From Blasia pusilla (taxonomy: Eukaryota), in NCBI GenBank assembly GCA_050084515.1, contig CM114271.1, positions 47,802,001 through 47,866,000 of the forward strand: a DNA stretch of 64,000 nucleotides, given 5' to 3'. Positions 1 to 64,000 of the stretch are shown piece by piece; position 1 is the first letter of the stretch, and every line of letters begins with the position of its first letter. Made by a program: the position numbers and the translations under genes. The notes beneath the pieces were generated by a model, which worked only from the letters and a program-made list of their open reading frames with translations, searched no databases and was not told the origin of the DNA.

Positions 1-2373
1 GCATTTGAGATGCTCAAAGATAGATTGATGTCTATGCCCATATGGAGGAGACCGATCAGGGGGCATCCTTTCTAGCTGCATACGGATTGGAGCATGTTGG
101 GGCTTGGAGCCATGCTCACCCAGCATGACGATGATGGTAGAGAGTTTGTGGTGGCTTATGCTAGTCGCTCGAACAACGCTACAGAGGTGAAGTATAGCTC
201 GTATGAGGATGAGTGCTTGGCTACAGTGTGGGTTGTCGCACATTTCAGATGTTATCTATTCGGAAATCCCTTTACCATCATTACTGATCATCAGCCACTT
301 AAGTGGTTGATGGAGTTGACAAGCAAACAGGGAAGCTTGCGAGGTGGGTTCTTTTGTTGTAGGAGTATGACTTCCAAGGTGGTGCATAGACCTGGGACGC
401 TCAACCAAGATGCAGATGGTTTGATTCGTAACCCATGCCCGAGTCAACGAGATGCGATTGGAGCTTGTTGGCATGGTGAGAGTGATGAGGAGTTGGTGCC
501 AAGATGGTATGCGTGAGCCTATTTCGGTTTGTTGGCTATGGAGAGCCAGATTTCTGAGACTTCGATGGCAAGGTCTGATGGTGAGTCCTTAGATCCAGAG
601 GCCGGTGAGGAGACGACAGGTGGTTGAGACATTCACGACGATGGAGTGGTCTTGGAGTACCTGCATACTGGCAGCGTCGCGAGCACATTGGGTGCTAGAG
701 AGTGGGATCGGATCCTATAGCAAGCCAGACAGTTCCGGTGGGAGGGCACATATGTGTTGCGAGTGTGGGAGGATGGTAGAGTGCGTGTAGTGCCTCATCC
801 TTCACAGAGAGCACATTTGGTGCATCATGCCCACGAGGAGTTGGGTCATTTTGGAGTGAAGCAAACGTACAACTTGCTCCACATTCAGTATTGGTGGCGA
901 GGCATGTAGAGTGACATTCAGCAATTTGTTGCCAGATGCATGGTGTATGATCGAGTCCGAGAATCGTTCAATGCTCTGACTCTATAGTTGCAGCCACTTC
1001 CGATCATGGGTTCACGTTATAGATGGAGTTTGGATTTTACAAGACCTTTGCCTTTGACGGAGCGCCATAGTTGCTATGTGTTGGTGATGGTCGAGCACTT
1101 CTCGAAGTGGATAGAGTTGGTTGCATTGCCTGACAAAGCGAGTGAGGGAGTAGCGTATGCCTTCCTAGATTGAGTGTTGAGTCATTATGGACCACCAATT
1201 GAGGTGTAGACAGACCAGGGTACAGAGTTCCGCGAGGAGTTTTAGGCCTTGTGTGATCAAACAGTGATTGACCACCGCACTACTTCGCGAGATCATCCTA
1301 AGGCGGATGGACTAGCGGAGCGGGTTGTGCACACGATAAAGGAGGACTATGCAAGTATGGCTTGTAGAGAGGTCACTTAGGAGATTGGGACCTTCAGTTG
1401 CCGTGGTTGGCGATGGGATACAGATTGAGAAGGCACGCATCCTTAGCGTCTTTCTCACCGTACTTGTTGCTTTATGGCCAAGACCCAGATTTACCTACGG
1501 CTATTCCTTGAGATGTTGGTGAGGTGTTGAACCTTCATGAGCCTGATGTATGGATGCGAGCATTTTCTCAGAGGGCTGAGTTATTTTGGAGAGTGATGCC
1601 CATGGCGTTTGAGAACTTGGCGATTAAGCAACATTGGGATACGTTGAGGTATGCGACTATTCGAGCCGGTGATTATCGACCTACTATCCGGAGATTTCAT
1701 CAAGGAGACTATGTCTACTAGCAGTAGACGGCACCCATGACATTGGATGTGACTGCAGGGCGCACCATCTTGAGAGTGCGTGAGGTTTTGCCATCCAGTG
1801 TTCTCTTATTGGAGGGACGCGATGGTATGGTTTGGAAGGACCATGTGCGTAACTCTGCGCCACGTCATCTTCCGAACATTAACGGTATAGTTGATCCAAG
1901 CTTAGCAATAGTTCCTGCACGCTTGCGGTGTATGTTGTGCGGTTCCGCCCGTGGTGCACTCACTATGCTAGTCTGTGATGGGTGTTCGAGAGGATGGCAT
2001 ATGGCATGTTTGACGCCACCTCTCACTAGGGTTCCTCAAGGACGATGGATGTGTCTCAAATGTACATAAAGTAGGTGGTTCTACATTTCAACTTGTGTCT
2101 GTGACATGGATGATAAGAAGGCAACTAACGATGGGGCCACATGAGCACCCAAGATTCTTGCTCTTAGCGTTCGAGAGATGTATGTCATAGTAGTTAGGGA
2201 TAGATGGCTATCTGGAGTTAGAGGGACCTAACCATCGGGGGGGCGATGGGAGATATTTTGGTACTTTTTGTCTTGTTGTTTGGACGCCATGAGTTAGCAT
2301 GGGATGGTGCGTGTTTGTGTGTGTGTTTAGTGACAACGATGTATGTTGTGTAGCAATGTGAATGCATACGACA
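1..2373 (+). mobile_element. Ty3/Gypsy family X, copy 1 (3' part): RNase H, integrase, PHD finger, 3' UTR, single terminal repeat B
   Basis: RNase H motifs (LGAMLTQHDDDGREFVVAYASRS, FTIITDHQPLKWLM); integrase zinc-finger (HEELGHFG) and core (WSLDF, VLVMVEHFSKWIELVAL, TDQGTEF); C-terminal C4HC3 PHD; ends in repeat B (2248-2373, ...ATACGACA). Many in-frame stops. Confidence 0.93.
1926..2069 (+). pseudogene. PHD finger at the integrase C-terminus (family X copy 1)
   Basis: CMLCGSARGALTMLVCDGCSRGWHMACLTPPLTRVPQGRWMCLKC has C4HC3 spacing and the typical PPL..VP.G.W.C..C tail. The same domain recurs at ~14436-14577 (+) and ~50575-50718 (-). Confidence 0.93.
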
Positions 2374-3674
2374 CTCTCGATGAAGGTCAAAACATCTATC
2401 CTTGGTGTGACCATAAGTGTGGCAATAGTCACACTGGTAGCGTGGTGGGGCCATCCTCTATGGCTCATGAGCAACCGGAAGCGCTCGTGGTCCTCTCCCA
2501 TGTTGTGTGTAGTCTCTCTGCCTATGGGCCCCTCCACACGTTCAACAAGACAACATCGGTCCCTTCTGGGCAACATATGTAGGTACGGGTCGTTGCCTCA
2601 TAAGCTCACTGTACCCGCCCTGCTCTTTTGGCACACTAGCCCGCTCCCGTGGTACTGGTGCTCGCTGTGGCACGTGTGGGTTCACCGTCACTCGTGGACC
2701 CGTTGACTCTCAAGAAAATCTAGCAATCACTACGTGCTCCTCACTCATGTTGAGCTCAATACGCTCAGACAACTGGAAGACCACCTTCAATGTGGGCTTC
2801 GCTGTGTGAATCAACACCGCATCTCGCACTCTCTTATGTAGTTCTCGGCCCAGAACTCTGTACCAATACTAGACTGAGTGCACCTCAGTCACTCCATACG
2901 TAGCAATGATTAGCCTCCTCATGCGTGTGAATGCCTCTCTCAGACTCTCACCCGATCGTCGCTGAAAATCTTGCAGACTCTTCAGCTTGTCGGTGCGTAC
3001 GCCTTAGTAGCTCTTCCCCAATTGTCAGAAGAACTCCAATGTGGGACTGAAGATGGGTGGCCCTCTACCATCAGAGGTCTCTGCCACATCGCCTGTCTCA
3101 CTACCCTCCTCTCCATCCAGTCTGCGGGCTGATGGTGTGAATCTCTCTCCTCTCACGATCCCATCATATGCCTCACGATCATTAGTGGACACATACCCAC
3201 GAGCCCAATACATCCTCCTAGCATCCATCTCTATTGAATATAGTGATCAAAATTCCATGTAATCATCCATCATAGGACTCTCCAAGTGCTGGAACAACCC
3301 CTTCCATACCATGAAAGGGTTGAATCGTGTCAAGGTCCATATCTCCTAGAAGTCGCACCACGTGTCGAACTCCTGGATAAAATCATCTAAGTCGATGGTG
3401 GCCACTGCATCCAAGAAATGACGCATGCCTTGATGGCCCATGTCGTCCATCTCCTGCCAAGTGATATTGCCTCCGTCTGCAATCTCGTCACCAGACCCGT
3501 TGTCTAGTGATGACGATCCAACCACGGATGGATGTTGAGGTAGCTCCTCACTTGTAATCCCTTAGTATCTTACTTCACTCCGTGTCACACCACTACTTTT
3601 GCACCTAGATAACCTAGTACTAATCCTTCCAAAGAGATCCAACACCCTAATACCCTGCTCTAGGATGCGTGACA
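2374..3674 (-). mobile_element. Degenerate Gypsy gag fragment related to family X, with a short DNMT motif-I remnant at its right end
   Basis: The minus strand gives gag-like KLKSLQDFQRRSGESLREAFTRMRRLI and a Zn knuckle CDYCHTYGHTKDRC next to copy 1 repeat B. 3605-3674 reads RILEQGIRVLDLFGRISTRL. Confidence 0.65.
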
Positions 3675-5085
3675 AGCTACCACTACCTACTAGGCGTATC
3701 TTCTCACTAATTAACAATGGGACCAACTTTTGAAAGGTTGGATATTTCTCTTTTACAAAGATAGAGGTCCCAAAAGACTTATAATCCTTTGAAAGGCCTT
3801 GAAGAATGAACGGAATCAAATCATCATCTTTTATTGTCACTCCAATACTATTCAACAGATCAACAATATGCCTCATACTCAAAACATAGTTATTGATGTC
3901 TTGCAATCTTTTCTTCACTTTGTTCAATTATTGTAAAATTTCAATTGAAGCTTTCTAGCCTTTGTAGATGTTTGGAACAACTTTTCCAATACATTCCAGA
4001 CCTCCTTCAGAATATCAACATCTTGAATGTAACCAATCATTGGAAAACTCATTATTATTGAAATGTAGTGGATTACTTGCCTTGCGCATTTGTTCCAAGC
4101 AAGAACATTCGAGTCTGTTGACTCATCTTCTAGCTTGGCCTCATCACGTGTACCAAGCTCCCATAGTTCTTGACCCATAAGAAATTATTTAATACAAAAC
4201 TTCCAAATATGATAATTTTTCTTTTCTAGCTTCTCGCTTGTGATTGTTGTTGAGGAATACTCCATGAAAAATGATTTTACTCACAAAAATATAATTTCAG
4301 GCTTTCCACTGCTCTAATTGAAACATAGATCATTCTTGAACACAAATTGACCTGAAATTTTCCAAAATTGACCAACTTTATGGAAGAACTAGTTGAAATT
4401 GACTTATAGAGAGCAAACTGCAAAACTTTCCTTCACTAATTCCACTTTTCTACACTAAAATTGCTATTGCAAGAGCTCAGAATGTCATAATAGAGCGATT
4501 TTGGATGCGTTCGAAAGCTTTCAGCGAGTTCTATACAAATTTTGGAATAAGATTTCGGTATTTTCTTAATTTTCGCAGATCCAGATTGCTAAATTAATCG
4601 AGAAAGCCCTAGAAAATGCCTCCAAATTTTTGTCACTATCACCACTCCCTCTAAAATCTTCTACCAATGAGCTCTAATTGAGATCTCCTTCTCCCAACCT
4701 AAAATTGTGCCTTCTCTTGCCTCTCTTCTCTCCTCATATACCAAGAATTTCAATTGATATTATCCTATTGCTTTGATATAATGTAGAAAAAGTGTTAAAG
4801 AAGCATAACTATTGGGATACGACTCTCACACTCACACACCATCATGGAGAACAAAATTTTACAATGAGAAAATGAATCCCCTTCTCAATTTAATAGGGTA
4901 TTTACAAGCAATCCTAAACCTAATCCTAACCATAGTCTTGAGTTAGACTAATTATGATTAATTGTCCCTAGTTAAGATAATCGCGCTTAACTAACTAATC
5001 AAGATTAAGCTTCCCTACTTCATGTGAGTACCAAATATAGCAGTTTGGGTGTCCGATTAGCTTAACTGTAACTCTGTCTTCAATA
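3675..5085 (-). mobile_element. Ty1/Copia remnant: 5' LTR (~4782-5085), degenerate Met PBS, gag (~3675-4265)
   Basis: Copia-type gag (KLEKKNYHIWKF...WELG...EVWNVLEKLFQTSTKARKLQLK...DDDLIPFILQGLSKDY). LTR runs TATTG...TACA and is followed by TTATATCAAAGC, which resembles the TGGTATCAGAGC PBS. Confidence 0.8.
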
Positions 5086-5344
5086 CATGGGAACTAGATG
5101 GATAGGCAAATGTGTGGAGATTACCTATCAATTGGCAGATAAAATCTTATCGGTATGCTATGCCCCCTCCGGCATAGGAGATCTTTGATGCTATTGGGCA
5201 TGCAAAGATCTTCAATTCCTTAGACCTTTGAGCCAAATACTATCAGTTGCCTATCAAATTGGAGGACATGTAGAAGACGGTATTTTGGCGCATCGATCCT
5301 CACGGGAAGGATTGTTTGTACTAGTGCGGTTCTTACCATCTGGG
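5086..5344 (+). pseudogene. Family X reverse transcriptase, N-terminal part (host copy interrupted by copy 2)
   Basis: MCGDY...EIFDAIGHAKIFNSLDL...YQLPI...FLPSG; continues as LKNA at 15528; colinear with the RT at 52700-53345 (-). Confidence 0.85.
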
Positions 5345-5833
5345 TGTCACGACTGTTAGGATAGATCGGTAGGATCTAGCATAGCGTCTACACGAGTAGT
5401 GGAGGACAGGCCCAAGAGGTCAAGGATGACCTATTGAGGCCTCGGGAAACCTGAGAGAGCACGTTTCCCCTTCATTTCGGCTCATTTGGAGCCATATTGA
5501 GAAACTTACTATTTTGGGCAAGTTTCCATATTGGGGATAGTTGAATTTACACTTTGGGAAGTAGCCCTTGACCCGCTACAGCAGATCAAGAGCCAAGGAG
5601 GTGACCTGCAAGCATAGGTTACCATTGAGGGAGTTGGGAGAGGGAAGGGGGTATACCTCGAAGAGTGAGAGCTTGAGAGCTCATTCTCTCTTTGTTGAAC
5701 CTCTTCGCATAAGGCAGCGGAGCTATGGTCTTGCTTGCCTTGTGTGTGTAACCCAAGCTTCTCATTCGGAGAGTGGGTTTAGGGTACACATATGAGAACT
5801 ATAGTGTTGTGAGAGAGATTTGATCTTACTTTA
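5345..5833 (+). repeat. Terminal repeat A1 of family X
   Basis: Direct repeat of 14893-15395, 47127-47640 and 36766-37275 (diverged); reverse complement of 49757-50262. Followed directly by unique leader sequence, not by repeat B. Confidence 0.9.
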
Positions 5834-7100
5834 CAAAGAGAGAATGAGAGAGTAAGAGAGCTTCATGGGGGAGCTCGCTGGTCACTCGTTGTTTTTTCAG
5901 GTTGGGGACCGTGTTCCTTGTTTAGCGGCTCATGGGAGTGCTCACCGAAGCAAGGGCTGCTTTGATTGTTCTTTGCATTTTCCGATTTTTCGTGTGGAAG
6001 AGTGGCGCGCGAAAGCGCTGCCCAATTTGTGATAGGGATTGATTATGGGGGCGGGTTGCTCCATGCTGGCGCTCTCGGGAGCATTATGTAGCTTGCTGAT
6101 TTGTATTTTTAGAGGTTTTACATTTTTTTTGGGAGAAATCAGCGCGGAAGCGCTGCCAAATATTGTGTAGGAGAAAGAGACATTGGGCTTTAGAACAATC
6201 CCTGTCAATTTTTACTGGAATGTCCGATTCATAATTTTTTTGACGCTCTTGTAGATCGTGAAGCATTGCACGTTGTAAAACAAATAGTGCATAATTTTGA
6301 GTTGCGAACAAAAAGTTATGGTTAATCTTGCAAAATTTCCATTGCTAAGCGATTTTTAGGGTCAAACCCTAAACTAGCCGCCACGCCGGTGGCGGCCGTC
6401 GCCGTCATAGTCACCACCAACAATCCTCCATCAAAGATCAATCGTCATCGTCAATGGTCAACTGTCACCGTCACCATCAACGGTCAACCATCACCGTCAA
6501 CGGTCCAACGTCTGTTGTCCACCCTTTGGTTACCATTGCCGCCATTACGGAGTGGAGGGTCTTCCACGACGTTCGTTGATTCTTTGACTTGCGACGCCAC
6601 CAGGTACTTTGTTTCGGCCGCCACCATCATCGCAGTTTGTCATCAACCACTGATGGCAGATGACCTTTGGTTATGGTGTTTGAGTTATGATTTCATGCTG
6701 CTATGTTGTGATTGATAGCCGCTCGGCGACGATCGAGTACCGTGCCATGACGCCCGTAACCGCAACGCCCGTAACCGCAACGCCTCGCCGATTGCTGCGC
6801 CGTGCCGCTTGTGGCCGCACCGCACTGTCTCGATCGCCAAACCGCTCCTTCACTAAGGAGCAGAGCGAGTGAATTGCTGATTGAGGAGGGTATGCCATCG
6901 AGTGCTGCACCCCATTCATGAGTGCTGTTTGTAGCCGTTCTGTGCCGCCAGTGCTGCACCGGACCGCTCGATCTGCACCGCACATCGAGGAGGTTGAGTA
7001 GCGTCAGTACGAGAGGAGTAGGACTTGCTGATTGGAAAAGTTTTCTTCATGATTAAATTGAAGTCAAGATTTGCACTTGCTGAGGAGCGACATCGACATG

Positions 7101-9435
7101 TGTAATGTACAAGTGGTTTTAAAATTGATGTTTATACACTAATTTAATGAGTTCGATCCCCAAGAGGATCACGATTATGAGAAAAGAGAGGTCAAGATGT
7201 CGTTTATCTTGCAATAGTTGTAGTTAAGTGTGTACAATTTGGATTCAATAATTTATCAATGTCTTCAGATCTCTCGTAGTACCAAGATTTCTTTCCTCTA
7301 TTCTCTCTAGTGGAGTTGAAATCACACTCAGGTAGATCTTCATTCAACATCAAAGAACCTCATAGAGATCCCAACAAGAAGCTGGCTTCTCCTACCTTCA
7401 GAACTCAATCCGTCTAGGCAGGCTACTCTCTGTCGAACAAATTTCTTACAACTCCGTGTTGATTATTCTATTGATGAAAAAGTTCTCCTGATTCACTCTT
7501 CACTCTGCAGACCCATGAGAATACTCAGACATATGCATCGCACATCTGAATGAAGAAATGAGTGCTTTACTATTCCATCAAGAATGAGAAATCTTCAGAA
7601 GTATGTACAAACACAAGAGGGTACTACTCTCTTGCTCGGACCATTCCTACAGCATAAGGACTTCATGAGAGAATGATGATGATAGCTACTTTCATGCTTC
7701 TTAAATATTCTCCGAAGTAGGAGTGGTTCTAAGGATTGGAAGCGTTCTTGAGAAATCTGGTGTCTCTTCAACAATTGTAACTACTTAGATCTATGGTGCT
7801 CTTTTCTTTTCCTATGATCCCTGTGAATTTTCTGTGCGTAACTATATTAACTTCCTATCTGATACAAAAAGTTGCGCCTATTCCTAGTCTAACTGTTCTA
7901 TCAATATGCCGCTTGAAATCACTTTGAGTCTTAGCTTCGCTTCGCTGCGAAGTCTAGACCTCTTTTGCTTCACTTGAGGACGAAGCTCTTTCTCTTGATC
8001 TGAAGACGAAGCGCTCCATTCTTTGCTCTGGTTTCAAGTGCTTCGTGCTTCGCTGAGGAGCAAAGTACTTCTTCCTCTTCGTCTTTGTACTTCATTCAAG
8101 AGCGAAGCACTTCATGAACAAGTTTTGAATAGGGCTTCATTGATTTTCCAAGCTTCTCTCGGAGTCTTTAGACTTCATTACTGCATTTCCCTCTCCTCTA
8201 AGGCAAATCCTTGATCTTCCACCTCTCTGCCTTGTCCTAGGAGCTTTGTGATCTCTTTCAATATCACTCATTCTTCTACTACACAAACATAATATCCAAA
8301 ATCATTATGTATACACAAGTTTTCTTTGAATAAAAAGCTCTAAATCTTCAAAAGTACAAAATTGTGGGTATTACATGCCCCCTCCCTCAAATGTGAGCCG
8401 CCCCGGCAAACACTTCATGATGCACCTTCTAAATCCATAAAGGTATCTTCTAAGCTATCAAACTCAGTTGTAGGTGGAAGGTTTGTTGAAAATATTAGGG
8501 GTGTGATTTTGCATCTTCTGTCACCATTTGATAACAACTAACAAAGTTCCTAGCACTTCGTTCTCGACTAATACGTTTGATAGAGTAAACATAGGAAGTT
8601 CTTCAAGATTGATCGTGAGGTTGGATACGACTTCCGGAAGAGACTTTGTATGATTGTTGAACTGGAATTTTCAATGTTTGTTGACATAATCGATCTCCTC
8701 GCTCATCTGTTGTTCGAAGCTCTTTCTTGCTTCCTTGATTAACTCCTTGACATCTTCAAGGTCTAACTGCACTTCGTTGAGCAACTTTTGCTCCGCCTCC
8801 AAGACAGCGATCCTACCTGTGGCTTCTGACCATTGTGCCACTAAGTCCTTGTTAGTTTCTTGTTGTTCTTGAAGTAACTTCAAAGCTTGAGCGTTCTGTG
8901 TCGCTACTTTCTTGAACTCGTGGGTGATAAGATGCACTTGTTGTCGGTATTGTTGAATCAACTACGAAGCTTCCTTGACTTGCAAAGCCAACTGATCAGC
9001 CCCACACTCCATATTGATCGCCAAGCTTTCCCATTGGCGTGCATTCCGCAATTCATACTGAGCCTCGACTAAGTCGCTTTGAACTTTACAAAGCGTCAAT
9101 TTAGTGTCTTTGACTTCTTGATTCCGAAGCTGAAGGTTTGTCTCTACCACTAAGTGTTGTGCTTCGTCTCTGATGAAGCTTGTGCCCTACAATTGATGTC
9201 ATCGAGCGCTTGTAAATACTGGTCCACATTTGCTGTGTCATCAAGGTGTAGTACTTGCTCTAATTGGCTCATTACAGGAACTGCCAGATTCAGAAACCAC
9301 ACCATGTGGTTTGCGGTCTGTGTCATGTGACGAAGAGTAGGGATCTCTTCGCTAGTGCGAGGTGTCTCCTCAGAGTCTTCTTGCGGTGCTGGCTCTGTTT
9401 CATGCCAGGTGTTTCAATTTACATCCTGAGTTACG
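7101..9435 (-). mobile_element. Nested fragment of Gypsy G2: coiled-coil accessory ORF, PPT and complete 3' LTR (7101-8375)
   Basis: LTR bounded by TGTAAT...ATTACA; purine tract GAGGGAGGGGGCA immediately upstream on the minus strand; LTR and ORF are homologous to 22436-24450. Confidence 0.85.
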
Positions 9436-11100
9436 TCCGGACCGAGGGCCAGAGAGGACACCAGAGCGAGTAGCCGATCCGGGTGGGCCTAGAGATCGTG
9501 CACCACGTGGTCTCGTTGGGGGACGAGGAGCTGGAGTTTCCCGACAGGGTGGTGGAGGTGCCCGTAGAGGAGGTAGAGTACCACCATCTAGATGCTCCAA
9601 GGGAGACGCCGAACGTGAGGCTGGGATGGCTGCTCAAACACAACTGCTATAGGAGCAGATTGCTGCTATGGCATTGAGGTTACCCGATGCCGGATCCGTG
9701 GCATCACCATCATATGGAGCATACAGAGATATGGAGGATCCTAGTTGGATGTGCGGGGTTGCCCACATGTAGGACGTTGCAGTTGTGACGCATGGAGTAG
9801 CCACAAAGTTGGATCCACAATGAGGGGAAGCCAGAAAACATACTAGGCTTCCTCAGTCTTTCACGTTGTCCGAAGCGATGAGGACCCCATTGATGGGTCC
9901 TCATCAAAGTTTCTGGAGAGTTTGTGATGTTGTTGATGTGTAGGCACAGAGGGCGATGGGAGAAGCAAGTGCGACGACTCCTATTGTTGATGCTCATGAG
10001 GGGCATATGTTGAGCACGTTGTTGGGGGCGGCCATCATTGTGTCGCACTCCTTTATTTTCTGCGTCGATGTTATGATATTGGGGGGAACGTCTGCCGAGG
10101 CTTTTGGCTCGCCGCTACACTATGTGAGCGCAGAGTTGGAGTTCTTGCATCACGTTCAGAGGTGATTGCAGAGGAGGTGATGGACCTGCCCTTGGAGCAG
10201 ATGCTCGGGCCATCCACGTCAGATTCATGGCAGGCTGCGGCTGCTAGGATGGTGGAGATGCCTGCTAGACCAGCGATAGAGTGTGCCATGGATTCTCCTA
10301 GTGTTGTATTGCTGGATGACCGAGGAGAGGTCTTCCAATTGGGGAGTCCCTGAGGTAGAGCTTTTAGTCCGCAGCGCGTCTTGTTGGATTCACGAGCCCA
10401 ACCCCAAATGTTGGGGAAAGTGTCATTCAGAGGATTGGGCTTGACGAGAGCCGATGTGGAGCGTTGTCCTTTACGGATACAAACATCCTTGGGTGGAGCA
10501 AGTACCACATAGTATATCACCCGACAGGAGGTCGTGGTGAGGATTCGCCCAAGACATCCTACATATGAGTCCGTGGTGTGAGCCAAGGTGATAGTGACTG
10601 ATGCAGAGTCCTACGACGTCTTGGTTGGTGGAGCATTGTTATATCCGATTGGGTTTTCCCTAGATTACTGGGAGGAGTCAGCATCCTAAAGACCAGGATG
10701 GCAGTCAGGTGATGGGTGCCTTAGCTCATTACCCATTCGATTCACAGATGCAGTGATCGAGCGACGGCTAGGAGAGGTGGAGACCTTAGCAGTATTTAGC
10801 AGTGTCATCACTTGGCTTGGTGATTTGATTGAGGAACATGTCCATGTAGAGGATACTTCCGTTCCTGAAATTTCTATGGAGAGGAGTGTTATGGTAGCCG
10901 CATCATTCCGTGGAGGAGAGGTGCTGTTGTGGGGCTCGAATGAGGAGCTTCGATGATTGGTAGATGAGCACGTGCAGACCGCGTGGAGCGAGGCGTTTGC
11001 ACCGGAGCGTGACGGGTCTGAGGAACCCAAGGTAGCAGGGAGTGCTATGATGACACCCTTGGATACCACACCCATTGTGTGGTGTATCCTGGAGGAGGAT

Positions 11101-12050
11101 ATTCGAGTGTTAGATCTCTTTGGAGGGATTAGCACCGGGTTAGCTGTAGTTTTGCAAGGAGGAGTGCAAGTGCAGTAGTACATGTATGTGGAGAGTGATG
11201 ATGTTGCAAGGCGCGTCTCACTACAACATGTGGCGCAGTTACGCCTACGTTTTCCCGACTTATTGTCTACGTTCCGTGGTACAAGGGTACCAGAGTTCCC
11301 TACCGAGGGACATTGTTGTTGTTGGGGGCGCAGGACTTAGAGCACGTAGGGACCATTGATTTGGTAATTGCCAGTTGGCCATGTCAGGGCCAATCGAGTG
11401 CTGGATGAGGCATCAGGTTGGTTGACACTCGGTCTAGGTTGTTTTGGGAGATGTTGAGGGTCTTACGGCAGTTGCAGGAGCACTTGTCTTGTTCTCCAGC
11501 CTACGGTCTGGAGAATGTGCCGATCTTAGGAGACTCCAGGTCATAGGTGGTGATGAGTGCTCATCAGGTACGTGCCTAGATCGGCCTAGCAGTAGTTTTG
11601 GATGCGGCGAGTGTAGGTTCTAGAGCCCATCGCCGCGTCTATGGTGGACCAACTTGGTGCCCCATGCGGTGTTACGTAGGGCGTATGCAAGAGTGGAGCG
11701 CCGCTCCCATTTGTTAGTGGATTCCATTCTGGATCCAGGTCGTCAATCACAAATAGTGAGGCACGATCATCGACCACCGTTGATTGTGGTCAACAGGGTA
11801 GGTAGGCCACGGGTAGCCTTGCCCACGTTTGTGAGTTTTCCCACTTCCTATGCATTTAAGGAGGCCGCTCTTGGCTTGGTTTGGGATGACCAGGTTCAGC
11901 GGTTGGTGGAGCCCAATGTCAACGAGAGAGAGTGAGCGATGGGATTTCCCACATGAGTGACCGCAGTACCGTCAATGTCAGAGGCATGAGGATGCCATGT
12001 ATTGGGTCAAGCAATGGACCTGAACTGCTTGACATGGATCCTCAGCTTGG
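11101..12050 (+). pseudogene. DNMT3-like DNA cytosine-5 methyltransferase domain inside retrotransposon pol (disrupted)
   Basis: Motif I IRVLDLFGGISTGL (11101); II YMYVESD; III RDI; IV IDLVIASWPCQG (PC at 11379-11384); SRLFWEMLRVL; VI LENV (ENV at 11511-11519); VIII LDAASVGSRAHR..LWWTNL (~11600-11656); IX ERE*AMGFP (~11925-11950); X LGQAMDL (12002-12022). Canonical, non-permuted motif order as in DNMT3. Confidence 0.93.
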
Positions 12051-12429
12051 GAGTGGCTGAGCAGCGCCGTATGAGATCGCGACAGATCGCAACAGTTGGG
12101 TTGGTGAGCCCCATGCCTATCGAGATGGTGGAGGCAGTGGCTGGGGGCGAGACCCAAGGAGATCTATACACCAGGGGAGATCGTGAGAGACATCCTTGGA
12201 CTTCTTGGGATGTTTTGCACGTATGCCAGGAAATGAGAGCCACAACATCAAGCGTGGTTTTGGGCACTGCACGTGGAGGAGATCAAATTTTATAGTTGGG
12301 TGTAGGAGAGCGGCCGAGTGTTGTTTTTCAAGACGGGGTTGCACCATAGCAACCACCAATACCCGCACCGAAGAGTCCTACCGTAGTCACAATGGAGACT
12401 TGGGAGCCAGATATGGGCCCTAAGTTGAC

Positions 12430-14580
12430 AAGAGGAGATTCAATTCGATTGCGAAGCCACTAACCTTGCTGACCAAGGTGGATCACGAGTGGCATTGGGG
12501 GGATGAGCAGGAGCGAGCATTTTAGCTGCTCAAGGACAGATTGACGTCCGCGCCTATCTTGAGGAGACCAATCAGGGGTCGTCCTTTCTAGTTGCATACA
12601 AATTGGAGCATGTTGGGGCTTGGAGCGATGCTCACCCAGCATGATGATGAGGGTAGAGAGTTCGTGGTGGCTTAGAATAGCGGCTCGAACAATGCTGCAG
12701 AGGCGAAGTACAGCTCATATGAGGGTGAATGCTTGGCTGCAGTGTGGGCTGTCGTGCATTTTAGGTGTTACTTATTCAAATTCGGCAATCCCTTTATCAT
12801 CATCACTGATCATCAACCACTAAAGTGGTTGATGGAGTCTGATAAGCTTATAGGGAAGCTTGCGAGATGGGCTCTGTTGTTGCAAAAGTATGATTTTCAG
12901 GTGGTACATAGACCTGGAATGCTCAACCAGGATGCAAATAGGCTGAGTCGTAACCCATGCCCAAGTCAGCGAGATATGACTGGAGCTCGATGGCATGGAG
13001 AGAGTGATGAGGAGTCAGTTCCAGGGCGGCACGCGTCAACCTATTTAGGCATGTTGGCTATGGAGAGCCAGAGTGTGGAGACTTTGATGGCGAGTACTTG
13101 GATCCCGAGGCCAGTGAGGAGACAACAGGTGGCCGAGACATTCAAAATGATGGAGTAGTCTTGGAGTACCTTTGTACTGGCAGCGTTGCAAGCATTGTGG
13201 GTACTAGAGAGTGGGATCGGATCCTATAGCGCAGAGGTCTAGACATTTCCTTTGGGAGGGGACACATGATTTGAGGGTTTGGGAGGATGGTAGAGTACAC
13301 GTAGTGCCCCATCCTTTGCAGAGAGCATCACTAGTGTAGCATGCCCATGAGGAGTTGGGTCACTTTGGGGTGAAGCGGACATACACCTTGCTCGAGGTTC
13401 ACTATTGGTGGCGAGGCATGCAGACTAGCGTTCAACAGTTTGTTGCCAGGTGCATGATGTGTGATCAAGTCCGAGCATCGTAAAATGCTCCGACTCCACA
13501 ATTGCATCCATTACTGATCATGGGCTTAGGATATAGATGGAGTTTGGATTTTGCAGGACCTTTTTCTTGGACGGAGCGTCACACTCGTTATGTGTTGGTG
13601 ATGGTCGAGCACTTCTCAAAGTGGATCGAGTTGGTTGCATTGCTTGACAAAGCAAGTAAGGGAGTAGCTTATGCCTTCCTTGACAGAGTGCTGAGTCGTT
13701 ATGGCGCACCAGCTGAGGTGTTGACAGACCAAGGTACCGAGTTTCACGATGAGTTCCACGCCTTGTGTGGTGAGGCGTTGATCGACCACCGCGCGACTTC
13801 ACAAGATCATCCCAAGGCGGATGGATTAGAGTTGTGCAGACGGTGAAGAGGGGTTTATGCAAGTATGGCTTGCAAAGAGGTCACCTAGGAGATTAGGACC
13901 TCCAGTTGCCGTGGTTGGCGATGGGATACAGATTTAGCAGGCAGGCATCCTTAGCATCTTTTTCACCGTACTTGGTACTTTATGGCCGAGAGCAAGATTT
14001 ACCTACGGCCATTCGACGAGATGCTGGTGAGGTGCGGGACCTTGATGACCTAGATGTATGGATGCGAGCATGTTCTCAAAGGGCTGAGTTGTTTCGGAGA
14101 GTGATGCCCATGGCGTTTGAGAACTTGGCGATTGCACAGCATCGGGATACGTTGAGGTATGCGACTATTCGGGGTGGTGATTATCAACCAACTATTTGGA
14201 GGTTTCATCAGGGAGATTATGTCTACTTGCAGTAGACGGCACTGACGACGTTGGATATGACTACAGGGCGCACTATCCTAAGAGTGCGTGATGTTTTGCC
14301 ATCCGGTGTTCTTTTGTTGGAGGGACGCGATGGTATGGTATGGAAGGACCATGTGCGCAATTGTGCACCATGTCACCTTCCTAGCATTGATGGTACGGTA
14401 GATCCGAGCTCAACAATAGTTCCTGCAGACTTGCGGTGTATGTTGTGTGGTTCTGCTCGTGGTGCGGCCACGATGCTAGTCTTTGATGGATGTTCGAGAG
14501 GTTGGCATATGGCATGTCTGACGCCACCTCTCACTAGGGTTCCTCGGGGATGATGGATGTGTCCTAGATGTACATAGAGG
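12430..14580 (+). pseudogene. Family X copy 2: RT thumb/RNase H, integrase, PHD
   Basis: SIAKPLTLLTK, LHTNWSMLGLGAML, WSLDFAGP, LTDQGTEF, PHD CMLCGS...GWHMACLTPPL; colinear with copy 1. Confidence 0.92.
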
Positions 14581-14764
14581 AGATACTAGGTAGGTTTCGA
14601 TTCCAACTTTTTCTGTGACATGGATGGCAGGAAGGCGACTAACAATGGGGCCACATGAGCACCTGGCCTTTCTGCTCTTAGCGTCCTAGAGATGTATGTC
14701 TTGGAAGGTAGGGATAGATGGTTATCTGGAGTTAGAGAGACCTAACCACCAACAAGGGGGCGAT

Positions 14765-15523
14765 TGGAGATATTTTGGTACTTCTCGCCTCTGTTTATGA
14801 ATGCCATGAGTTAGCATGGGATCGTGTGTGTTTGTAAGTGTGTTCGATGACAGCGATGTATGTTGTGTAGCGATGTGTATGCGCACGACAACTGTTACGA
14901 CTGTGAGGATAGATCGGTGGGATCTAGTAGAGCATTTGCACGAGTAGTGGAGGACATGCCCAGAAGGTCGAGGATGACCTGGTGAGGCCCCAGGAAACCT
15001 GAGAGAGCAGGTTCCCCCTTCGTTTCGGCTCATTTGGAGCCATATAGAGAAACTTACTATTTAGGGTGAGTTTTCCATATTGGGGATAGTTGACTTTCCA
15101 CTTTGGGAAGTGGCCCTTGACCCGCTACAGCAGGTCAAGAGCCAAGGAGGTGACCTGCGAGCATAGATTACTGTTGAGAGGGCTTGGGAGAGGGAAGGGG
15201 TATACCTCCAAGAGAGAGAGCTTGAGAAATCATTCTCTCTTTGTTGAACCTCTTCGCATGAGGCGGCGGAGCTATGGTCTTGCTTGCCTTGTGTGTGTAA
15301 CCCAAGCTTCTCATTAGGAGAGTGGGTTTGGTTTGACATTGAGAGACACATGTGAGAACTATATAGTGTTGTGAGAGAGATTTGATCTTACTTTAAGTGG
15401 AGATATTTTGGTACTTCTCGCATCCATGTATGGATGCCATGAGTTAGTATGGGATTGTGTGTGTTTGTGTGTGTGTTTGATGACAACCATGTATGTTGTG
15501 TAGCAATGTGTATGCGCACGATA
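14765..15523 (+). repeat. Split 3' terminus: B1 (14765-14890), AC, A2 (14893-15395), B2 (15398-15523)
   Basis: B = TGGAGATATTTTGGTAC...GCGCACGACA (~125 bp) occurs twice, on either side of a copy of A. Junction reads GCACGACA-AC-TGTTACGAC. Confidence 0.9.
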
Positions 15524-15975
15524 TGGGTTAAAGAACGCTTTGGAAAAATTTTTGACGGTAGTGGATAGGATCTTGGCAGGTCTGGGTTTTTCTAGATGTT
15601 ATATTGATGACATTGTAGTCTTTAGCGCCACGATTAAGGAGCAATAGCGACAACTGGAGGAGGTGTTTCGACGATTGAACTTACATTGGCTGAAGCTACA
15701 TTCGAGAAAGTGCAAGTTCTTCTACGACCAGATTGAGTATTTAGCTCTTACGATATATCCAAGTGGCCTTGGTGTTCAGTAGATGAAGGTAGAGACTATC
15801 TCACACGTTACACGCCCTACAAATATGAGTCAAGTTTGTGCATCCATGGGATTGGCGAATAGGCCGAGATCCTGATTTACGTGCGGCCATTTGTCACGAT
15901 GCTAGTGAGGTGTTGAATCTCAATGATCTTGATGTATGGATGTGAGCATATTCTCAAAAGGTTGAGTTATTTTAA
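15524..15975 (+). pseudogene. Family X host copy continued: RT C-terminal half fused by deletion to an integrase fragment
   Basis: GLKNA...DRILAGLGFSRCYIDDIVVFS (YIDD)...KCKFFYDQIEYL; from ~15861 the sequence matches the integrase region near 1477-1590. Confidence 0.85.
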
Positions 15976-17931
15976 ATATAGTATTCTCCAACCTTCATCT
16001 AACACACATACAGGCAACCCCATAGATATCCCATTCTTTGCTATTGCACATTTTCATGCCTTCCAAGCATCAACCCAAGCATTTCCATCTATCTCTTGAT
16101 TCTCTTCCGTTCTATTGATGATGTTACCTACATTATAGGTCTTTCTTTACAAGTAGTTACTACTTTACCCAATTTTTTGAAGCAACTCTTTGTCCTTATT
16201 TTATTATTTAACGGATACTTACAAAGAAGAAAAGATTTGCAAATTAGACCGCATAGATCTTCGAATTGATTATGAGTATGATTTGAAGGGTGGGGGAGTG
16301 TTTGACAAAAAAGAGGTAAAAGGCACATCTAAAGGTTTTGCGGCCAAAAGACTAGCAAGAATCAAAGAGTTAAGTTATGTGATGAGACATGCAATCAATG
16401 GATTATTCCTTTTGCACTTACACGTGTCTTTTGATACTTTCATGAAAGCATATGCTCACCATTCCCTTGATAATCATCACCTTGGCCTTTCTCATAATTC
16501 TTCTTTATCTGTAGTCACAACTTGTTTTCGACAACACATCTTAGTGACTTTGGCATTGCCATGTCAAACCAAAAAGACCTACATTGACATGTCAAACCAA
16601 AATTGACATCTACCCTATCATTATTATTCTTGTCAAATTTGCCCAAATTTTAGGAATTGTGTATCCCCGTTTATGTCTTCATGATCTTGCCGATTCTTTT
16701 TACATTCCATTTTAGATTTTTAGACTCCTTTATTCTTATGGGGTTATTACATTCCTATGTCCTCTTTGTTTGGATTGTCTAGAGAATCCTTCTAAAAATA
16801 AACACTAGTAGTTCAATATGATATAGGTAGATTTGACGAGACGATGTCCCACGCGTACTCCATTGCCCATGGTGCGCTTTTCTTTTGGCACAATTTCACA
16901 AACTTCTATCCTCCTACTTTGGGACTACGCCATTTTCGAGAAAACTTCATATTTTCTTCGCGTAATACTTTAATGCCTTCAAACCCATGAGAACGTATCT
17001 TCGGATCGTAGAGACCTTCGATGGTATCACTCGCATCATCTTTCAACCCAATTCCTGTTTGCTCACAATAGTGAACTGTTTTTGGGGACAGCGGAATCGC
17101 ATGGCACATAGAATAGAGAGTTCTTCTACGCGACTGTGGCGTCTTCGCGCACCAGCGAATGTACCGACGAGAATCGACTCTAATGATGATAGAATCGAAA
17201 AGTGCACATTTAAACCTGCAATGTCATCATATAGAATAGGTAGTAGAAACTCGGGCGAACCGCCCATTTGGGTTGCCACGTAAGACTCAGATCTGAGTCA
17301 TCTGACGCACTTTGGCTAGAAAACCCTGAGCTATGTACTGAAGAAATGAAGAATGCGTCAAATGACAGTCTGCTGTTTAGGTTCACTGGCACGGCCTACC
17401 GCACCGTGAAAGTGATGGGACAGGCGTAGACCTAACTTTGTCACTTAGAAAGGTGCAAGAGAAAGCTGAATCACTGTCCAAGAAATATATAACAGTATGG
17501 TGAATTTTTTGTCTCGACTGACTTGGCGTGAGAAGTTCTAGCTCGTGGGAATTTGGTGTTGCCAATGTTTGGCACAATGACAATCTCTTCGTGCATTTCA
17601 TTGAAGTGAAATAACTAGGTGTTAGAACAGTCTCCAGGATGGAAATCCTTTACTTCACAGGGTGATGATGCTTGACCATCTGCCGTCCTTTGCGGTCATC
17701 AGGAGTCTACTGGAGTTCCTTCTGGAAGAAACCTTCGACAGTCCGTCTATCACACAGAACGAAGAGGTGAGTAGAAGAGGAGCACTATGCCAAACTTGAG
17801 CATTCGGTTGAGGTGACGTCTTAAAGCCAATAAATTCTCTTGCAGGACTCTTTTCGGCGCCGCCACATGGTTTATTCGAGACCTCTTCAACGGGAGTTAT
17901 CTGCTGCTAGTGAGTAGAGGCGAATCCGTAA

Positions 17932-18955
17932 TCAAGTGACTGGATACTTGCCGAGAGCCATCCCACTGCGGCCGTCCTCAGACCTTGCTTCGAACCTATC
18001 CTGCAAAGAAAGCCGGAAAAACTGCACCTTAAAACTTGAAGAATTCCACAATGCACAAATTCGATGTTCGGTTCAAGTCACAATGAGCTCCAAGAGAAAA
18101 CACAATAATGTTCTTATTCCTCATGCCCTAAATACGGTTCGGGAGGGGAAGGATGTACTAAGAGAAAGTGGAAAATTCCGGACGAATGTACGGGTGATGA
18201 ATCAGAGAAGACTAAATGAAAACTTCACATGACTCAGAAGGGCATTCAATTAAATTCCCTCAAACGCCTGTAAGATCTACATCAGTTAACAGCCGTTTGA
18301 AAAAAAATCACCAGACTAGATCATAAAAATCAATCAATTGCTTGCCCTCCATTGTCATGAGCATCTCTTTAAAAGATTCAGAAATCTGTTGAAGAGAAGA
18401 TCTCTGATCCGGACAAATCCGGTACCGAGACACTGAATGGAAGGTGAACGGACGAAGCTGTGTGGTGCATTGGTCTTCAGGAGACATTTTAAGAAGATTT
18501 ATTTTACTAACGCGCTACTCACGTAAGGGAAGATCCAGTCAGATCTGATTTCGACCACGGTATAGTAGCAGTCAGTGAATATGCACATTGTCAGAGCCAG
18601 ATTCAGACTAGGACAATAAGATGTTTAGTCCTTACAAACTCACCAGAAGCTTTCTAGACTTTGATTGTGAATCTTTGAAAAAACTAATTGACTTTTGCAA
18701 GATATGCGGTCCACGCATGGCTCCGTGATTGTATATTTGTTTGTAATCCGCAGCTCCCTCAGTCTTTCCGTGCTTTGGTTGATGTGAGTATTGATCAACG
18801 GCCATAAACACGATTGTGAAAAGAAGGCTACATGTGATGAAAAGAAACAGTCCTTGATGTTTACCGAACCATCTACAGGATCCAGCGGCCGTACTTGGGA
18901 ATACGGTGCTATGTGATTCGCCTCCCCACTTAGTTGCTAGACGGGTGTTCCCCAT
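17932..18955 (-). CDS. Candidate two-exon gene, join(18955..18644,18000..17932), 126 aa, one hydrophobic segment; small membrane or secreted protein of unknown function
   Basis: ATG at 18955; hydrophobic GLFLFITCSLLFTIVFMAV; GTGAGT donor right after SRKLL; strong acceptor TTTCTTTGCAG before 18000, giving in-frame DRFEARSEDGRSGMALGKYPVT*. Lies in non-repetitive sequence that retains CpG. Splicing is predicted only. Confidence 0.5.
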
Positions 18956-20497
18956 ATGCTATACGCAAGTTCAACACCCTCGCAGCGTGCTGTCTTTCTC
19001 TAGCAAGTCTGCGTATGTAAAAAACGGAAACATTTAGCAACTGCGCGCTGTGATCGAAGCCGACTAGAGGCGATGAAATCTTTTGCTGGACAATCTACCA
19101 TATGTTTACACAGGGGACAAACCAACGACAATTCACGTAGTCATTCAATCTATCTGTCCGAAGTTTTAGATTACACTATGCACACCCAGAACTTACAGTC
19201 CAACTGTCGCAACTGACCTCGCCACTCCGTCGGCAAGGCTTATCGCGTAGGAATAATATTAATAAATCGGTATGAAAAGAGGGAAGACACAGGGAATAAT
19301 AATAATAATAACTCGGTATGAATAGAGGGAAGAGACGTTGAGAATGTGAACCGATGACTCTGAAAATCATTTCGTCGGGAAAATAAGGCGTACAATCTAA
19401 AGGAGGTAGTGTAACGCTTTCATTCCAACATACTGTCAAGGAAAGTAGAGCTGACAGCGGACAGCCATTACCAGCAGAGCGCAACCAAACAATTTCGTTC
19501 AGGAAAGATGTGAAAACGTACAGAAATCGAAATGACAAGAGATTGGCTTCACTCGATAAGTGTCCATCCTGCATGGGAAGCTCGCCTATATGAAACCTTC
19601 TGAGCAACAGGCAAGATCCAAGAGAATAGTCTTTTCTCAACTTCTAGATCAGAAACCGATTCGCGATACACCACCACAGAATCTAATTGCTTCGCGAGGC
19701 AATTAGATTGAAGATGCATGTTCGGAACGGACAGTTCGGTCGAAACAACCCGACATGCATCCTGAACTACTGCGTCTCGTAAGGTTTCCACATCGCACAT
19801 ATCAATTCCCTTACCTGAAATTACGAGCAGTGTCGCTTCTTCACCTTGCCCGTCCGGGTCCAGAGCTCATGTGAGGTTCTTCGCATGAAACAGTACTACG
19901 AGGCCATCCCAAACGAGCAACGTGAATCCCAATGCAGGCCTGGAGGCTCGAAGCGATTCCTTTCGCTCTGGCTCTCCCGTCACGCGTCCCCACATCCTGC
20001 TGCCACCCTGAGGATTGGAATTTTGAACCTTTGTAGAGTGAGCTGTCGACAACATTCTGTCGACAAACAGGTAAGCTTCATAATTCAGGATAATCTTCAT
20101 AACTCCTAAAATAAAACCAGGATAATGGGAAACCCGTTGGAAAGGAGTGGCGTTGAGAAAGCAAGGAACGTAATAGGCAAACAAGAAGTGGGCCCATTAC
20201 GTAAAAGAAGTGTAGCTGAAAATATCGGACCACCTCTCACTAGATATTAGTAAGTGCTTGTGCTCTAAAGTGTATACTAAAGTTCTTACTAAAGCTCTTA
20301 AGAGTCACTAGTCACACCATATAATTTGGTTGCGCATATCTGGAAGCATGAATGGAGTGAGGAAAAAAGGATTTGTGAAGGAAGAAGATGCTGTTTTTTA
20401 GAGTGTTTTTAATAGAACAATCATGTGTGACACACATATGGTACAAGTATATTTGAGAATAGGATTATGTGGTGGTATACAGTAGTGTTGTTGCAAA

Positions 20498-20617
20498 CAT
20501 GTATTCCAGCCCCTACACGAACTCCCCTCTACATGTTTGCATTGTACTATTCATCCCATGTATTCCAGCCCCTACACGAACTCTCCTCTACATGTTTGCA
20601 TTGTACTATTCATCCCA
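20498..20617. repeat. Tandem duplication, two copies of a ~59-bp unit
   Basis: CATGTATTCCAGCCCCTACACGAACTC...GTACTATTCATCC repeated head to tail. Confidence 0.9.
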
Positions 20618-20805
20618 TCTATGAGAGGGTAGTAGATAGGAAACTTTGCAATGAAATAAAGGACATTTCACTCATTTTAAAAGCATATGCCATGAAACAA
20701 ACATTTGTTATGAAATAAAAAAAAATTGAAGAGAAGGAATCATAATATGGAGATTTTTAATGTGCGAATAGTAGAATGACGTGTATAGAAGGAATATGGT
20801 GTTTG

Positions 20806-21946
20806 TAGTACTAAGTCACTTACAACTCAAGAAAAATACAACTACTTAACTAAAGAACCCTAAGTGGCATAATATGGTATTAGTTAGTTGCTAAGAATGA
20901 CTAGAGGGTATAACGTGGACTTTTTTTAACATAATTTTATATCATTTTCAAGTGGAATTCTTATAAATTAATGACATGTCGTTATAAATGACTAGATTAG
21001 TACAAAAGAATGAGATGTGACTTTATTGTGAATTAAATTTAAATTAAATTTTGGTTCAAAATATGACATGTAAAAATAAGACTAGATTAGAATTTATAAT
21101 ATTGAAAAAACTTGCATATAGTTGTAAATATACTTGGTATATTAAAACTATTGCCAAGTTCACAAATAAGACCCTAATAAGATCACATCATTTTGCAATA
21201 ACCCTCCTTTGGGTCCTTTTTAATTTTAGTTTAGAATCTCTCTCTTAGCTCTCTTGTCACTCATTGCATTCACTAAGAATGAAGATATAGCTCAATCCGA
21301 TACTTTATTCATGTTGATCTTCTATCTAATTCCTAGTTGTCCACACATAAGCCGACACATAAGTCGACACTCTCCGGAAAAAAGAGACAGAGATTGAGAA
21401 ATAGATGCCATCTTGAGTTCTCAAAATTTCCCTTACGGCTCTCTCTTATGATTACTCGGGAAATATTCAAACCCTATGCGTGGTCTTGGGATGTGAGCTC
21501 TAAGAGTGTAGGAAAGTTCTTATACTAAAATTAAAAAGGACCCAAAGGAGGGTTATTGCAAAATGATGTGATCTTATTAGGGTCTTATTTGTGAACTTGG
21601 CAATAGTTTTAATATACCAAGTATATTTACAACTATATGCAAGTTTTTTTAATACTATAAATTCTAATCTAGTCTTATTTTTACATGTCATATTTTGAAC
21701 CAAAATTTAATTTAAATTAATTCACAATAAAGTCACATCTCAGTCTTTTGCACTAATCTAGTCATTTATAACGACATGTCATTAATTTATAATAGTTCCA
21801 TTTAAAATTGATTTAAAATTATGTTAAAAAAATCCACATTATACCCTCTAGTCATTCTTAGCAACTAACTTATACCATATTATGCCACTTAGGGCTCTTT
21901 AGTTAAGTAGTTGTATTTTTCTTGAGTTGTATGTGACTTAGTACTA
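20806..21946. repeat. AT-rich foldback: inverted arms 20806-21230 and 21524-21946 with a ~290-bp spacer (possible MITE or Mutator-like relic)
   Basis: The arms are near-perfect reverse complements. The ORF track shows almost the same peptide on opposite strands (21051+ and 21703-). Confidence 0.88.
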
Positions 21947-23593
21947 TTGGAGACAATAAAGCACATGTGCTTTATTGTCTCCAACTTGGTAGTATCACAA
22001 TTGAGCTTCTTCACTTTGTCAACAAGGTTGTTCTCATTCGTGAGCCTGGATTGATAATCTTGAGCAAGGTTGGAGGCAAACAAAGTCTGTTTCGGCAGAC
22101 TTTTGACCGTCCTAGGTACAGACATATCTGTGCAGGCCCGACTGCCCACATCTTGCACTTGGGCCCACCCTGCATGCACTTGATCCTGGCTTGCATCCTT
22201 CCCGGAACCTTGGCCTGCTTCAAGCCCACGCGCGGCCCGCATCTATCCTATGCGGGCCATACTTCTTCTTTTTTCCAAAAAATTCTATACAATTTTTTTC
22301 TTTTTTTGCGTACGTCCAACCTTGGGCCCAATATGGGCTATGTGGGCCCATATCCAACTCACATTTGGCCCGCGTAAGAGAGGCGCAAGCCGGACACAAG
22401 ATGCCACGGGAGGGGCGCACGCTAGGGGCGGGTTGGAGTTTCTATTTTACAGTCGTTTTAATAAGTTCGATCCCCAAGAGGATCATTGTTTGAGGAAAAG
22501 AGAGTTCGAAATTACAATTCTTTTGTAATAGTTGTATTTAAATGTGTATGAGTTATATTCAATGTCTTATCAATATCTGCTGATCTTTCTTAGTACCAAA
22601 GGATCTTTTCTCGATTCTCTCTAGTGGAATTGATAGCATGTTCAGGTAGATTTTCCTCTCGACATCAAGAAACCTCACAGAGATCTCAACATGAAAGCTG
22701 GCTTCTCCTACTTTTGGAACTTAATCCGTCTCGGCAGGCTACTCTCTGTCAAACAGATTTCCTACAACTCAGGTTGATTATTTCATTGATGAGAAAGGTT
22801 CGCCTGATTCACTCTTCACTCTGCAGACCCAAAAAGAATACTCAGACATAAGCATTGCACATCATAATGAATGAATGATTGCTTTACTACTCCATCAAGA
22901 ATGAGAAAGTTTCAAAGTGTATACAAGCTCGAGAGGGTACTACTCCCTTGCTTGGACCATTCCTACAGCATAAGGATTTCATAAGAGAATGATGATTATG
23001 GCTTCCATCTTGTTTCTTAAATACTCGTTAGAGTAGGAGTGACAAAGATTTGAAGCGTTCTTGATGAAGCTAGTGTCTCTTCACTATTTCTAACTACCTA
23101 GATCTATGGCTCTCTTAGCTTTTCCTACGATCCCTGTGAATCCGCAGCACAAAACTGTCCTAACTACCAATTCGATACAAAGGATCGCGCCTCTTCCTAG
23201 TCTAACTGTTTTAACGTGCGTCGCTTGAAATCACAGTCGTTCTTAGATTCGCTTCCCTTCGCTGTACTTCACGAGGACGAAGCGCTTCATGCTTCGTTCT
23301 TATTTCAGGTGCTTCGTGCTTCGCGCTTTGTACAAGAGCGAAGTACTTCTTTCTCCTTTTCTTCTTGATTCATTATGCTTCGTTATAGAGCAAAGCACTT
23401 CATAGACAGAGCTTCGTTGAGCTTTGTTGAGCTTCCGAAACTTCTTGCTGAGTCTTGAGACTTTGTTACTGCATTTTCTTCTCCTCTAAGGCAAATCCTT
23501 GATCTTCCATATCTCTGCCTTGTCCCAGGAGCTTCGTGATTCACTTTAATCTTACTCATTCTTCCTCATAATAATAAATAATCAAAATCAAAA

Positions 23594-24394
23594 TCATAAT
23601 GTACAAGAGTCTTCTTTGAAAAAAAAGATATATTCTTCCTCGATTAACTCTTTGACATCTTCAGGGTCTAACTGCACTTCGTTAAGTAGTTTCTGCTCTG
23701 CCTCCAAGACAGCGATCCTCCCTGTAACCTCTAACCACTGCGCCAGTAAGTCTTTGTTCATTTCTTGATGTTCTTGAAGCAATTTCAAAGATTGAGCGTG
23801 GTGGGTGGCCAATTTCTTGAATTCGTTGTGAACACGATGCATTTGGTATCGATATTGTTGAATCAGTTGCAAAGCTTCCTTGACCTGCAAAGCTAACTGA
23901 TCATCCCCACACTCTAGGTTAATCTCCAAGCTCTCCCATTGGCACGCGTTTCGTGCTTCATACTGACTCTGGACTAAGTCGCTTTGAACTTTGCGAAGCG
24001 TGGTTTTCGTGTCTTCGAGTTCTTGATCCCGCAAGTGAAGAGTTGTTTCCGCCACTTTCAGCTGAACTTCGTTGTCTGACAAAGCTTGGGCCCTATAGTT
24101 GAGGTCATCTAGGCCTTGTAAATACTCGTCCACCGTCGCTCTGTTGCCTAGGTGGAGAACGTGTTGAAGTTGATTCATGATCGGAATAGCTATATTCAGG
24201 AACCACACCATATCGTTGGTTGTCTGAGACATGAGACAAAGTGCAGGACGGTGATCACTAGCACAAGGCGTCTCGTCGGAGTCCTCTTGAGTGGCAGGTT
24301 TTGGTTCCGAGGGTGTTTCAAAATTGACCCTGCCGCGCTCCAGTCTCGGCAGTTCGGTGAATTCCTCGACTTTGCCTGAAGCCGAAGTATGCAA
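23594..24394 (-). pseudogene. Coiled-coil accessory ORF in the 3' region of Gypsy G2 (3'-truncated by deletion into the LTR)
   Basis: 266-aa ORF rich in heptad-like L/Q/E; homolog at ~8671-9430 in the same position upstream of the PPT and 3' LTR. Confidence 0.7.
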
Positions 24395-24452
24395 ATGTTG
24401 CTTTAGGACTGCTTCGCGTGGCGGTGTGACTTTGCGGCCCCCATTAGTGACC

Positions 24453-26930
24453 TGTCGCGACCCTCATAACCAAACAACACCAAATAGGCGCCAAGCGAAA
24501 CATCAGAACTCAAAGGAACTCATGCTGCGAGGTTTGCGCTTTGGAGAGGCGTTTGGAAGAGTCTCTTGGAAAAGTCTAAGAGACGAAACGCGGAACAGAG
24601 TTGTGCATTTCATGCGTTAGTGGTCGCGACCAGGAAACCTAGACCAAAATCAAGCCAAGACTTGAGATGAGTTGATTCGTGGGAGGTTGGTTGCCAAAGA
24701 GGTGAGAACCAATTTGGAACACGACTAGCGCTTGGGAGAATCTGACTGTGTTTAGGACCATAACGTTGAGCTCCAAGATGAGTTTGGGACAAATAAGAAG
24801 TGCGTTGGAAAGCTGATCTTGAGACGCTTCCAACGCACTAAAGATCTCAGAAAACGCATAAGTACAAGCTGAGATATTGGCCAAAAACAATTGAGAGAGC
24901 AATCGGGTTGAGGGCCAATTGGAGAGGCCCGGGTGTCTTTCCCTAAATGTAGGGGGCCCCCGGATATCCCCAGAAGTACTAGTAAGGGAGGACCCTCTCC
25001 GAGATGTCTTGGTAAACGAATCCCCACTTTGGGCGCCAAACGGCGTATCAGAGGCACGGGATGGAATGGGAGTTTGGCGCGGAAACCCGAAACCCAAACC
25101 TGATCCAAGGGAGTGGACTTTGTACGCCACACTTGGATCCCAACCCGAGATTCACTTCGTGCAAGTCTTGGTGAGGAACTCATTGGATGTCCATCGGAAA
25201 ATTGGAACCGCTAAGCGCGAAACGATGTTTCAGGTTCCTGAACCGACCAGAAAGTCTGTCCCAAGTTTTTCGAGATTTGCCTATGTTGGAAACCGCGAAA
25301 CTAGGAAGGTTGAGCTTGATGAGAGTCCGAGACGAGAACTCGGAAAGTGATCCCGCTGATTGATCCAAGACCCGACTAACCGAAGTGCATGTTTGGATGC
25401 AGATCAGCGTTGAGAGCGTGACCTACTGAACGCACGCTTCCGCAACAAACAAGATTAACGTTCAAGGATAGTAGGCGCACGACACGTGGTATCAAAGCTT
25501 GTCCTTGATGAGCGTGAACTTGGGGTCGTTGAAGATCTGGACGTTTGGGGAGAACTCAAGGTAGCCAGAAGACTGCAACGCCGAGGAGGAATGCAAGAGG
25601 CGAGGAGGAGATCTGAGAAAGCGAAGACTCGCAAATGGCGACCAAAGGCGAAGAAGCGAGGAAACCGCGAGTCAAAGCAAAGAAGCCGAGAGACGAATCA
25701 ATGACGGATCGAGAGCCAGAGGTGGAATTTGCAACTCCCGAAGTGCCGAGTCCCAGACATGAGGATGTTCCAACCAAAAATCTTTCCGCAGGACCTTCGG
25801 GTTCAAACTTAAACGATCCGGCCTTTTATATCCAAATGATGGGATTGATGAAGGTGATGGCGGACCAGATGACCGAACAGAGCAAGGTGATATCGGAATT
25901 CAAGTCAAATGGAGCCTCTAGTTCTGGCAAGAAGCTTTGTAAGACTAATTTGCCAACGCCATTCACAGGAATGGGGCGTTCTCAGAAAGTGAGCGAGTTT
26001 CTAACGGAACTCGAACTTTATTTCGAAGCGCAAAAGGCAGATGAATAAGACAAAGTGACTGTAGCGGTCACGTTTCTGAAGGATCACGCTCTCCATTGGT
26101 GGACGGCTCACCGTAAAGAACATGTAGGTCGCGGGAAAAGGTTGAGTTGGGAAGATTTCAAGGAGTTGATTGGGAACCGATTCACTCCGGAATATCAGGA
26201 GTATCGCGATGGCATGGAGGTGGTGAGGTTGTGCCAGAGTGGATCACTTGGTGCTTATGTGCGAGAGTTTAGTGCACTCATGAGTGCACTTTCCACGGAT
26301 GAACATACAAAAAAGGTGATCTTCCTAAGTGGGCTCAAATCGAGTGCCGAAAAGGCCCTCTTTCGTATGCCTCACATCCAATACTTCCAAGAGGGTTTGG
26401 AATGGGGGTGAGCGCGACCACGTAGGGTCTCTTGCCCAAGCAGCGAAACGAGTGGAACTCAACGCGAAGCCAAAGGGGCCGCCGTTTACGAAGTCAACGA
26501 ATGCCAAAGTGATTTGCTACAATTGTGGCGAACCCGGACATATGGCTAAGGAATGTGTTAGGCCCAAGGTTAGTAAACCGAGTATGATTGCGTTTGCCGC
26601 TAAGCATTTATCGGAGGGAGATCTAGATACATCTCTACAAGTCACCAAGAGAACGCCCAATTTGGTTTACCTAGGATCCAGGATCGCTAATCGCGATGTG
26701 ATGTTGCTTGTTGATACAGGTGCTTCGCACTCATTCTTGAGTCCGAGAATCGTAAAAACGTTGGGATTACCAACCACCAAGGCGGATGAACCCATTAGGG
26801 TAGGATTCGGGGGAGGTAAGTCCCACCAGACTTCAGATCTGGTTTTAGGGCTAGTTGTGAGATGGAGTATTTGAGTTGAAGGAGAATTTTACAGTTTGCG
26901 ACATGGACGGTATCGACGGAGTCTTGGGGA
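24453..26930 (+). mobile_element. Gypsy G3, 5' part, nested in G2: LTR 24453-25484, Met PBS 25487-25498, gag, Zn knuckle, protease
   Basis: LTR TGTCGCGAC...GCGCACGACA; PBS TGGTATCAAAGC; gag FLKDHALHWW...WEDFKELIGNRF; CYNCGEPGHMAKEC; LLVDTGASHSF. Confidence 0.92.
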
Positions 26931-29900
26931 AATTGAAGAAAGAGTCTTTCTTCAAAACTTGGCTGCTGCCATTGAGGAGCAAAGCTCCCCAAGGAGTTCT
27001 CCTGATGTCAATGTCCAATTTGATTGAAAGAAAGTTGCCAAAGATCGCTCTTCCAGTGCTTCGACCAGCTCTAGGGACAGCTTGACCATAGGCATGGCCG
27101 TACTTTGCAGAATGGGCGTGGAGTCTTCACGAGGCATGCTGGTACATCGATCTCGGTGAACGCCCCGCTTTGGTCTGCTCTGCAACTTTGTGTTGACCCT
27201 GTCCATGAAAATACCCGTCTGGTTCCGTAGGGACGCTTATATAGTCCCAGTGTTATGCGGATGTTGGTGTTGGCGCCGGAACTGCAACAGTTAGTTTGGC
27301 GCTTCGCGTCTTTGCAAAGCTCAAGAACTCTCGCGCTTTGCCGCTTTGCAAAGCTCCCATCCATCTTGCTTCGCGCTTCTGCGAAGCTTGAGGCAGTCGC
27401 TCACCCCCTTCCTCCTATTTCAGTCCGCGTAGGGTTGAGGCTCATAATACCGACGAACATGCATTCCATTGACATGAGTGGGCAGGGATTCTCCGTGTAA
27501 GGTCTGCAACTGTAGTGATCCATTATCATAGATGGCCAATACCCGGTAGGGTCCCATCCAGTTTAATTTTAATTTTCCGGGAAACTTGAGCCGTCGGTTA
27601 TCGTACAACAGCACCAAGTCTCCAACGCTTATAGATTGTGGCCGGAGATGTCGATCGTAACGTTGTTTGCATTCTTTTTGCACATGTTTAGTCTGGCGTA
27701 AAGCTAACGTGCGTGCTTCTTCCAACGCAATTAAGGTCTCATTCCTTCCTTGGAAAACTTCGCCGACGGCCTCCGTTCTTGTTCCTTCCAATACTCGATA
27801 AGTGGGCAAAGCCCATTCAATAGGTGTTAAGGGATGAACGCCATAAGTCAGGAAGAACGGGGTAAACTTTGTAGTAACCTTCTCAGCTGTTAGGTATGCC
27901 CACAATGCCGTGGCGATTTTCATGTCCCAATCATAGGAATAAGTTACCGTCAATCGATTCAATATCCGACAGATCAGGCCGTCAGATTTTTCCGTCAACC
28001 TGTTGGCTTTAGGGTTGTAGGGCGTGGTTTTCCCATGCTTAATGAGAAAGTGGGAAGTGAGAGACTCAATAGTCTTGTTTAAGAAGTGAGTGCCACGATC
28101 ACTTACTAATTCCAATGGGCAGCCATACCGAGTGATAATCATCTAGTATAAAATTTTGGCCACTACTTCACTGTCATCTTTTCGCGTGACCACCGCCTCG
28201 ACCATCTTAGTACAATAGTCGGTGGCTATAAGAATATACTTCCGCCGTGTTTGGCGAGTAGCGGCGGATATAGGCCCACAAAGTCAATACCCCATTTTTC
28301 AAAAGGAGCTAGGGGCATGATGGGTACCAAAGGCCACCGCGAGGTAGCCGTTGGTCGACTTGCTCTTTGACAGGCATCACAACTTTGGATAAAGTTACCT
28401 ACATCTTTGTACATAGTTGGCCACCAGTAACGTGCGTCCAAGATTTTCTTAACAGTATTTTTTACAGTATAGTGTCCACCAGAATCAGCCGTATGCATGG
28501 CTCTGATGACGTGGGGGATTTCTTCTGCTTCCAAGCATCGCCGATACTCTTCATCCGCACCTAATTTGAATAGGATCCCCTGACATATCTCATATGGTCC
28601 TACCTTATGTAAGAAAACTGCTCGTTCCTCCGCTGTCATAGGGGCGGGAAGTCGCAGAGTAATTAAAAAACGAAAAATATCCTCATAAAACGAAAGGCAC
28701 AACCGGTCCTCCGTGATTTGGAAAAGGTCTTCATCGGGAAAGGTGTCATCGACGGATTGTGTGAGGTCAGCGTTTGTCATCCTCAACCGGGAAAGAAAAT
28801 CTGCATTGGTATGAACCTTGCCGGCACGGGTAACGACATTGAATGTGAATTCTTGGAGCAGCAAGATCCATCGCGCAATGGGACCTGACAGATCTGCCTT
28901 CACCATTAATGGTCTGAGCGCGAAATGATCGACATGGAAGAGAAATTCGTACCCTAATAAATAGTGTCGGAACTTTTTACACCAGAAGACCATACCTAGC
29001 GCCTCTCGTTCGGTAGTTGTATATTTCTGTTCCGCCGAAGATAGTTGTTGGATTGCGTAGTAAACCGGAAAGTCATGTTTGTTTTCATCCAGTTGGCTGA
29101 GCACCACTCCAATGGCAAACGAGGATGTGTCCACATATACGTGGAAGGGTTTAGGGTACAATCAGGGGACCGTAGTACAAGAGCCGTTTGCAATGCCCTC
29201 TTTAAAGCGTCAAATGCCGCTTGGCAAGGTGGAGTCCACTCCCATTTGGTAGCTTTTTTAAGTAATGCAGTAAGAGCTCCTGCTTTTACCGCATAATCTC
29301 TAATAAACCGTGGATAGTATCCAACGTGTCCCAAGAATCCTCTCAAATCTCAGAGATTGGTGGGTGGTTCCAATGCGACGATAATATCCACCTTGGCCTT
29401 GTCAACTTCAATTCCTTGAGCCGACACTCTGTGTCCCAACAAAATCCCTTGTTTCATAGCAATATACAATTTTTCCGGATGAAGGGACAAATGCACTTCG
29501 CGACAACGAGCGAGGGTTAATTCTAATTTTTCCAAGTGTTTGGCCTCTGTACTGAAGATACAAAATCGTCCAAGAAAATTTCAACAAACTTCCGCAGATA
29601 CTCTTGGAAGATGGAGATCATCATTCGTTGGAAGTTAGCTGGGGCATTGCATAACCCAAAGGGCATCACACGATACGCGAAAGTTCAGCTTTCATGTTGA
29701 GATCTCTATGAGGTTTCTTGATGTCGAGAGGAAAATCTACCTGAACATGCTATCAATTCCACTAGAGAGAATCGAGAAAAGATCCTGTGGTACTAAGAAA
29801 GATCAGCAGATATTGATAAGACATTGAATATAACTCATACACATTTAAATACAACTATTACAACAGAATTGTAATTTCGAACTCTCTTTTCATCAAACAA

Positions 29901-29979
29901 TGATCCTCTTGGGGATCGAACTTATTAAAATGACTGTAAAATAGAAACTCTTGTATATTACATATAGCAAGAAACTTTT

Positions 29980-29999
29980 TGGCGCCACTTCCGGGGATC
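29980..29999 (+). promoter_or_regulatory. Primer-binding site, tRNA-Asp type (G2)
   Basis: TGGCGCCACTTCCGGGGATC versus TGGCGCCGTTGCCGGGGATC, the complement of the plant tRNA-Asp 3' end used by Athila-type elements; 3 mismatches. Confidence 0.75.
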
Positions 30000-32900
30000 A
30001 TATTCTTTGCTGAAAAGGGAGAGAGACACATGGGGAATCCGGGAGCAGGGAAAGAAGCCTCGTCTCCTAGAAGACCCAACCAGCTAGTTCTTACTGAAGA
30101 CCATCTGCTATCTCTAGCTATCCCCGTCAGACAATGGATGAAAGAAGATAACAACCAATTTGCTGCATTGGTGCTAGAAAAGATAGAACAATTAATTAGT
30201 ATTGTCAATAAACCAGTCGCCGAACGGTGCTCCGCCCATGAACGTCAGTTGTACTTGGTGATGACCCGGTACTTCTATTTATGGGAGGAAAACTTGGCAG
30301 GAAGATTAAGAGCACCTGGCACACTCTTGTAGGCTTAGGAAGTAGAAACATTTAATTTCCCTCCATGGACCCCTACCTTGTTGCAACCGTGGGTGCGGAA
30401 GCAAGCTCCCAAATCCCAGAAGGGACTCATGGAAGGCTCCCGGCCCTCTTCGCGAGATCAGCGAGCCGATCGACGCAGTAAGCAACAAGAAGATCACCCA
30501 TCTTGGAGACCGCCTGGGCTGTCTCCCGGTCTTTGTCTTTGCACGAAGCCCAAGAGCAAGAAGAGAGACAGGAACAAACTCTCCACTACGTCCCCTGCAA
30601 GTTTGCAGTAGGACGGAGAGTCAACCTGGGATCCCTTTGGGGACTTGGGGGACGCGGAGCCGACCAAATTAACTAGAGTGGAACCGCTACCTCCTCCCTC
30701 CCGAGCATCAAGCCCGGGATCCAATAGCAGACCATTCCCCATGGCCAATACTAGGAAGACGTTGCTAAGGTACCCCACCTTTGCACGGGGATGGCGAGAT
30801 GATGTGGACAACTTTGTGCTTGAATTTACCCATGTAGCCAAGGCGAATGGGGAAGGCTCAAAGGAGGATTTGTTGCGAGTCTTTCTTGGCATGCTCAAGA
30901 AGCAAGCAAGCCAGTGGTACGAGGGTCTCGGAGCGGAAGCATGGAAGAGGGTACTAGAGTCCTTCCTTCATGAGTTCCGCGACTTGGAGTTTGAGAACAG
31001 GCTTCTTACGAAGCTTTGTGACCTGAAACGTAAAAAGAAGGAAACTCTATGGGAATACACACAAAGGTTTCGAAGCCTGGTGAATAAACTAGAACACACT
31101 ACTACCTCGCAATTGGTAGATTGGTTTGTGTCAAGATTGTCCAAAGAAATGGACCGGTACTGCCGGCGAGGCCAACGAGATTCCCTGGAAGCAGTCATAG
31201 CCTCCGCAGAGGCGTACGAAGCCTTAGAGAAGTCCCGTAAAACACGAAGACGGCGTCACCAATGACGAGGTTCGTCGCAAACTAGTGCTTTGTCGGAGGA
31301 CGAAGCGTCTTCCACAGACATGGAATCCTCTATGGAGGACACTTCGGAGTCCTCGGACTCAAAAAAAGATTTAAAATCTAAACGGAAAAGAAAAAGCACG
31401 CGCCACCACTCTCCCAAGCACCGAAGGAAAACCCGACCCACAAAGCACTTTCCCCAGTGGTCGGAAAGTCCAGTGAGGGGGACAGCAATGAAGGCCGGCA
31501 AGTTGGCCATGGAAGAGCTAAGTAAGCAAATGGCATAATTGAAGGTACATCTGGCGGCCCAGAAGGACCCCAAAAGACGACCAGGTGTGATGAGGCCCAA
31601 CATTTGGTGCAGTACCTGCGGAACCCAAGGGCATACTGCCCAGGAATGCCATACTTAGAGGGATTTACGTTGGATCCAGGAAGATCCCACTACAGAAGAA
31701 GGGTGGTATGAGCCTGAACAGTGGGAAGGGTGCTATGCAATCCAAGCTGTGCCACCACCAAATCCCGGACGAAGTTGGATCACCCGATATGTGCCTCCAG
31801 AATACGGGGAATAGAGACCCTTGAGACAGATTATGGGCGCGGCGGCCTTCACGCCACCCATAAAAAGGAATTGTTGTTATAATTGCGGGGCAGTTGACCA
31901 TTGGGCTAATAATTGCCCAAATCCAAAGTGGCCAGTAGGACTCAATCCCTTGTGCGGAAATTGCAAGAAGGGCGGGCACACTACAGTGGAATGCCCAGAG
32001 CCCAAGGTTCCGCGGTTGTTGGTAAAGTATGTCAACACCCCAGCAGCCCAACTAGAGTCCAAGAATGACGTAAATGTGCAACTCGTCCGAGTGGAAGGGT
32101 TAGGGTCCCCCAGGCCAAGGCAAGTCACTATCAGGGAGGAAGACTCGAACAGAGCGGCCGCCGAAGAATCATGGGATTGGCCCAAGGAGTTCCAAGAAAC
32201 CGTTCTGGCTGTCACCACGAGGTCCAAGAGTCAGACCGCGGGGACCCCCAAGGCAAGGAAAGATGCTTCATCTTCGCGTGAAACTAAGGACCCCAAGACG
32301 AAAAGTGTCGACGCCTTCCGCGCCGAGAAGGCCATCCTAAAAGGCGATGTTGACCTGGTCTTTGATCGAAGTCACCCTAAGTACTTCCATCATGATATCG
32401 AAGACCAGGTTCGGGCTCAAGTGCATCAGGACCAGGGACCAGAAGGGAGGCAGACCACAGAGAAGACGAGAACCGGAATGACTCCGGCAGTGCAAGCCAT
32501 CGCGACGTCACCGCTGGTCTTAGAAGCCTACGACTTACTCAGGGACTTGGCGTCAACCCCGACCAATATAACCCTGCTGCAATTATTAATGGATAACCCG
32601 GTGTGCTGCAAAAATTTGCAGCAGTGGAAGATAAGCCATAGAAAACCCAAGAAGTCTGCAAAGCATCTACCAGTAGTGGATCTATTCCGTATCGAAGTGG
32701 AAGACTTGGGAGCACCACAGTTAGAGGTGGAGATTGAGGGACACACCATTAAGAAGGTTCCCATTGTCTCAGAAAGCGGAATTAACATTATGACAGAACA
32801 GACAGCTCGGGCATTAGGATATATGGAGTACGAGCCCACCGATAAGTATCTGCGATTTGCGGATCAGTCCCAAAAGCAACCCCTAGGACAACTCACTCAG

Positions 32901-33921
32901 ATCCCGACCATGCTCAGGGGGGTGCTATTTCTGTTGGACTACTTAGTATTGCAGCCCCTAACAACCATTGGCTATCCTTTGCTCATTGGAAGACCCTGGC
33001 TGTATGGTGCGAGAGTGGCTACGGATTGGAAAAGGAGACGTTTCACGATCCAGGCTCCGGACCAGGTCTCCAAGCGTCTCATCAAGCTGTCGTGGAAATC
33101 ACGACCATCCCAAGGAGAAACGCCACCGACCTACGAAGGCTATACGTCAGATCAAGAGCAAACTACAGCTACTGAGTCCTCATCCAATGTGTATTATTTA
33201 GAATGTTACGAAATAGACGAGGAGTCGATACCTAGCAAACAGATGTCGACCCGAGAAGAAGAGAAGATGGGTCATAGCACATTCTAGTTTACAGAAAGTA
33301 TGGTTCAAGAAAAGGACTACATATAGGTCTTAATTACAAGTCAGAAGTCTCTACGCCTCTCGGAGGATTTGTCTCCCACCGAACTCATGAAGTATAAAAG
33401 ATTATTGTTTGAGTATTTGGATGTGTTTGCATACTCCATGGATGAAATGACAGGCATTCTAGCACAGTATGGTGAATACCGAATTGACCTAAAAGAAGGT
33501 GCGGTCCGGTACAAATGAGGCAGTATCGCCTGAACTCGAAGTACTCGTTGTTAGTCAAGGACGAGATCGACCAGCGTCTTGGGGCAAGAATAATTTATCT
33601 GGTATTAAGTAGCAAGTGGGTGTCTCCCATTGTGATTGTACCCAAAAAACAAACCGGAAAAATTAGAGTGTGCCAGGATTATCGGAAATTGAATGCGGCC
33701 ACCTTAAAGGACCATCATCCCCTACCTTTCACTGATAATATTTTGGGTAAAGTTGCCGGCCACGAGCGTTATACTTTTTTGGATGGATACTCGGGTTATA
33801 AGCACGTATCCATACGAGAAAAAGATCGCCCCCTCACCATCCCCATCCCAATCTCAAGCATCGTCCAACCAGGGCGAGGGGTCTATGGTCGCACGGCTAC
33901 AACACGCACTACATAATGAGT

Positions 33922-34181
<260 letters not shown>

Positions 34182-35329
34182 GCCGAAACCTCCTCCCACT
34201 ATTGTTCAAGAGAAAGAAAAATTGGGTTTAGGATTGGAGACCTTCAGAGCACAATACGAACAAGAACTTGAGAAGTTTGTTAATGAGAGAGCACAACTCA
34301 TCTCTAACATCGGTGGGGAGTTCAACCTAGCTAGTTAGAGGGGGAATGAGAAAAAAGGGAAAAGCGGGGCCAATATGGACAAGTCCTTCCATAGGACGCA
34401 CGTTAGTCCATAGACATGGACTTTGTCCGTAGGCAACCTTGAGATAGAGGCTATTGCAATGATGGCTTGGGGTGTTGTGAGAGTGACCGAGCCATAGAGG
34501 TGTGGAGTTGAGGTAGCTTTTTATGCACCTACTCCACTTTTGAACGTCAATCTCAGATGTTGCGAAAGCGTACATTCAGTAGATCATACTCACTATGTTG
34601 ATTTGCACCCAAATACAGTACTCTCATTAATCTTGGTTTAATTTGGGGAAACCAACATTCTAACTTTCCGAGTTCTTAACTCGGCCATACGTCAAGCTTA
34701 AAAGATCCTAATTCCTCACTTTCCAACACAAGCAAGTTTTCCTAGAGTTGGGACAGACTTTCGAGATAGTCTAGGCATCTAAAACGGTGCTCGCACGCTT
34801 AATTGTCCCAACTATCCAATGAACCTTGCATGAGTCCCTAACTAAGACCTAAGAATTGATTTATGGGTTGGAGTCCAAGGGTAACCTCTGCAATTCACTT
34901 CCTTGGACTTGGCTTGAACACCAATTTTGACATTCTTGGTGAATTAAAACATTTCTGGGGTTTCGACTTCCTTGAAGTTATGCTTGCAAGAAAAATTAGG
35001 ACTTAAGTCCATTTAAATGTGAACCCGACATCATCCTCTTTGCAACTAATCGAGTCTCTATATCACCAATGACCATCATAGTAGGATCTTGAAGATAAAA
35101 TGTTCAAGATTTTGTTAACAATATTTAATTTGCTCATTTCTTTGGATATCTCCACGAGCGAAGGCCGAAAATTGATGTGGTTGAAGTCCTCATAGACCCG
35201 TGGAAGCAATTTTTGTAGAAAAAAACTAACTAATTATCCGAATTCTATGTAATGGCAGCGGCGGAAGATTGAATGCGGACTCTATCAAGGTTCGTGCGTT
35301 GGTCCGCTAAATTGGAGCTTAAGACCCAA

Positions 35330-36655
35330 TTCCAAATACTTGGATTAAATCCCTCCCGGAAGCCCTAAATTTTCCAGCGTAAAGACTTATTCTGGCTCTG
35401 TAAAAGCTCCTACCACCGGAATCTGCTCTTAGGGTACAATCCAAAGTATTCAGAACTCTAGTTATGTATGAGCTCGAACGCCCCGCCTGTCCTCCAAGTA
35501 CTTAGATTGAACCCCTTCCGGTAGCCCTAAATTTTCCAAGGGAATGACTTGTTACAGCTTTGGAAAAGCTCCTATCTCCGGAATCGGATCTTAAGATACA
35601 ATTCCAAAGCATTTGGACCTTCTAGTTCCAAATGAGGTAGGACGTACCCTCCACTTGTCCTTCAAGTATTTGGATTGAACCCCTGCTGGTAGCCATAAAT
35701 TTGCTACCATAATGATATGTTCGGGCTTTGGATCTTAAGAGCCAATTCCAAAGCATTTAGAACTGTAGTTCCCAATCAACTCGGAGTCCTCCAAGTATTT
35801 GGATTCAACCCCATTGCGGTAGCCTTGAAGTTGTTGGCGCAATGAGTTGTCCCGGCTTTGGGAAAGCTCAAACCGCTTGTCTTCCAAGTATTTGGATTAA
35901 ACCCCTCCTTGCTAGCCCTAAATTTTCCATCAAAATAAGCCATTCAGCCTCCGGAATAACTCCTACGGCAAGAATCAGATCATAAGAGCCTAGTAAAAAA
36001 CATTTGGAACTATAGTTCCTAATGAGTCAAAAGTTGCCAGCGGAATGAGATGTTCAATAAAAGCTTCTACCGTCGGAATGGCATCTTAAAAAATTTCCAA
36101 AGCATTCGAAACTCAAGTTCTAAATGAGTTGGGACCCCTGCCTATCCTCCTAGTATTTCGATTGTCCCCCTTACGAAAGCCCTAATGTTTCCAACAAAAT
36201 GAGTTGTTCAGGCTTCAAAAAAGTTCCTACAGCCAAAATTGGATCTTAAGAGCCAATTCCAAGCATTTGGAGCTGAAGTTCCAAATGAGCTTGGCCCCCC
36301 ATGTGTCCTCCGAGTGTTTTCCAATGGATTGAACCCCCTTGCCATAGCCCTAAAGTTGCTAGGGGAATAAGGTGTTCTTGCTGAGGAAAACCTAATACCT
36401 CCAGAATAGGATCTTAAAAGCCAATTCTAAGGCATTTGGAACTTTCATTCCATTAGCTTGGATCCCCCACCTGTCCTCCAAGCTTTTGGTTTGAAACCCT
36501 CGCCAGGGCCCAAAAGTTGCCAATGGAATGTGTTGTGTTGGCTCCAAAAAAGCTCCTACCGACCGCCATAATTAGATCATAAGAGCCAATTCCAAACCAT
36601 TTAGAACTCCAATTCCAAATGAGGTTGGACCCCCCTCCTCCCCATATCCTCAAGG
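35330..36655. repeat. Degenerate tandem array, unit ~160 bp, about 9 units (some truncated)
   Basis: Recurrent TCCTCCAAGTA(T/C)TTGGATTGAACCCC...TAGCCCTAAA...GGATCTTAAGAGCCAATTCCAAAGCATTTGGAAC with starts near 35331, 35493, 35662, 35789, 35883, 36148, 36308 and 36476. Confidence 0.85.
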
Positions 36656-36765
36656 AATCTAGGGAGCTAATATTCTAATCGGAGAGAGAAAGAGAGGAGA
36701 GTCTTTCTTCTAAAAAACAAAAATCCTTAACCCCTCTTCAAAACTTTCCACTATTTTTAAAATTT

Positions 36766-37275
36766 TGTCACTTCTCTTAGGATAGATAAACAAGATCTAG
36801 TAGAGCACCTTTGTAGATACTAGAGGAGAGTCTCAAGAGGTCGAGGATGACCTGTTGAGACCATGGGTAACCTAAGGGAGCAGGTTTTCCCATTATTTTA
36901 GCTTATTTAGAGCCATACATAGAAACTTACTATTTAGGGCAAGTTTCCATATTGAGTATAGTTGAATTCCTAATTTGGGAAGTGGCCCTTGACTCGCTAT
37001 AGTAGGTCAAGAGCCAAGGAGATGACTTGCGAGCATAGGTTACCATGGATAAAGCTTGGGAGAGGGAAGGGGGTATATATATCTCCAAAAGAGAGAGAGA
37101 GCTTGAGAGCTCATTCTCTTTTTGTTGAATCTCTTGGCATGAGGCGGCGGACCTATGGTCCTCATTGCCTTGTGTGTAACCCAAGCCTCTCATTAGGAGA
37201 GTGGGTTTGGTTTGACATGAGAGAGAGAGAGAGAGAGTTGTGCATCTTTGTGAGAGCTTGTGATGGAGAGATCCA
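36766..37275 (+). repeat. Diverged repeat A of family X (possibly A1 of the copy at 42750-48745)
   Basis: Begins TGTCAC...TTAGGATAGAT and is colinear with 5345-5833; no repeat B follows. Confidence 0.8.
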
Positions 37276-40200
37276 CGTGATTTACAATTTTCTCCTCTAC
37301 TTCAAATGCAAGAAATGTTTGAAAGAGAGTAACAAGTGGACCAGGTTGGGGCAAAAACTAACATTAGTTTCCAAACTAGGATGTGAAGATGGAATAGTGG
37401 AGACCACTTTAGACATGCTTAAATCACTCTCTGTGTCGGTTAGTGTTTATGGGACATGAGGGTCTCTTATCAATGCAGATCCATCAAATGGGATTTTATC
37501 ACTACACAACTAATCAAAGCCGTTCAAAATACACGCTAACTATGGGATGTAGCCTAAGACTCTCATTCTCATTCCCAACATGTTGTCAGAATTCAACAAC
37601 CAATGATGACATGCAGTCTTGGAGATAAAGGAATTGAAAAGAGGAGAGGTGATTTGGTGAAGTTGGTAGAAAGTGAAGGATTGCAATATTTCCAACCATG
37701 ACTTAAAAGACTTGGAGCTAGGCCATGAATGAGTTAGAAGACTTGGCTCAAGAATGGGTATGTGGAGTCTTTAGAAGGCTTATGGGCCTTTGGCAACTGT
37801 ATTTAGACACACATGTTAGAAGTGAAGGAAGCCAACAAGAATGCATAAAGAAAGGAGAGAGAGGAATTCGACATATTGCAAAACGTCAGAAGTGAAGAAA
37901 CTCGGAAGCAACACATGATCAAAAAATAGAAAGAGAGAAGGAAATTAATAGAAGGCAATCATCTTGACATGCAATCTGTCGAAATCCAATGGGTTGCATG
38001 ATAGGATGTAAGAAAAAGGGGGTAAGAAAAAAGAAAGAACGAGATTACTAGAGACCCTATGAGCAACCTGTCGGAAATTAGACATGTTGTTAAACATGAC
38101 CACTATAAAGTTCTACTCGAAATTCAAATGAGGAAAAGAATGAGAGGAAATACATGACCAGTGAAAAATTGAAGGAAACAAGAACAAAACATACATGTGA
38201 AGGTAGAGAAAGGCAGGAAACACACAAGTTCCATTCAAATATGCAACCGGTCAAAATCCGACGGGTTGCAAGAATAGATTATCAGAGACATCATCCAAAC
38301 ACCATACATGGAATAGCAAAAAATCAAGTTTTGACTTGTCAAAATCCGACATAAGTTTCAGTCTATCGGAAATCAACAGCTCAAAAAAAATTCAATACTA
38401 GAGCCAAGAAAGTTTGAGAAACACATTTAAAGTCGTTTATTGAAATCCGTTTGCAATTCAGATATTTACATTGGATTTCTTTAAGTATAAACTCTAGTCT
38501 ATGATCTCTTCCATCTCGTCGTCTACAAAAATATCCCTAACTCTCATTGGTTCTTGTACAAAAGACTTCACGAGGCTAACCCTTGGCTCCTCTTGACGAT
38601 TTTAGATGAGGATTGAGGAAGAAGGGGACCTTGAGAGTCTTGGCCCCCTAGGTGGTCCATATCACCCATGTCACTCAAGATATGTCCCAACACCTATCCC
38701 AACAGGGTATCTTGTATGCTCGATCTGCAAAGTAACACCCATCCAAAACCAATATGCATTGCTCCACCTAAAACCACTATTGTCCCACTCCAAAACCTGT
38801 TTAAACCAACGAACCAATGCACTCACTTGCCATCATCAGAGAGCTCTTCCAAAATCACCGCCGGCTGTGCCCGCTCGATTTTTGGAATCACATGTAGCGA
38901 CGATGGTGTCACTACCAATAGCTCTTTTGGAGGTGGATTTTGCCGTGGAGTCAATTTCTATACTCCCAACTGCCTCTCATAATCCGCCTTGGCCTCTTGG
39001 CATACGACCAATAACTCCCTCCTCAACTCAAGGCATTGAATGTTTCGCCCACTATGCCACGCGACTCTAACACTTGTCTTGGATAACCCAACCAAATCCA
39101 TCATCAAGTCACTAGGATGCGAGTAGAGCTTCATCAAGATCTGCATTATATTAGCGCCAAGGATTTTTCACTCCCTCCTAGCAATGGCACATTGTCCACC
39201 ATGAAAATTCCTGGGGGCAAATTGTTCAACTTGCTCAAAGTGTAACCATCAGAGGAAGGATCAATTGGATCGTCGATCTCGAAAATCTCAAATCTGTACT
39301 CTGGCCGCACAAAACAGTACATATACAAATACTCGATTTGCACAAAAGAAATTGGCAATAATGTTGGTCAGCATCAAGGGGTAACAAGAGAATGAATGAT
39401 TTCTCTACCACAACCCAACGAATTTTGACGTGTTGCAAGGGTAAGACTGCACCATGTAAAAGAAAGCGGGCAAGTGTTGGGAAAAAACTGATGAGTTTGA
39501 TTCTGAGGGGCAACTCAAAATTGACCAAGGATTTTTTCCAATGTTTTGCGCAACTCTTCAAAATCCGACGGATTGCATAGAAGCCATAAAAAAACATTAT
39601 AAATCTGCAACTCGTCGGAATCCGATAGGTTGCACAGATACCACAAAAAAATAACAAATCTGCAACTTGTCGGAATGATGTAAAAATCTTAATATATGCG
39701 CAAACTGTCAAAATCCAACGGGTTGCACTTGCTGTTATGAAAAACCCATATTTGCAATCCATCGAATTCAGACAGGATGTAGAGAAATATACTTAGATAA
39801 AATCTATCGGATTTCGACGGGTTGCAAATATTTTTTTCCTAACGTACTCGAAGTTGATTTGTTAGAAATCTCAGGGGGTAGTCATTCTTGACTACCCAAG
39901 GCTGCGTCCTTTGCCACTTGAATTATCTCTTGACACACTGAAGGTTGAAGAGCTCATCTTTGCTTCCTCGAGTCAAAATAAGGAAACATCCCTTGTCATT
40001 CATGTATGCGTTGGCGAAGAAGAAGAACAACAACGTGATCTAGTTGTCAGTCAAAGGCATGGTCTAGTCTAGGACAGTGTCACATGGGTTATCATCCCAC
40101 AACCTAAATTCGGATGGCAAATCTATGTGCCAATTTGTATTCGGATGGCAAATCTATATGGAAATTTTTTGTAACTCCTTGGCGGGAGGACTCAATTGCT

Positions 40201-41274
40201 TGCTCTAGAAGATCTCTCTTCTTCTTGGAAAAATACTTTTTTTTGGGTTGCATATCTCTTCCTCGTTGAGTCCCCTTACGGCGCAATCACTTTCTTGAAC
40301 ATAAGCTGGAATCTCGGGTTCTTCTCCGGCTTATCACGGCTCCAACCAAAGTTCATAATCCGAAGGTGACTCAAAGACGTCCTCCTCCGGAACTGGCTCA
40401 ATCTTCTAGAGCTTGGCTTGAAGACTCCTAATCATGGACATGTTGAGCACCCGCAACGCATCCCAAAAGGACTATTCTCTCAGCTTGTGAGAGTTTACAG
40501 GATCCAAAACCCCGGCGGGTCGTGTATCGCCTTCTTCTCCACCCCATCCCCTCAGGATTGATTTTAATCAATCTAATTCTCGTGAATTTTGAAAGCCTAG
40601 ACAAAGCAAACCTATGCACACGATCGAGGGACACCTTCTCTCCTATGCGTCCATAGGGATCTTCATCTCTCTTTTGCTGGCGTTTGATTATTGCATTTAA
40701 CTCGTTATAAAAGTCGAGGCCGAGCTCAGGGTTTTGCATAGCAATGTGCCTCTGCATCATACTTGCTGTGTATTTTTTTGCCGCCGCCACTACAACTTGG
40801 ATGAATTTTGATTGCTCCATCATTGTAACCTTCTTCCTATGCTCAACCTCAAGTTGCGCACTTCTCTTAGTTGACTACATTTTAGACCAGCAAATAATTT
40901 TCACTATAATATCTTGGGAAATTTATGTGTGTGCCGAAGTCTTCTTCTTTATTAGTGCTCCTTTTGCAAGCATCTTTTCAAGTAATTTATTTCCCAGAAA
41001 TCCCTTGTATTGTGCAAGGTGCATCGTATGCACCTTCTTCCCCTACGCGTTGATCTTGCAAAGTTCAATCCTCTCTTAGAATTAATATCTCATGCAGCCT
41101 CTTGGTTTCTGACAGGATGCAAAAAGACTCTAGACGGAACTTGTCTACTCCAACTTAGGCCTGAAAAAACTTAGGTTTAAAAGAAGTATCCTTAGCGTGC
41201 AACCTGTCGAACTCCGACGGATTGCACCTTTCTCCTTGAGATAGAACATTATTGTACAGTATTAGAACCATCCA

Positions 41275-42531
41275 CTATATAAACTCCTCTCTCATTAAGT
41301 GTTAGAGAGAGTTTTATCAATATTAAGTAATTAGCTTAGGAAAATAAAATTGTCATATTTAAACCTCTTTATGGTACTTCATTTGTGCAGACACATCTTT
41401 AAGAAAATAGGTAATAAATGAGACATGGGAGTATAAATATAAAGTAATGGGATTGGTATATTAATAAAAGAAAAATAAAAGTAGTCTTGGTTGGTGGCTA
41501 GGGTATTTGGGGTAGTTTGGAGGATATGAAGTGAGTTGATGAGGATACTTTGGAGGAGATAACATGTTATCTACTTATGTCAATATGGGATTGGCTAAGT
41601 CTTGAGAGGAAGCCATGTGGCACAAGATAAGATTAGCTCTATTTTGTACTCTTGTGGATCTCTTGTGAGTATATAAAGAGGAGGGATCTTCAAACGTTCA
41701 TCACCTTCTACTTCATTTCTTGAGTCTCTCTTGTTGCTCTTGGATGGATGGAATTGACTTGTTTGCTCTTCCAATAAGAATGGATTATCCCTCTTGAGAG
41801 AGTGACTTGGTAGAGTTCTATTCTTTGAGAGTTTCAAGAGTCTGATATGAGATGGTTATTTGGGGAGACTTATCGTCTTAGGGGAGTTTTGTCCTACTAG
41901 GGATAGTGGATGGTTTTGGCTTGTTATTTTCCCAATGAGAATGGATTATCCCTCTTGGGAGAGCAACTCCGTCAAAATTGACTCTTGAGGACAGTAGAGA
42001 ATGTCCGCTAAGTATGGATAGGGGTGGAGCACGAATCGTATCCAATTTTCCTTTCCTTAATCCGTACCACGTCAAGGTTTTCTATGTAGATAGACATTGG
42101 TTTACTCGCTATCTAGTTTACCACTTTGGGGAGGCATTCGTAAACCAAGTGATGTAATCTCCAATTTTGGTGATTCTTTCTATTATCACGTACGGAAGGA
42201 CATGGGATTGTACTTTTTATGTACTTATATAACCATACATGGATGTTAATAGGTCTGCTTTCGAGTAGGATTTAACACTACTTGTGGTATTTTTCTTGTG
42301 GATAAACGTAAAGTAGTTTATAGGAACTTCATAGTTAGGAATTTTGGGATTCGATTTTATGAAGAAATGATTGCCTCGGCACTATCATTTGTGATACTAG
42401 TCGTGAAAAAATGAAAAATATATATGATAATTTTGTACTTCTTATAAGCTTCTTAGAGAGTTCATCTTGCATCAATGTTTGCCGTAGCTAGAAGATCCTC
42501 CCTTACTCAAAGAAAATCTCTCCATCCGACA
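41275..42531 (+). repeat. LTR-like repeat (~1.25 kb), homologous to 44016-45272
   Basis: Long shared blocks (e.g. GATTGGCTAAGTCTTGAGAGGAAGCCATGTGGCACAAGATAAG, TATA-like GTATATAAA); ends CCGACA. Confidence 0.8.
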
Positions 42532-44015
42532 ACGTTTGGTAGATGAACTTTGGGGAAAGCTGCAACCTGTCGGAGTCTGACGGGTTGCATCTTTATTCAT
42601 GAGCTAGTCCAAACCCCAGGGTAGTAGTTGGGTGGGGTAAATCGGCAACCCATTGGAGTCTGACGAGTTGCTTTGCCATAAGAGTGATACAAGTTACTTG
42701 GCCATGAGGCAACCCGTCAAAGATCGACGGGTTGAATTTTTTTTCCGTCAATTTATCATTACCATCAGTTGCCGTTGGCTATTGTCTAGTACCGTTGCTT
42801 ATTGAACGGTTTTGAGTAATGGCCGTTGATTTGGTAGGTTGATGACACCATCACTTATCTTATCGACCATTGCGTCGTCACCAGCAAGTATCCTTTTTTG
42901 GGGCTATCACATACAATCCTTCACAACCGATGTGGGTTTATTGCCATTGACATCAATACAACCCGTGGAGCCATCATAATATTGACCACTACTAATCGAC
43001 CGACAGTAAGTACTATCCAGAAGGGTAGGTGATCCCTTGATTCATGGGGTTTGAGTTTTCCTTTTGCTTTGCTATGTCTTGAGGTGGTGGCCGCTTGACG
43101 ATAATTAAATACCATGTCGTGACGTCCATACTCGCAACAGGCCGCCGATTGTCGTGTTGTGTGGCTCATGGCCACACCGCACCGTCTTGATCGTAGAACC
43201 GCACCGTACAAGATAGGCTATGCTAGGAAGCATAGCGTGTCTTGTTGATAGAGAAGGGTATATTGCTAAGTGCTGCATTCCCTCACCGAGTGCCATGTTG
43301 TTTGTAGTTGTTCCGTGCCGCACAGCACATTGAGGAGGTTTGAGCATCACCAGTAACAGGGGAGTACAACTTGCTTATTGGAGGAGATTGTCTTCATGAT
43401 GGATTTGGGATCGAGAGTTGCAATTTTTGAGGAGCCACATTGATATTTATTCACATTACCCATTCTGGTTTTTTATCCTCCATGTATGAGGGATATTTGG
43501 TGCTTATTTGGGATATTGGGTTTCATGTAGATGCCGAGAGCATCGTTGATGTATGGTTTAGGAAATATAGACCTATGTGGGATATTTAGAGTTAAGGGTA
43601 TGTTCTATCGATGAGATGATAGGATAGGATTGATTTGTCCTACCACGTCGCTTATAACCGCACATCACACGTCTCAATGAGAGAGAGTGTAGATTGAGTG
43701 CCGCATGTTTGGTTGAGTGATTGAGGGATTACTCACGAGATTGAGAGTGATCATGTGAAATGGACATGAGGATCATCACAACGTCCTTTCGGGACTTTGA
43801 GAGGCGAGGTGGTGGACTTGAGAGTAGCTCTAGAGGTTTGACGCGGAGTGGCAAGAGGTTCCAAGGGTCTCCACGTGAAGGACCATCTCAGTCTCCATCT
43901 ATGTCTTCCTTAGACTAAGGGGAGAGTGTAGAGGAGTTGATTGGTGTATAACTACACACAGCAAGTGGTCCTTCCGCTTGAGAGTACGAGATGGACGACC
44001 GTGGTAGAGCCCCAA

Positions 44016-45272
44016 TGTCATATAGTAAACTCCTTCCTCATTGAGTGTTAGATAATGTTTTATTAGTATTAAATAAATTAGCTTAGGAAAAAGAAATTCT
44101 CATCTTTAAACCTCTTTATGGTGCTTCTTTTATGCGGGCCCAACTTTAAGAAAAGAGGTAATAAACAAAAGATGACTTTATAAAAGTAAAGTTGTGAGGT
44201 TGGTGCTTTAATGAAAAGCAAAAGTAGTCTTGATTGGTGGCTAGGTTCGTTGGGATGATTTGGAAAATATCAAGTGGGTAAAAGAGGATATTTTGGAGAT
44301 AAGAGGAAATCTACTTGTGTCAAAATGTGATTGGCTAAGTCTTGAGAGGAAGCCATGTGGCACAAGATAAGATTAGCTCTATTTCGTACTCTTGTGGATC
44401 CCTTGTGAGTATATAAAAAGAAGGGACCTTCAAGGGTTCATCACCTTCTATTCCACATCTTGAGTCTCTCGTGTCACTCTTGAGTGTATGACTTTAGGAT
44501 TGCTTGCTCTTCCAATGAGAGTGGATCATCCCTCTTGGAAGAATAACTTGACCATGGTTTATTCTTCGAGAGGTTTCTAGAGTGTGGTGTGTATGTGGAG
44601 ATGAGAGGTTTATTACGTTAGAGGAGTTTAGTCATCCTAAAATAGTGAATGTTTTGGTTTGTTACTTTCTCAATGAAAATGGATTAACCTTCTTGGGAGA
44701 ATAATTCCGCCAAAATCCATTCTTGAGGAGAGTAGAGAATGTCTGTCAAACATGGATAGAGGTGGAGCTCGAGTTGTGCCCAACTTTTCTTTCCTCAATC
44801 TAAACCATGTCAAGATATTCTTTGTAGATAGGCACTGGTTCACTCGCTATTTAGTTTATCACTTTGGGAAGGCGTTCATGAACCAGGTCATGAAATCTCC
44901 AACTCTGGTGATTCTTCCTATCGTCACATATAGAAGGATATGGGATTGTACTTTGTATGTCCTTATATAGCGATCCATGGATGTCAATAGGCCTGCTCAA
45001 GTAGGGTTTAACACTAGTTGTGCTATCTTCCTCGTCTACAAGCGTAAAATAGTTTATAGGGATTTTTTAGTTAGGAGTTTTGGGTCCAATATTACAAAGA
45101 AGTGATCACCTTGGCACTTCGATTTGTGATACCTATCATGAGAGAATGGAGAGTATACATAATAATTTTGTATTGAAAAAGAAGAACTTCTCAGAAAATT
45201 CACCTTGCATCGACCACGTCTGCCGTAGTTAGAAGGCCTGCCCTTACTCGAAGAAAGGCTCTCGACACGACA
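44016..45272 (+). mobile_element. Solo LTR inserted in the leader of family X copy 3
   Basis: TGTCATAT...CACGACA; flanks CCAA and CCGG could be a 4-bp TSD decayed by two G>A changes. Confidence 0.75.
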
Positions 45273-47126
45273 CCGGTTAGGTTTTTGGGAGCTATAGGCA
45301 CGATAGAGTTGTACAACTTCAAATTCATTGCGCTGTTTAGGAGTTGGTGTGATTCACAATGGGCTAGGAACTCTAGAGAGTTCAACTCGTCTACACCATA
45401 GAACGAAATGTTCCAACACTTAGAGGGGGCGCTGATGGACGATTACCAAGAGTTCTCCTAGAGATATACTCATGAGATTGAGGCCAGGAGACTCTACTCT
45501 GACCCACACGATGTGTCATGGACTTAGCCATTTTGAGACGAGGAGGAGGAACTAGGAGAGGCTACTTCCTCTTCCACTAGTGACGTATTAGGAGGGGTGA
45601 GCCGGATTGGGGCAGTTCCATTGTCTAGTAGGGTTTGTCCTAGGTTCAATGAGTGGTTGAGTTCTTTGTGGAGTTGCAGACAAACTACCAAGGGGTACGG
45701 ACCGAGAAGTTGTGGAGCATCCACAACTTCCATAGGCGCACATGTGAGAGTTCGCATGAGGCCCTCACTCGCTTGGGTTTTTTTATTAATGTCACTCATG
45801 GGTGATAGAGTCCTAGGCTATCCAAGCATGGTACGCGATGCTGAATTGAGGCCTACGGAAGGGAGTGAGGGATGCGGTACTTCTTATGCGCACCTCATCT
45901 ACGTTGAGAGATGTTTTTAAGACTGCGGAGTGTATTGAGCACAACATGGCTGAGAAGAGTGTAGCAGCCATGGGTTCCATGCAAGAGCAGTCACGATTGG
46001 CTATAACACTAATGCAACAACGTAGATTTCAGGAGTGGACTATGGCACCACGAGATGAGGGAGAAAACCAAGAATCCATGCCATAGAGACCTGCACCATC
46101 ATATGCAGCATAGCTGCAATTGTAAGGGATTTTTTGTTGAATATGGGGTGGAGCCCATCATTAGCGGGATTGCATCCGTCAGGGTAGTGGGCGCTTGTCT
46201 CAGCAAGAAGGAGGAGATGGGCCCGCATTAGGAGTCTACTAGTGTCATCATTATCAACGATAGGTTTATGCATGCGCCAGATGTTTCAACCTACACCTTG
46301 AGTTACGCCCGGAAAAAGGGCCAAATAGGGCACCAGAGCAAGTTGCTAGTGCGGATGGGCCTAGAGGTCATGCGCTAGGTGGTCCCGTTTGGGGATGAAG
46401 AGTACGTTGGATTTTATTGAGGGGATGGTGGAGTTGCCTGTGGAGGTGGTAGAGGTCCGCCAGCTAGACGCATGGAGGGAGACGTCAGCTGTAAGGCTTG
46501 GATGGCTGCTTAGATACAACAATTGCCGTAGCAAATTGCCGCTATGGCATTGAGGTTACCTAATGCCGGATTAGTAGCATCGACGTCTTATGGAGCAGCC
46601 AGAGATATGGAGGATCCTAGTTGGAAGAGCGTAGTTGTACAGATGGAGGCATCCGTTTTTGTTACTTGTAGAGTAGCCGTAGAGTTGGATCCACATAGAG
46701 GGGAGGCCAAGAAAAAGACTAGGCTTCCTCTATCTTTCACGTTGTCTGAGGCAATGAGGACCCCATTGATGGATCCTAATCAGAGTCCTCGGAGGGTTGA
46801 TGTTGTGGGTGTGCAAGCACGAAGGGCAATGGGAGAAGAGAGTGCAACAACTCCTATTGCAAATGCTTAGGTGGAGCCCGTGTCAAGTACTTTGTTGGGG
46901 CGGGCCACTGGTATGTACCGCCCCCCATTATTTTCTGCTTCCGTTGCTACAACGTTGGGAGGTACGTCCGTCGAGGTTTTTTGGTTAGCCGCTACGCTAT
47001 GTGAGCGTGGAGTTGGTGTAACTACGTCACAATCATAGGTGATTGCAATGAAGGTGGTTGATTTGCCCTTGGAGCTTGTGCTCGGGCCATCCACCTCAGA
47101 TTCATGGCAAGTTGCGACTACTAGGA

Positions 47127-47766
47127 TGTCACGACTATTAGGATAGATCGGTGGGATCTAGCAGAGCGTCTTCACGAGTAGTGAAGGACAGGCCCAAGAG
47201 GTCAAGAATGACCTGTTGAGGCACTGAGAAACCTGAGAGAGAAGGTTTCCCCTTCGTTTCGGCTCATTTGGAGCCATATAGAGAAACTTACTATTTCGAG
47301 TAAGTTTCCATGTTGGAGATAGTTGGCTTTCTATTTTTGGTAATTGGCCCTTGACCTCCTACATCAGGTCAAGAGCCAAGGAGGTGACTTGGGAGCATAG
47401 GTTACCATGGAGAGGGCTTGGGAGAGGGGAGGGGTATACCTCAAGGAGAGAGAGCTTGAGAGCTCATTCTCTCTTTGTTGAACCTCTTGGCATGAGGCGG
47501 CGGAGCTATGGTCCCTTGCCTTGTGAGTGTAACCCAAGCCTCTCATTAGGAGAGGGGGTTTGGTTTGACATGAGAGAGAGTGCACACCTTTGAGAGCTAT
47601 GGTGTGAGATGGTGTAGAGAGAGATTGGATCTTACTTTATTGGAGATATTTTGGTACTTCTCGCTTCTGTGTATGGATGCCATGAGTTAGCATGGGATCG
47701 TGTGTGTTTGTGTGTATGTTCGATGACAACGATGTATGTTATGTAGCAATGTGTATGCGCACGACA
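47127..47766 (+). mobile_element. Solo A-B unit of family X
   Basis: TGTCACGAC...GCGCACGACA; A 47127-47640, B 47641-47766; flanks AGGA/CGGA. The empty site is visible in copy 2 at ~10243-10260 (GCTAGGATGGTGGAGATG). Confidence 0.9.
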
Positions 47767-48745
47767 CGGATGGCGGAGATGCCCGCTAGACCCGCAATAG
47801 ACCATGCTATGGTGTTACCAAGTGTTGTCTTTTTGGATAACCAAGGAGAGGTCTTCTATTTGGTGAGTCTAGGAGGTAGGTTTTCTTTTTTGCAGCGCAT
47901 CTTGTTGGATTTTGGAGCATAACCCCTGATGTTGGGGAAAGCGGCATTTACAAGGTTGGGCTTGACGAGGGCCGATCTGAAGCGTTGCCCGTTCAGAATA
48001 CAGACATCCTTGGGAGGAGCAAATACGACACAATTTATGACCAAACATGAGGTTGTGGTGAGGATTTGACCCGGACATCCATGCGATGAGTGCGTGGTGC
48101 GAACCAAAGCGATAATGATCAATGCCGAGTCTTATGACGTCTTCGTTGGAGATGGAGTGTTATACGTGATGGGGTTTTCTGTGGATTACTATATTGGAAG
48201 AAGTCAACATCCTACAGACTAGGATGGCACTTAGGTGATGGGCGACTTAGCTCGTTACCTATTTGATTCACGGTGGAGTGATCGAGCGAAGGCCAAGAGA
48301 GATGGCGATATTAGCAACATTCAGCGATGCCATCACTTGGCCTAGTGATTTGAGGGGCATGTCTATACGGGGGACACACCAGTACGTGAGAACTTATAGG
48401 GGAGGAGTGTTGTGGTAGCCGCATCATTCCGTGGAGAAGAGGAACTGGTGTGGGGCTCGAGTGAGGAGCTTTGACGCTTGGTTGATGAGCACGTGCACAC
48501 GACATGGAGTGAGGCATTTGTAGTAGAGCCTGAGTTTGCGTGATTGATGAGAGGAACCTCACGTAGCCGGGACTGCAACTATGATCCCATTCGACACCAC
48601 ACCAATTATGTGGCGCATCCTAAAGGAGGGTATTCGGGTGTTGGATCTCTTTGGAGGGATCAACACTAGATTGGTTGTTGTTTTGCAGACTAGAGTGTGC
48701 GTGCAGCAATATTTATATATTGAGCTTGATAAGATTGTGAGGCGC

Positions 48746-49628
48746 ATGCATATACACATCGCTACATAATCCACATTGGTGGTCACATTTACACACCAAA
48801 CAACACTGATCTTCCCAACATACCAGTCCATCCATCCATAAACAAAACAAACTCACGCAAATACATCAAGACCCGACAACAAAATCAGAGTAAAAATATA
48901 TCACTTGGCCTAAAAGTCCACTCATAAATCTACATTGGCATATCGAGCCACATCCACCCTCTACTATGAGGGAATCCGGATGCTAGCACTCTAAATCCTA
49001 CACACCCACACACATGAGCTAGAGGTGCTCCTAAGACTCGACATGAGAAAAATGGCTTGGGAAAGCCATTGCTGCCTCTATTATACCCTTGGGAAGAGCC
49101 AAAAGGCCCTCCCAACAGTAACCTACGTGCATAGGTTACTAGATGACCATTAACTCCGTCAACGAGTCATCTGACTAATTAAGACCAAAATAGGGAAATC
49201 GCCATAAATGACGTTCCCGAAGCAATAGACCTTTTGGCATCCTCGTCTGACATCTCAAGACGAAGTTACACCCAAACATCCCACTAACCCTCTAAGCCGT
49301 CGACGCGATAGAATTCTACCTATGTCTAACTAAGATGTGATAGTTGTCTTGCATATACACATCGCTGGTCACATCTACTCATAAAAAAAACCGATCTTTC
49401 CAACACATTGGTCAATCCACCGATAAACAAAATAAACTCACGCATATACATCTAGTCCCCACAACCGCCCCGCAAGCTGGCAGTTGGATCCCCCTAACTC
49501 CAAATATGTAGCACACACATATGTACCTCACATGATCTACTATCCTATACACATCTAGCACCATTGGTGCCGTCATCCCCGCAACACTGCAACGTGTTAA
49601 CACTGGAGCTACCCGCCGTATTGATCCC
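48746..49628 (-). mobile_element. 3' end of sister family Y: 3' UTR, B1' (49345-49452), AC, A2' (~48870-49342), B2' (~48746-48868)
   Basis: CATATACACATCGCT...AAACTCACGCA(A/T)ATACATC occurs twice around a ~470-bp segment. The minus-strand junction is GCAAGACA-AC-TATCACATC. Start-of-A' homologs at 53346-53452 and 59144-59635. Confidence 0.75.
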
Positions 49629-52600
49629 TGTCGTGCCCATACACATCGCTACACAACATACATCGTTGTTACCAAATACACACATAAATACGTATAATCC
49701 CATGCTAACTCATGGCACCCAAACAACGAGTGGAGAAGTACCAAAATATCTCCAATAAATCAAGTAGATCCAATCTCTCTCAACACCATAGCTCTCAAAT
49801 GTGTGCACTCTCTCTCAATGTCAAACCAAACTTTCTCTCCTAATGAGAGGCTTGGGTTACATTCATAAGGCAAAGGACCATAGCTTTGCCGCCTTATGCC
49901 AAGAGGTTCAACAAAGAGAGAATGAACTCTCAAGCTCTCTCTCCTTGAGGTATACCCCTCCCCTCTCCCAAGCTCTCTCCATGGTAACCTATGCTCCCAA
50001 ATCACCTCCTTGGCTCTTGACCTGATGTAGGAGATCAAGGGCCACTTCCCAAAATAAAAATTCGACCATATACTCAAAATGGTATTTTCCTAAAATAGTA
50101 AGTTTCTCAGTATGGCTCCAAATGAGCCGAAACGAAGGGGAAACCTGTGCTCTCAGGTTTTCTGGGGCCTCAGTAGGTCATCCTCAACCTCGTGAGCTGG
50201 TCCTCCAATACTCGCGAAGGCGTTCTACTAGATCTCATGGATCTATCCTAAAAGACGTGACAGATGTCGTGCGTATACACATCGCTACACAATATATATT
50301 GTTGTCACCGAACACACACACACAAACACGTACAATCCCATGCTAACTCATGGCATCCAAACAACGAGACAAGAAGTACCAAAATATCTCCAAGCGCCCC
50401 CTAGTTGGTGGTGAGGTCCCTCTAACTCCATATAACCATCTATTCCTACCTACCATGACAACATCTCTCGAACGCTAAAAGAAAAAAGGTCGAGTGCTCA
50501 TGTGGCCCTATGATTAGTCGCCTTCTTGTCATCCATGTCACAGACACAAGTTAGAATATAGAACTATCTACTCTGTTTACATTTGGGATACATCCATCGT
50601 CCCTGAGGAACTCAAGTGAGAGGTGGCGTCAAACATGCCATATGCCATCCTCTTGAACATCCATCACAAACTAGCATTATGGTTGTACCACGGGCGGAAC
50701 CACACAACATACATCGCAAGCCTGCATGAACTATTGGTAAGCTTGGATCAACTTTAGCGTCAATATTAGGAAGGTGACATGGCGCACAGTTACGCACATG
50801 ATCCTTCCATACCATACCATCACGTCCCTTCAATAAGAGAATACAAGATGGCAAATCTCACGAACCCTCAAGATAGTGCGTCGTGCAGTCACATCCAACA
50901 TTGTGGGTTTCATCTGCTCCAAGTAGACATAGTCTCCCTTATGAAACTTCTGGATAGTAGGTCGATAACCACCTCCCCAAATAATTGCATACCTCAACGT
51001 ATCCTGATGTTGTGCAATCGCCAAGTTCTCAAATGCCATCGGCATCACTCTCCAAAACAACTCAGCCCTCTGAGAACATGCTCGCATCCATACATTAGGA
51101 TCATCAAGGTTCAACACCTCACCAATATCTTGACAAATGGCCACAAGTAAATCTAGCTCTCGGCCATAAAGCAACAAGTACGGTGAGAAAGACGCTAAGG
51201 GTGCCTGATTGCTAAATGTGTATCCCATCACCCACCACGGCAAATGAAGGTCCCAATCTCCTATGTGACCTCTCTGCAAGCCATACTTGTGCAATCCTCT
51301 CTTCACCGTCTCCACAACCATCTCTGCTAGTCCATCCGCCTCAGGATGATCTCGCAAAGTGGTGCGGTGGTCGATTAGCGCTTGATCACACAAGGCTTGA
51401 AACTCCCCTAGAAACTCCGTACCTTGGTTTGTCAACACCTCAACTGGTGCGTCGTAATGACTCAACACTCGATCTAGGAAGGCATATGCTACTCCCTCAC
51501 TCACTTTTTGAGGAAATGCAACCAACTCTATCCATTTTGAGAAGTGCTCGACCATCACCAACACATAATGACTATGGCACTCCATCAAAGGTAAAGGTCT
51601 TGCAAAATAGGTCTTGCAAAATCCAAATTCCATCTATAACCTAAACCCATGATCGGAAGTGGATGCAAATATGGAGTTGAAGCATTGAACAATGCCCGGA
51701 CCCGATCACAAACCATGCACCTACAACAAACTATCAGACGTCAGTCTGCATACCTCATCATCAAAATTGTATCTAGAGCAAGCTCTACGTCCGCTTCACT
51801 CCAAAATGACCCAACTCCTCGTGGGCATGACGCACCCAACGTGCTCTTTGCGAAGGATGAAGCACTACACACACTCTACCATCCTCCCAAACTTGCAACA
51901 CATGTGTCCCCTCCCGACGGAACTTTCTGGCTCGTTGTAGGATCCGATCCCGCTCTCTAGCACCCATTGTGCTTGCAATGCTGCAATACGTAGGTACTCC
52001 AAGACCACTCCATCTTCATGAATATCTTGGCCATCTCTCATCTCCTCACTGGCCTCTGGATCTAAGGACTCTCCATCAGACCTCGCCATCGAAGTCTCAA
52101 CAATCTGGCTCTTCATAGCCAACAAGCCCAAATAGGCTGACGCGTGCCATCCTAGCACCAACTCCTCATCACTCTCACCATGCCAACGAGCTCCAGTCGT
52201 ATCTCGCTGACTCAGGCATGGGTTACGGCTCAAACCATCTTCATCCTGGTTGAGCATCCCAGGTCTTTGCACCACGTGGAAGTCATACTCTTGCAACAAA
52301 AGAGCCCACCTCGCAAGCTTCTATTTAAGCTTATCGGACTCCATCAACCTCTTAAGTGATTGATGATCAGTGATGATGGTAAAGGGATTGCCGAATAGAT
52401 AACACCTGAAATGTGCGACAGCCCACAATGCAGTAAAGCACTCACCCTCGTATGAGCTATACTTTGCCTCTTCATCATTTTTCGAGCGACTAGCATAAGC
52501 CACCACAAACTCTCTACCATCATCGTCATGTTGGGTGAGCACCGCTCCAAGCCCCAACATGCTCCAATCGGTATGAAACTGGAAAGGACGCCCCCTGATC

Positions 52601-53345
52601 GGTCTCCTCAATATGGGGGCGGACGTCAATCTGTCCATGAGCAGCTGAGATGCTCTCTCCTGCTCATCCCCACCTAGCCACTCCTAATCCACCTTGGTCA
52701 GCAAGGTTAGCGGCTTGGCAATCGAACTGAAACCCTTGACTTACCGTCAATAGAAGTTTTCCAATCCCATGAATGTATGAACTCGACTCACATTTGTAGG
52801 ATGTGGAATATATGAAATAGCCTCTACCTTCATCTGCTACACACCAAGGCCCCCTTGGATATATCGTATAACCCACGTACTCAATTTGATCGTAGAAGAA
52901 CTTGCACTTGCATAGATAAAGCTTCAGCCCATGTAAATGCAATTGTCCAAACACCTACTCTAGATGTCGCTCATGCTCCTCAACCATGGTGCTAAAGACT
53001 ACAATGTCATCAATATAACACCTAGCAAAATCCAGACCTTCCAAGATCCTATCCATTATCCAGTGAAACTCCTCCAAGGCATTCTTTAACCGAAATGGTA
53101 AGAACCGCCACTAGTACAAAAAATCCTTCCTGTGAGGATCGATGCCCCAAAATGCCGTCTTGTTCTTGTCCTCCAATCTGATAGGCAGCTAATGGTATTC
53201 GGCTTGAAGATCTAACGAACTGAAGACTTTTGCATGCCCAATAGCATCAAAGATCTCCTCAAGAGTGGGCATGGCATACCTATTAGACTTCCTCTGCTGA
53301 TTGATAGGTCGATAATCTCCACACATCCGCGTATCCATCTAGGGA
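49629..53345 (-). mobile_element. Family X copy 4 (3' half): RT, RNase H, integrase, PHD, B1 (50265-50392), TC, A2 (49757-50262), B2 (49629-49754)
   Basis: RMCGDYRPIN, FLPFRLKNA, CYIDDIVVFS, FHTDWSMLGLGAVL, HPEADGLAE, PHD; the B-A-B terminus is the reverse complement of 14765-15523. Confidence 0.93.
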
Positions 53346-55254
53346 TGTAACTTCGTCCAAAATCTCAAGACGAAGTTACACCCGAACAACTTGTTGACCC
53401 TCTATGTTGTCGACGTGATAGAACTCTACCTTCATCTAACTAAGATGTGATAGTTAAGTGAATCCCCACTACAAGCCCTCTTCTTCCACTATCTCCTTCA
53501 TTTCTTGGCCTTGATTTTTAGTCTCAAGCTCAAAAATCATGAAACTTTGTGAAATGATGTCCCCATACTTTTGCAACTTAGGGAGGAAAACAAATTCTCC
53601 AAATGTTCACATAGAGATTGAATTAAAAATGGAAGACCACAAATATCATCTTGGATTTGTAAGTACATTGTGGAATCAATATTAGACAATGAAAACTATC
53701 TACATGGGAGATTACATTATAAGGACCAAGCCCCCCAAGGTTCACTCCAATCCGTTGATGGAAACAAATTTTGCCTAGAGATGAATGAAAAAAATAAAAT
53801 AGTCCAAGTGAATTCCCATAAATGATCCTAAATGTAACAACATTCCCTTGAAATCGAGTGGAGGAGGGGATCACCGGAAACAAGCCCACAATATAGTAAT
53901 ATCAATATTTTATATATTTAATTAATGATATTTTCTTTAGAATTTCATAGGCCCTTGCAACTTTTGACCAAAGTATGAACTTTTTCCCCAATTTTGGAGG
54001 GTCTTGCTTACATTGACTTCATATTTTTAATTTCCCCCTCCCTTGTGTAAGTTCAACAAAATTCCAAAAAAAATCGGTTGGCAATTAAAAATACCCTTAT
54101 GTTTGATGTACGTTGCTGTCAAATTTTCCTTCAGTAACATCCCCTAGTTTTAAGAAGTACTTGAAAGTTTTCATGGGGCCAAAGATGAAGAATTAGTGAT
54201 ATGGACTACAGAAGCCAAGTCAATTCCGATTTACTAGATCTTCGGATGGCTTGCCCATCATGCACTACATGATGTTTGGTTTTGATAAGGAGTGATTGCA
54301 AAATGATCATGGACATGACGTGTTTTTATGTCATAAAATTACGGGAGTTCCTTTGATCCCTATTAGGAATCCAAAGCACTTACGGCCAACACCCTTGAAG
54401 GCATTTTCCGATGTCAAGAAAGGTGTTGCTTAGTACATTGAGTACTTTGATAACATGGGAAGAAAGTCTTCGGGAAACACAAATATGGAGTTCCAACAAC
54501 TAGCACAATAGTGAAGGTAGACAATTGAGGAATTGGACCGAATATTTCCTCATGGAAACCCTTAGGACAAGGTACAAAACATGCATAGAAATGAAGACTC
54601 TGGTACCAAAAATACGAGCAATTTGAGAGCCCCTGACATTGCTTCATCGTTCTCTGAGACATTGGAGAACTTTTGGCCTCTAACCAAGCAAAGTTGCACT
54701 CAAGTTCTTATTGTCTTTGGAGGTGTTCTTCAAAATCAGGATCCTGTGGGCCCACTAGATTTAGGCATAGAGTTGATTTGTTGTCAATGGAGGAAACAAA
54801 AGTTTAATTGGTAAATTTCAATGTTGGAGACTTTGTCATAATTAGACCAAGACAATAAAGAAATAAATATCCCATATGGATGGGAAAAGTTCTAGTTGGA
54901 GTTGGTGTAGATACTAATTTCAGAATTCAATATTGGTAGCCATTGAATACATTTGGACGAGGCAACATTGCCCCAACCAAGAAAATCAAAATTGGGATGT
55001 AAAGAAATAGGAGAAAATATAAGTGAAAAACGAATGTTATGTCCACATGACTCAGTGATAGCTTCCTTTGCAAATTCAACATATGTAGTGGAGGATGGAC
55101 TTATGAGTATCCCTACCGATGTGGCAAATTTTATAAAGTCTAGAATAACCTTTTGCGCTAACTGACTACTAGAAGATTGACTTCTTATTCAATTTATATG
55201 GGGCCTTTGAAGGTGGTTGAGACACTCGGATAACCTCTATCTTATGATTGATTG

Positions 55255-58200
55255 CCCTATGCCCTATCTCATTTGGAAGCTCATTCGTCAAGACATCACC
55301 AAACTCCTTTACTATACTCTGGAATACATAGTTCTAGGATTTCCCTCGAAGCTAAGTTGTGATCTCTATGTTTCTTGCTTGTAGTCTCCTCCACTTGTCT
55401 CATCAAGTAGACATCCCCATCTTCTACCTCGGTTAAACTCCTCTATGTAATAGCGTTCACCAACTCCTTTTTAAGAGGAACCTCACAAACTAACCTCACC
55501 TGCAATCGCTTGCCTTTCACTAAGACGCTCAACTTCAATTGTCTTCACCTCAGCTCCACCTCATACGCATCCAGAAATGTGTTCCCCAAGACTTTGTGGA
55601 TACCATCCATCTTGCACACAGTGAAATTCTCCTTCAACTCGAATACTACTCATCCAAAGGTTAGTCCCAAGACTAACTCTGAAGTCCGATGAGACTTGCC
55701 TCAACAAAGCCTACTCTGATAGGCTCGTCTATCTTAGTGGTTGACAAACCCAACTCCTTCACAATTCTTGGACTCAAGAAGGAAATCAAAGCACCTGTAT
55801 CAACGAGCAACATCATATCGCGATCAACAATCTTGGATCTTAGGTACACTAGCTAGGTTGGGCGTCCTCTTGGTGACTTACAGGGATGTCTCCAGACCTC
55901 CTGCCGACAAGTGCTTAGTAGCAAATGCAATGATACTCCCACTAATAACCTTTGGCTTTGAGCATCCATTTTCCATGTGCCAAGTTCACCACAATTGTAG
56001 CATATCACCTTTCCGTTTCCCATCTTCAGATGTTGCGCTCTCTTCGGCTTCGCATGGAGTTCCACTCGTTTTGATGCTAGGGTAAGAGACTCTCCTTGGT
56101 CACGCTCATCCCATTCTAGACCCTCTTGGATGCCCCCTTGTTTCTTGATAACTTAGAAAAACCTTTTGACTTGAAGGGTCTTTGGACTTGGATCTCATTG
56201 TCCCCTATCCGCTCCGTCAGCTTCAAAAGTTCTACGCACGTCTTTGCAATTGGTAGCTTTGGCATCTGGAAAAGGGCCTTTCTGCGCTAGGCTTAAGTCC
56301 ACTAAAGAAGATCACCTTCTTTGCAACTCATGCATCTTTGGAAGGGAGATTATTTACGCACTAAACTCCTGCACATAAGCGCTAAGGGACCCACTCTGCC
56401 ACAACCGTATGAACTCCACGCCATCACGAAACTCATGATACTCCGGAGGGAATCGATCGCCAATCAACACCTTGAAATCCTCCCAACTTAGAGTTGTTCC
56501 ATAACTTAGATGTTCTTTGCGATGAGTTGTCTACCACAAGAGTGTGTGATCTTGTAGGAACATGACTGCCACAGTCACCTTGTCTTGCTCTTGTGTCCTC
56601 TATGCCTCAAAGTAAAGTACCAGCTCTATCAAGAACTCGTTCACCTTCCAAGACCGCCCCAATATTAATATTCCTTATAGCGTTGGCAAATTTGTCTTAC
56701 AAAGCTTCTTGCCAGAGCTAGAAGCTCTATTTGACTTGAGCTCATCCATCCCCCTACTGTGTTGGGACATCTGGTCAATGAACAATTTCATCAAGTCCAT
56801 CATTTGGACATAGAGCGTTGGGTCACTTGAGTTTGGAGTCGAAGGCCATGCGGAAGGATTCGCATCTGGGACATGCTCACAACTAGAGCTCGGCACCTTG
56901 GGAGTCAGCGTCTCCTCCTCTAGCTCTTGGTCCGGCATTGGTTCATCTCTTGGCTTTTGTTGCTTGACTCAGCGCTTCTTGGTTCCTCGCCCTCGGTTGC
57001 CATCTTCAAGCGCTCGCCTCTTCAAATCTTCTCCTTGTCTCTTGCGTCCCTCCCAAAGCATCTAGGTCTCCCTAGTACCTTGAGTTCTCTTCAAACGTTC
57101 AGTTGCGCCTACGACCCTAATATCTCACTCACCAAGGATTAGCTCTCCTACCACGGGGTGTGCACCTACTCCTCTTGAATGTCAATCTTTAGTGTTACGG
57201 AAGTATACGTTCAGTAGGACACGCTCTCACTACTAATCTACACCCAAACACACTCACGTTAGTCCAGTCTAGGTCAATCAGCCTTCCAACCCACCGATTT
57301 CTCAACTCAGCACCTCATTAAGCTCAACCTTCCCTAGTTCCTAGTTTCCCAACACGGGCAAGTCTTCCAAGACTTGGGACACACTTTCTGGTTAGTCCAA
57401 GTACTTAAAATGGTGTTTCCGCACCTAACGTTCCCAAATGTCTAATGGACCTTGCATATCGTGCGCCTACTCTCCTTTAACGTAAATCTTAGTGTTGCAA
57501 AAGCGTACGTTCAGTAGGACACGCTCTCATCGCCAACCTGCACCCAAACGCACTCACGTTAGTCTGGATTTGGGTCAAGCGGCCTTCCAACCCACCGAGT
57601 CCTCAACTCTGCATCTCATCAAGCTCAACCTTCCCTCATTCTTAGGTTCCCAATACGGCAAGTCCTTCAAGACTTGGAACAGACTTTCTGGTTAGTCCAG
57701 GAACCTAAAATGGCACTTGCGCGCCTAGCGGTCCCAAACGGACCTCGTGCGAGTTCCTAACTGGGACCCAAGTAATTGAGTCGCGGGTTAGAATCCAAGA
57801 GGGATCTCTAAACTTCACCTCAATACACTTGGTTCAGGTTTTCAAGCCCAACTCCAAGCTCGCAATCCGTTCCATGCCCTTGAGCCGCCCCGTGGCGCCC
57901 AAAGTGGGGTTTGAGTCCCAAGCACCCTTACTAGTGCTTCTGAGGATCTCCACTAACCCCCCACCTTTGGAAAAGGATGGTCGGGCCCTTCATTGTGGCC
58001 CTCAACCCGACTCTTCTTACAGTCATTTTCGGGTCAACCGCTACTTGTGCGTTTGTAGAGATCTTTAGTGCATCTGAACCGGCTTTCCATAAGCTTTCCA
58101 ACACATTCTTATTCATTCCAAAAGCATCTTGGCACTAAACGTTATGGCCATAAATACAGTTGGAAACTCTCAAACGCTAGTGGCATCCCAAATCCGGATT

Positions 58201-59143
58201 CCTTCCTTTGGCAACCCACTTCCTAGACTTGACTCCTCTCAAGTCTTGATCCGCATTTGGTCCAGGTTTCTCAGTCATGACCAAAACATATGAAACGTGT
58301 ATTCTCGCTTGCGTGTCGTCTCTTGTCTCTTCTCCAAGACCACTCCAGCGCGCAAACCATTTTAGCATGAGCCCGCTAGTGTTCCGATGTTCCGCTTTGG
58401 CACTCGTTTGGTCATGAGGATCGCGCCATTGCATGAATCCCCAAACCCAGAACCCAACTAATTAAATGAGTCATGGGTTGGAATCCAATAAGGACATGTG
58501 AAATCCACTCTATTGCTTTTGAATCCCAACGCCAAAACTCCCGATCCATTCCGTGCCCTTGGGTCGCCCTATGGCGCCCCAAAGTGGCGTTCAAGTCCCA
58601 AGCACTCTTGGAGGCTTTCCCCCTCACTAGTACTTGTGGGAATCTTGGCCCTTCCCCTACCTTTGGGGAAGGGACACTCGGGCCCCTCTTTCTGGCCCTC
58701 AACCCAACTCCCCGTATAGTCGCTTTTGGCCAATATCTCAGCCTTTGCTCTTGCGTTTGCTAAGATCTTTGGTGCGTTGAAATCAAATTAGGATAAGCTT
58801 TTCAACGCCTTCTTACTTGTCCCAAACACATCTTGGGACTAAAATTTATGGTCCAAAATACAATCAAAACCCTAAATGCTAGTCACGTTCCAAATCCGGT
58901 TCTCCACTCTTTGGCAACCAACTTCCCTAGACTCGAATCCTCTCAAGTGCTGGCTCACGTTTGGTCTAGGTTTCCTAGTTACGACCATAAACGCATGAAA
59001 CGCTCAACCTTGTTTGCGTATCATCTCTTGTGTCTCTTGCGTCTCTTTCAAGAGACCACTCCAACGCGCAAACCATCCTAGTGTGAGCCCGCTAGAGTTC
59101 GGATGTTTCACTTGGTGGTCGTTTGGTTATGAGGGTCGTGACA
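55255..59143 (-). mobile_element. Gypsy G3 copy 2 (5' part) with an LTR expanded by two internal tandem duplications
   Basis: Minus strand starts TGTCACGACCCTCATAACC (59143), like 24453; gag SSSGKKLCKTNLPT, VICYNCGELG. Duplicated blocks ~57160-57450/57458-57740 and ~57860-58410/58530-59143. Confidence 0.88.
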
Positions 59144-59635
59144 CCAAGAGAGATACTTCAAATGCTCAAACATGAGAAAGATGGCTTATGAAAGCCCTCT
59201 CTCCATCTCTTCTACCTTGAAGTGGGAAAATCTCTTCTCCCAAAAATAGCCCTCCAAACTATAACCTATGTGCACAAGTAAGCGAGTACCCTTGACTCGA
59301 TCAATAGGTCATTTGACCGAAAATAGAAAAAGAGGAAAATTTTCAGAAATGACGCTTCGACGTAGCATACCTATCATCAACCTCATCCGACACCTCGAGG
59401 CGAAGTTACAGCCAAATAACCTACTGACGCTTTATGCCATCGAGGTGGTAGAACTCTATATGTCGACTAACTAAGAGCAATACCTCACAAAATGGAGGTA
59501 TTGCCCAAACCACAATCTCGATGTAACTAAAGTGTAGCCAACCTCATCCAACCACTAAAGACGAAGTTATGTCCAAAAAACCCATTGACTTCCTACATAG
59601 TAGAACTCTACTTATTGGCCAACTATGATATGACA
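59144..59635 (-). repeat. Diverged A'-type repeat of family Y with a duplicated 5' part
   Basis: Shares CGAAGTTACA...TAGAACTCTA...AACTAAGA blocks with 49250-49342 and 53370-53452; minus strand starts TGTCATATC. Confidence 0.6.
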
Positions 59636-61358
59636 ACTTCTCCACACTTCTCCGAATATTCAAATAATATTATTGGATCTGAATTGCACTAATGCCCACA
59701 TGTTGCTCATTTATGTCACCGTTATACTAGTATCATGCTTCCAAGTCGTTTGTGGATGCCAACATGTCTACAAGTTTCTTTCATCGAGTTTTCAAGGTAA
59801 AGTTAATTCTAACTCAATTTTTTCTATTTGGATTTCTCAAGCGTCTCATCTAACAACCTCAATATAGTCCTTACCCTGCAATATAGTTGTGTCTATTTCC
59901 CAAAAGTCTCAAGTAGTTTCTTGAAGGTCGTAGGAGATATACAACTACTATCATTTTTCTGCATTGTTGACAACCGTAGCTTCCAATTTCTAAAAATTCA
60001 ACAGGATGCTTGAATTTTTTAATTTTATGCATCGATATGAGGTAACAACAATTTGTTTCAAATAAGTTCCACTATTGGCATTTCATCCGAGGGATAACAG
60101 GGCGATAGAAAGAGGAAATGACACCGCATACACAATGCATTTATATATATATATATATATAATTATTATTATTGGAAAAATTTCTTTCCTTTTGCCACTT
60201 GCGTATTTATATCATTGAGATCCATCACTTTCGAAAGCATTAAAATCATTGAAAATTAATCTTAAATGGAACATAAAAATTACCTATGAAAATTATTTCA
60301 TACAATTCTATTTATACATTTGTCAGTAAATATATCTAAAAAAAAGCACTTGACGAAAACTCAGTCGATTTTCACGTAGAGGATGTTTAGGGTTCACTCG
60401 ATGTGTACAATAGAACTCACTGCGAAAAGTAATGTCTTCGATGTAATCACCAAGTGCGCAAATACCAGCCCCGACCACATCTCAATAGTGTGTCCATCAC
60501 ATAATACTCGGACCTGAACGGATGCCCTGTTGTGTTTCAAAGGGCGTTTCTAAGATGATGTGAAGATGAAAGTTATCTTTACGCGAGCCCAGATCTATGT
60601 ATCTACGAGGATGCATTCAAAATTCTGTAACACAAGCTTCAACACATTTGTGAATCTCTGTACATCCCACGAAAGTGCATCCCGCTCTAGAACACAGCAT
60701 CACAGAGGATTCGAGTTCCACGACGAGGGCTTGTGATAATTCCAACGACAATTGAGATTGAGAAGGTGTTTATGATCGATGATAGGTTTCACGAGTGCGG
60801 TGGACCAGATGGAGTGTAGGTCTGCCGCCGCCAAATCTCGATTCGGATTTGGGACTAAACTGTTATGGCTAGGCGATTGGAGATTTCGTGTTGGACGTGG
60901 ACGCTTCAATGAAAACTGATATTTACAAACGGGAATCATGCGCAGGACTGGGAGAATTAGGGTTCGATATGGTTGCGTCTCTGCGCCGTAGGTGTGGTTA
61001 GTAGCCAAAGAGCTTCTAATTGATACGCTCCAAAAGGAAACCCTCATAAGTTATCTACTACTCTTCCACAGTCAAACCTTCGAAACAGGATTCATGGACC
61101 CTCCAGGAAGAGCGATTCGCAGGATTCCAGCCAACGGCGGACCAGAGGAATTGTTCCTCTCTGAACTTTAAGTTCGTAGCATGTAAGAGTAAGGGCAGTA
61201 GGAGAATTTATAGGCTTCTGATGCATCTCAGAGTCTACCATTAAGACGCGCATCTGAGAGCTGCACTAGCTCTTTGAGCAGCATTGAAAATTCTCGTGAA
61301 GGTGTTTGTTACGAACCGATTTTGACAGGCAGATTAGTTCGATCCTCATCTGATCACC

Positions 61359-62816
61359 TCATTCATCCGAGTCATAGAGTCTCTTGAGAGCAACCTTAGC
61401 TCTGAGAACTTGAGACCGCATGGTGGGTGAAAGAGCTGGATCTGCAAGATAATCATCGTAAGATTGCATTCGTTCAGCATACTCCTCTTGCGGTGAATCC
61501 ACGGCATCCGAGTCCGGGTACTTCGCAGCTGTGATTATCTTCTTCACATGAGAAGGCAGCTGAAGCTTTGGCTCATCATGCGAGGTCTCTGTACTTGATA
61601 GGTGTCCATCCGCACCTAAACCGCCGCAAGACTCCCGTTCCTTGCTGTGGAATGAGGCAGGTGCTGATCCAGGAAGTCCTTGGTCTGAAGAGCACGACTT
61701 GGAGGTGGCTACAGGATCGGAAAGCTGTCTATGACCATCTCCGCTTTCTAAACTCTCAGATGGCCTACCGACTGTATTAGATTCTCTAGCCACACCAGCG
61801 CCGGGAGCCTTTCTCTTCGAGGAAGACGATTCTTCCTGAAAGGGCTCTCTCGCTTCGTCCAACATACTAGAAGAGGAAAGAGGCGGTGGAACGCTCTCAC
61901 AAGATCGAATTAGATTAGGAAACTGACAATGATCGAGCTCTTCTTCCACCGCCGTGGAACAAGATGGATAAGTGTTGCACACGTCAGCGTCGCTCGCCTC
62001 TCCGGCCGCATTTACCTCAGCGTCTTCGTCCACACTCGAGTCCGAAAACCTATCTTCCCTTTCCAACGGATCGGATGGCGAAGAGTTTAAGACATGGTTC
62101 GAATCAGAACATTGCACAGAAATTGGAGGAGAATTCGATTCCAGGAATTTATCAGCATTGGGCTCAGCGCCCTGTGCCACGGGATTCATGGCACTTATAG
62201 TCACGAATGGCAGGGGCACTTCCCCTACCTCTGTGAAGAAGTAATCCTCCACATTAACCTCTGCTTTCTCAGAATCAAGCTCAAAACTCTGCACCATCGA
62301 CAGTGGAACTGTGGTGTTGCGAGACGTGAAGGCATCAGCTCTCGCGGCCGAATTGAAGTGGCAGTCCGGCTCCATAACCCACTCGAGATGATCCGAATGG
62401 GCTGGAGAAATCTTCTGTTTAGTATTCACTGTTTCAGATGCATCCCCTGCCTCATGCTCAACTTGGGGATTCAAAGTGTCCGCCAGAAACTCCCAGTTCT
62501 CCGATTCGGATCTCTCTGTCTTGACGCATACGTTTTCAACCATCTCTTCAGGTTTCACAGAACCCGTGTGTGTGACTGTCTCTGATTCAAGTGAATCCGG
62601 TCTCGGCCCCTCTTGTTCATTCCGTGAGTCATCGTCTGCTACCTTCTGTTCCACACGAGGGGCTTCATCATCGTCGTTGCTCTTGCGGAGACTCCGAGCG
62701 ATGAAGTATGCAGTTGCTGCCAAGGCACCCATGTATTGAATCTGCCTCCATGGACTTCCTTGCCCTTTAAGACCTCCCACCGCAGCAAGTGCGGCTGCTC
62801 CGATCCATCCCACCAT
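61359..62816 (-). CDS. Host gene, 485 aa, unknown function: N-terminal Gly/Ala hydrophobic segments, long acidic Ser/Glu-rich probably disordered body, short helical C-terminus
   Basis: Intact 1458-bp ORF with ATG and stop in non-repetitive DNA that retains CpG. The N-terminus MVGWIGAAALAAVGG...YMGALAATAYFIARSLRK suggests a membrane anchor. Confidence 0.8.
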   Translation of the reverse strand: MVGWIGAAALAAVGGLKGQGSPWRQIQYMGALAATAYFIARSLRKSNDDDEAPRVEQKVADDDSRNEQEGPRPDSLESETVTHTGSVKPEEMVENVCVKTERSESENWEFLADTLNPQVEHEAGDASETVNTKQKISPAHSDHLEWVMEPDCHFNSAARADAFTSRNTTVPLSMVQSFELDSEKAEVNVEDYFFTEVGEVPLPFVTISAMNPVAQGAEPNADKFLESNSPPISVQCSDSNHVLNSSPSDPLEREDRFSDSSVDEDAEVNAAGEASDADVCNTYPSCSTAVEEELDHCQFPNLIRSCESVPPPLSSSSMLDEAREPFQEESSSSKRKAPGAGVARESNTVGRPSESLESGDGHRQLSDPVATSKSCSSDQGLPGSAPASFHSKERESCGGLGADGHLSSTETSHDEPKLQLPSHVKKIITAAKYPDSDAVDSPQEEYAERMQSYDDYLADPALSPTMRSQVLRAKVALKRLYDSDE

Positions 62817-64000
62817 CTCGCGTTCTCGTTTGTGTTCTTGTCTGCATAACTTTCAAGCCAAACCCACCCTCAAAGCATGATCTCCATTGCAGATCCAAGC
62901 CGCCTGATCCATATCAGCTCCCCGGTATTTTTTATCTCTCTCTCTCTCTCCTTGATCAGAAATAATTGCGGGAGAAAGTTCAACTAAGAAAACCCTCTCT
63001 CACAAGGTTGCTCGATCCTTCGTTCATTCGATGTGTCACTAACTCGCGCCAAATTAGACCCTCAAGCGTCGGCCCGTTTGTCAAATGTTGTGATCAATTC
63101 CACATCTAATTGATCACTCCTCCACAGCTTCTTTCCACGGTCTGTACATTCTGCCCCTTGTTCTTCCGATGCGTACAATTAAGGCGCTCTATCTATATGT
63201 ACGATTCCCTGTCAAACCCGAATCCACTATCGATTTCCCTGTCCGATTCTGCGCGCTCTCTGTCCTCGCGAATTACTCGAGCCACTTGCAGAAAAGTGCA
63301 GCGCGTCACCCCATTCCCGCGCTGTAGATCTTGGTGACTCGCGATCGCATCCCTAAGAACCCTGTCGCCACCTCACGATCCCCTCTCCGCTCATTTCGTA
63401 TCCGATTCTAGTGCCGACCGCTCACCTCCGGCTTCCACCGAATTCATCTGTTTCTTGGACGCACCGTCCCCTCCACCTCTAAAATACGTGCGGGACCGAT
63501 CACACAGAGTAGCGCGGCGACGAAGAGACAGCCTGCACGGGGAACCCATCGAACGTACAAAAGAGGAGGACACCGGTCCGGTGAAAGAGAAAAAAAAGGG
63601 GCGATGAACCCGGTGCAGCCAATTTAGGCACCGCGGCCTTCTCTTCTCTCCGGTGCGCTTGGGGTTTGACCGGAGAGTCCGCTGACTGCGGAAGATTCGT
63701 TCACGGGTCGATTCCACGGGGAGTGCTGTTTTTCACGGGAGTAGACTACTTGTGAAACAAACATGACATTATTGTCAAAATAATTTCTTTTTACTAGATG
63801 TGTAACATCATTAATTTCTTTTCTAGTGTTTTTTTTTCTTATTTTTATTATTATGAGAGTTTTTTTTTATTTGCAAATCCGTATCAATTTTCACGTGATG
63901 ATTGGTTAACAAAAAAATGTTTCACATGCTACGGGCAGCAAGAATTTTTTTTTGAATTTATGTGCAATATTATTTATCTCTTCTCTTCACGGGCTATACA

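Follow-up and report, generated by a model that had tools for sequence, protein, structure and literature searches.

PHD fingers and a DNMT3-type methyltransferase in dead copies of a Ty3/Gypsy family in Blasia pusilla, with a proposed role in chromatin tethering and self-methylation

The window, namely the whole 64-kb stretch of Blasia pusilla DNA analyzed here, carries three copies of a single Ty3/Gypsy family (termed A, B, and C) in which pol terminates with a PHD finger, and the same family encodes a DNMT3-type C5 methyltransferase (DNMT). On balance, we favor the reading that the copies, dead and nested, derive from a bryophyte element of the Gypsy-DNMT3 kind, in which the PHD finger would tether integration to chromatin and the DNMT would methylate the element itself. 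The Gypsy-DNMT3 element type has already been published (PMC5890265), while the tight pairing of PHD and DNMT is undiscussed in the literature searched. The search covered the text of the papers, as distinct from figures and supplements, and no paper linking a PHD finger to Gypsy-DNMT3 was found within that scope.

Copies of the family in the window

The features assigned to the family are listed in Table 1. Copy A matched positions 12517-14890 of copy B with 82% identity (blastn), and the Pfam domains RT_RNaseH, Integrase_H2C2, rve, and PHD were detected in it. Copy B has lost the fingers and palm of the reverse transcriptase (RT; about amino acids 35-320 of the relative P0035) by deletion. 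The domain order of a Gypsy pol (RVT_1, RT_RNaseH, Integrase_H2C2, and rve) was recovered by Pfam in copy C and in the relatives P0035, P0057, P0064, and P0102. The gag and protease (PR) regions of copy B and fragment F were detected by tblastn only; Pfam identified zf-CCHC and Asp_protease_2 in the relative P0064.

The repeats of the family start with TGTCACG and end with CACGACA (CACGATA in copy B), and follow the atypical layout A-internal-B-A-B. The A parts of the two long terminal repeats of copy B are 87.7% identical to each other, and TGGG occurs on both flanks of this copy as a short target-site duplication. Every reading frame of the copies in the window is interrupted by stop codons and frameshifts, and all of the copies are dead. 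We considered whether the window displays an insertion preference, as two of about four insertions fell into copies of the same family. Nevertheless, the family occupies roughly 30% of the window, and these insertions therefore say nothing on preference.

Table 1. Positions of the Ty3/Gypsy features identified in the window.
Feature	Positions	Strand	Evidence or remark
Copy A, truncated at the start of the window; comprises RNase H, integrase, PHD, 3' untranslated stretch, B repeat	1-2373	+	blastn, Pfam, tblastn of P0035 aa 353-1037
Copy A, PHD finger	1929-2063	+	8/8 zinc ligands kept; stop codon 2067-2069
Piece of a gag from this family, inverted and adjoining the end of copy A	2374-3450	-	tblastn of P0233 aa 1-353, 44% identity, E 2e-78
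E1 (further copy, its RT interrupted by copy B), first half of RT	5041-5321	+	tblastn of P0035 aa 107-199
Copy B, ~10.2 kb, nested within RT of E1	5345-15521	+	blastn, tblastn, repeat comparison
Copy B, 5' repeat, A part only	5345-5817	+	
Copy B, rest of gag and aspartic protease	9407-11280	+	tblastn of P0233 aa 346-942 and P0047 aa 19-564
Copy B, DNMT3-type C5 methyltransferase	11070-12080	+	Pfam, tblastn, motifs
Copy B, family-conserved in-frame stop between DNMT frame and RT frame	12347-12349	+	TAG then CAA CCA
Copy B, end of RT thumb, RNase H, integrase, PHD	12433-14571	+	
Copy B, PHD finger	14437-14571	+	third ligand Cys>Phe, one stop
Copy B, internal B repeat	14765-14888	+	89.5% to 15398-15521
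Copy B, 3' repeat	14893-15521	+	A part 14893-15379, B part to 15521
E1, second half of RT	15522-15860	+	tblastn of P0035 aa 206-318
A repeat, isolated fragment	36766-37227	+	
Fragment F: gag, protease, DNMT start, then truncated	45273-48796	+	tblastn
Solo repeat (A+B), inserted into fragment F	47127-47764	+	
Copy C, with RT present from P0035 aa 120 onward, then RNase H, integrase, PHD, repeats	49631-53371	-	B repeat 50392-50267, A+B repeat 50262-49631
Copy C, PHD finger	50718-50579	-	seventh ligand Cys>Tyr, one stop

The integrase-borne PHD finger

The strict C4HC3 pattern occurred once in a six-frame regular-expression scan of all 64 kb, at 1929-2063 on the forward strand. This finger of copy A belongs to an open reading frame (ORF; 1728-2069, P0001) that ends three codons past the last Cys. 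When P0001 was subjected to tblastn, two more copies were found, both at 82% identity: 14236-14574 on the plus strand and 50854-50579 on the minus strand. Exact or near-exact matching at the DNA level recovered the PHD of copy A alone, because the copies differ by 15-18%. All three exceeded the 24-bit cut-off of Pfam PHD (PF00628), with 36.2 bits (E 6.4e-9) for copy A, 31.8 bits (E 1.5e-7) for copy B, and 29.7 bits (E 6.5e-7) for copy C, stop codons being read as X in the copies containing them. The preliminary description of this DNA had reported three copies ending pol with a C4HC3 PHD finger, and both the domain and its coordinates proved right within a few bases. Nevertheless, the complete set of eight ligands is present in copy A, one ligand being mutated in each of copies B and C, and the third copy lies on the minus strand, which the description left unstated.

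Matches to Integrase_H2C2 and rve precede the finger in all three copies. [quoted passage not shown] Chromoviruses are Ty3/Gypsy elements in which the chromodomain following the integrase serves as a targeting domain. They share with the Blasia family a module of the histone-tail reader type fused to the integrase C-terminus past the last conserved module, but this module is a PHD finger in the latter. Chromo (PF00385) was found neither in the three copies nor in two sets of relatives (0/43 and 0/48) nor in four long relatives. The finger stands in place of a chromodomain, as described earlier, in the positional sense only. Chromo appeared in one of the 10 rows of an atlas look-up on the nearest PHD-less relatives, in which three families are shown per cluster. 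A C-A-P-C-H motif ahead of the finger was considered as an additional zinc knuckle and rejected, the first Cys occurring in no more than 33 of 49 sequences; it resembles the closing part of the integrase C-terminal module instead.

The finger appears to be under selection. A Trp that was not part of the search pattern is conserved in 74 of 74 sequences, and the other fold positions in 62-71 of the 74. The model predicted for the finger of copy A (pLDDT 74-88) was superimposed by Foldseek on PHD2 of DPF3 with an rmsd of 0.6 A over 47 columns, and the titles of most entries among the listed Foldseek neighbors name unmodified H3. The top sequence matches were PHF12 (the best), CHD4, KAT6A/B, DPF2/3, KDM5A/B, AIRE, PHF21A, BAZ2A/B, and UHRF1. 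In both sequence and predicted fold, the finger groups with those solved in complex with the unmodified N-terminus of histone H3. An acidic pair located 8-9 residues past the first Cys, which matters for the reading of unmethylated K4 in solved readers, is found in most fingers of the wider clade described below but not in those of bryophytes, and the specificity of the bryophyte finger may therefore differ.

It is highly improbable that the finger recognizes H3K4me3, an active mark, and thereby directs insertion toward promoters. The PHD class as a whole does include H3K4me3 readers, and a PYGO-related PHD finger is reported, in part of the survey 10.1101/2021.11.30.470311, for a cnidarian retrotransposon. 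On the other hand, judging types by protein names, no finger of the ING, BPTF, TAF3, or PYGO type was present among either the 60 top-ranked sequence matches or the fold matches listed. The prevalence of unmodified H3 in the titles of the neighbors points away from H3K4me3, as does the repeat-rich DNA in which all of the copies seen are situated.

The element had also been likened to cellular DNMT3 with its ADD domain (shared with ATRX and DNMT3L), and this comparison survives in part. Common to the two, for the element by similarity only, are a zinc-finger reader of the H3 tail associated with a DNMT3-type domain and the membership of that reader in the class recognizing H3 unmethylated at K4. 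No match to an ADD family was found by Pfam in the three copies or four long relatives, and the finger of the element is a single plain PHD. Unlike ADD, it comprises one canonical C4HC3 unit without a GATA-like part and is attached to the integrase rather than to the DNMT.

The methyltransferase and its pairing with the finger

Among the three PHD copies, DNA_methylase (PF00145) was detected only in copy B (E 8.8e-7). No DNMT was found upstream of RT in copy C, and in fragment F the DNMT region breaks off after about its first 85 residues. The DNMT of copy B is interrupted by two frameshifts and several stops, and its motifs I, IV (PC), VI (ENV), VIII, IX, and X are in the unrearranged order. 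Its relatives matched, among solved structures, DNMT3A (6e-12) and DNMT3B (1.4e-9) best; tobacco DRM came next (1.2e-8), and bacterial enzymes reached no better than 1e-3. The sole cellular enzyme in the DNMT profile search was an ant DNMT3 (P0265; E 4e-17). ADD_DNMT3 (PF17980) and PWWP were detected on this ant protein alone and in none of the 47 element proteins from that search. The catalytic Cys and the Glu of ENV are each retained in 114 of 114 full-length related DNMT domains, and we regard the DNMT as being under selection, judging from its sequence. Searching longer proteins with the DNMT fragment yielded five matches; the profile search and a full library scan were far richer.

The nearest named relatives of the family are from Marchantia, Calypogeia, and Sphagnum. 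We compared the order of domains in copy B with 80 DNMT-bearing metagenome loci related to it and found the DNMT at the corresponding place in them. The order in the bryophyte family is gag-PR-DNMT, a conserved in-frame stop, and RT-RNaseH-IN-PHD (IN, integrase). The end of DNMT was followed by the start of RT after 380-470 nt in 45 of the 80 loci, and the two shared a frame in 34 of these 45, being mostly 141 codons apart. The conserved stop was confirmed at 52 true sites (51 loci plus the window; two further matches of the regular expression were spurious and omitted), of which 36 are TAG and 16 are TAA, with CAA CCN immediately downstream. No intact ORF of at least 600 amino acids was present in the 80 loci, which are decayed copies, and all seven of the best-covered loci checked were interrupted by stops. 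Judging from the conservation and context of the UAG, low-frequency read-through is most likely. As the DNMT belongs to the upstream frame and RT-RNaseH-IN-PHD follows the stop, reader and writer in the bryophyte clade share at most a read-through precursor. The polyprotein postulated earlier to join a chromatin reader with a methylation writer is supported in that both are encoded by the same element family, but their frames are split in bryophytes.

The wider clade, which includes named green algae, shows the order RT-RH-DNMT-IN-PHD (RH, RNase H). The green-lineage clade as a whole amounts to 269 clusters at 50% identity (E<=1e-30), with chlorophytes and bryophytes among the named members. 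The preliminary description had suggested checking how often PHD and DNMT co-occur. Among the best 150 DNMT relatives, PHD was detected in 42 of the 43 proteins with a complete integrase end, and 17 of the 20 rve-bearing matches of the DNMT profile search possessed it. A PHD finger was reached in 20 of 31 related loci with enough downstream DNA, and six of the 11 misses hold the PHD inverted. All of these counts start from DNMT-bearing sequences. The representative P0108 is without PHD, and a sister subclade (P0203, P0208, and P0257) has a DNMT with its catalytic residues without PHD; thus, the pairing is not obligatory. The two architectures differing in the position of DNMT were separated with a support of 97 in the FastTree DNMT phylogeny. 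This tree contained a single, long-branched cellular outgroup, and its support extends to the split rather than to the root or the order of events.

Plain common descent could explain the high co-occurrence, and PHD and DNMT may be independent passengers, each acquired a single time early in the history of a green-lineage Gypsy clade and inherited together without being coupled, an account we consider somewhat unlikely. It would agree with the relocation of DNMT (PR-DNMT-RT versus RH-DNMT-IN) past a PHD that remained attached to the integrase, with the DNMT kept intact at its catalytic residues in the PHD-less sister subclade, and with the expression of the two from different frames in the bryophyte clade. 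Against it, both domains have been kept at the frequencies given above across clusters of less than 50% identity with their functional residues conserved, which shows the retention of each rather than their coupling.

A reader and a writer in one life cycle

We propose that an intact member of the family codes for gag, protease, and the DNMT3-like methyltransferase, then a leaky UAG, then RT, RNase H, integrase, and PHD. After cleavage by the protease, integrase-PHD would tether the integration complex to nucleosomes whose H3 tail is in a particular state, probably H3 unmethylated at K4, that is, non-promoter chromatin, and this tethering would bias the landing sites of new copies. The DNMT, made together with Gag, would methylate the cDNA of the element or its new copy; that a retrotransposon DNMT methylates its own element was proposed by de Mendoza et al. 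(2018; PMC5890265, main text and legends). Reader and writer would work in one life cycle without having to reside in a single mature protein. They are adjacent in the RT-RH-DNMT-IN-PHD order of the wider clade and could constitute one protein there. Histone reading, target choice, and the coupling of reader to writer are inferences.

The finger might alternatively act at another step, for instance in nuclear import, in the assembly of particles, by binding to a host factor, or as a gate on the DNMT, the role that ADD has in DNMT3A. This alternative is quite improbable: the finger occupies the integrase C-terminus, the place of the chromovirus targeting domain, and its nearest solved neighbors are binders of the H3 tail, albeit the acidic patch of the wider clade is absent from bryophyte fingers and the best match, PHF12, belongs to a co-repressor complex. 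Returning to tethering and self-methylation, a bolder version would be that an old green-lineage Gypsy clade possesses a self-contained kit, in which PHD lands the element in H3K4-unmethylated chromatin and DNMT methylates it on arrival, a counterpart of ADD-DNMT3 kept for hundreds of millions of years despite the relocation of DNMT in pol. We hold this version to be unlikely.

KnitGypsy-Dnmt3 of Klebsormidium has the repeats A-coding-B-A-B according to the legend of Fig. 4c in PMC5890265, and a preprint (10.64898/2026.05.21.726589) uses the name "streptophyte Gypsy-DNMT3." Judged by the published description, KnitGypsy-Dnmt3 and the Blasia family have in common an unrearranged DNMT3-type domain with its catalytic residues in a Gypsy pol, the repeat layout, and a streptophyte host, the latter being liverwort-type (nearest named relative, Marchantia) in our case as opposed to Klebsormidium. 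The text and legends of PMC5890265 contain no mention of PHD, although the drawing of Fig. 4c and the supplements, lying outside that scope, may show a finger. No Klebsormidium protein was present among the named matches. PHD fingers are known from other retrotransposons, such as CR1-like elements and REM1 of Chlamydomonas, and fusions between transposable elements and readers have been surveyed (10.1101/2021.11.30.470311). In the passages citing them, these are likewise readers captured by retroelements with a proposed role in chromatin targeting, but unlike the Blasia family, they are not reported with a DNMT.

Retrotransposon-encoded DNMTs have been published; an integrase-borne PHD finger nearly always accompanies the DNMT here, and the bryophyte DNMT shares a frame with Gag and protease, upstream of a conserved stop that looks leaky. 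Copies of the family abound in Marchantia-type genomes, for which good chromatin maps exist, such that many insertions can be compared with histone-mark maps, and the short PHD domain offers a handle for peptide arrays. If the coupling is real, the family would represent a second, independent arrangement of a reader plus DNMT3, serving a parasite rather than its host.

PHD-ended integrases in a mosaic of decayed copies

The integrase of each of the three Ty3/Gypsy copies A, B and C was found to end in a PHD finger. In copy A, a 113-residue open frame (P0001) is closed by a Cys4-His-Cys3 pattern with a stop three codons beyond, the single occurrence of the strict C4HC3 pattern detected by a regular expression in six frames of all 64 kb. 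A tblastn search of the window with P0001 recovered copies B and C. The third zinc ligand is changed from Cys to Phe in the finger of copy B and the seventh from Cys to Tyr in that of copy C, and each of the two contains one stop. All of the fingers scored above the 24-bit cut-off of Pfam PHD (PF00628; 36.2 bits for A, 31.8 for B and 29.7 for C), and Integrase_H2C2 and rve precede the finger in 3/3 copies. The ligand pattern, the tblastn copies and the profile scores confirm the PHD-ended integrases noticed in the preliminary description, which placed the three fingers correctly and left the minus strand of the third unstated.

Self-comparison and tblastn with intact relatives, namely P0035 (RT-RH-IN-PHD, 1039 aa) and, for gag-PR-DNMT, P0047 or P0233, resolved a mosaic made up of seven or more fragments that all belong to one family. 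Copy B has inserted into the RT of a further copy, E1, and we regard this insertion as old because the A parts of the two copy B repeats are 87.7% identical. Copy B lacks the RT fingers and palm (P0035 aa ~35-320), jumping from ~aa 34 straight to ~aa 322. It still has PR, DNMT, RNase H, IN and PHD and may represent a non-autonomous derivative that arose by deletion. The longest surviving frame in the window comprises 497 codons, and the remaining large frames either derive from other retroelements or have no Pfam match.

Coordinates of the features in the window
Feature	Position	Strand	Remark
Copy A	1-2373	+	cut by window start
P0001, frame of copy A	1728-2069	+	
C4HC3 pattern, copy A	1929-2063	+	
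B segment before 3' repeat, copy A	2249-2371		
Inverted gag fragment, same family	3450-2374	-	directly adjoins end of copy A
E1 RT, first half	5041-5321		P0035 aa 107-199
Copy B, whole element	5345-15521	+	TGGG on either flank
DNMT motifs, copy B	~11070-12080		
Conserved stop, copy B	12347-12349		
RT deletion point, copy B	12350-12440		
P0001 match including PHD, copy B	14236-14574	+	tblastn of P0001, 82% identity
B segment before 3' repeat, copy B	14765-14888		
B segment at repeat end, copy B	15398-15521		
E1 RT, second half	15522-15860		P0035 aa 206-318
Isolated repeat fragment	36766-37227		
Fragment F	45273-48796		gag, PR, first part of DNMT
Solo repeat	47127-47764		inserted in fragment F
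B segment at repeat end, solo repeat	47642-47764		
Copy C	53371-49631	-	RT aa 120 through to 3' repeat
P0001 match including PHD, copy C	50854-50579	-	tblastn of P0001, 82% identity
B segment before 3' repeat, copy C	50392-50267		
B segment at repeat end, copy C	49756-49631		
GC-skewed stretches	1-2000, 10001-16000, 42001-48000	+	
GC-skewed stretches	48001-54000, 56001-60000	-	
Other retroelement remains	27423-29681	-	
Other retroelement remains	24453-26931 and 55582-59143	+ and -	
Other retroelement remains	31815-33287	+	
Other retroelement remains	61359-62852	-	

A 124-bp "B" segment directly precedes the 3' repeat and recurs at the end of that repeat, and the 5' repeat of copy B consists of the "A" part only. 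According to the legend to Figure 4c of de Mendoza et al. 2018 (PMC5890265), KnitGypsy-Dnmt3 of Klebsormidium nitens combines Gypsy domains with a DIRS-like repeat structure arranged as A-internal-B-A-B, and, as far as that legend goes, the layout is common to it and the family in the window. Copy A is without the 3' A+B repeat.

GC skew is strong over most stretches with family copies (~+0.22 to +0.25 on plus-strand copies and ~-0.20 to -0.22 on minus-strand copies), a few such stretches, e.g. 2001-4000, being without it. The other retroelement remains include, in the order of the table, a second Gypsy with RNase H and Integrase_H2C2, in the last frame of which no reader domain was detected, a gag-PR-like repeat pair (70-75% alike), a 490-aa frame with a CCHC knuckle, and a 497-aa frame with no Pfam match.

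Type and position of the methyltransferase

Copy B contains a DNA_methylase match (Pfam, E 8.8e-7), and motifs I, IV (Pro-Cys), VI (Glu-Asn-Val), VIII, IX and X were read in three frames in the ordinary unrearranged order, interrupted by two frameshifts and several stops. The best solved match of an intact relative, P0046, was DNMT3A (E 6e-12), followed by DNMT3B (1.4e-9), DNMT3C (6e-9), tobacco DRM (1.2e-8), DRM2 (1.6e-4) and bacterial enzymes (1e-3 or weaker); DNMT1 was absent among the solved matches at E<=0.01. As DRM aligns solely via its permuted C-terminal half, we assign the domain to the DNMT3 type and reject the DRM type. The ranking, topped by DNMT3A, and the unrearranged motifs support the "DNMT3-like" label proposed initially. 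Among the 114 full element DNMT domains, the catalytic Cys and the Glu of ENV are kept in 114/114, the two Arg of motif VIII in 114 and 113, and the Gly of motif I in 113. At motif IV, the canonical Pro-Cys is found in 46 of the 114 domains (P0050-P0199), and Glu-Cys stands in its place in 59, where all other catalytic positions are retained.

Metagenome contigs scanned with P0046 yielded 160 confirmed stretches, and 80 loci were retained, across which tblastn gave the order gag/PR-DNMT and then RT-RH-IN-PHD. RT starts 380-470 nt after the end of DNMT in 45 loci; the two share a frame in 34 of the 45, usually at a distance of 141 codons, and all 34 same-frame loci have a stop at one fixed position of the spacer. 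A pattern search found 52 true instances of this stop (51 in loci plus copy B; TAG in 36 and TAA in 16), two extra regex matches being discarded as spurious, and the codons that follow are CAA CCC in loci and CAA CCA in the window. Marchantia gene models of ~1150-1330 aa terminate in the same region, three of them (P0233, P0237, P0253) at the homologous position and P0242 short of it by a few residues; P0035 and P0036 start directly past the stop, and a second, unnamed family terminates at a fixed point of its own. The conserved in-frame stop and its CAA CCN context, which resembles a tobamovirus-type read-through signal, suggest that a leaky stop links the gag-PR-DNMT frame to the RT-RH-IN-PHD frame by read-through, and DNMT would thus be produced at Gag levels. 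Other stops are all scattered through the loci, in which no frame reached 600 codons; thus, the loci are decayed copies as well.

One subgroup (L055, L057, L058, L067, L068, L070, L071, L072) has a common internal rearrangement, with a DNMT-RT segment inverted between the PR-DNMT part and the RT-RH-IN-PHD part, and its DNMT shows 42-48% identity to P0046. Its presence on eight contigs hints at a structural variant that has propagated.

Co-occurrence of PHD and DNMT among relatives

A full library scan with P0046 retrieved 4268 proteins at E<=1e-3 (269 at E<=1e-30), and local phmmer mapping of the best 150 representatives distinguished two architectures, PR-DNMT(-RT) in 20 and RT-RH-DNMT-IN in 75, with 55 too short to tell. 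Among these 150, a PHD lies beyond the integrase in 42 of the 43 that have a complete IN C-terminal region and at least 60 residues after it, P0108 being the lone exception; this and all the counts below are drawn from DNMT-bearing sequences, PHD-integrase elements without DNMT being outside the sample. Among the 48 matches above threshold in a profile search of long proteins, PF00628 was found on 17 of the 20 bearing rve and Chromo on 0/48, and ADD_DNMT3 and PWWP were confined to an ant DNMT3. In the 31 loci that extend 3700 nt or more past DNMT, the finger was reached 20 times, with all ligands kept in 12/20; of the 11 others, six belong to a rearranged subgroup, in which the IN-PHD half is inverted on the other side, three end at or just before the finger, and two are disrupted. 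The strict C4HC3 pattern was present in 28 of the 43 relatives of P0001, the other 15 being truncated or mutated. The co-occurrence raised in the preliminary description thus stands for most of the relatives counted, except in a PR-DNMT subclade sister to the bryophyte one: P0203 (2327 aa) and P0208 (2138 aa) are full-length polyproteins without a finger and P0257 bears DNMT without PF00628, which counts against an obligatory pairing. Catalytic residues are kept in P0064 and P0074, the representatives of the P0203 and P0208 clusters.

In the FastTree phylogeny of 131 element DNMT domains and one cellular DNMT3, all the RH-DNMT-IN rows formed one clade (102 rows, support 97) and the PR-DNMT rows fell outside it in two weakly supported groups, with the root unsure because of the single, long outgroup. 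The named relatives of the window's type are from Marchantia polymorpha, Calypogeia fissa and Sphagnum fallax, and the 64-78% protein identity of the decayed copies suggests a Marchantia-like liverwort as the most probable source of the window. The named RH-DNMT-IN-PHD proteins are from Scenedesmus sp. and Cymbomonas tetramitiformis; a match in Haematococcus lacustris comprises RT, RNase H and PHD only, and no Klebsormidium protein was among the relatives retrieved. Members of the RH-DNMT-IN-PHD clade (P0079, P0102, P0109 and others) have a tail of 100-500 residues beyond the finger, with no Pfam match in three PHD-bearing proteins among four scanned.

Class of the finger and its possible role

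The finger is a single canonical PHD. Across 74 aligned fingers, in which the ligand columns were fixed by the selection of sequences, a Trp outside the search pattern is kept in 74/74 and several fold positions in 62-71. The best solved matches by sequence were PHF12, CHD4, KAT6A/B, DPF2/3, KDM5A/B/D, AIRE, PHF21A, BAZ2A/B, ATXR5, ORC1b and UHRF1. An AlphaFold model of P0001 from 29 sequences, confident over the finger only (pLDDT 74-88; overall 64), was placed by Foldseek next to DPF3 PHD2 (rmsd 0.6 A over 47 columns), with BAZ2A/B, ATXR5, MOZ/MORF, UHRF1, KDM5B PHD1, ORC1b and BHC80 as further neighbours, many of whose entry titles read "unmodified H3". To our knowledge, and going by names, there is no aromatic-cage H3K4me3 reader among the matches listed. 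An acidic pair 8-9 residues past the first Cys is present in most wider-clade fingers; the bryophyte fingers, including those of the window, are without it.

Beyond the identity, architecture, conservation and finger class observed here, the sequences are consistent with an integrase-borne finger that would tether integration to nucleosomes whose H3 tail is in a given state, probably unmethylated at K4. Less probably, given the "unmodified H3" neighbours, the finger may read an active mark. The near-constant and non-obligatory pairing may alternatively represent PHD and DNMT co-inherited without functional coupling, or the finger may serve a role other than targeting. DNMT would be synthesized along with Gag and methylate the DNA of the element itself, in line with the proposal of de Mendoza et al. 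The reader-writer pair put forward earlier is supported in part: a DNMT3-like writer does belong to the same family, and the finger, whose reader role we infer, is a plain PHD without ADD_DNMT3. The analogy to ADD-DNMT3 is reasonable in the sense of "works like"; the likeness is weakest for the bryophyte clade, where reader and writer would sit at opposite ends of the read-through precursor, and gains strength in the clade that has DNMT, IN and PHD side by side.

Streptophyte Gypsy elements with DNMT3 have already been described (PMC5890265; restated in PMC12344493 and in preprint 10.64898/2026.05.21.726589), PMC6673714 mentions retrotransposon PHD fingers in a general way, and reader-TE fusions are surveyed in 10.1101/2021.11.30.470311. 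The word PHD is absent from the text of PMC5890265, the figures and supplements of which may show the finger, and a literature search, with figures and supplements outside its scope, found no paper linking PHD with Gypsy-DNMT3. Altogether, the family in the window is a bryophyte addition to the known Gypsy-DNMT3 kind. The features it contributes are an integrase-borne PHD as a nearly constant partner, DNMT at either of two positions, and a stop, conserved in frame, that places DNMT in the Gag-protease frame.

Follow-up and report, generated by a model that had tools for sequence, protein, structure and literature searches.

A Ty3/Gypsy retrotransposon lineage with A...B-A-B terminal repeats and putative reverse-transcription signals that would delimit a B-nn-A LTR

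The window, i.e., the whole stretch of 64,000 nucleotides analysed here, contains several copies of a retrotransposon flanked by two repeats, A and B. The features of copy 2, and of the other copies on which the argument draws, are as follows.

5341..5344, plus strand: left target-site duplication TGGG of copy 2, read directly; present once only in the paralogous empty site
5345..5833, plus strand: A1, left terminal repeat, starting TGTCACG, with a TATA-like box and a segment (5680-5694) complementary to the primer site
5834..5848, plus strand: putative self-priming primer-binding site (PBS; CAAAGAGAGAATGAG), exact complement of 5680-5694
5834..7119, plus strand: leader, repeated genome-wide beside A, with sense transcription
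7120..9404, no strand assigned: foreign piece in place of ORF1 codons 1 to ~345, homologous to 22433-24329
9407..12214, plus strand: ORF1 remnant, interrupted by stops and frameshifts, that corresponds to residues 346-1243 in the Marchantia homologue P0002
12438..12439, plus strand: breakpoint at which the RT domain is missing from copy 2
12496..12891, plus strand: RNase H (RT_RNaseH, E 1.6e-28; RT_RNaseH_2, E 2.6e-25)
13319..13804, plus strand: DDE integrase, H2C2 zinc domain (Integrase_H2C2, E 1.1e-13) and rve core (E 2e-11)
14437..14571, plus strand: PHD finger at the integrase C-terminus (E 3e-8), found also in copy 4 and in the related loci L041 and L052
14754..14763, plus strand: polypurine tract (PPT) AAGGGGGCGA, 1 base before B1
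14765..14890, plus strand: B1, from repeat comparison
14891..14892, plus strand: dinucleotide AC within the B|A junction J1 (CGACA-AC-TGTTACG)
14893..15395, plus strand: A2, from repeat comparison
15396..15397, plus strand: AG within the A|B junction J2; a single T in other copies
15398..15523, plus strand: B2, right terminal repeat, ending ...CACGATA
15524..15527, plus strand: right target-site duplication TGGG of copy 2
2246..2373, plus strand: end of copy 1, PPT-B followed directly by unrelated sequence (A...B form)
47127..47767, plus strand: solo A-T-B unit within ORF1 of another copy, with duplication AGGA/CGGA
49629..50392, minus strand: 3' end of copy 4, in the order B1, TC, A2, T, B2

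The two A repeats of copy 2 share 445 matches against 42 mismatches (91%, ungapped), and the two B repeats 112 matches against 14 mismatches (89%). Direct reading of J1 gave the B1 end ...CGACA, AC (14891-92) and the A2 start TGTTACG; at J2, the A2 end ...CTTTA is followed by AG (15396-97) and the B2 start TGGAG, and 97 of 407 genomic reads (WGS run X12, used for all genomic counts below) carry a form 1 nt shorter at 15397. A terminal inverted repeat is formed only by the left end of A with the right end of B. The host flanks 5094-5344 and 15524-15855 are contiguous in a paralogue on the minus strand (53342-52761), where the target is present once, as TCGG (near 53089-53099), and genomic reads joining 5321/5326 to 15562 (82 + 283, about 365) pass through an uninterrupted target site. 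Past the end of B at 14890, 2078 genomic reads go on into unlike sequences (agreement 0.33), which indicates that B is a true terminus. The earlier note had described A1 and B1-AC-A2-B2 as the termini of copy 2, with TG...CA ends, a CA-nn-TG internal junction and a 4-bp TGGG/TGGG duplication; the direct readings confirm the coordinates, ends and junctions, and the empty site in the paralogue and in the reads bears out the duplication. Its "unique leader", however, has to be abandoned, as depth over 5734-6834 (~1080-1290) equals that of the A1 bin; over 6835-7201 it falls to ~700. Joints from A to the leader are numerous in the genome: 15339->5811 (224 reads), 15357->5786 (193) and 15357->5810 (45), 462 reads in total.

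Inside, copy 2 is damaged: its RT is gone, and ORF1 has lost its initial ~345 codons. The foreign piece at 7120-9404 has low and uneven genomic depth and RNA from the opposite strand. In the ORF1 remnant, protease-like sequence is accompanied by a C5 DNA methyltransferase (DNMT), with motif I at 11110, IV near 11370, VIII at 11616 and IX/X at 11921-12020; this cytosine-5 methyltransferase gene had been missed in the earlier note. A domain search found no RVT_1 match in copy 2. After 12438, 1669 genomic reads depart from the window sequence with a common continuation (agreement 0.88), and relatives are ~1.1 kb longer at this breakpoint. An inversion joining 2374-3450 to 9407 can be dismissed, since the host sequence has one and the same orientation on either side of copy 2.

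Copy 4, on the minus strand, reads PPT-B1 (50392-50265), TC, A2 (50262-49762), T and B2 (49755-49629), which confirms the earlier view that it ends like copy 2. Its gene order is gag-PR-RT-RH-IN-PHD without a DNMT, with Asp_protease, RVT_1, RT_RNaseH, H2C2 and rve domains in that order. A solo A with its own duplication lies at 36766-37286.

The arrangement was compared in related loci (L-numbers), which come from metagenome contigs, by counting independent ends. At the 5' end, flank|A-leader was found in 19 of 19 independent loci and B beside A1 in none, contrary to what the earlier note had named as refuting its view. Of 13 independent 3' ends, 5 have PPT-B-nn-A-B and 8 have PPT-B|flank. The order PPT-B-nn-A recurs in the distant intact loci L041 and L052, the former encoding PR and DNMT in ORF1 and RVT_1, RNase H, H2C2, rve and PHD in ORF2. 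Perfect 4-bp duplications bracket seven elements, the window copy and six related ones. In the A...BAB form they surround the whole unit (TGGG in the window, CATA in L005, AAGG in L014, AATC in L018; AATG in L039 is ambiguous), and in the A...B form they are TGTT (L003), ATTA (L028) and TACA (L043), with 3 of 4 bases matching in L012. The A...B-A-B layout is a trait of the family and not a deletion artefact.

The J1 dinucleotide is GC in four of seven loci of one family and TC, AT or AC in the others; L005 and L026 represent one shared insertion, yet their J1 differs (GC versus TC). The idea that this dinucleotide is remade in each cycle is unsupported, and the non-GC forms fit ordinary decay. 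At J2, the end of A is extended by the same bases as come after the PPT, namely GT in 5 of 6 loci and T in 2 of 3 window copies. A junction in L011/L059 with leader bases between A and B was read as an internal-deletion derivative and is uninformative.

The element belongs to a Ty3/Gypsy lineage encoding gag-PR(-DNMT) and RT-RNaseH-DDE integrase-PHD, in which the DNMT is a captured gene present in some copies. The pol order PR-RT-RNase H-integrase is present in copy 4 and, across ORF1 and ORF2, in L041, and an rve integrase goes together with the 4-bp duplications of the window copy and its six relatives. A putative self-complementary PBS follows the 5' repeat and a PPT precedes the 3' repeat. 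Two equal terminal LTRs are lacking: the left end has A only, the right end B-nn-A-B, and the LTR that reverse transcription would define, B-nn-A, is complete only once per inserted element. The split direct repeats A1...B1A2B2 are those of DIRS elements. Recombinase elements typically insert without target-site duplication, whereas 4-bp duplications are present here. A scan for Phage_integrase at E<=0.01 covered copies 2 and 4 in their sense frames, 3451-5344 on either strand and 5834-9421 in antisense, and a second one, at E<=0.001, the pair of ORFs that occupies L041; neither gave a match. The proposal of a DDE integrase without a tyrosine recombinase thus agrees with the scanned frames, and with the rve and Integrase_H2C2 domains at 13319-13804, both of which occur also in copy 4.

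The signals for reverse transcription occupy positions usual for an LTR element. The PPT lies directly upstream of B in three window copies and 13 related loci. In the window copy, leader nt 1-15 are exactly complementary to A1 336-350; in L014 and L062, leader nt 1-16 are complementary to A 164-179, in a sequence different from that of the window. Among the 12 loci tested, seven others reach 9-11 nt of complementarity, and three have none of at least 9 nt. In minimum-free-energy folds the primer-site and A segments pair. A GGGGTATA box lies ~28-33 nt upstream of the primer-complementary A segment in both families. This putative self-primer arrangement, 15-16 nt just after A1 with the complement inside A below a TATA box, resembles the Tf1 type. 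No TGG-type site for a tRNA primer was found directly 3' of A in the window or the related family. In L041, L052 and L009, where A has no defined end, the search for a self-primer yielded no clear candidate. The purine-rich run after A1 in the window had been considered as a second PPT; this reading was dropped because the related family is not purine-rich at that position and the run is explained as the self-primer site. Two statements of the earlier note therefore require correction: that no tRNA PBS was recognisable by eye, to which a self-priming one has to be added, since a putative site with a 15-nt complement directly follows A1, and that reverse transcription and priming are non-canonical, which is unsupported given the strong PPT at B1 and the Tf1-like site at A1. 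Judged from these motifs, priming of the element looks ordinary; what sets it apart is more probably how its cDNA ends are joined and cut on the way to integration.

Sense RNA spans A, B1, A2 and the B2 bin, and J1 is present in RNA (90 + 83 reads, RNA run X16). Among the joints listed, those from A to B have 3, 1 and 0 RNA reads against 219, 89 and 47 DNA reads, and those from A to the leader 16 and 6 against 224 and 193; the RNA junction counts are small and come from 15 listed joints, with 343 more existing. No pile-up of RNA read starts was flagged at 5680 or 15230, the flagged positions being 6135, 6342 and 10834, all weak.

Two sets of signals, those of reverse transcription and those of the integrase, disagree on where the element ends. 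The PPT before B, the TATA box and self-primer segment inside A and the putative PBS after A indicate that, by normal reverse-transcription rules, the LTR would be B-nn-A. For the integrase, the ends (TGTC...GACA) are those of A on the left and of B on the right, which places them within this B-nn-A LTR, where they meet tail to head at J1 (CA-nn-TG). What is found inserted, A - PBS - genes - PPT - B - J1 - A - J2 - B, may be seen as a permuted form of a B-nn-A LTR structure, in which A2|B2 resembles joined cDNA ends and B|A joined integrase ends. In the window family the right end of A is ...TTTA and not CA, so J2 there is no clean CA+TG join. We propose, with a probability of about 0.5, that a joined-LTR intermediate is opened by the integrase at the internal B|A junction. 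Two LTRs made by reverse transcription would be joined head to tail to give J2 (A end plus B start), in either a 2-LTR circle or a linear tandem-LTR molecule, and the integrase would open this molecule at one J1 and integrate it, duplicating 4 bp of the target; the intermediate, the cut and the transcript ends are all deduced from the structure of the copies. The A...B copies and solo A-B units might have arisen by recombination, or as side products when the cut falls in a one-LTR circle or at both J1. The placement of PPT, PBS and TATA box as for a B-nn-A LTR, the PPT-adjacent bases in J2, the presence of J1 in RNA and, among the joints listed, the scarcity of A-to-B joints in RNA relative to DNA speak for this proposal. 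The read starts mentioned above do not favour it, and the solo A at 36766-37286 is not directly predicted. If a 2-LTR circle were cut once at random, A-B-A-genes-B copies would be expected as well; they were found at none of the 19 5' ends, against five copies of the observed form, which could mean a linear intermediate, a directional cut or rapid collapse of copies of this kind.

Other explanations account for parts of these data. In DIRS/Ngaro-like replication, RNA would run from inside A1 into B2 with B1-A2 as a bridging template from which the ends are restored and joined, and a DDE integrase would take the place of the tyrosine recombinase in inserting the product. The repeat layout is identical to that of split-repeat recombinase elements, PMC5890265 gives SymbioDIRS as "A-coding region-B-A-B" and KnitGypsy as DIRS-structured, and the sense RNA over A, B1, A2 and the B2 bin is as such a route would have it. 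It would nevertheless reduce to mere coincidences the PPT at the start of B1, the PBS at the end of A1, the TATA box ~30 nt before the primer segment and the PPT-adjacent bases in J2; together with the scarcity of A-to-B joints in RNA (among the joints listed), the target duplications and the lack of any recombinase match in the frames scanned, this makes it unlikely.

It is less probable still that the mobile unit is plain A-genes-B with unlike ends, carrying along a secondary B-A-B tail derived from a tandem mini A-B or unequal exchange, although most 3' ends (8 of 13 independent ones) are of the A...B form, three of four testable A...B loci have perfect duplications and solo A-B units exist. 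Five independent A...BAB insertions (four related, one of them ambiguous, and window copy 2) are each bracketed by a single duplication at the outer ends of the unit, the A-B part having none of its own, and PPT-B-nn-A is kept in the distant intact loci. Moreover, the TATA box and primer segment suggest an RNA that starts inside A, and in the absence of A2 such an RNA would be unable to regenerate the initial 160-335 nt of this repeat. The least credible alternative by far is that a normal element, bearing A-B or B-A-B LTRs on either side, lost part of its 5' LTR in copy 2. Copy 2 is indeed rearranged in other respects, but B adjoins A1 in 0 of 19 independent related 5' ends, the A-to-leader joints abound genome-wide (462 reads in three joints) and the target duplication directly adjoins A1.

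Among known systems, the closest layout is that of KnitGypsy-Dnmt3 of Klebsormidium nitens, reported with DIRS repeat structure and Gypsy domains (de Mendoza 2018, Fig. 4c legend, PMC5890265). The layout itself had thus already been reported, and the earlier suggestion that it may be undescribed for Gypsy elements fails. Both elements combine a Gypsy pol domain set with a methyltransferase (Dnmt3-type, in the polyprotein region, there; DNA_methylase in copy 2 and in ORF1 of L041 here) and an A-coding-B-A-B structure. They differ in host, bryophyte-like here and Klebsormidium there; here the DNMT shares ORF1 with gag and PR, RT-RH-IN-PHD occupies a second ORF, and DNMT-less sister copies (copy 4) have the same ends. 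Section 9 and the Fig. 4c legend of PMC5890265 give no duplications, PPT, PBS or mechanism; this paper was the only description of the layout found, and no mechanism for an A...B-A-B Gypsy layout was found in print. The best protein matches of our element are from bryophytes (Marchantia, Calypogeia, Sphagnum), with no Klebsormidium-named protein among the 23 + 23 matches listed; JGI proteins P0042-P0044, fused DNMT-RT-RH-IN-PHD, show 35-37% identity. PAT-like, Ngaro and SymbioDIRS elements share the A1 ... B1-A2-B2 arrangement, whereas the present elements have a DDE integrase, no tyrosine recombinase found, 4-bp duplications and LTR-type PPT/PBS placement.

Self-priming has been predicted for the bryophyte Tcn1 and Tf1/Sushi group (PMC6317226). 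Bryophyte hosts are a common feature, as is a primer site that adjoins the 5' repeat and can pair with sequence close to where the RNA is predicted to begin. Those elements are described with two equal LTRs and a chromodomain, in contrast to the PHD finger and permuted repeats here; complementarity and TATA spacing are present in our element, and its RNA 5' end is itself predicted. In retroviruses, integration via joined-LTR DNA is a disputed side-path only. The integrases of foamy virus (PMC1180852) and HIV-1 (PMC1905944) cleave palindromic LTR-LTR junctions, which resemble J1 in that two integrase ends meet at a CA-nn..-TG junction and an internal cut gives integration-competent ends. That cleavage is a side or salvage route that starts from a by-product, whereas here the junction is fixed inside the element and cutting would be obligatory.

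What is new here is the PPT at B1 and the 15-16 nt after A1 complementary to an A segment ~30 nt below a TATA box. At somewhat less than even odds, the element may be a "permuted provirus", in which joined integrase ends are fixed in the LTR as a palindrome-like site and every insertion passes through a head-to-tail LTR-LTR intermediate opened by an internal cut; the element's DNMT could then act on free DNA. Tools that seek two equal LTRs, or a recombinase beside split repeats, will misfile such elements. Gypsy elements with a DNMT, known first from Klebsormidium, appear to form a group that reaches into bryophytes, and DNMT-less relatives have the same ends. Whether joined-LTR DNA serves as an integration precursor is a long-standing question of retrovirology, and the retrotransposon lineage described here is built as a whole in a way that other routes would hardly produce. 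The many copies, the transcription in a bryophyte-like host and the intact relatives make this question testable.

The A...B-A-B layout of copy 2, a member of this Ty3/Gypsy group, was reproduced by a direct-repeat search and by self-BLAST of the window, which place the two occurrences of each repeat part as follows:

5345-5833, plus strand, A1
14765-14890, plus strand, B1
14893-15395, plus strand, A2
15398-15523, plus strand, B2

In global alignments A1 and A2, the closest pair of the five A copies, share 445 matches with 42 mismatches (91% ungapped), and B1 and B2 share 112 matches with 14 mismatches. The B|A junction (J1) of copy 2 reads ...CGACA-AC-TGTTACG and its A|B junction (J2) ...CTTTA-AG-TGGAG. 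The TGGG reported on either side of the unit was found when the junctions were read directly. The flanks 5094-5344 and 15524-15855 run together in a paralogue at 53342-52761 (minus strand), where the target site is single, and WGS reads carrying the same organism label join 5321/5326 directly to 15562 (82 and 283 reads). This empty site and the reads across it indicate that 5345-15523 came in whole, so the single integration event proposed in the earlier note holds. Copy 4 (minus strand) was likewise said to end in the same way, and does: a polypurine tract (PPT) is followed by B1-TC-A2-T-B2 at 50392-49629. We consider the structure to be as described with a probability of about 0.95.

The same layout recurs outside the window. 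An alignment of 18 ORF1 proteins, used to scan metagenome contigs, yielded 75 loci; self-comparison revealed A...B-A-B in L005 (L026 being the same locus), L014, L018 and L039, and partial arrangements in L001, L031, L038 and L059. The A, B, leader (the stretch directly after A1) and pre-PPT pieces of L005 were then used as queries against all 75 loci, duplicates being dropped (L004=L003, L007=L006, L026=L005, L044=L014, L061~L031, L059~L011). All 19 independent complete 5' ends read flank|A-leader; in L016 an internal deletion comes after A. At no locus did B precede A1 or separate A from leader. The 5' end of copy 2 would be a deletion artefact if most full-length copies had a complete A-B unit at both ends; B lies beside A1 in none of these 19. 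At the 3' side, PPT-B-nn-A-B closes five independent loci (L005, L014, L018, L038, L039) and PPT-B|flank eight (L003, L012, L019, L021, L028, L030, L043, L046); two are cut off.

Layout and target duplication of related loci
L005, A...BAB, CATA
L014, A...BAB, AAGG
L018, A...BAB, AATC
L039, A...BAB, AATG (ambiguous, left end damaged)
L003, A...B, TGTT
L028, A...B, ATTA
L043, A...B, TACA
L012, A...B, GGTA/AGTA

Copy 1 of the window belongs to the A...B type, its B stopping at 2373 before unrelated sequence, and 47127-47767 is a solo A-T-B with the duplication AGGA/CGGA. Genomic reads (2078) also go beyond the B end at 14890 into unlike sequences (agreement 0.33). Among the joints listed, A runs into leader in 462 genomic reads (three joints) and into B in 355 (three joints); none of the 15 joints listed, beside which there are 343 further ones, leads from B to leader or from PPT to A. 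A rearranged mini copy in L011 (5531-5819) and L059 (15778-16066), in which the 3' half of A is followed by 9 nt of primer site, a few bases and GT-B and preceded by an inverted A fragment, is read as an internal-deletion derivative.

The DDE integrase attributed to the element was recovered as rve plus H2C2 in copy 2, copy 4 and the intact relative L041, and no tyrosine recombinase family was matched in the frames searched of these and other relatives. Two open frames fill L041: ORF1 (1369 aa) encodes an aspartyl protease and DNA_methylase, and ORF2 (1047 aa) RVT_1, RNase H, H2C2, rve and PHD; the gene content of L052 and L009 agrees. In the JGI proteins P0042-P0044 (1632-2246 aa) a single chain combines RT, RNase H, integrase and PHD, with DNA_methylase also in P0042, an organisation nearer to the fused polyprotein reported from Klebsormidium than to the two ORFs of the present elements.

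Window frames were searched as they stand, with X at stops. Copy 2 yielded RNase H, integrase (H2C2 + rve), a PHD finger and a C5 DNA methyltransferase (DNMT) fragment, whose motifs I, IV, VIII and IX/X lie within 11110-12020 over three frames; RT was not found in these frames. The best-matching proteins come from Marchantia polymorpha (1250 aa, 69% identity), then from Calypogeia and Sphagnum, which makes a bryophyte-like plant the source of the window; tblastn with the Marchantia protein placed residues 346-1243, the sole part of the ORF kept, at 9407-12214. Ahead of it, 7120-9404 is foreign sequence with homology to 22433-24329; genomic depth there is low, and the RNA derives from the other strand. 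At position 12438 a set of 1669 genomic reads departs from the window sequence with a common continuation, and relatives have ~1.1 kb extra at the matching point; RT was therefore lost from copy 2, which is damaged and belongs to a DNMT-bearing subfamily. Copy 4, its DNMT-less sister with the same ends, has protease, RVT_1, RNase H, H2C2, rve and PHD, and CCHC gag upstream. Of the gag/PR/DNMT ORF, residues 1-353 occur at 2374-3450 (minus strand), abutting the B end of copy 1, and residues 1-345 are missing from copy 2 (breakpoint 9407). The two breakpoints are at most 8 codons apart, at the second CCHC knuckle; an inversion linking them is excluded, and the coincidence reflects either chance or an insertion hot spot.

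Several further features of the window were recorded. A 265-bp inverted repeat (22436-22700/29686-29950, 98% identity), which may be a recent inverted duplication or foldback structure, surrounds ~7 kb holding the gag-CCHC-protease region (25944-26820) of a ~70%-related Gypsy copy. A 1.26-kb direct repeat (41276-42537/44021-45278, 78%) ends exactly at the ORF1 start of copy 6 (45273) and resembles an LTR pair, as if another small element had inserted there. A Copia-type gag fragment (Retrotran_gag_2, DUF4219; ~3690-4220, minus strand) separates the ORF1 fragment from the host RT fragment. There are also a 428-bp inverted repeat (20806-21233/21521-21946, 96%), short and perfect tandem copies at 33926-34179, immediately ahead of the solo A at 36766-37286 a diverged tandem array (35331-36634), and tandem repeats upstream of the copy 4 gag (57160-59138). 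Strand asymmetry is strong at 10001-16000 and 50001-59000 (element sense strand, GC skew ~+0.22). Reads of the genomic run X12 differ from the window by C>T at 1183 places and G>A at 1179, far above other changes, which fits methylated-cytosine decay across copies.

Putative signals for reverse transcription adjoin B1 and A1. Directly 5' of B1 stands the G-rich tract AAGGGGGCGA (14754-63), with a similar PPT before B in copies 1 and 4; 13 loci have AGGGGGG(C/T)GA, then GT, then B, and the PPT is present even in the distant L041 and L052. At the other side, the first 15 nt past A1 (5834-5848), beginning at the very first base, are the exact complement of 5680-5694 within A1, for which the chance expectation in 489 nt is ~5e-7. 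In the other family, whose sequence here is unlike that of the window, A 164-179 is complementary to the first 16 nt past A in L014 and L062; of the 12 loci tested, seven further ones show complementarity of 9-11 nt and three none of at least 9 nt. Both families have a GGGG(G)TATA box ~28-33 nt ahead of the complementary segment, and the predicted fold of an RNA beginning at the 5680-type segment puts its 5' end onto the putative primer site. Judged from sequence, complement and TATA spacing have the design of Tf1-type self-priming. By ordinary rules plus-strand DNA starts at the PPT-side end and minus-strand DNA at the primer-binding-site (PBS) side end. With the plus strand starting at B and the minus strand at the A end, the RT-defined LTR should therefore be B-nn-A, which we regard as probable. 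Self-priming was predicted for bryophyte Tcn1 elements by Neumann et al. (PMC6317226).

The junctions bear on how such LTRs could yield the inserted unit. J2 is ...TTTTCA-GT-TGTGG in five of six loci, that is, the A end plus the GT found after the PPT, and ...TTTA-T-TGGAG in two of three window copies, where T follows the PPT; such a sequence would be expected from joining two RT-made ends. J1 is CA-nn-TG between ...CA(C/T)GACA and TGTCA(C/T)G..., and forms an 18-bp perfect palindrome in L014. Inverted-repeat likeness exists only between A-left and B-right, B-left and A-right having TG alone in common; that A-left and B-right are the integrase ends is confirmed by the target duplications adjoining them. 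The middle dinucleotide of J1, GC in four of seven loci of one family, TC, AT or AC in others, and AC and TC in the window, is read as inherited sequence, decayed since.

Two RT-made LTRs might be joined head to tail, (B-J1-A)(J2)(B-J1-A), and cut at the outer J1, which would produce A-PBS...PPT-B-J1-A-J2-B; the intermediate could be a 2-LTR circle or equally a linear molecule with tandem LTRs. Integrase is reported to cut a joined-ends palindrome in foamy virus (PMC1180852) and HIV-1 (PMC1905944). If a one-LTR circle were cut, or a cut made at both J1 sites, the products would be A...B plus a mini A-B, and both forms are seen, although recombination between repeats accounts for them equally well. 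A...B copies could not restore A upstream of the putative RNA start, so A...BAB would be the propagating form. Sense RNA crosses the element; J1 is transcribed in a variant subfamily (90 and 83 reads of the RNA run X16), and among the joints listed RNA reads number 3, 1 and 0 for A to B, where DNA reads number 219, 89 and 47, and 16 and 6 for A to leader, where DNA reads number 224 and 193, all of which fits joined LTRs weakly. Against them speak the lack of A-B-A...B copies among the 19 5' ends of related loci, the window A end, which is not CA, and a solo A with its own duplication (36766-37286, flanks ATTT/ATTT). The latter, ~84-86% identical to other A copies, without B and ending ...TTTACA, is not directly predicted by A...B-A-B and may derive from an A...B-A arrangement or from a related family whose LTRs are plain A. 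Overall, a joined-LTR intermediate cut at J1 falls somewhat short of even odds.

The closest known system is KnitGypsy-Dnmt3, which combines the repeats of a DIRS element with Gypsy domains according to a figure legend (Fig. 4c, PMC5890265). The literature searched, supplements aside, mentions that layout in PMC5890265 alone and offers no mechanism. The present element differs from DIRS in having target duplications and, in the frames searched, no recombinase, and shows what marks Gypsy elements save two equal LTRs; we file it under a known but barely described kind. To this kind the analysis adds the target duplications, the map of PPT, PBS and TATA box and the reading of J1 and J2, together with its reach to bryophyte-like hosts and the existence of DNMT-less sisters.
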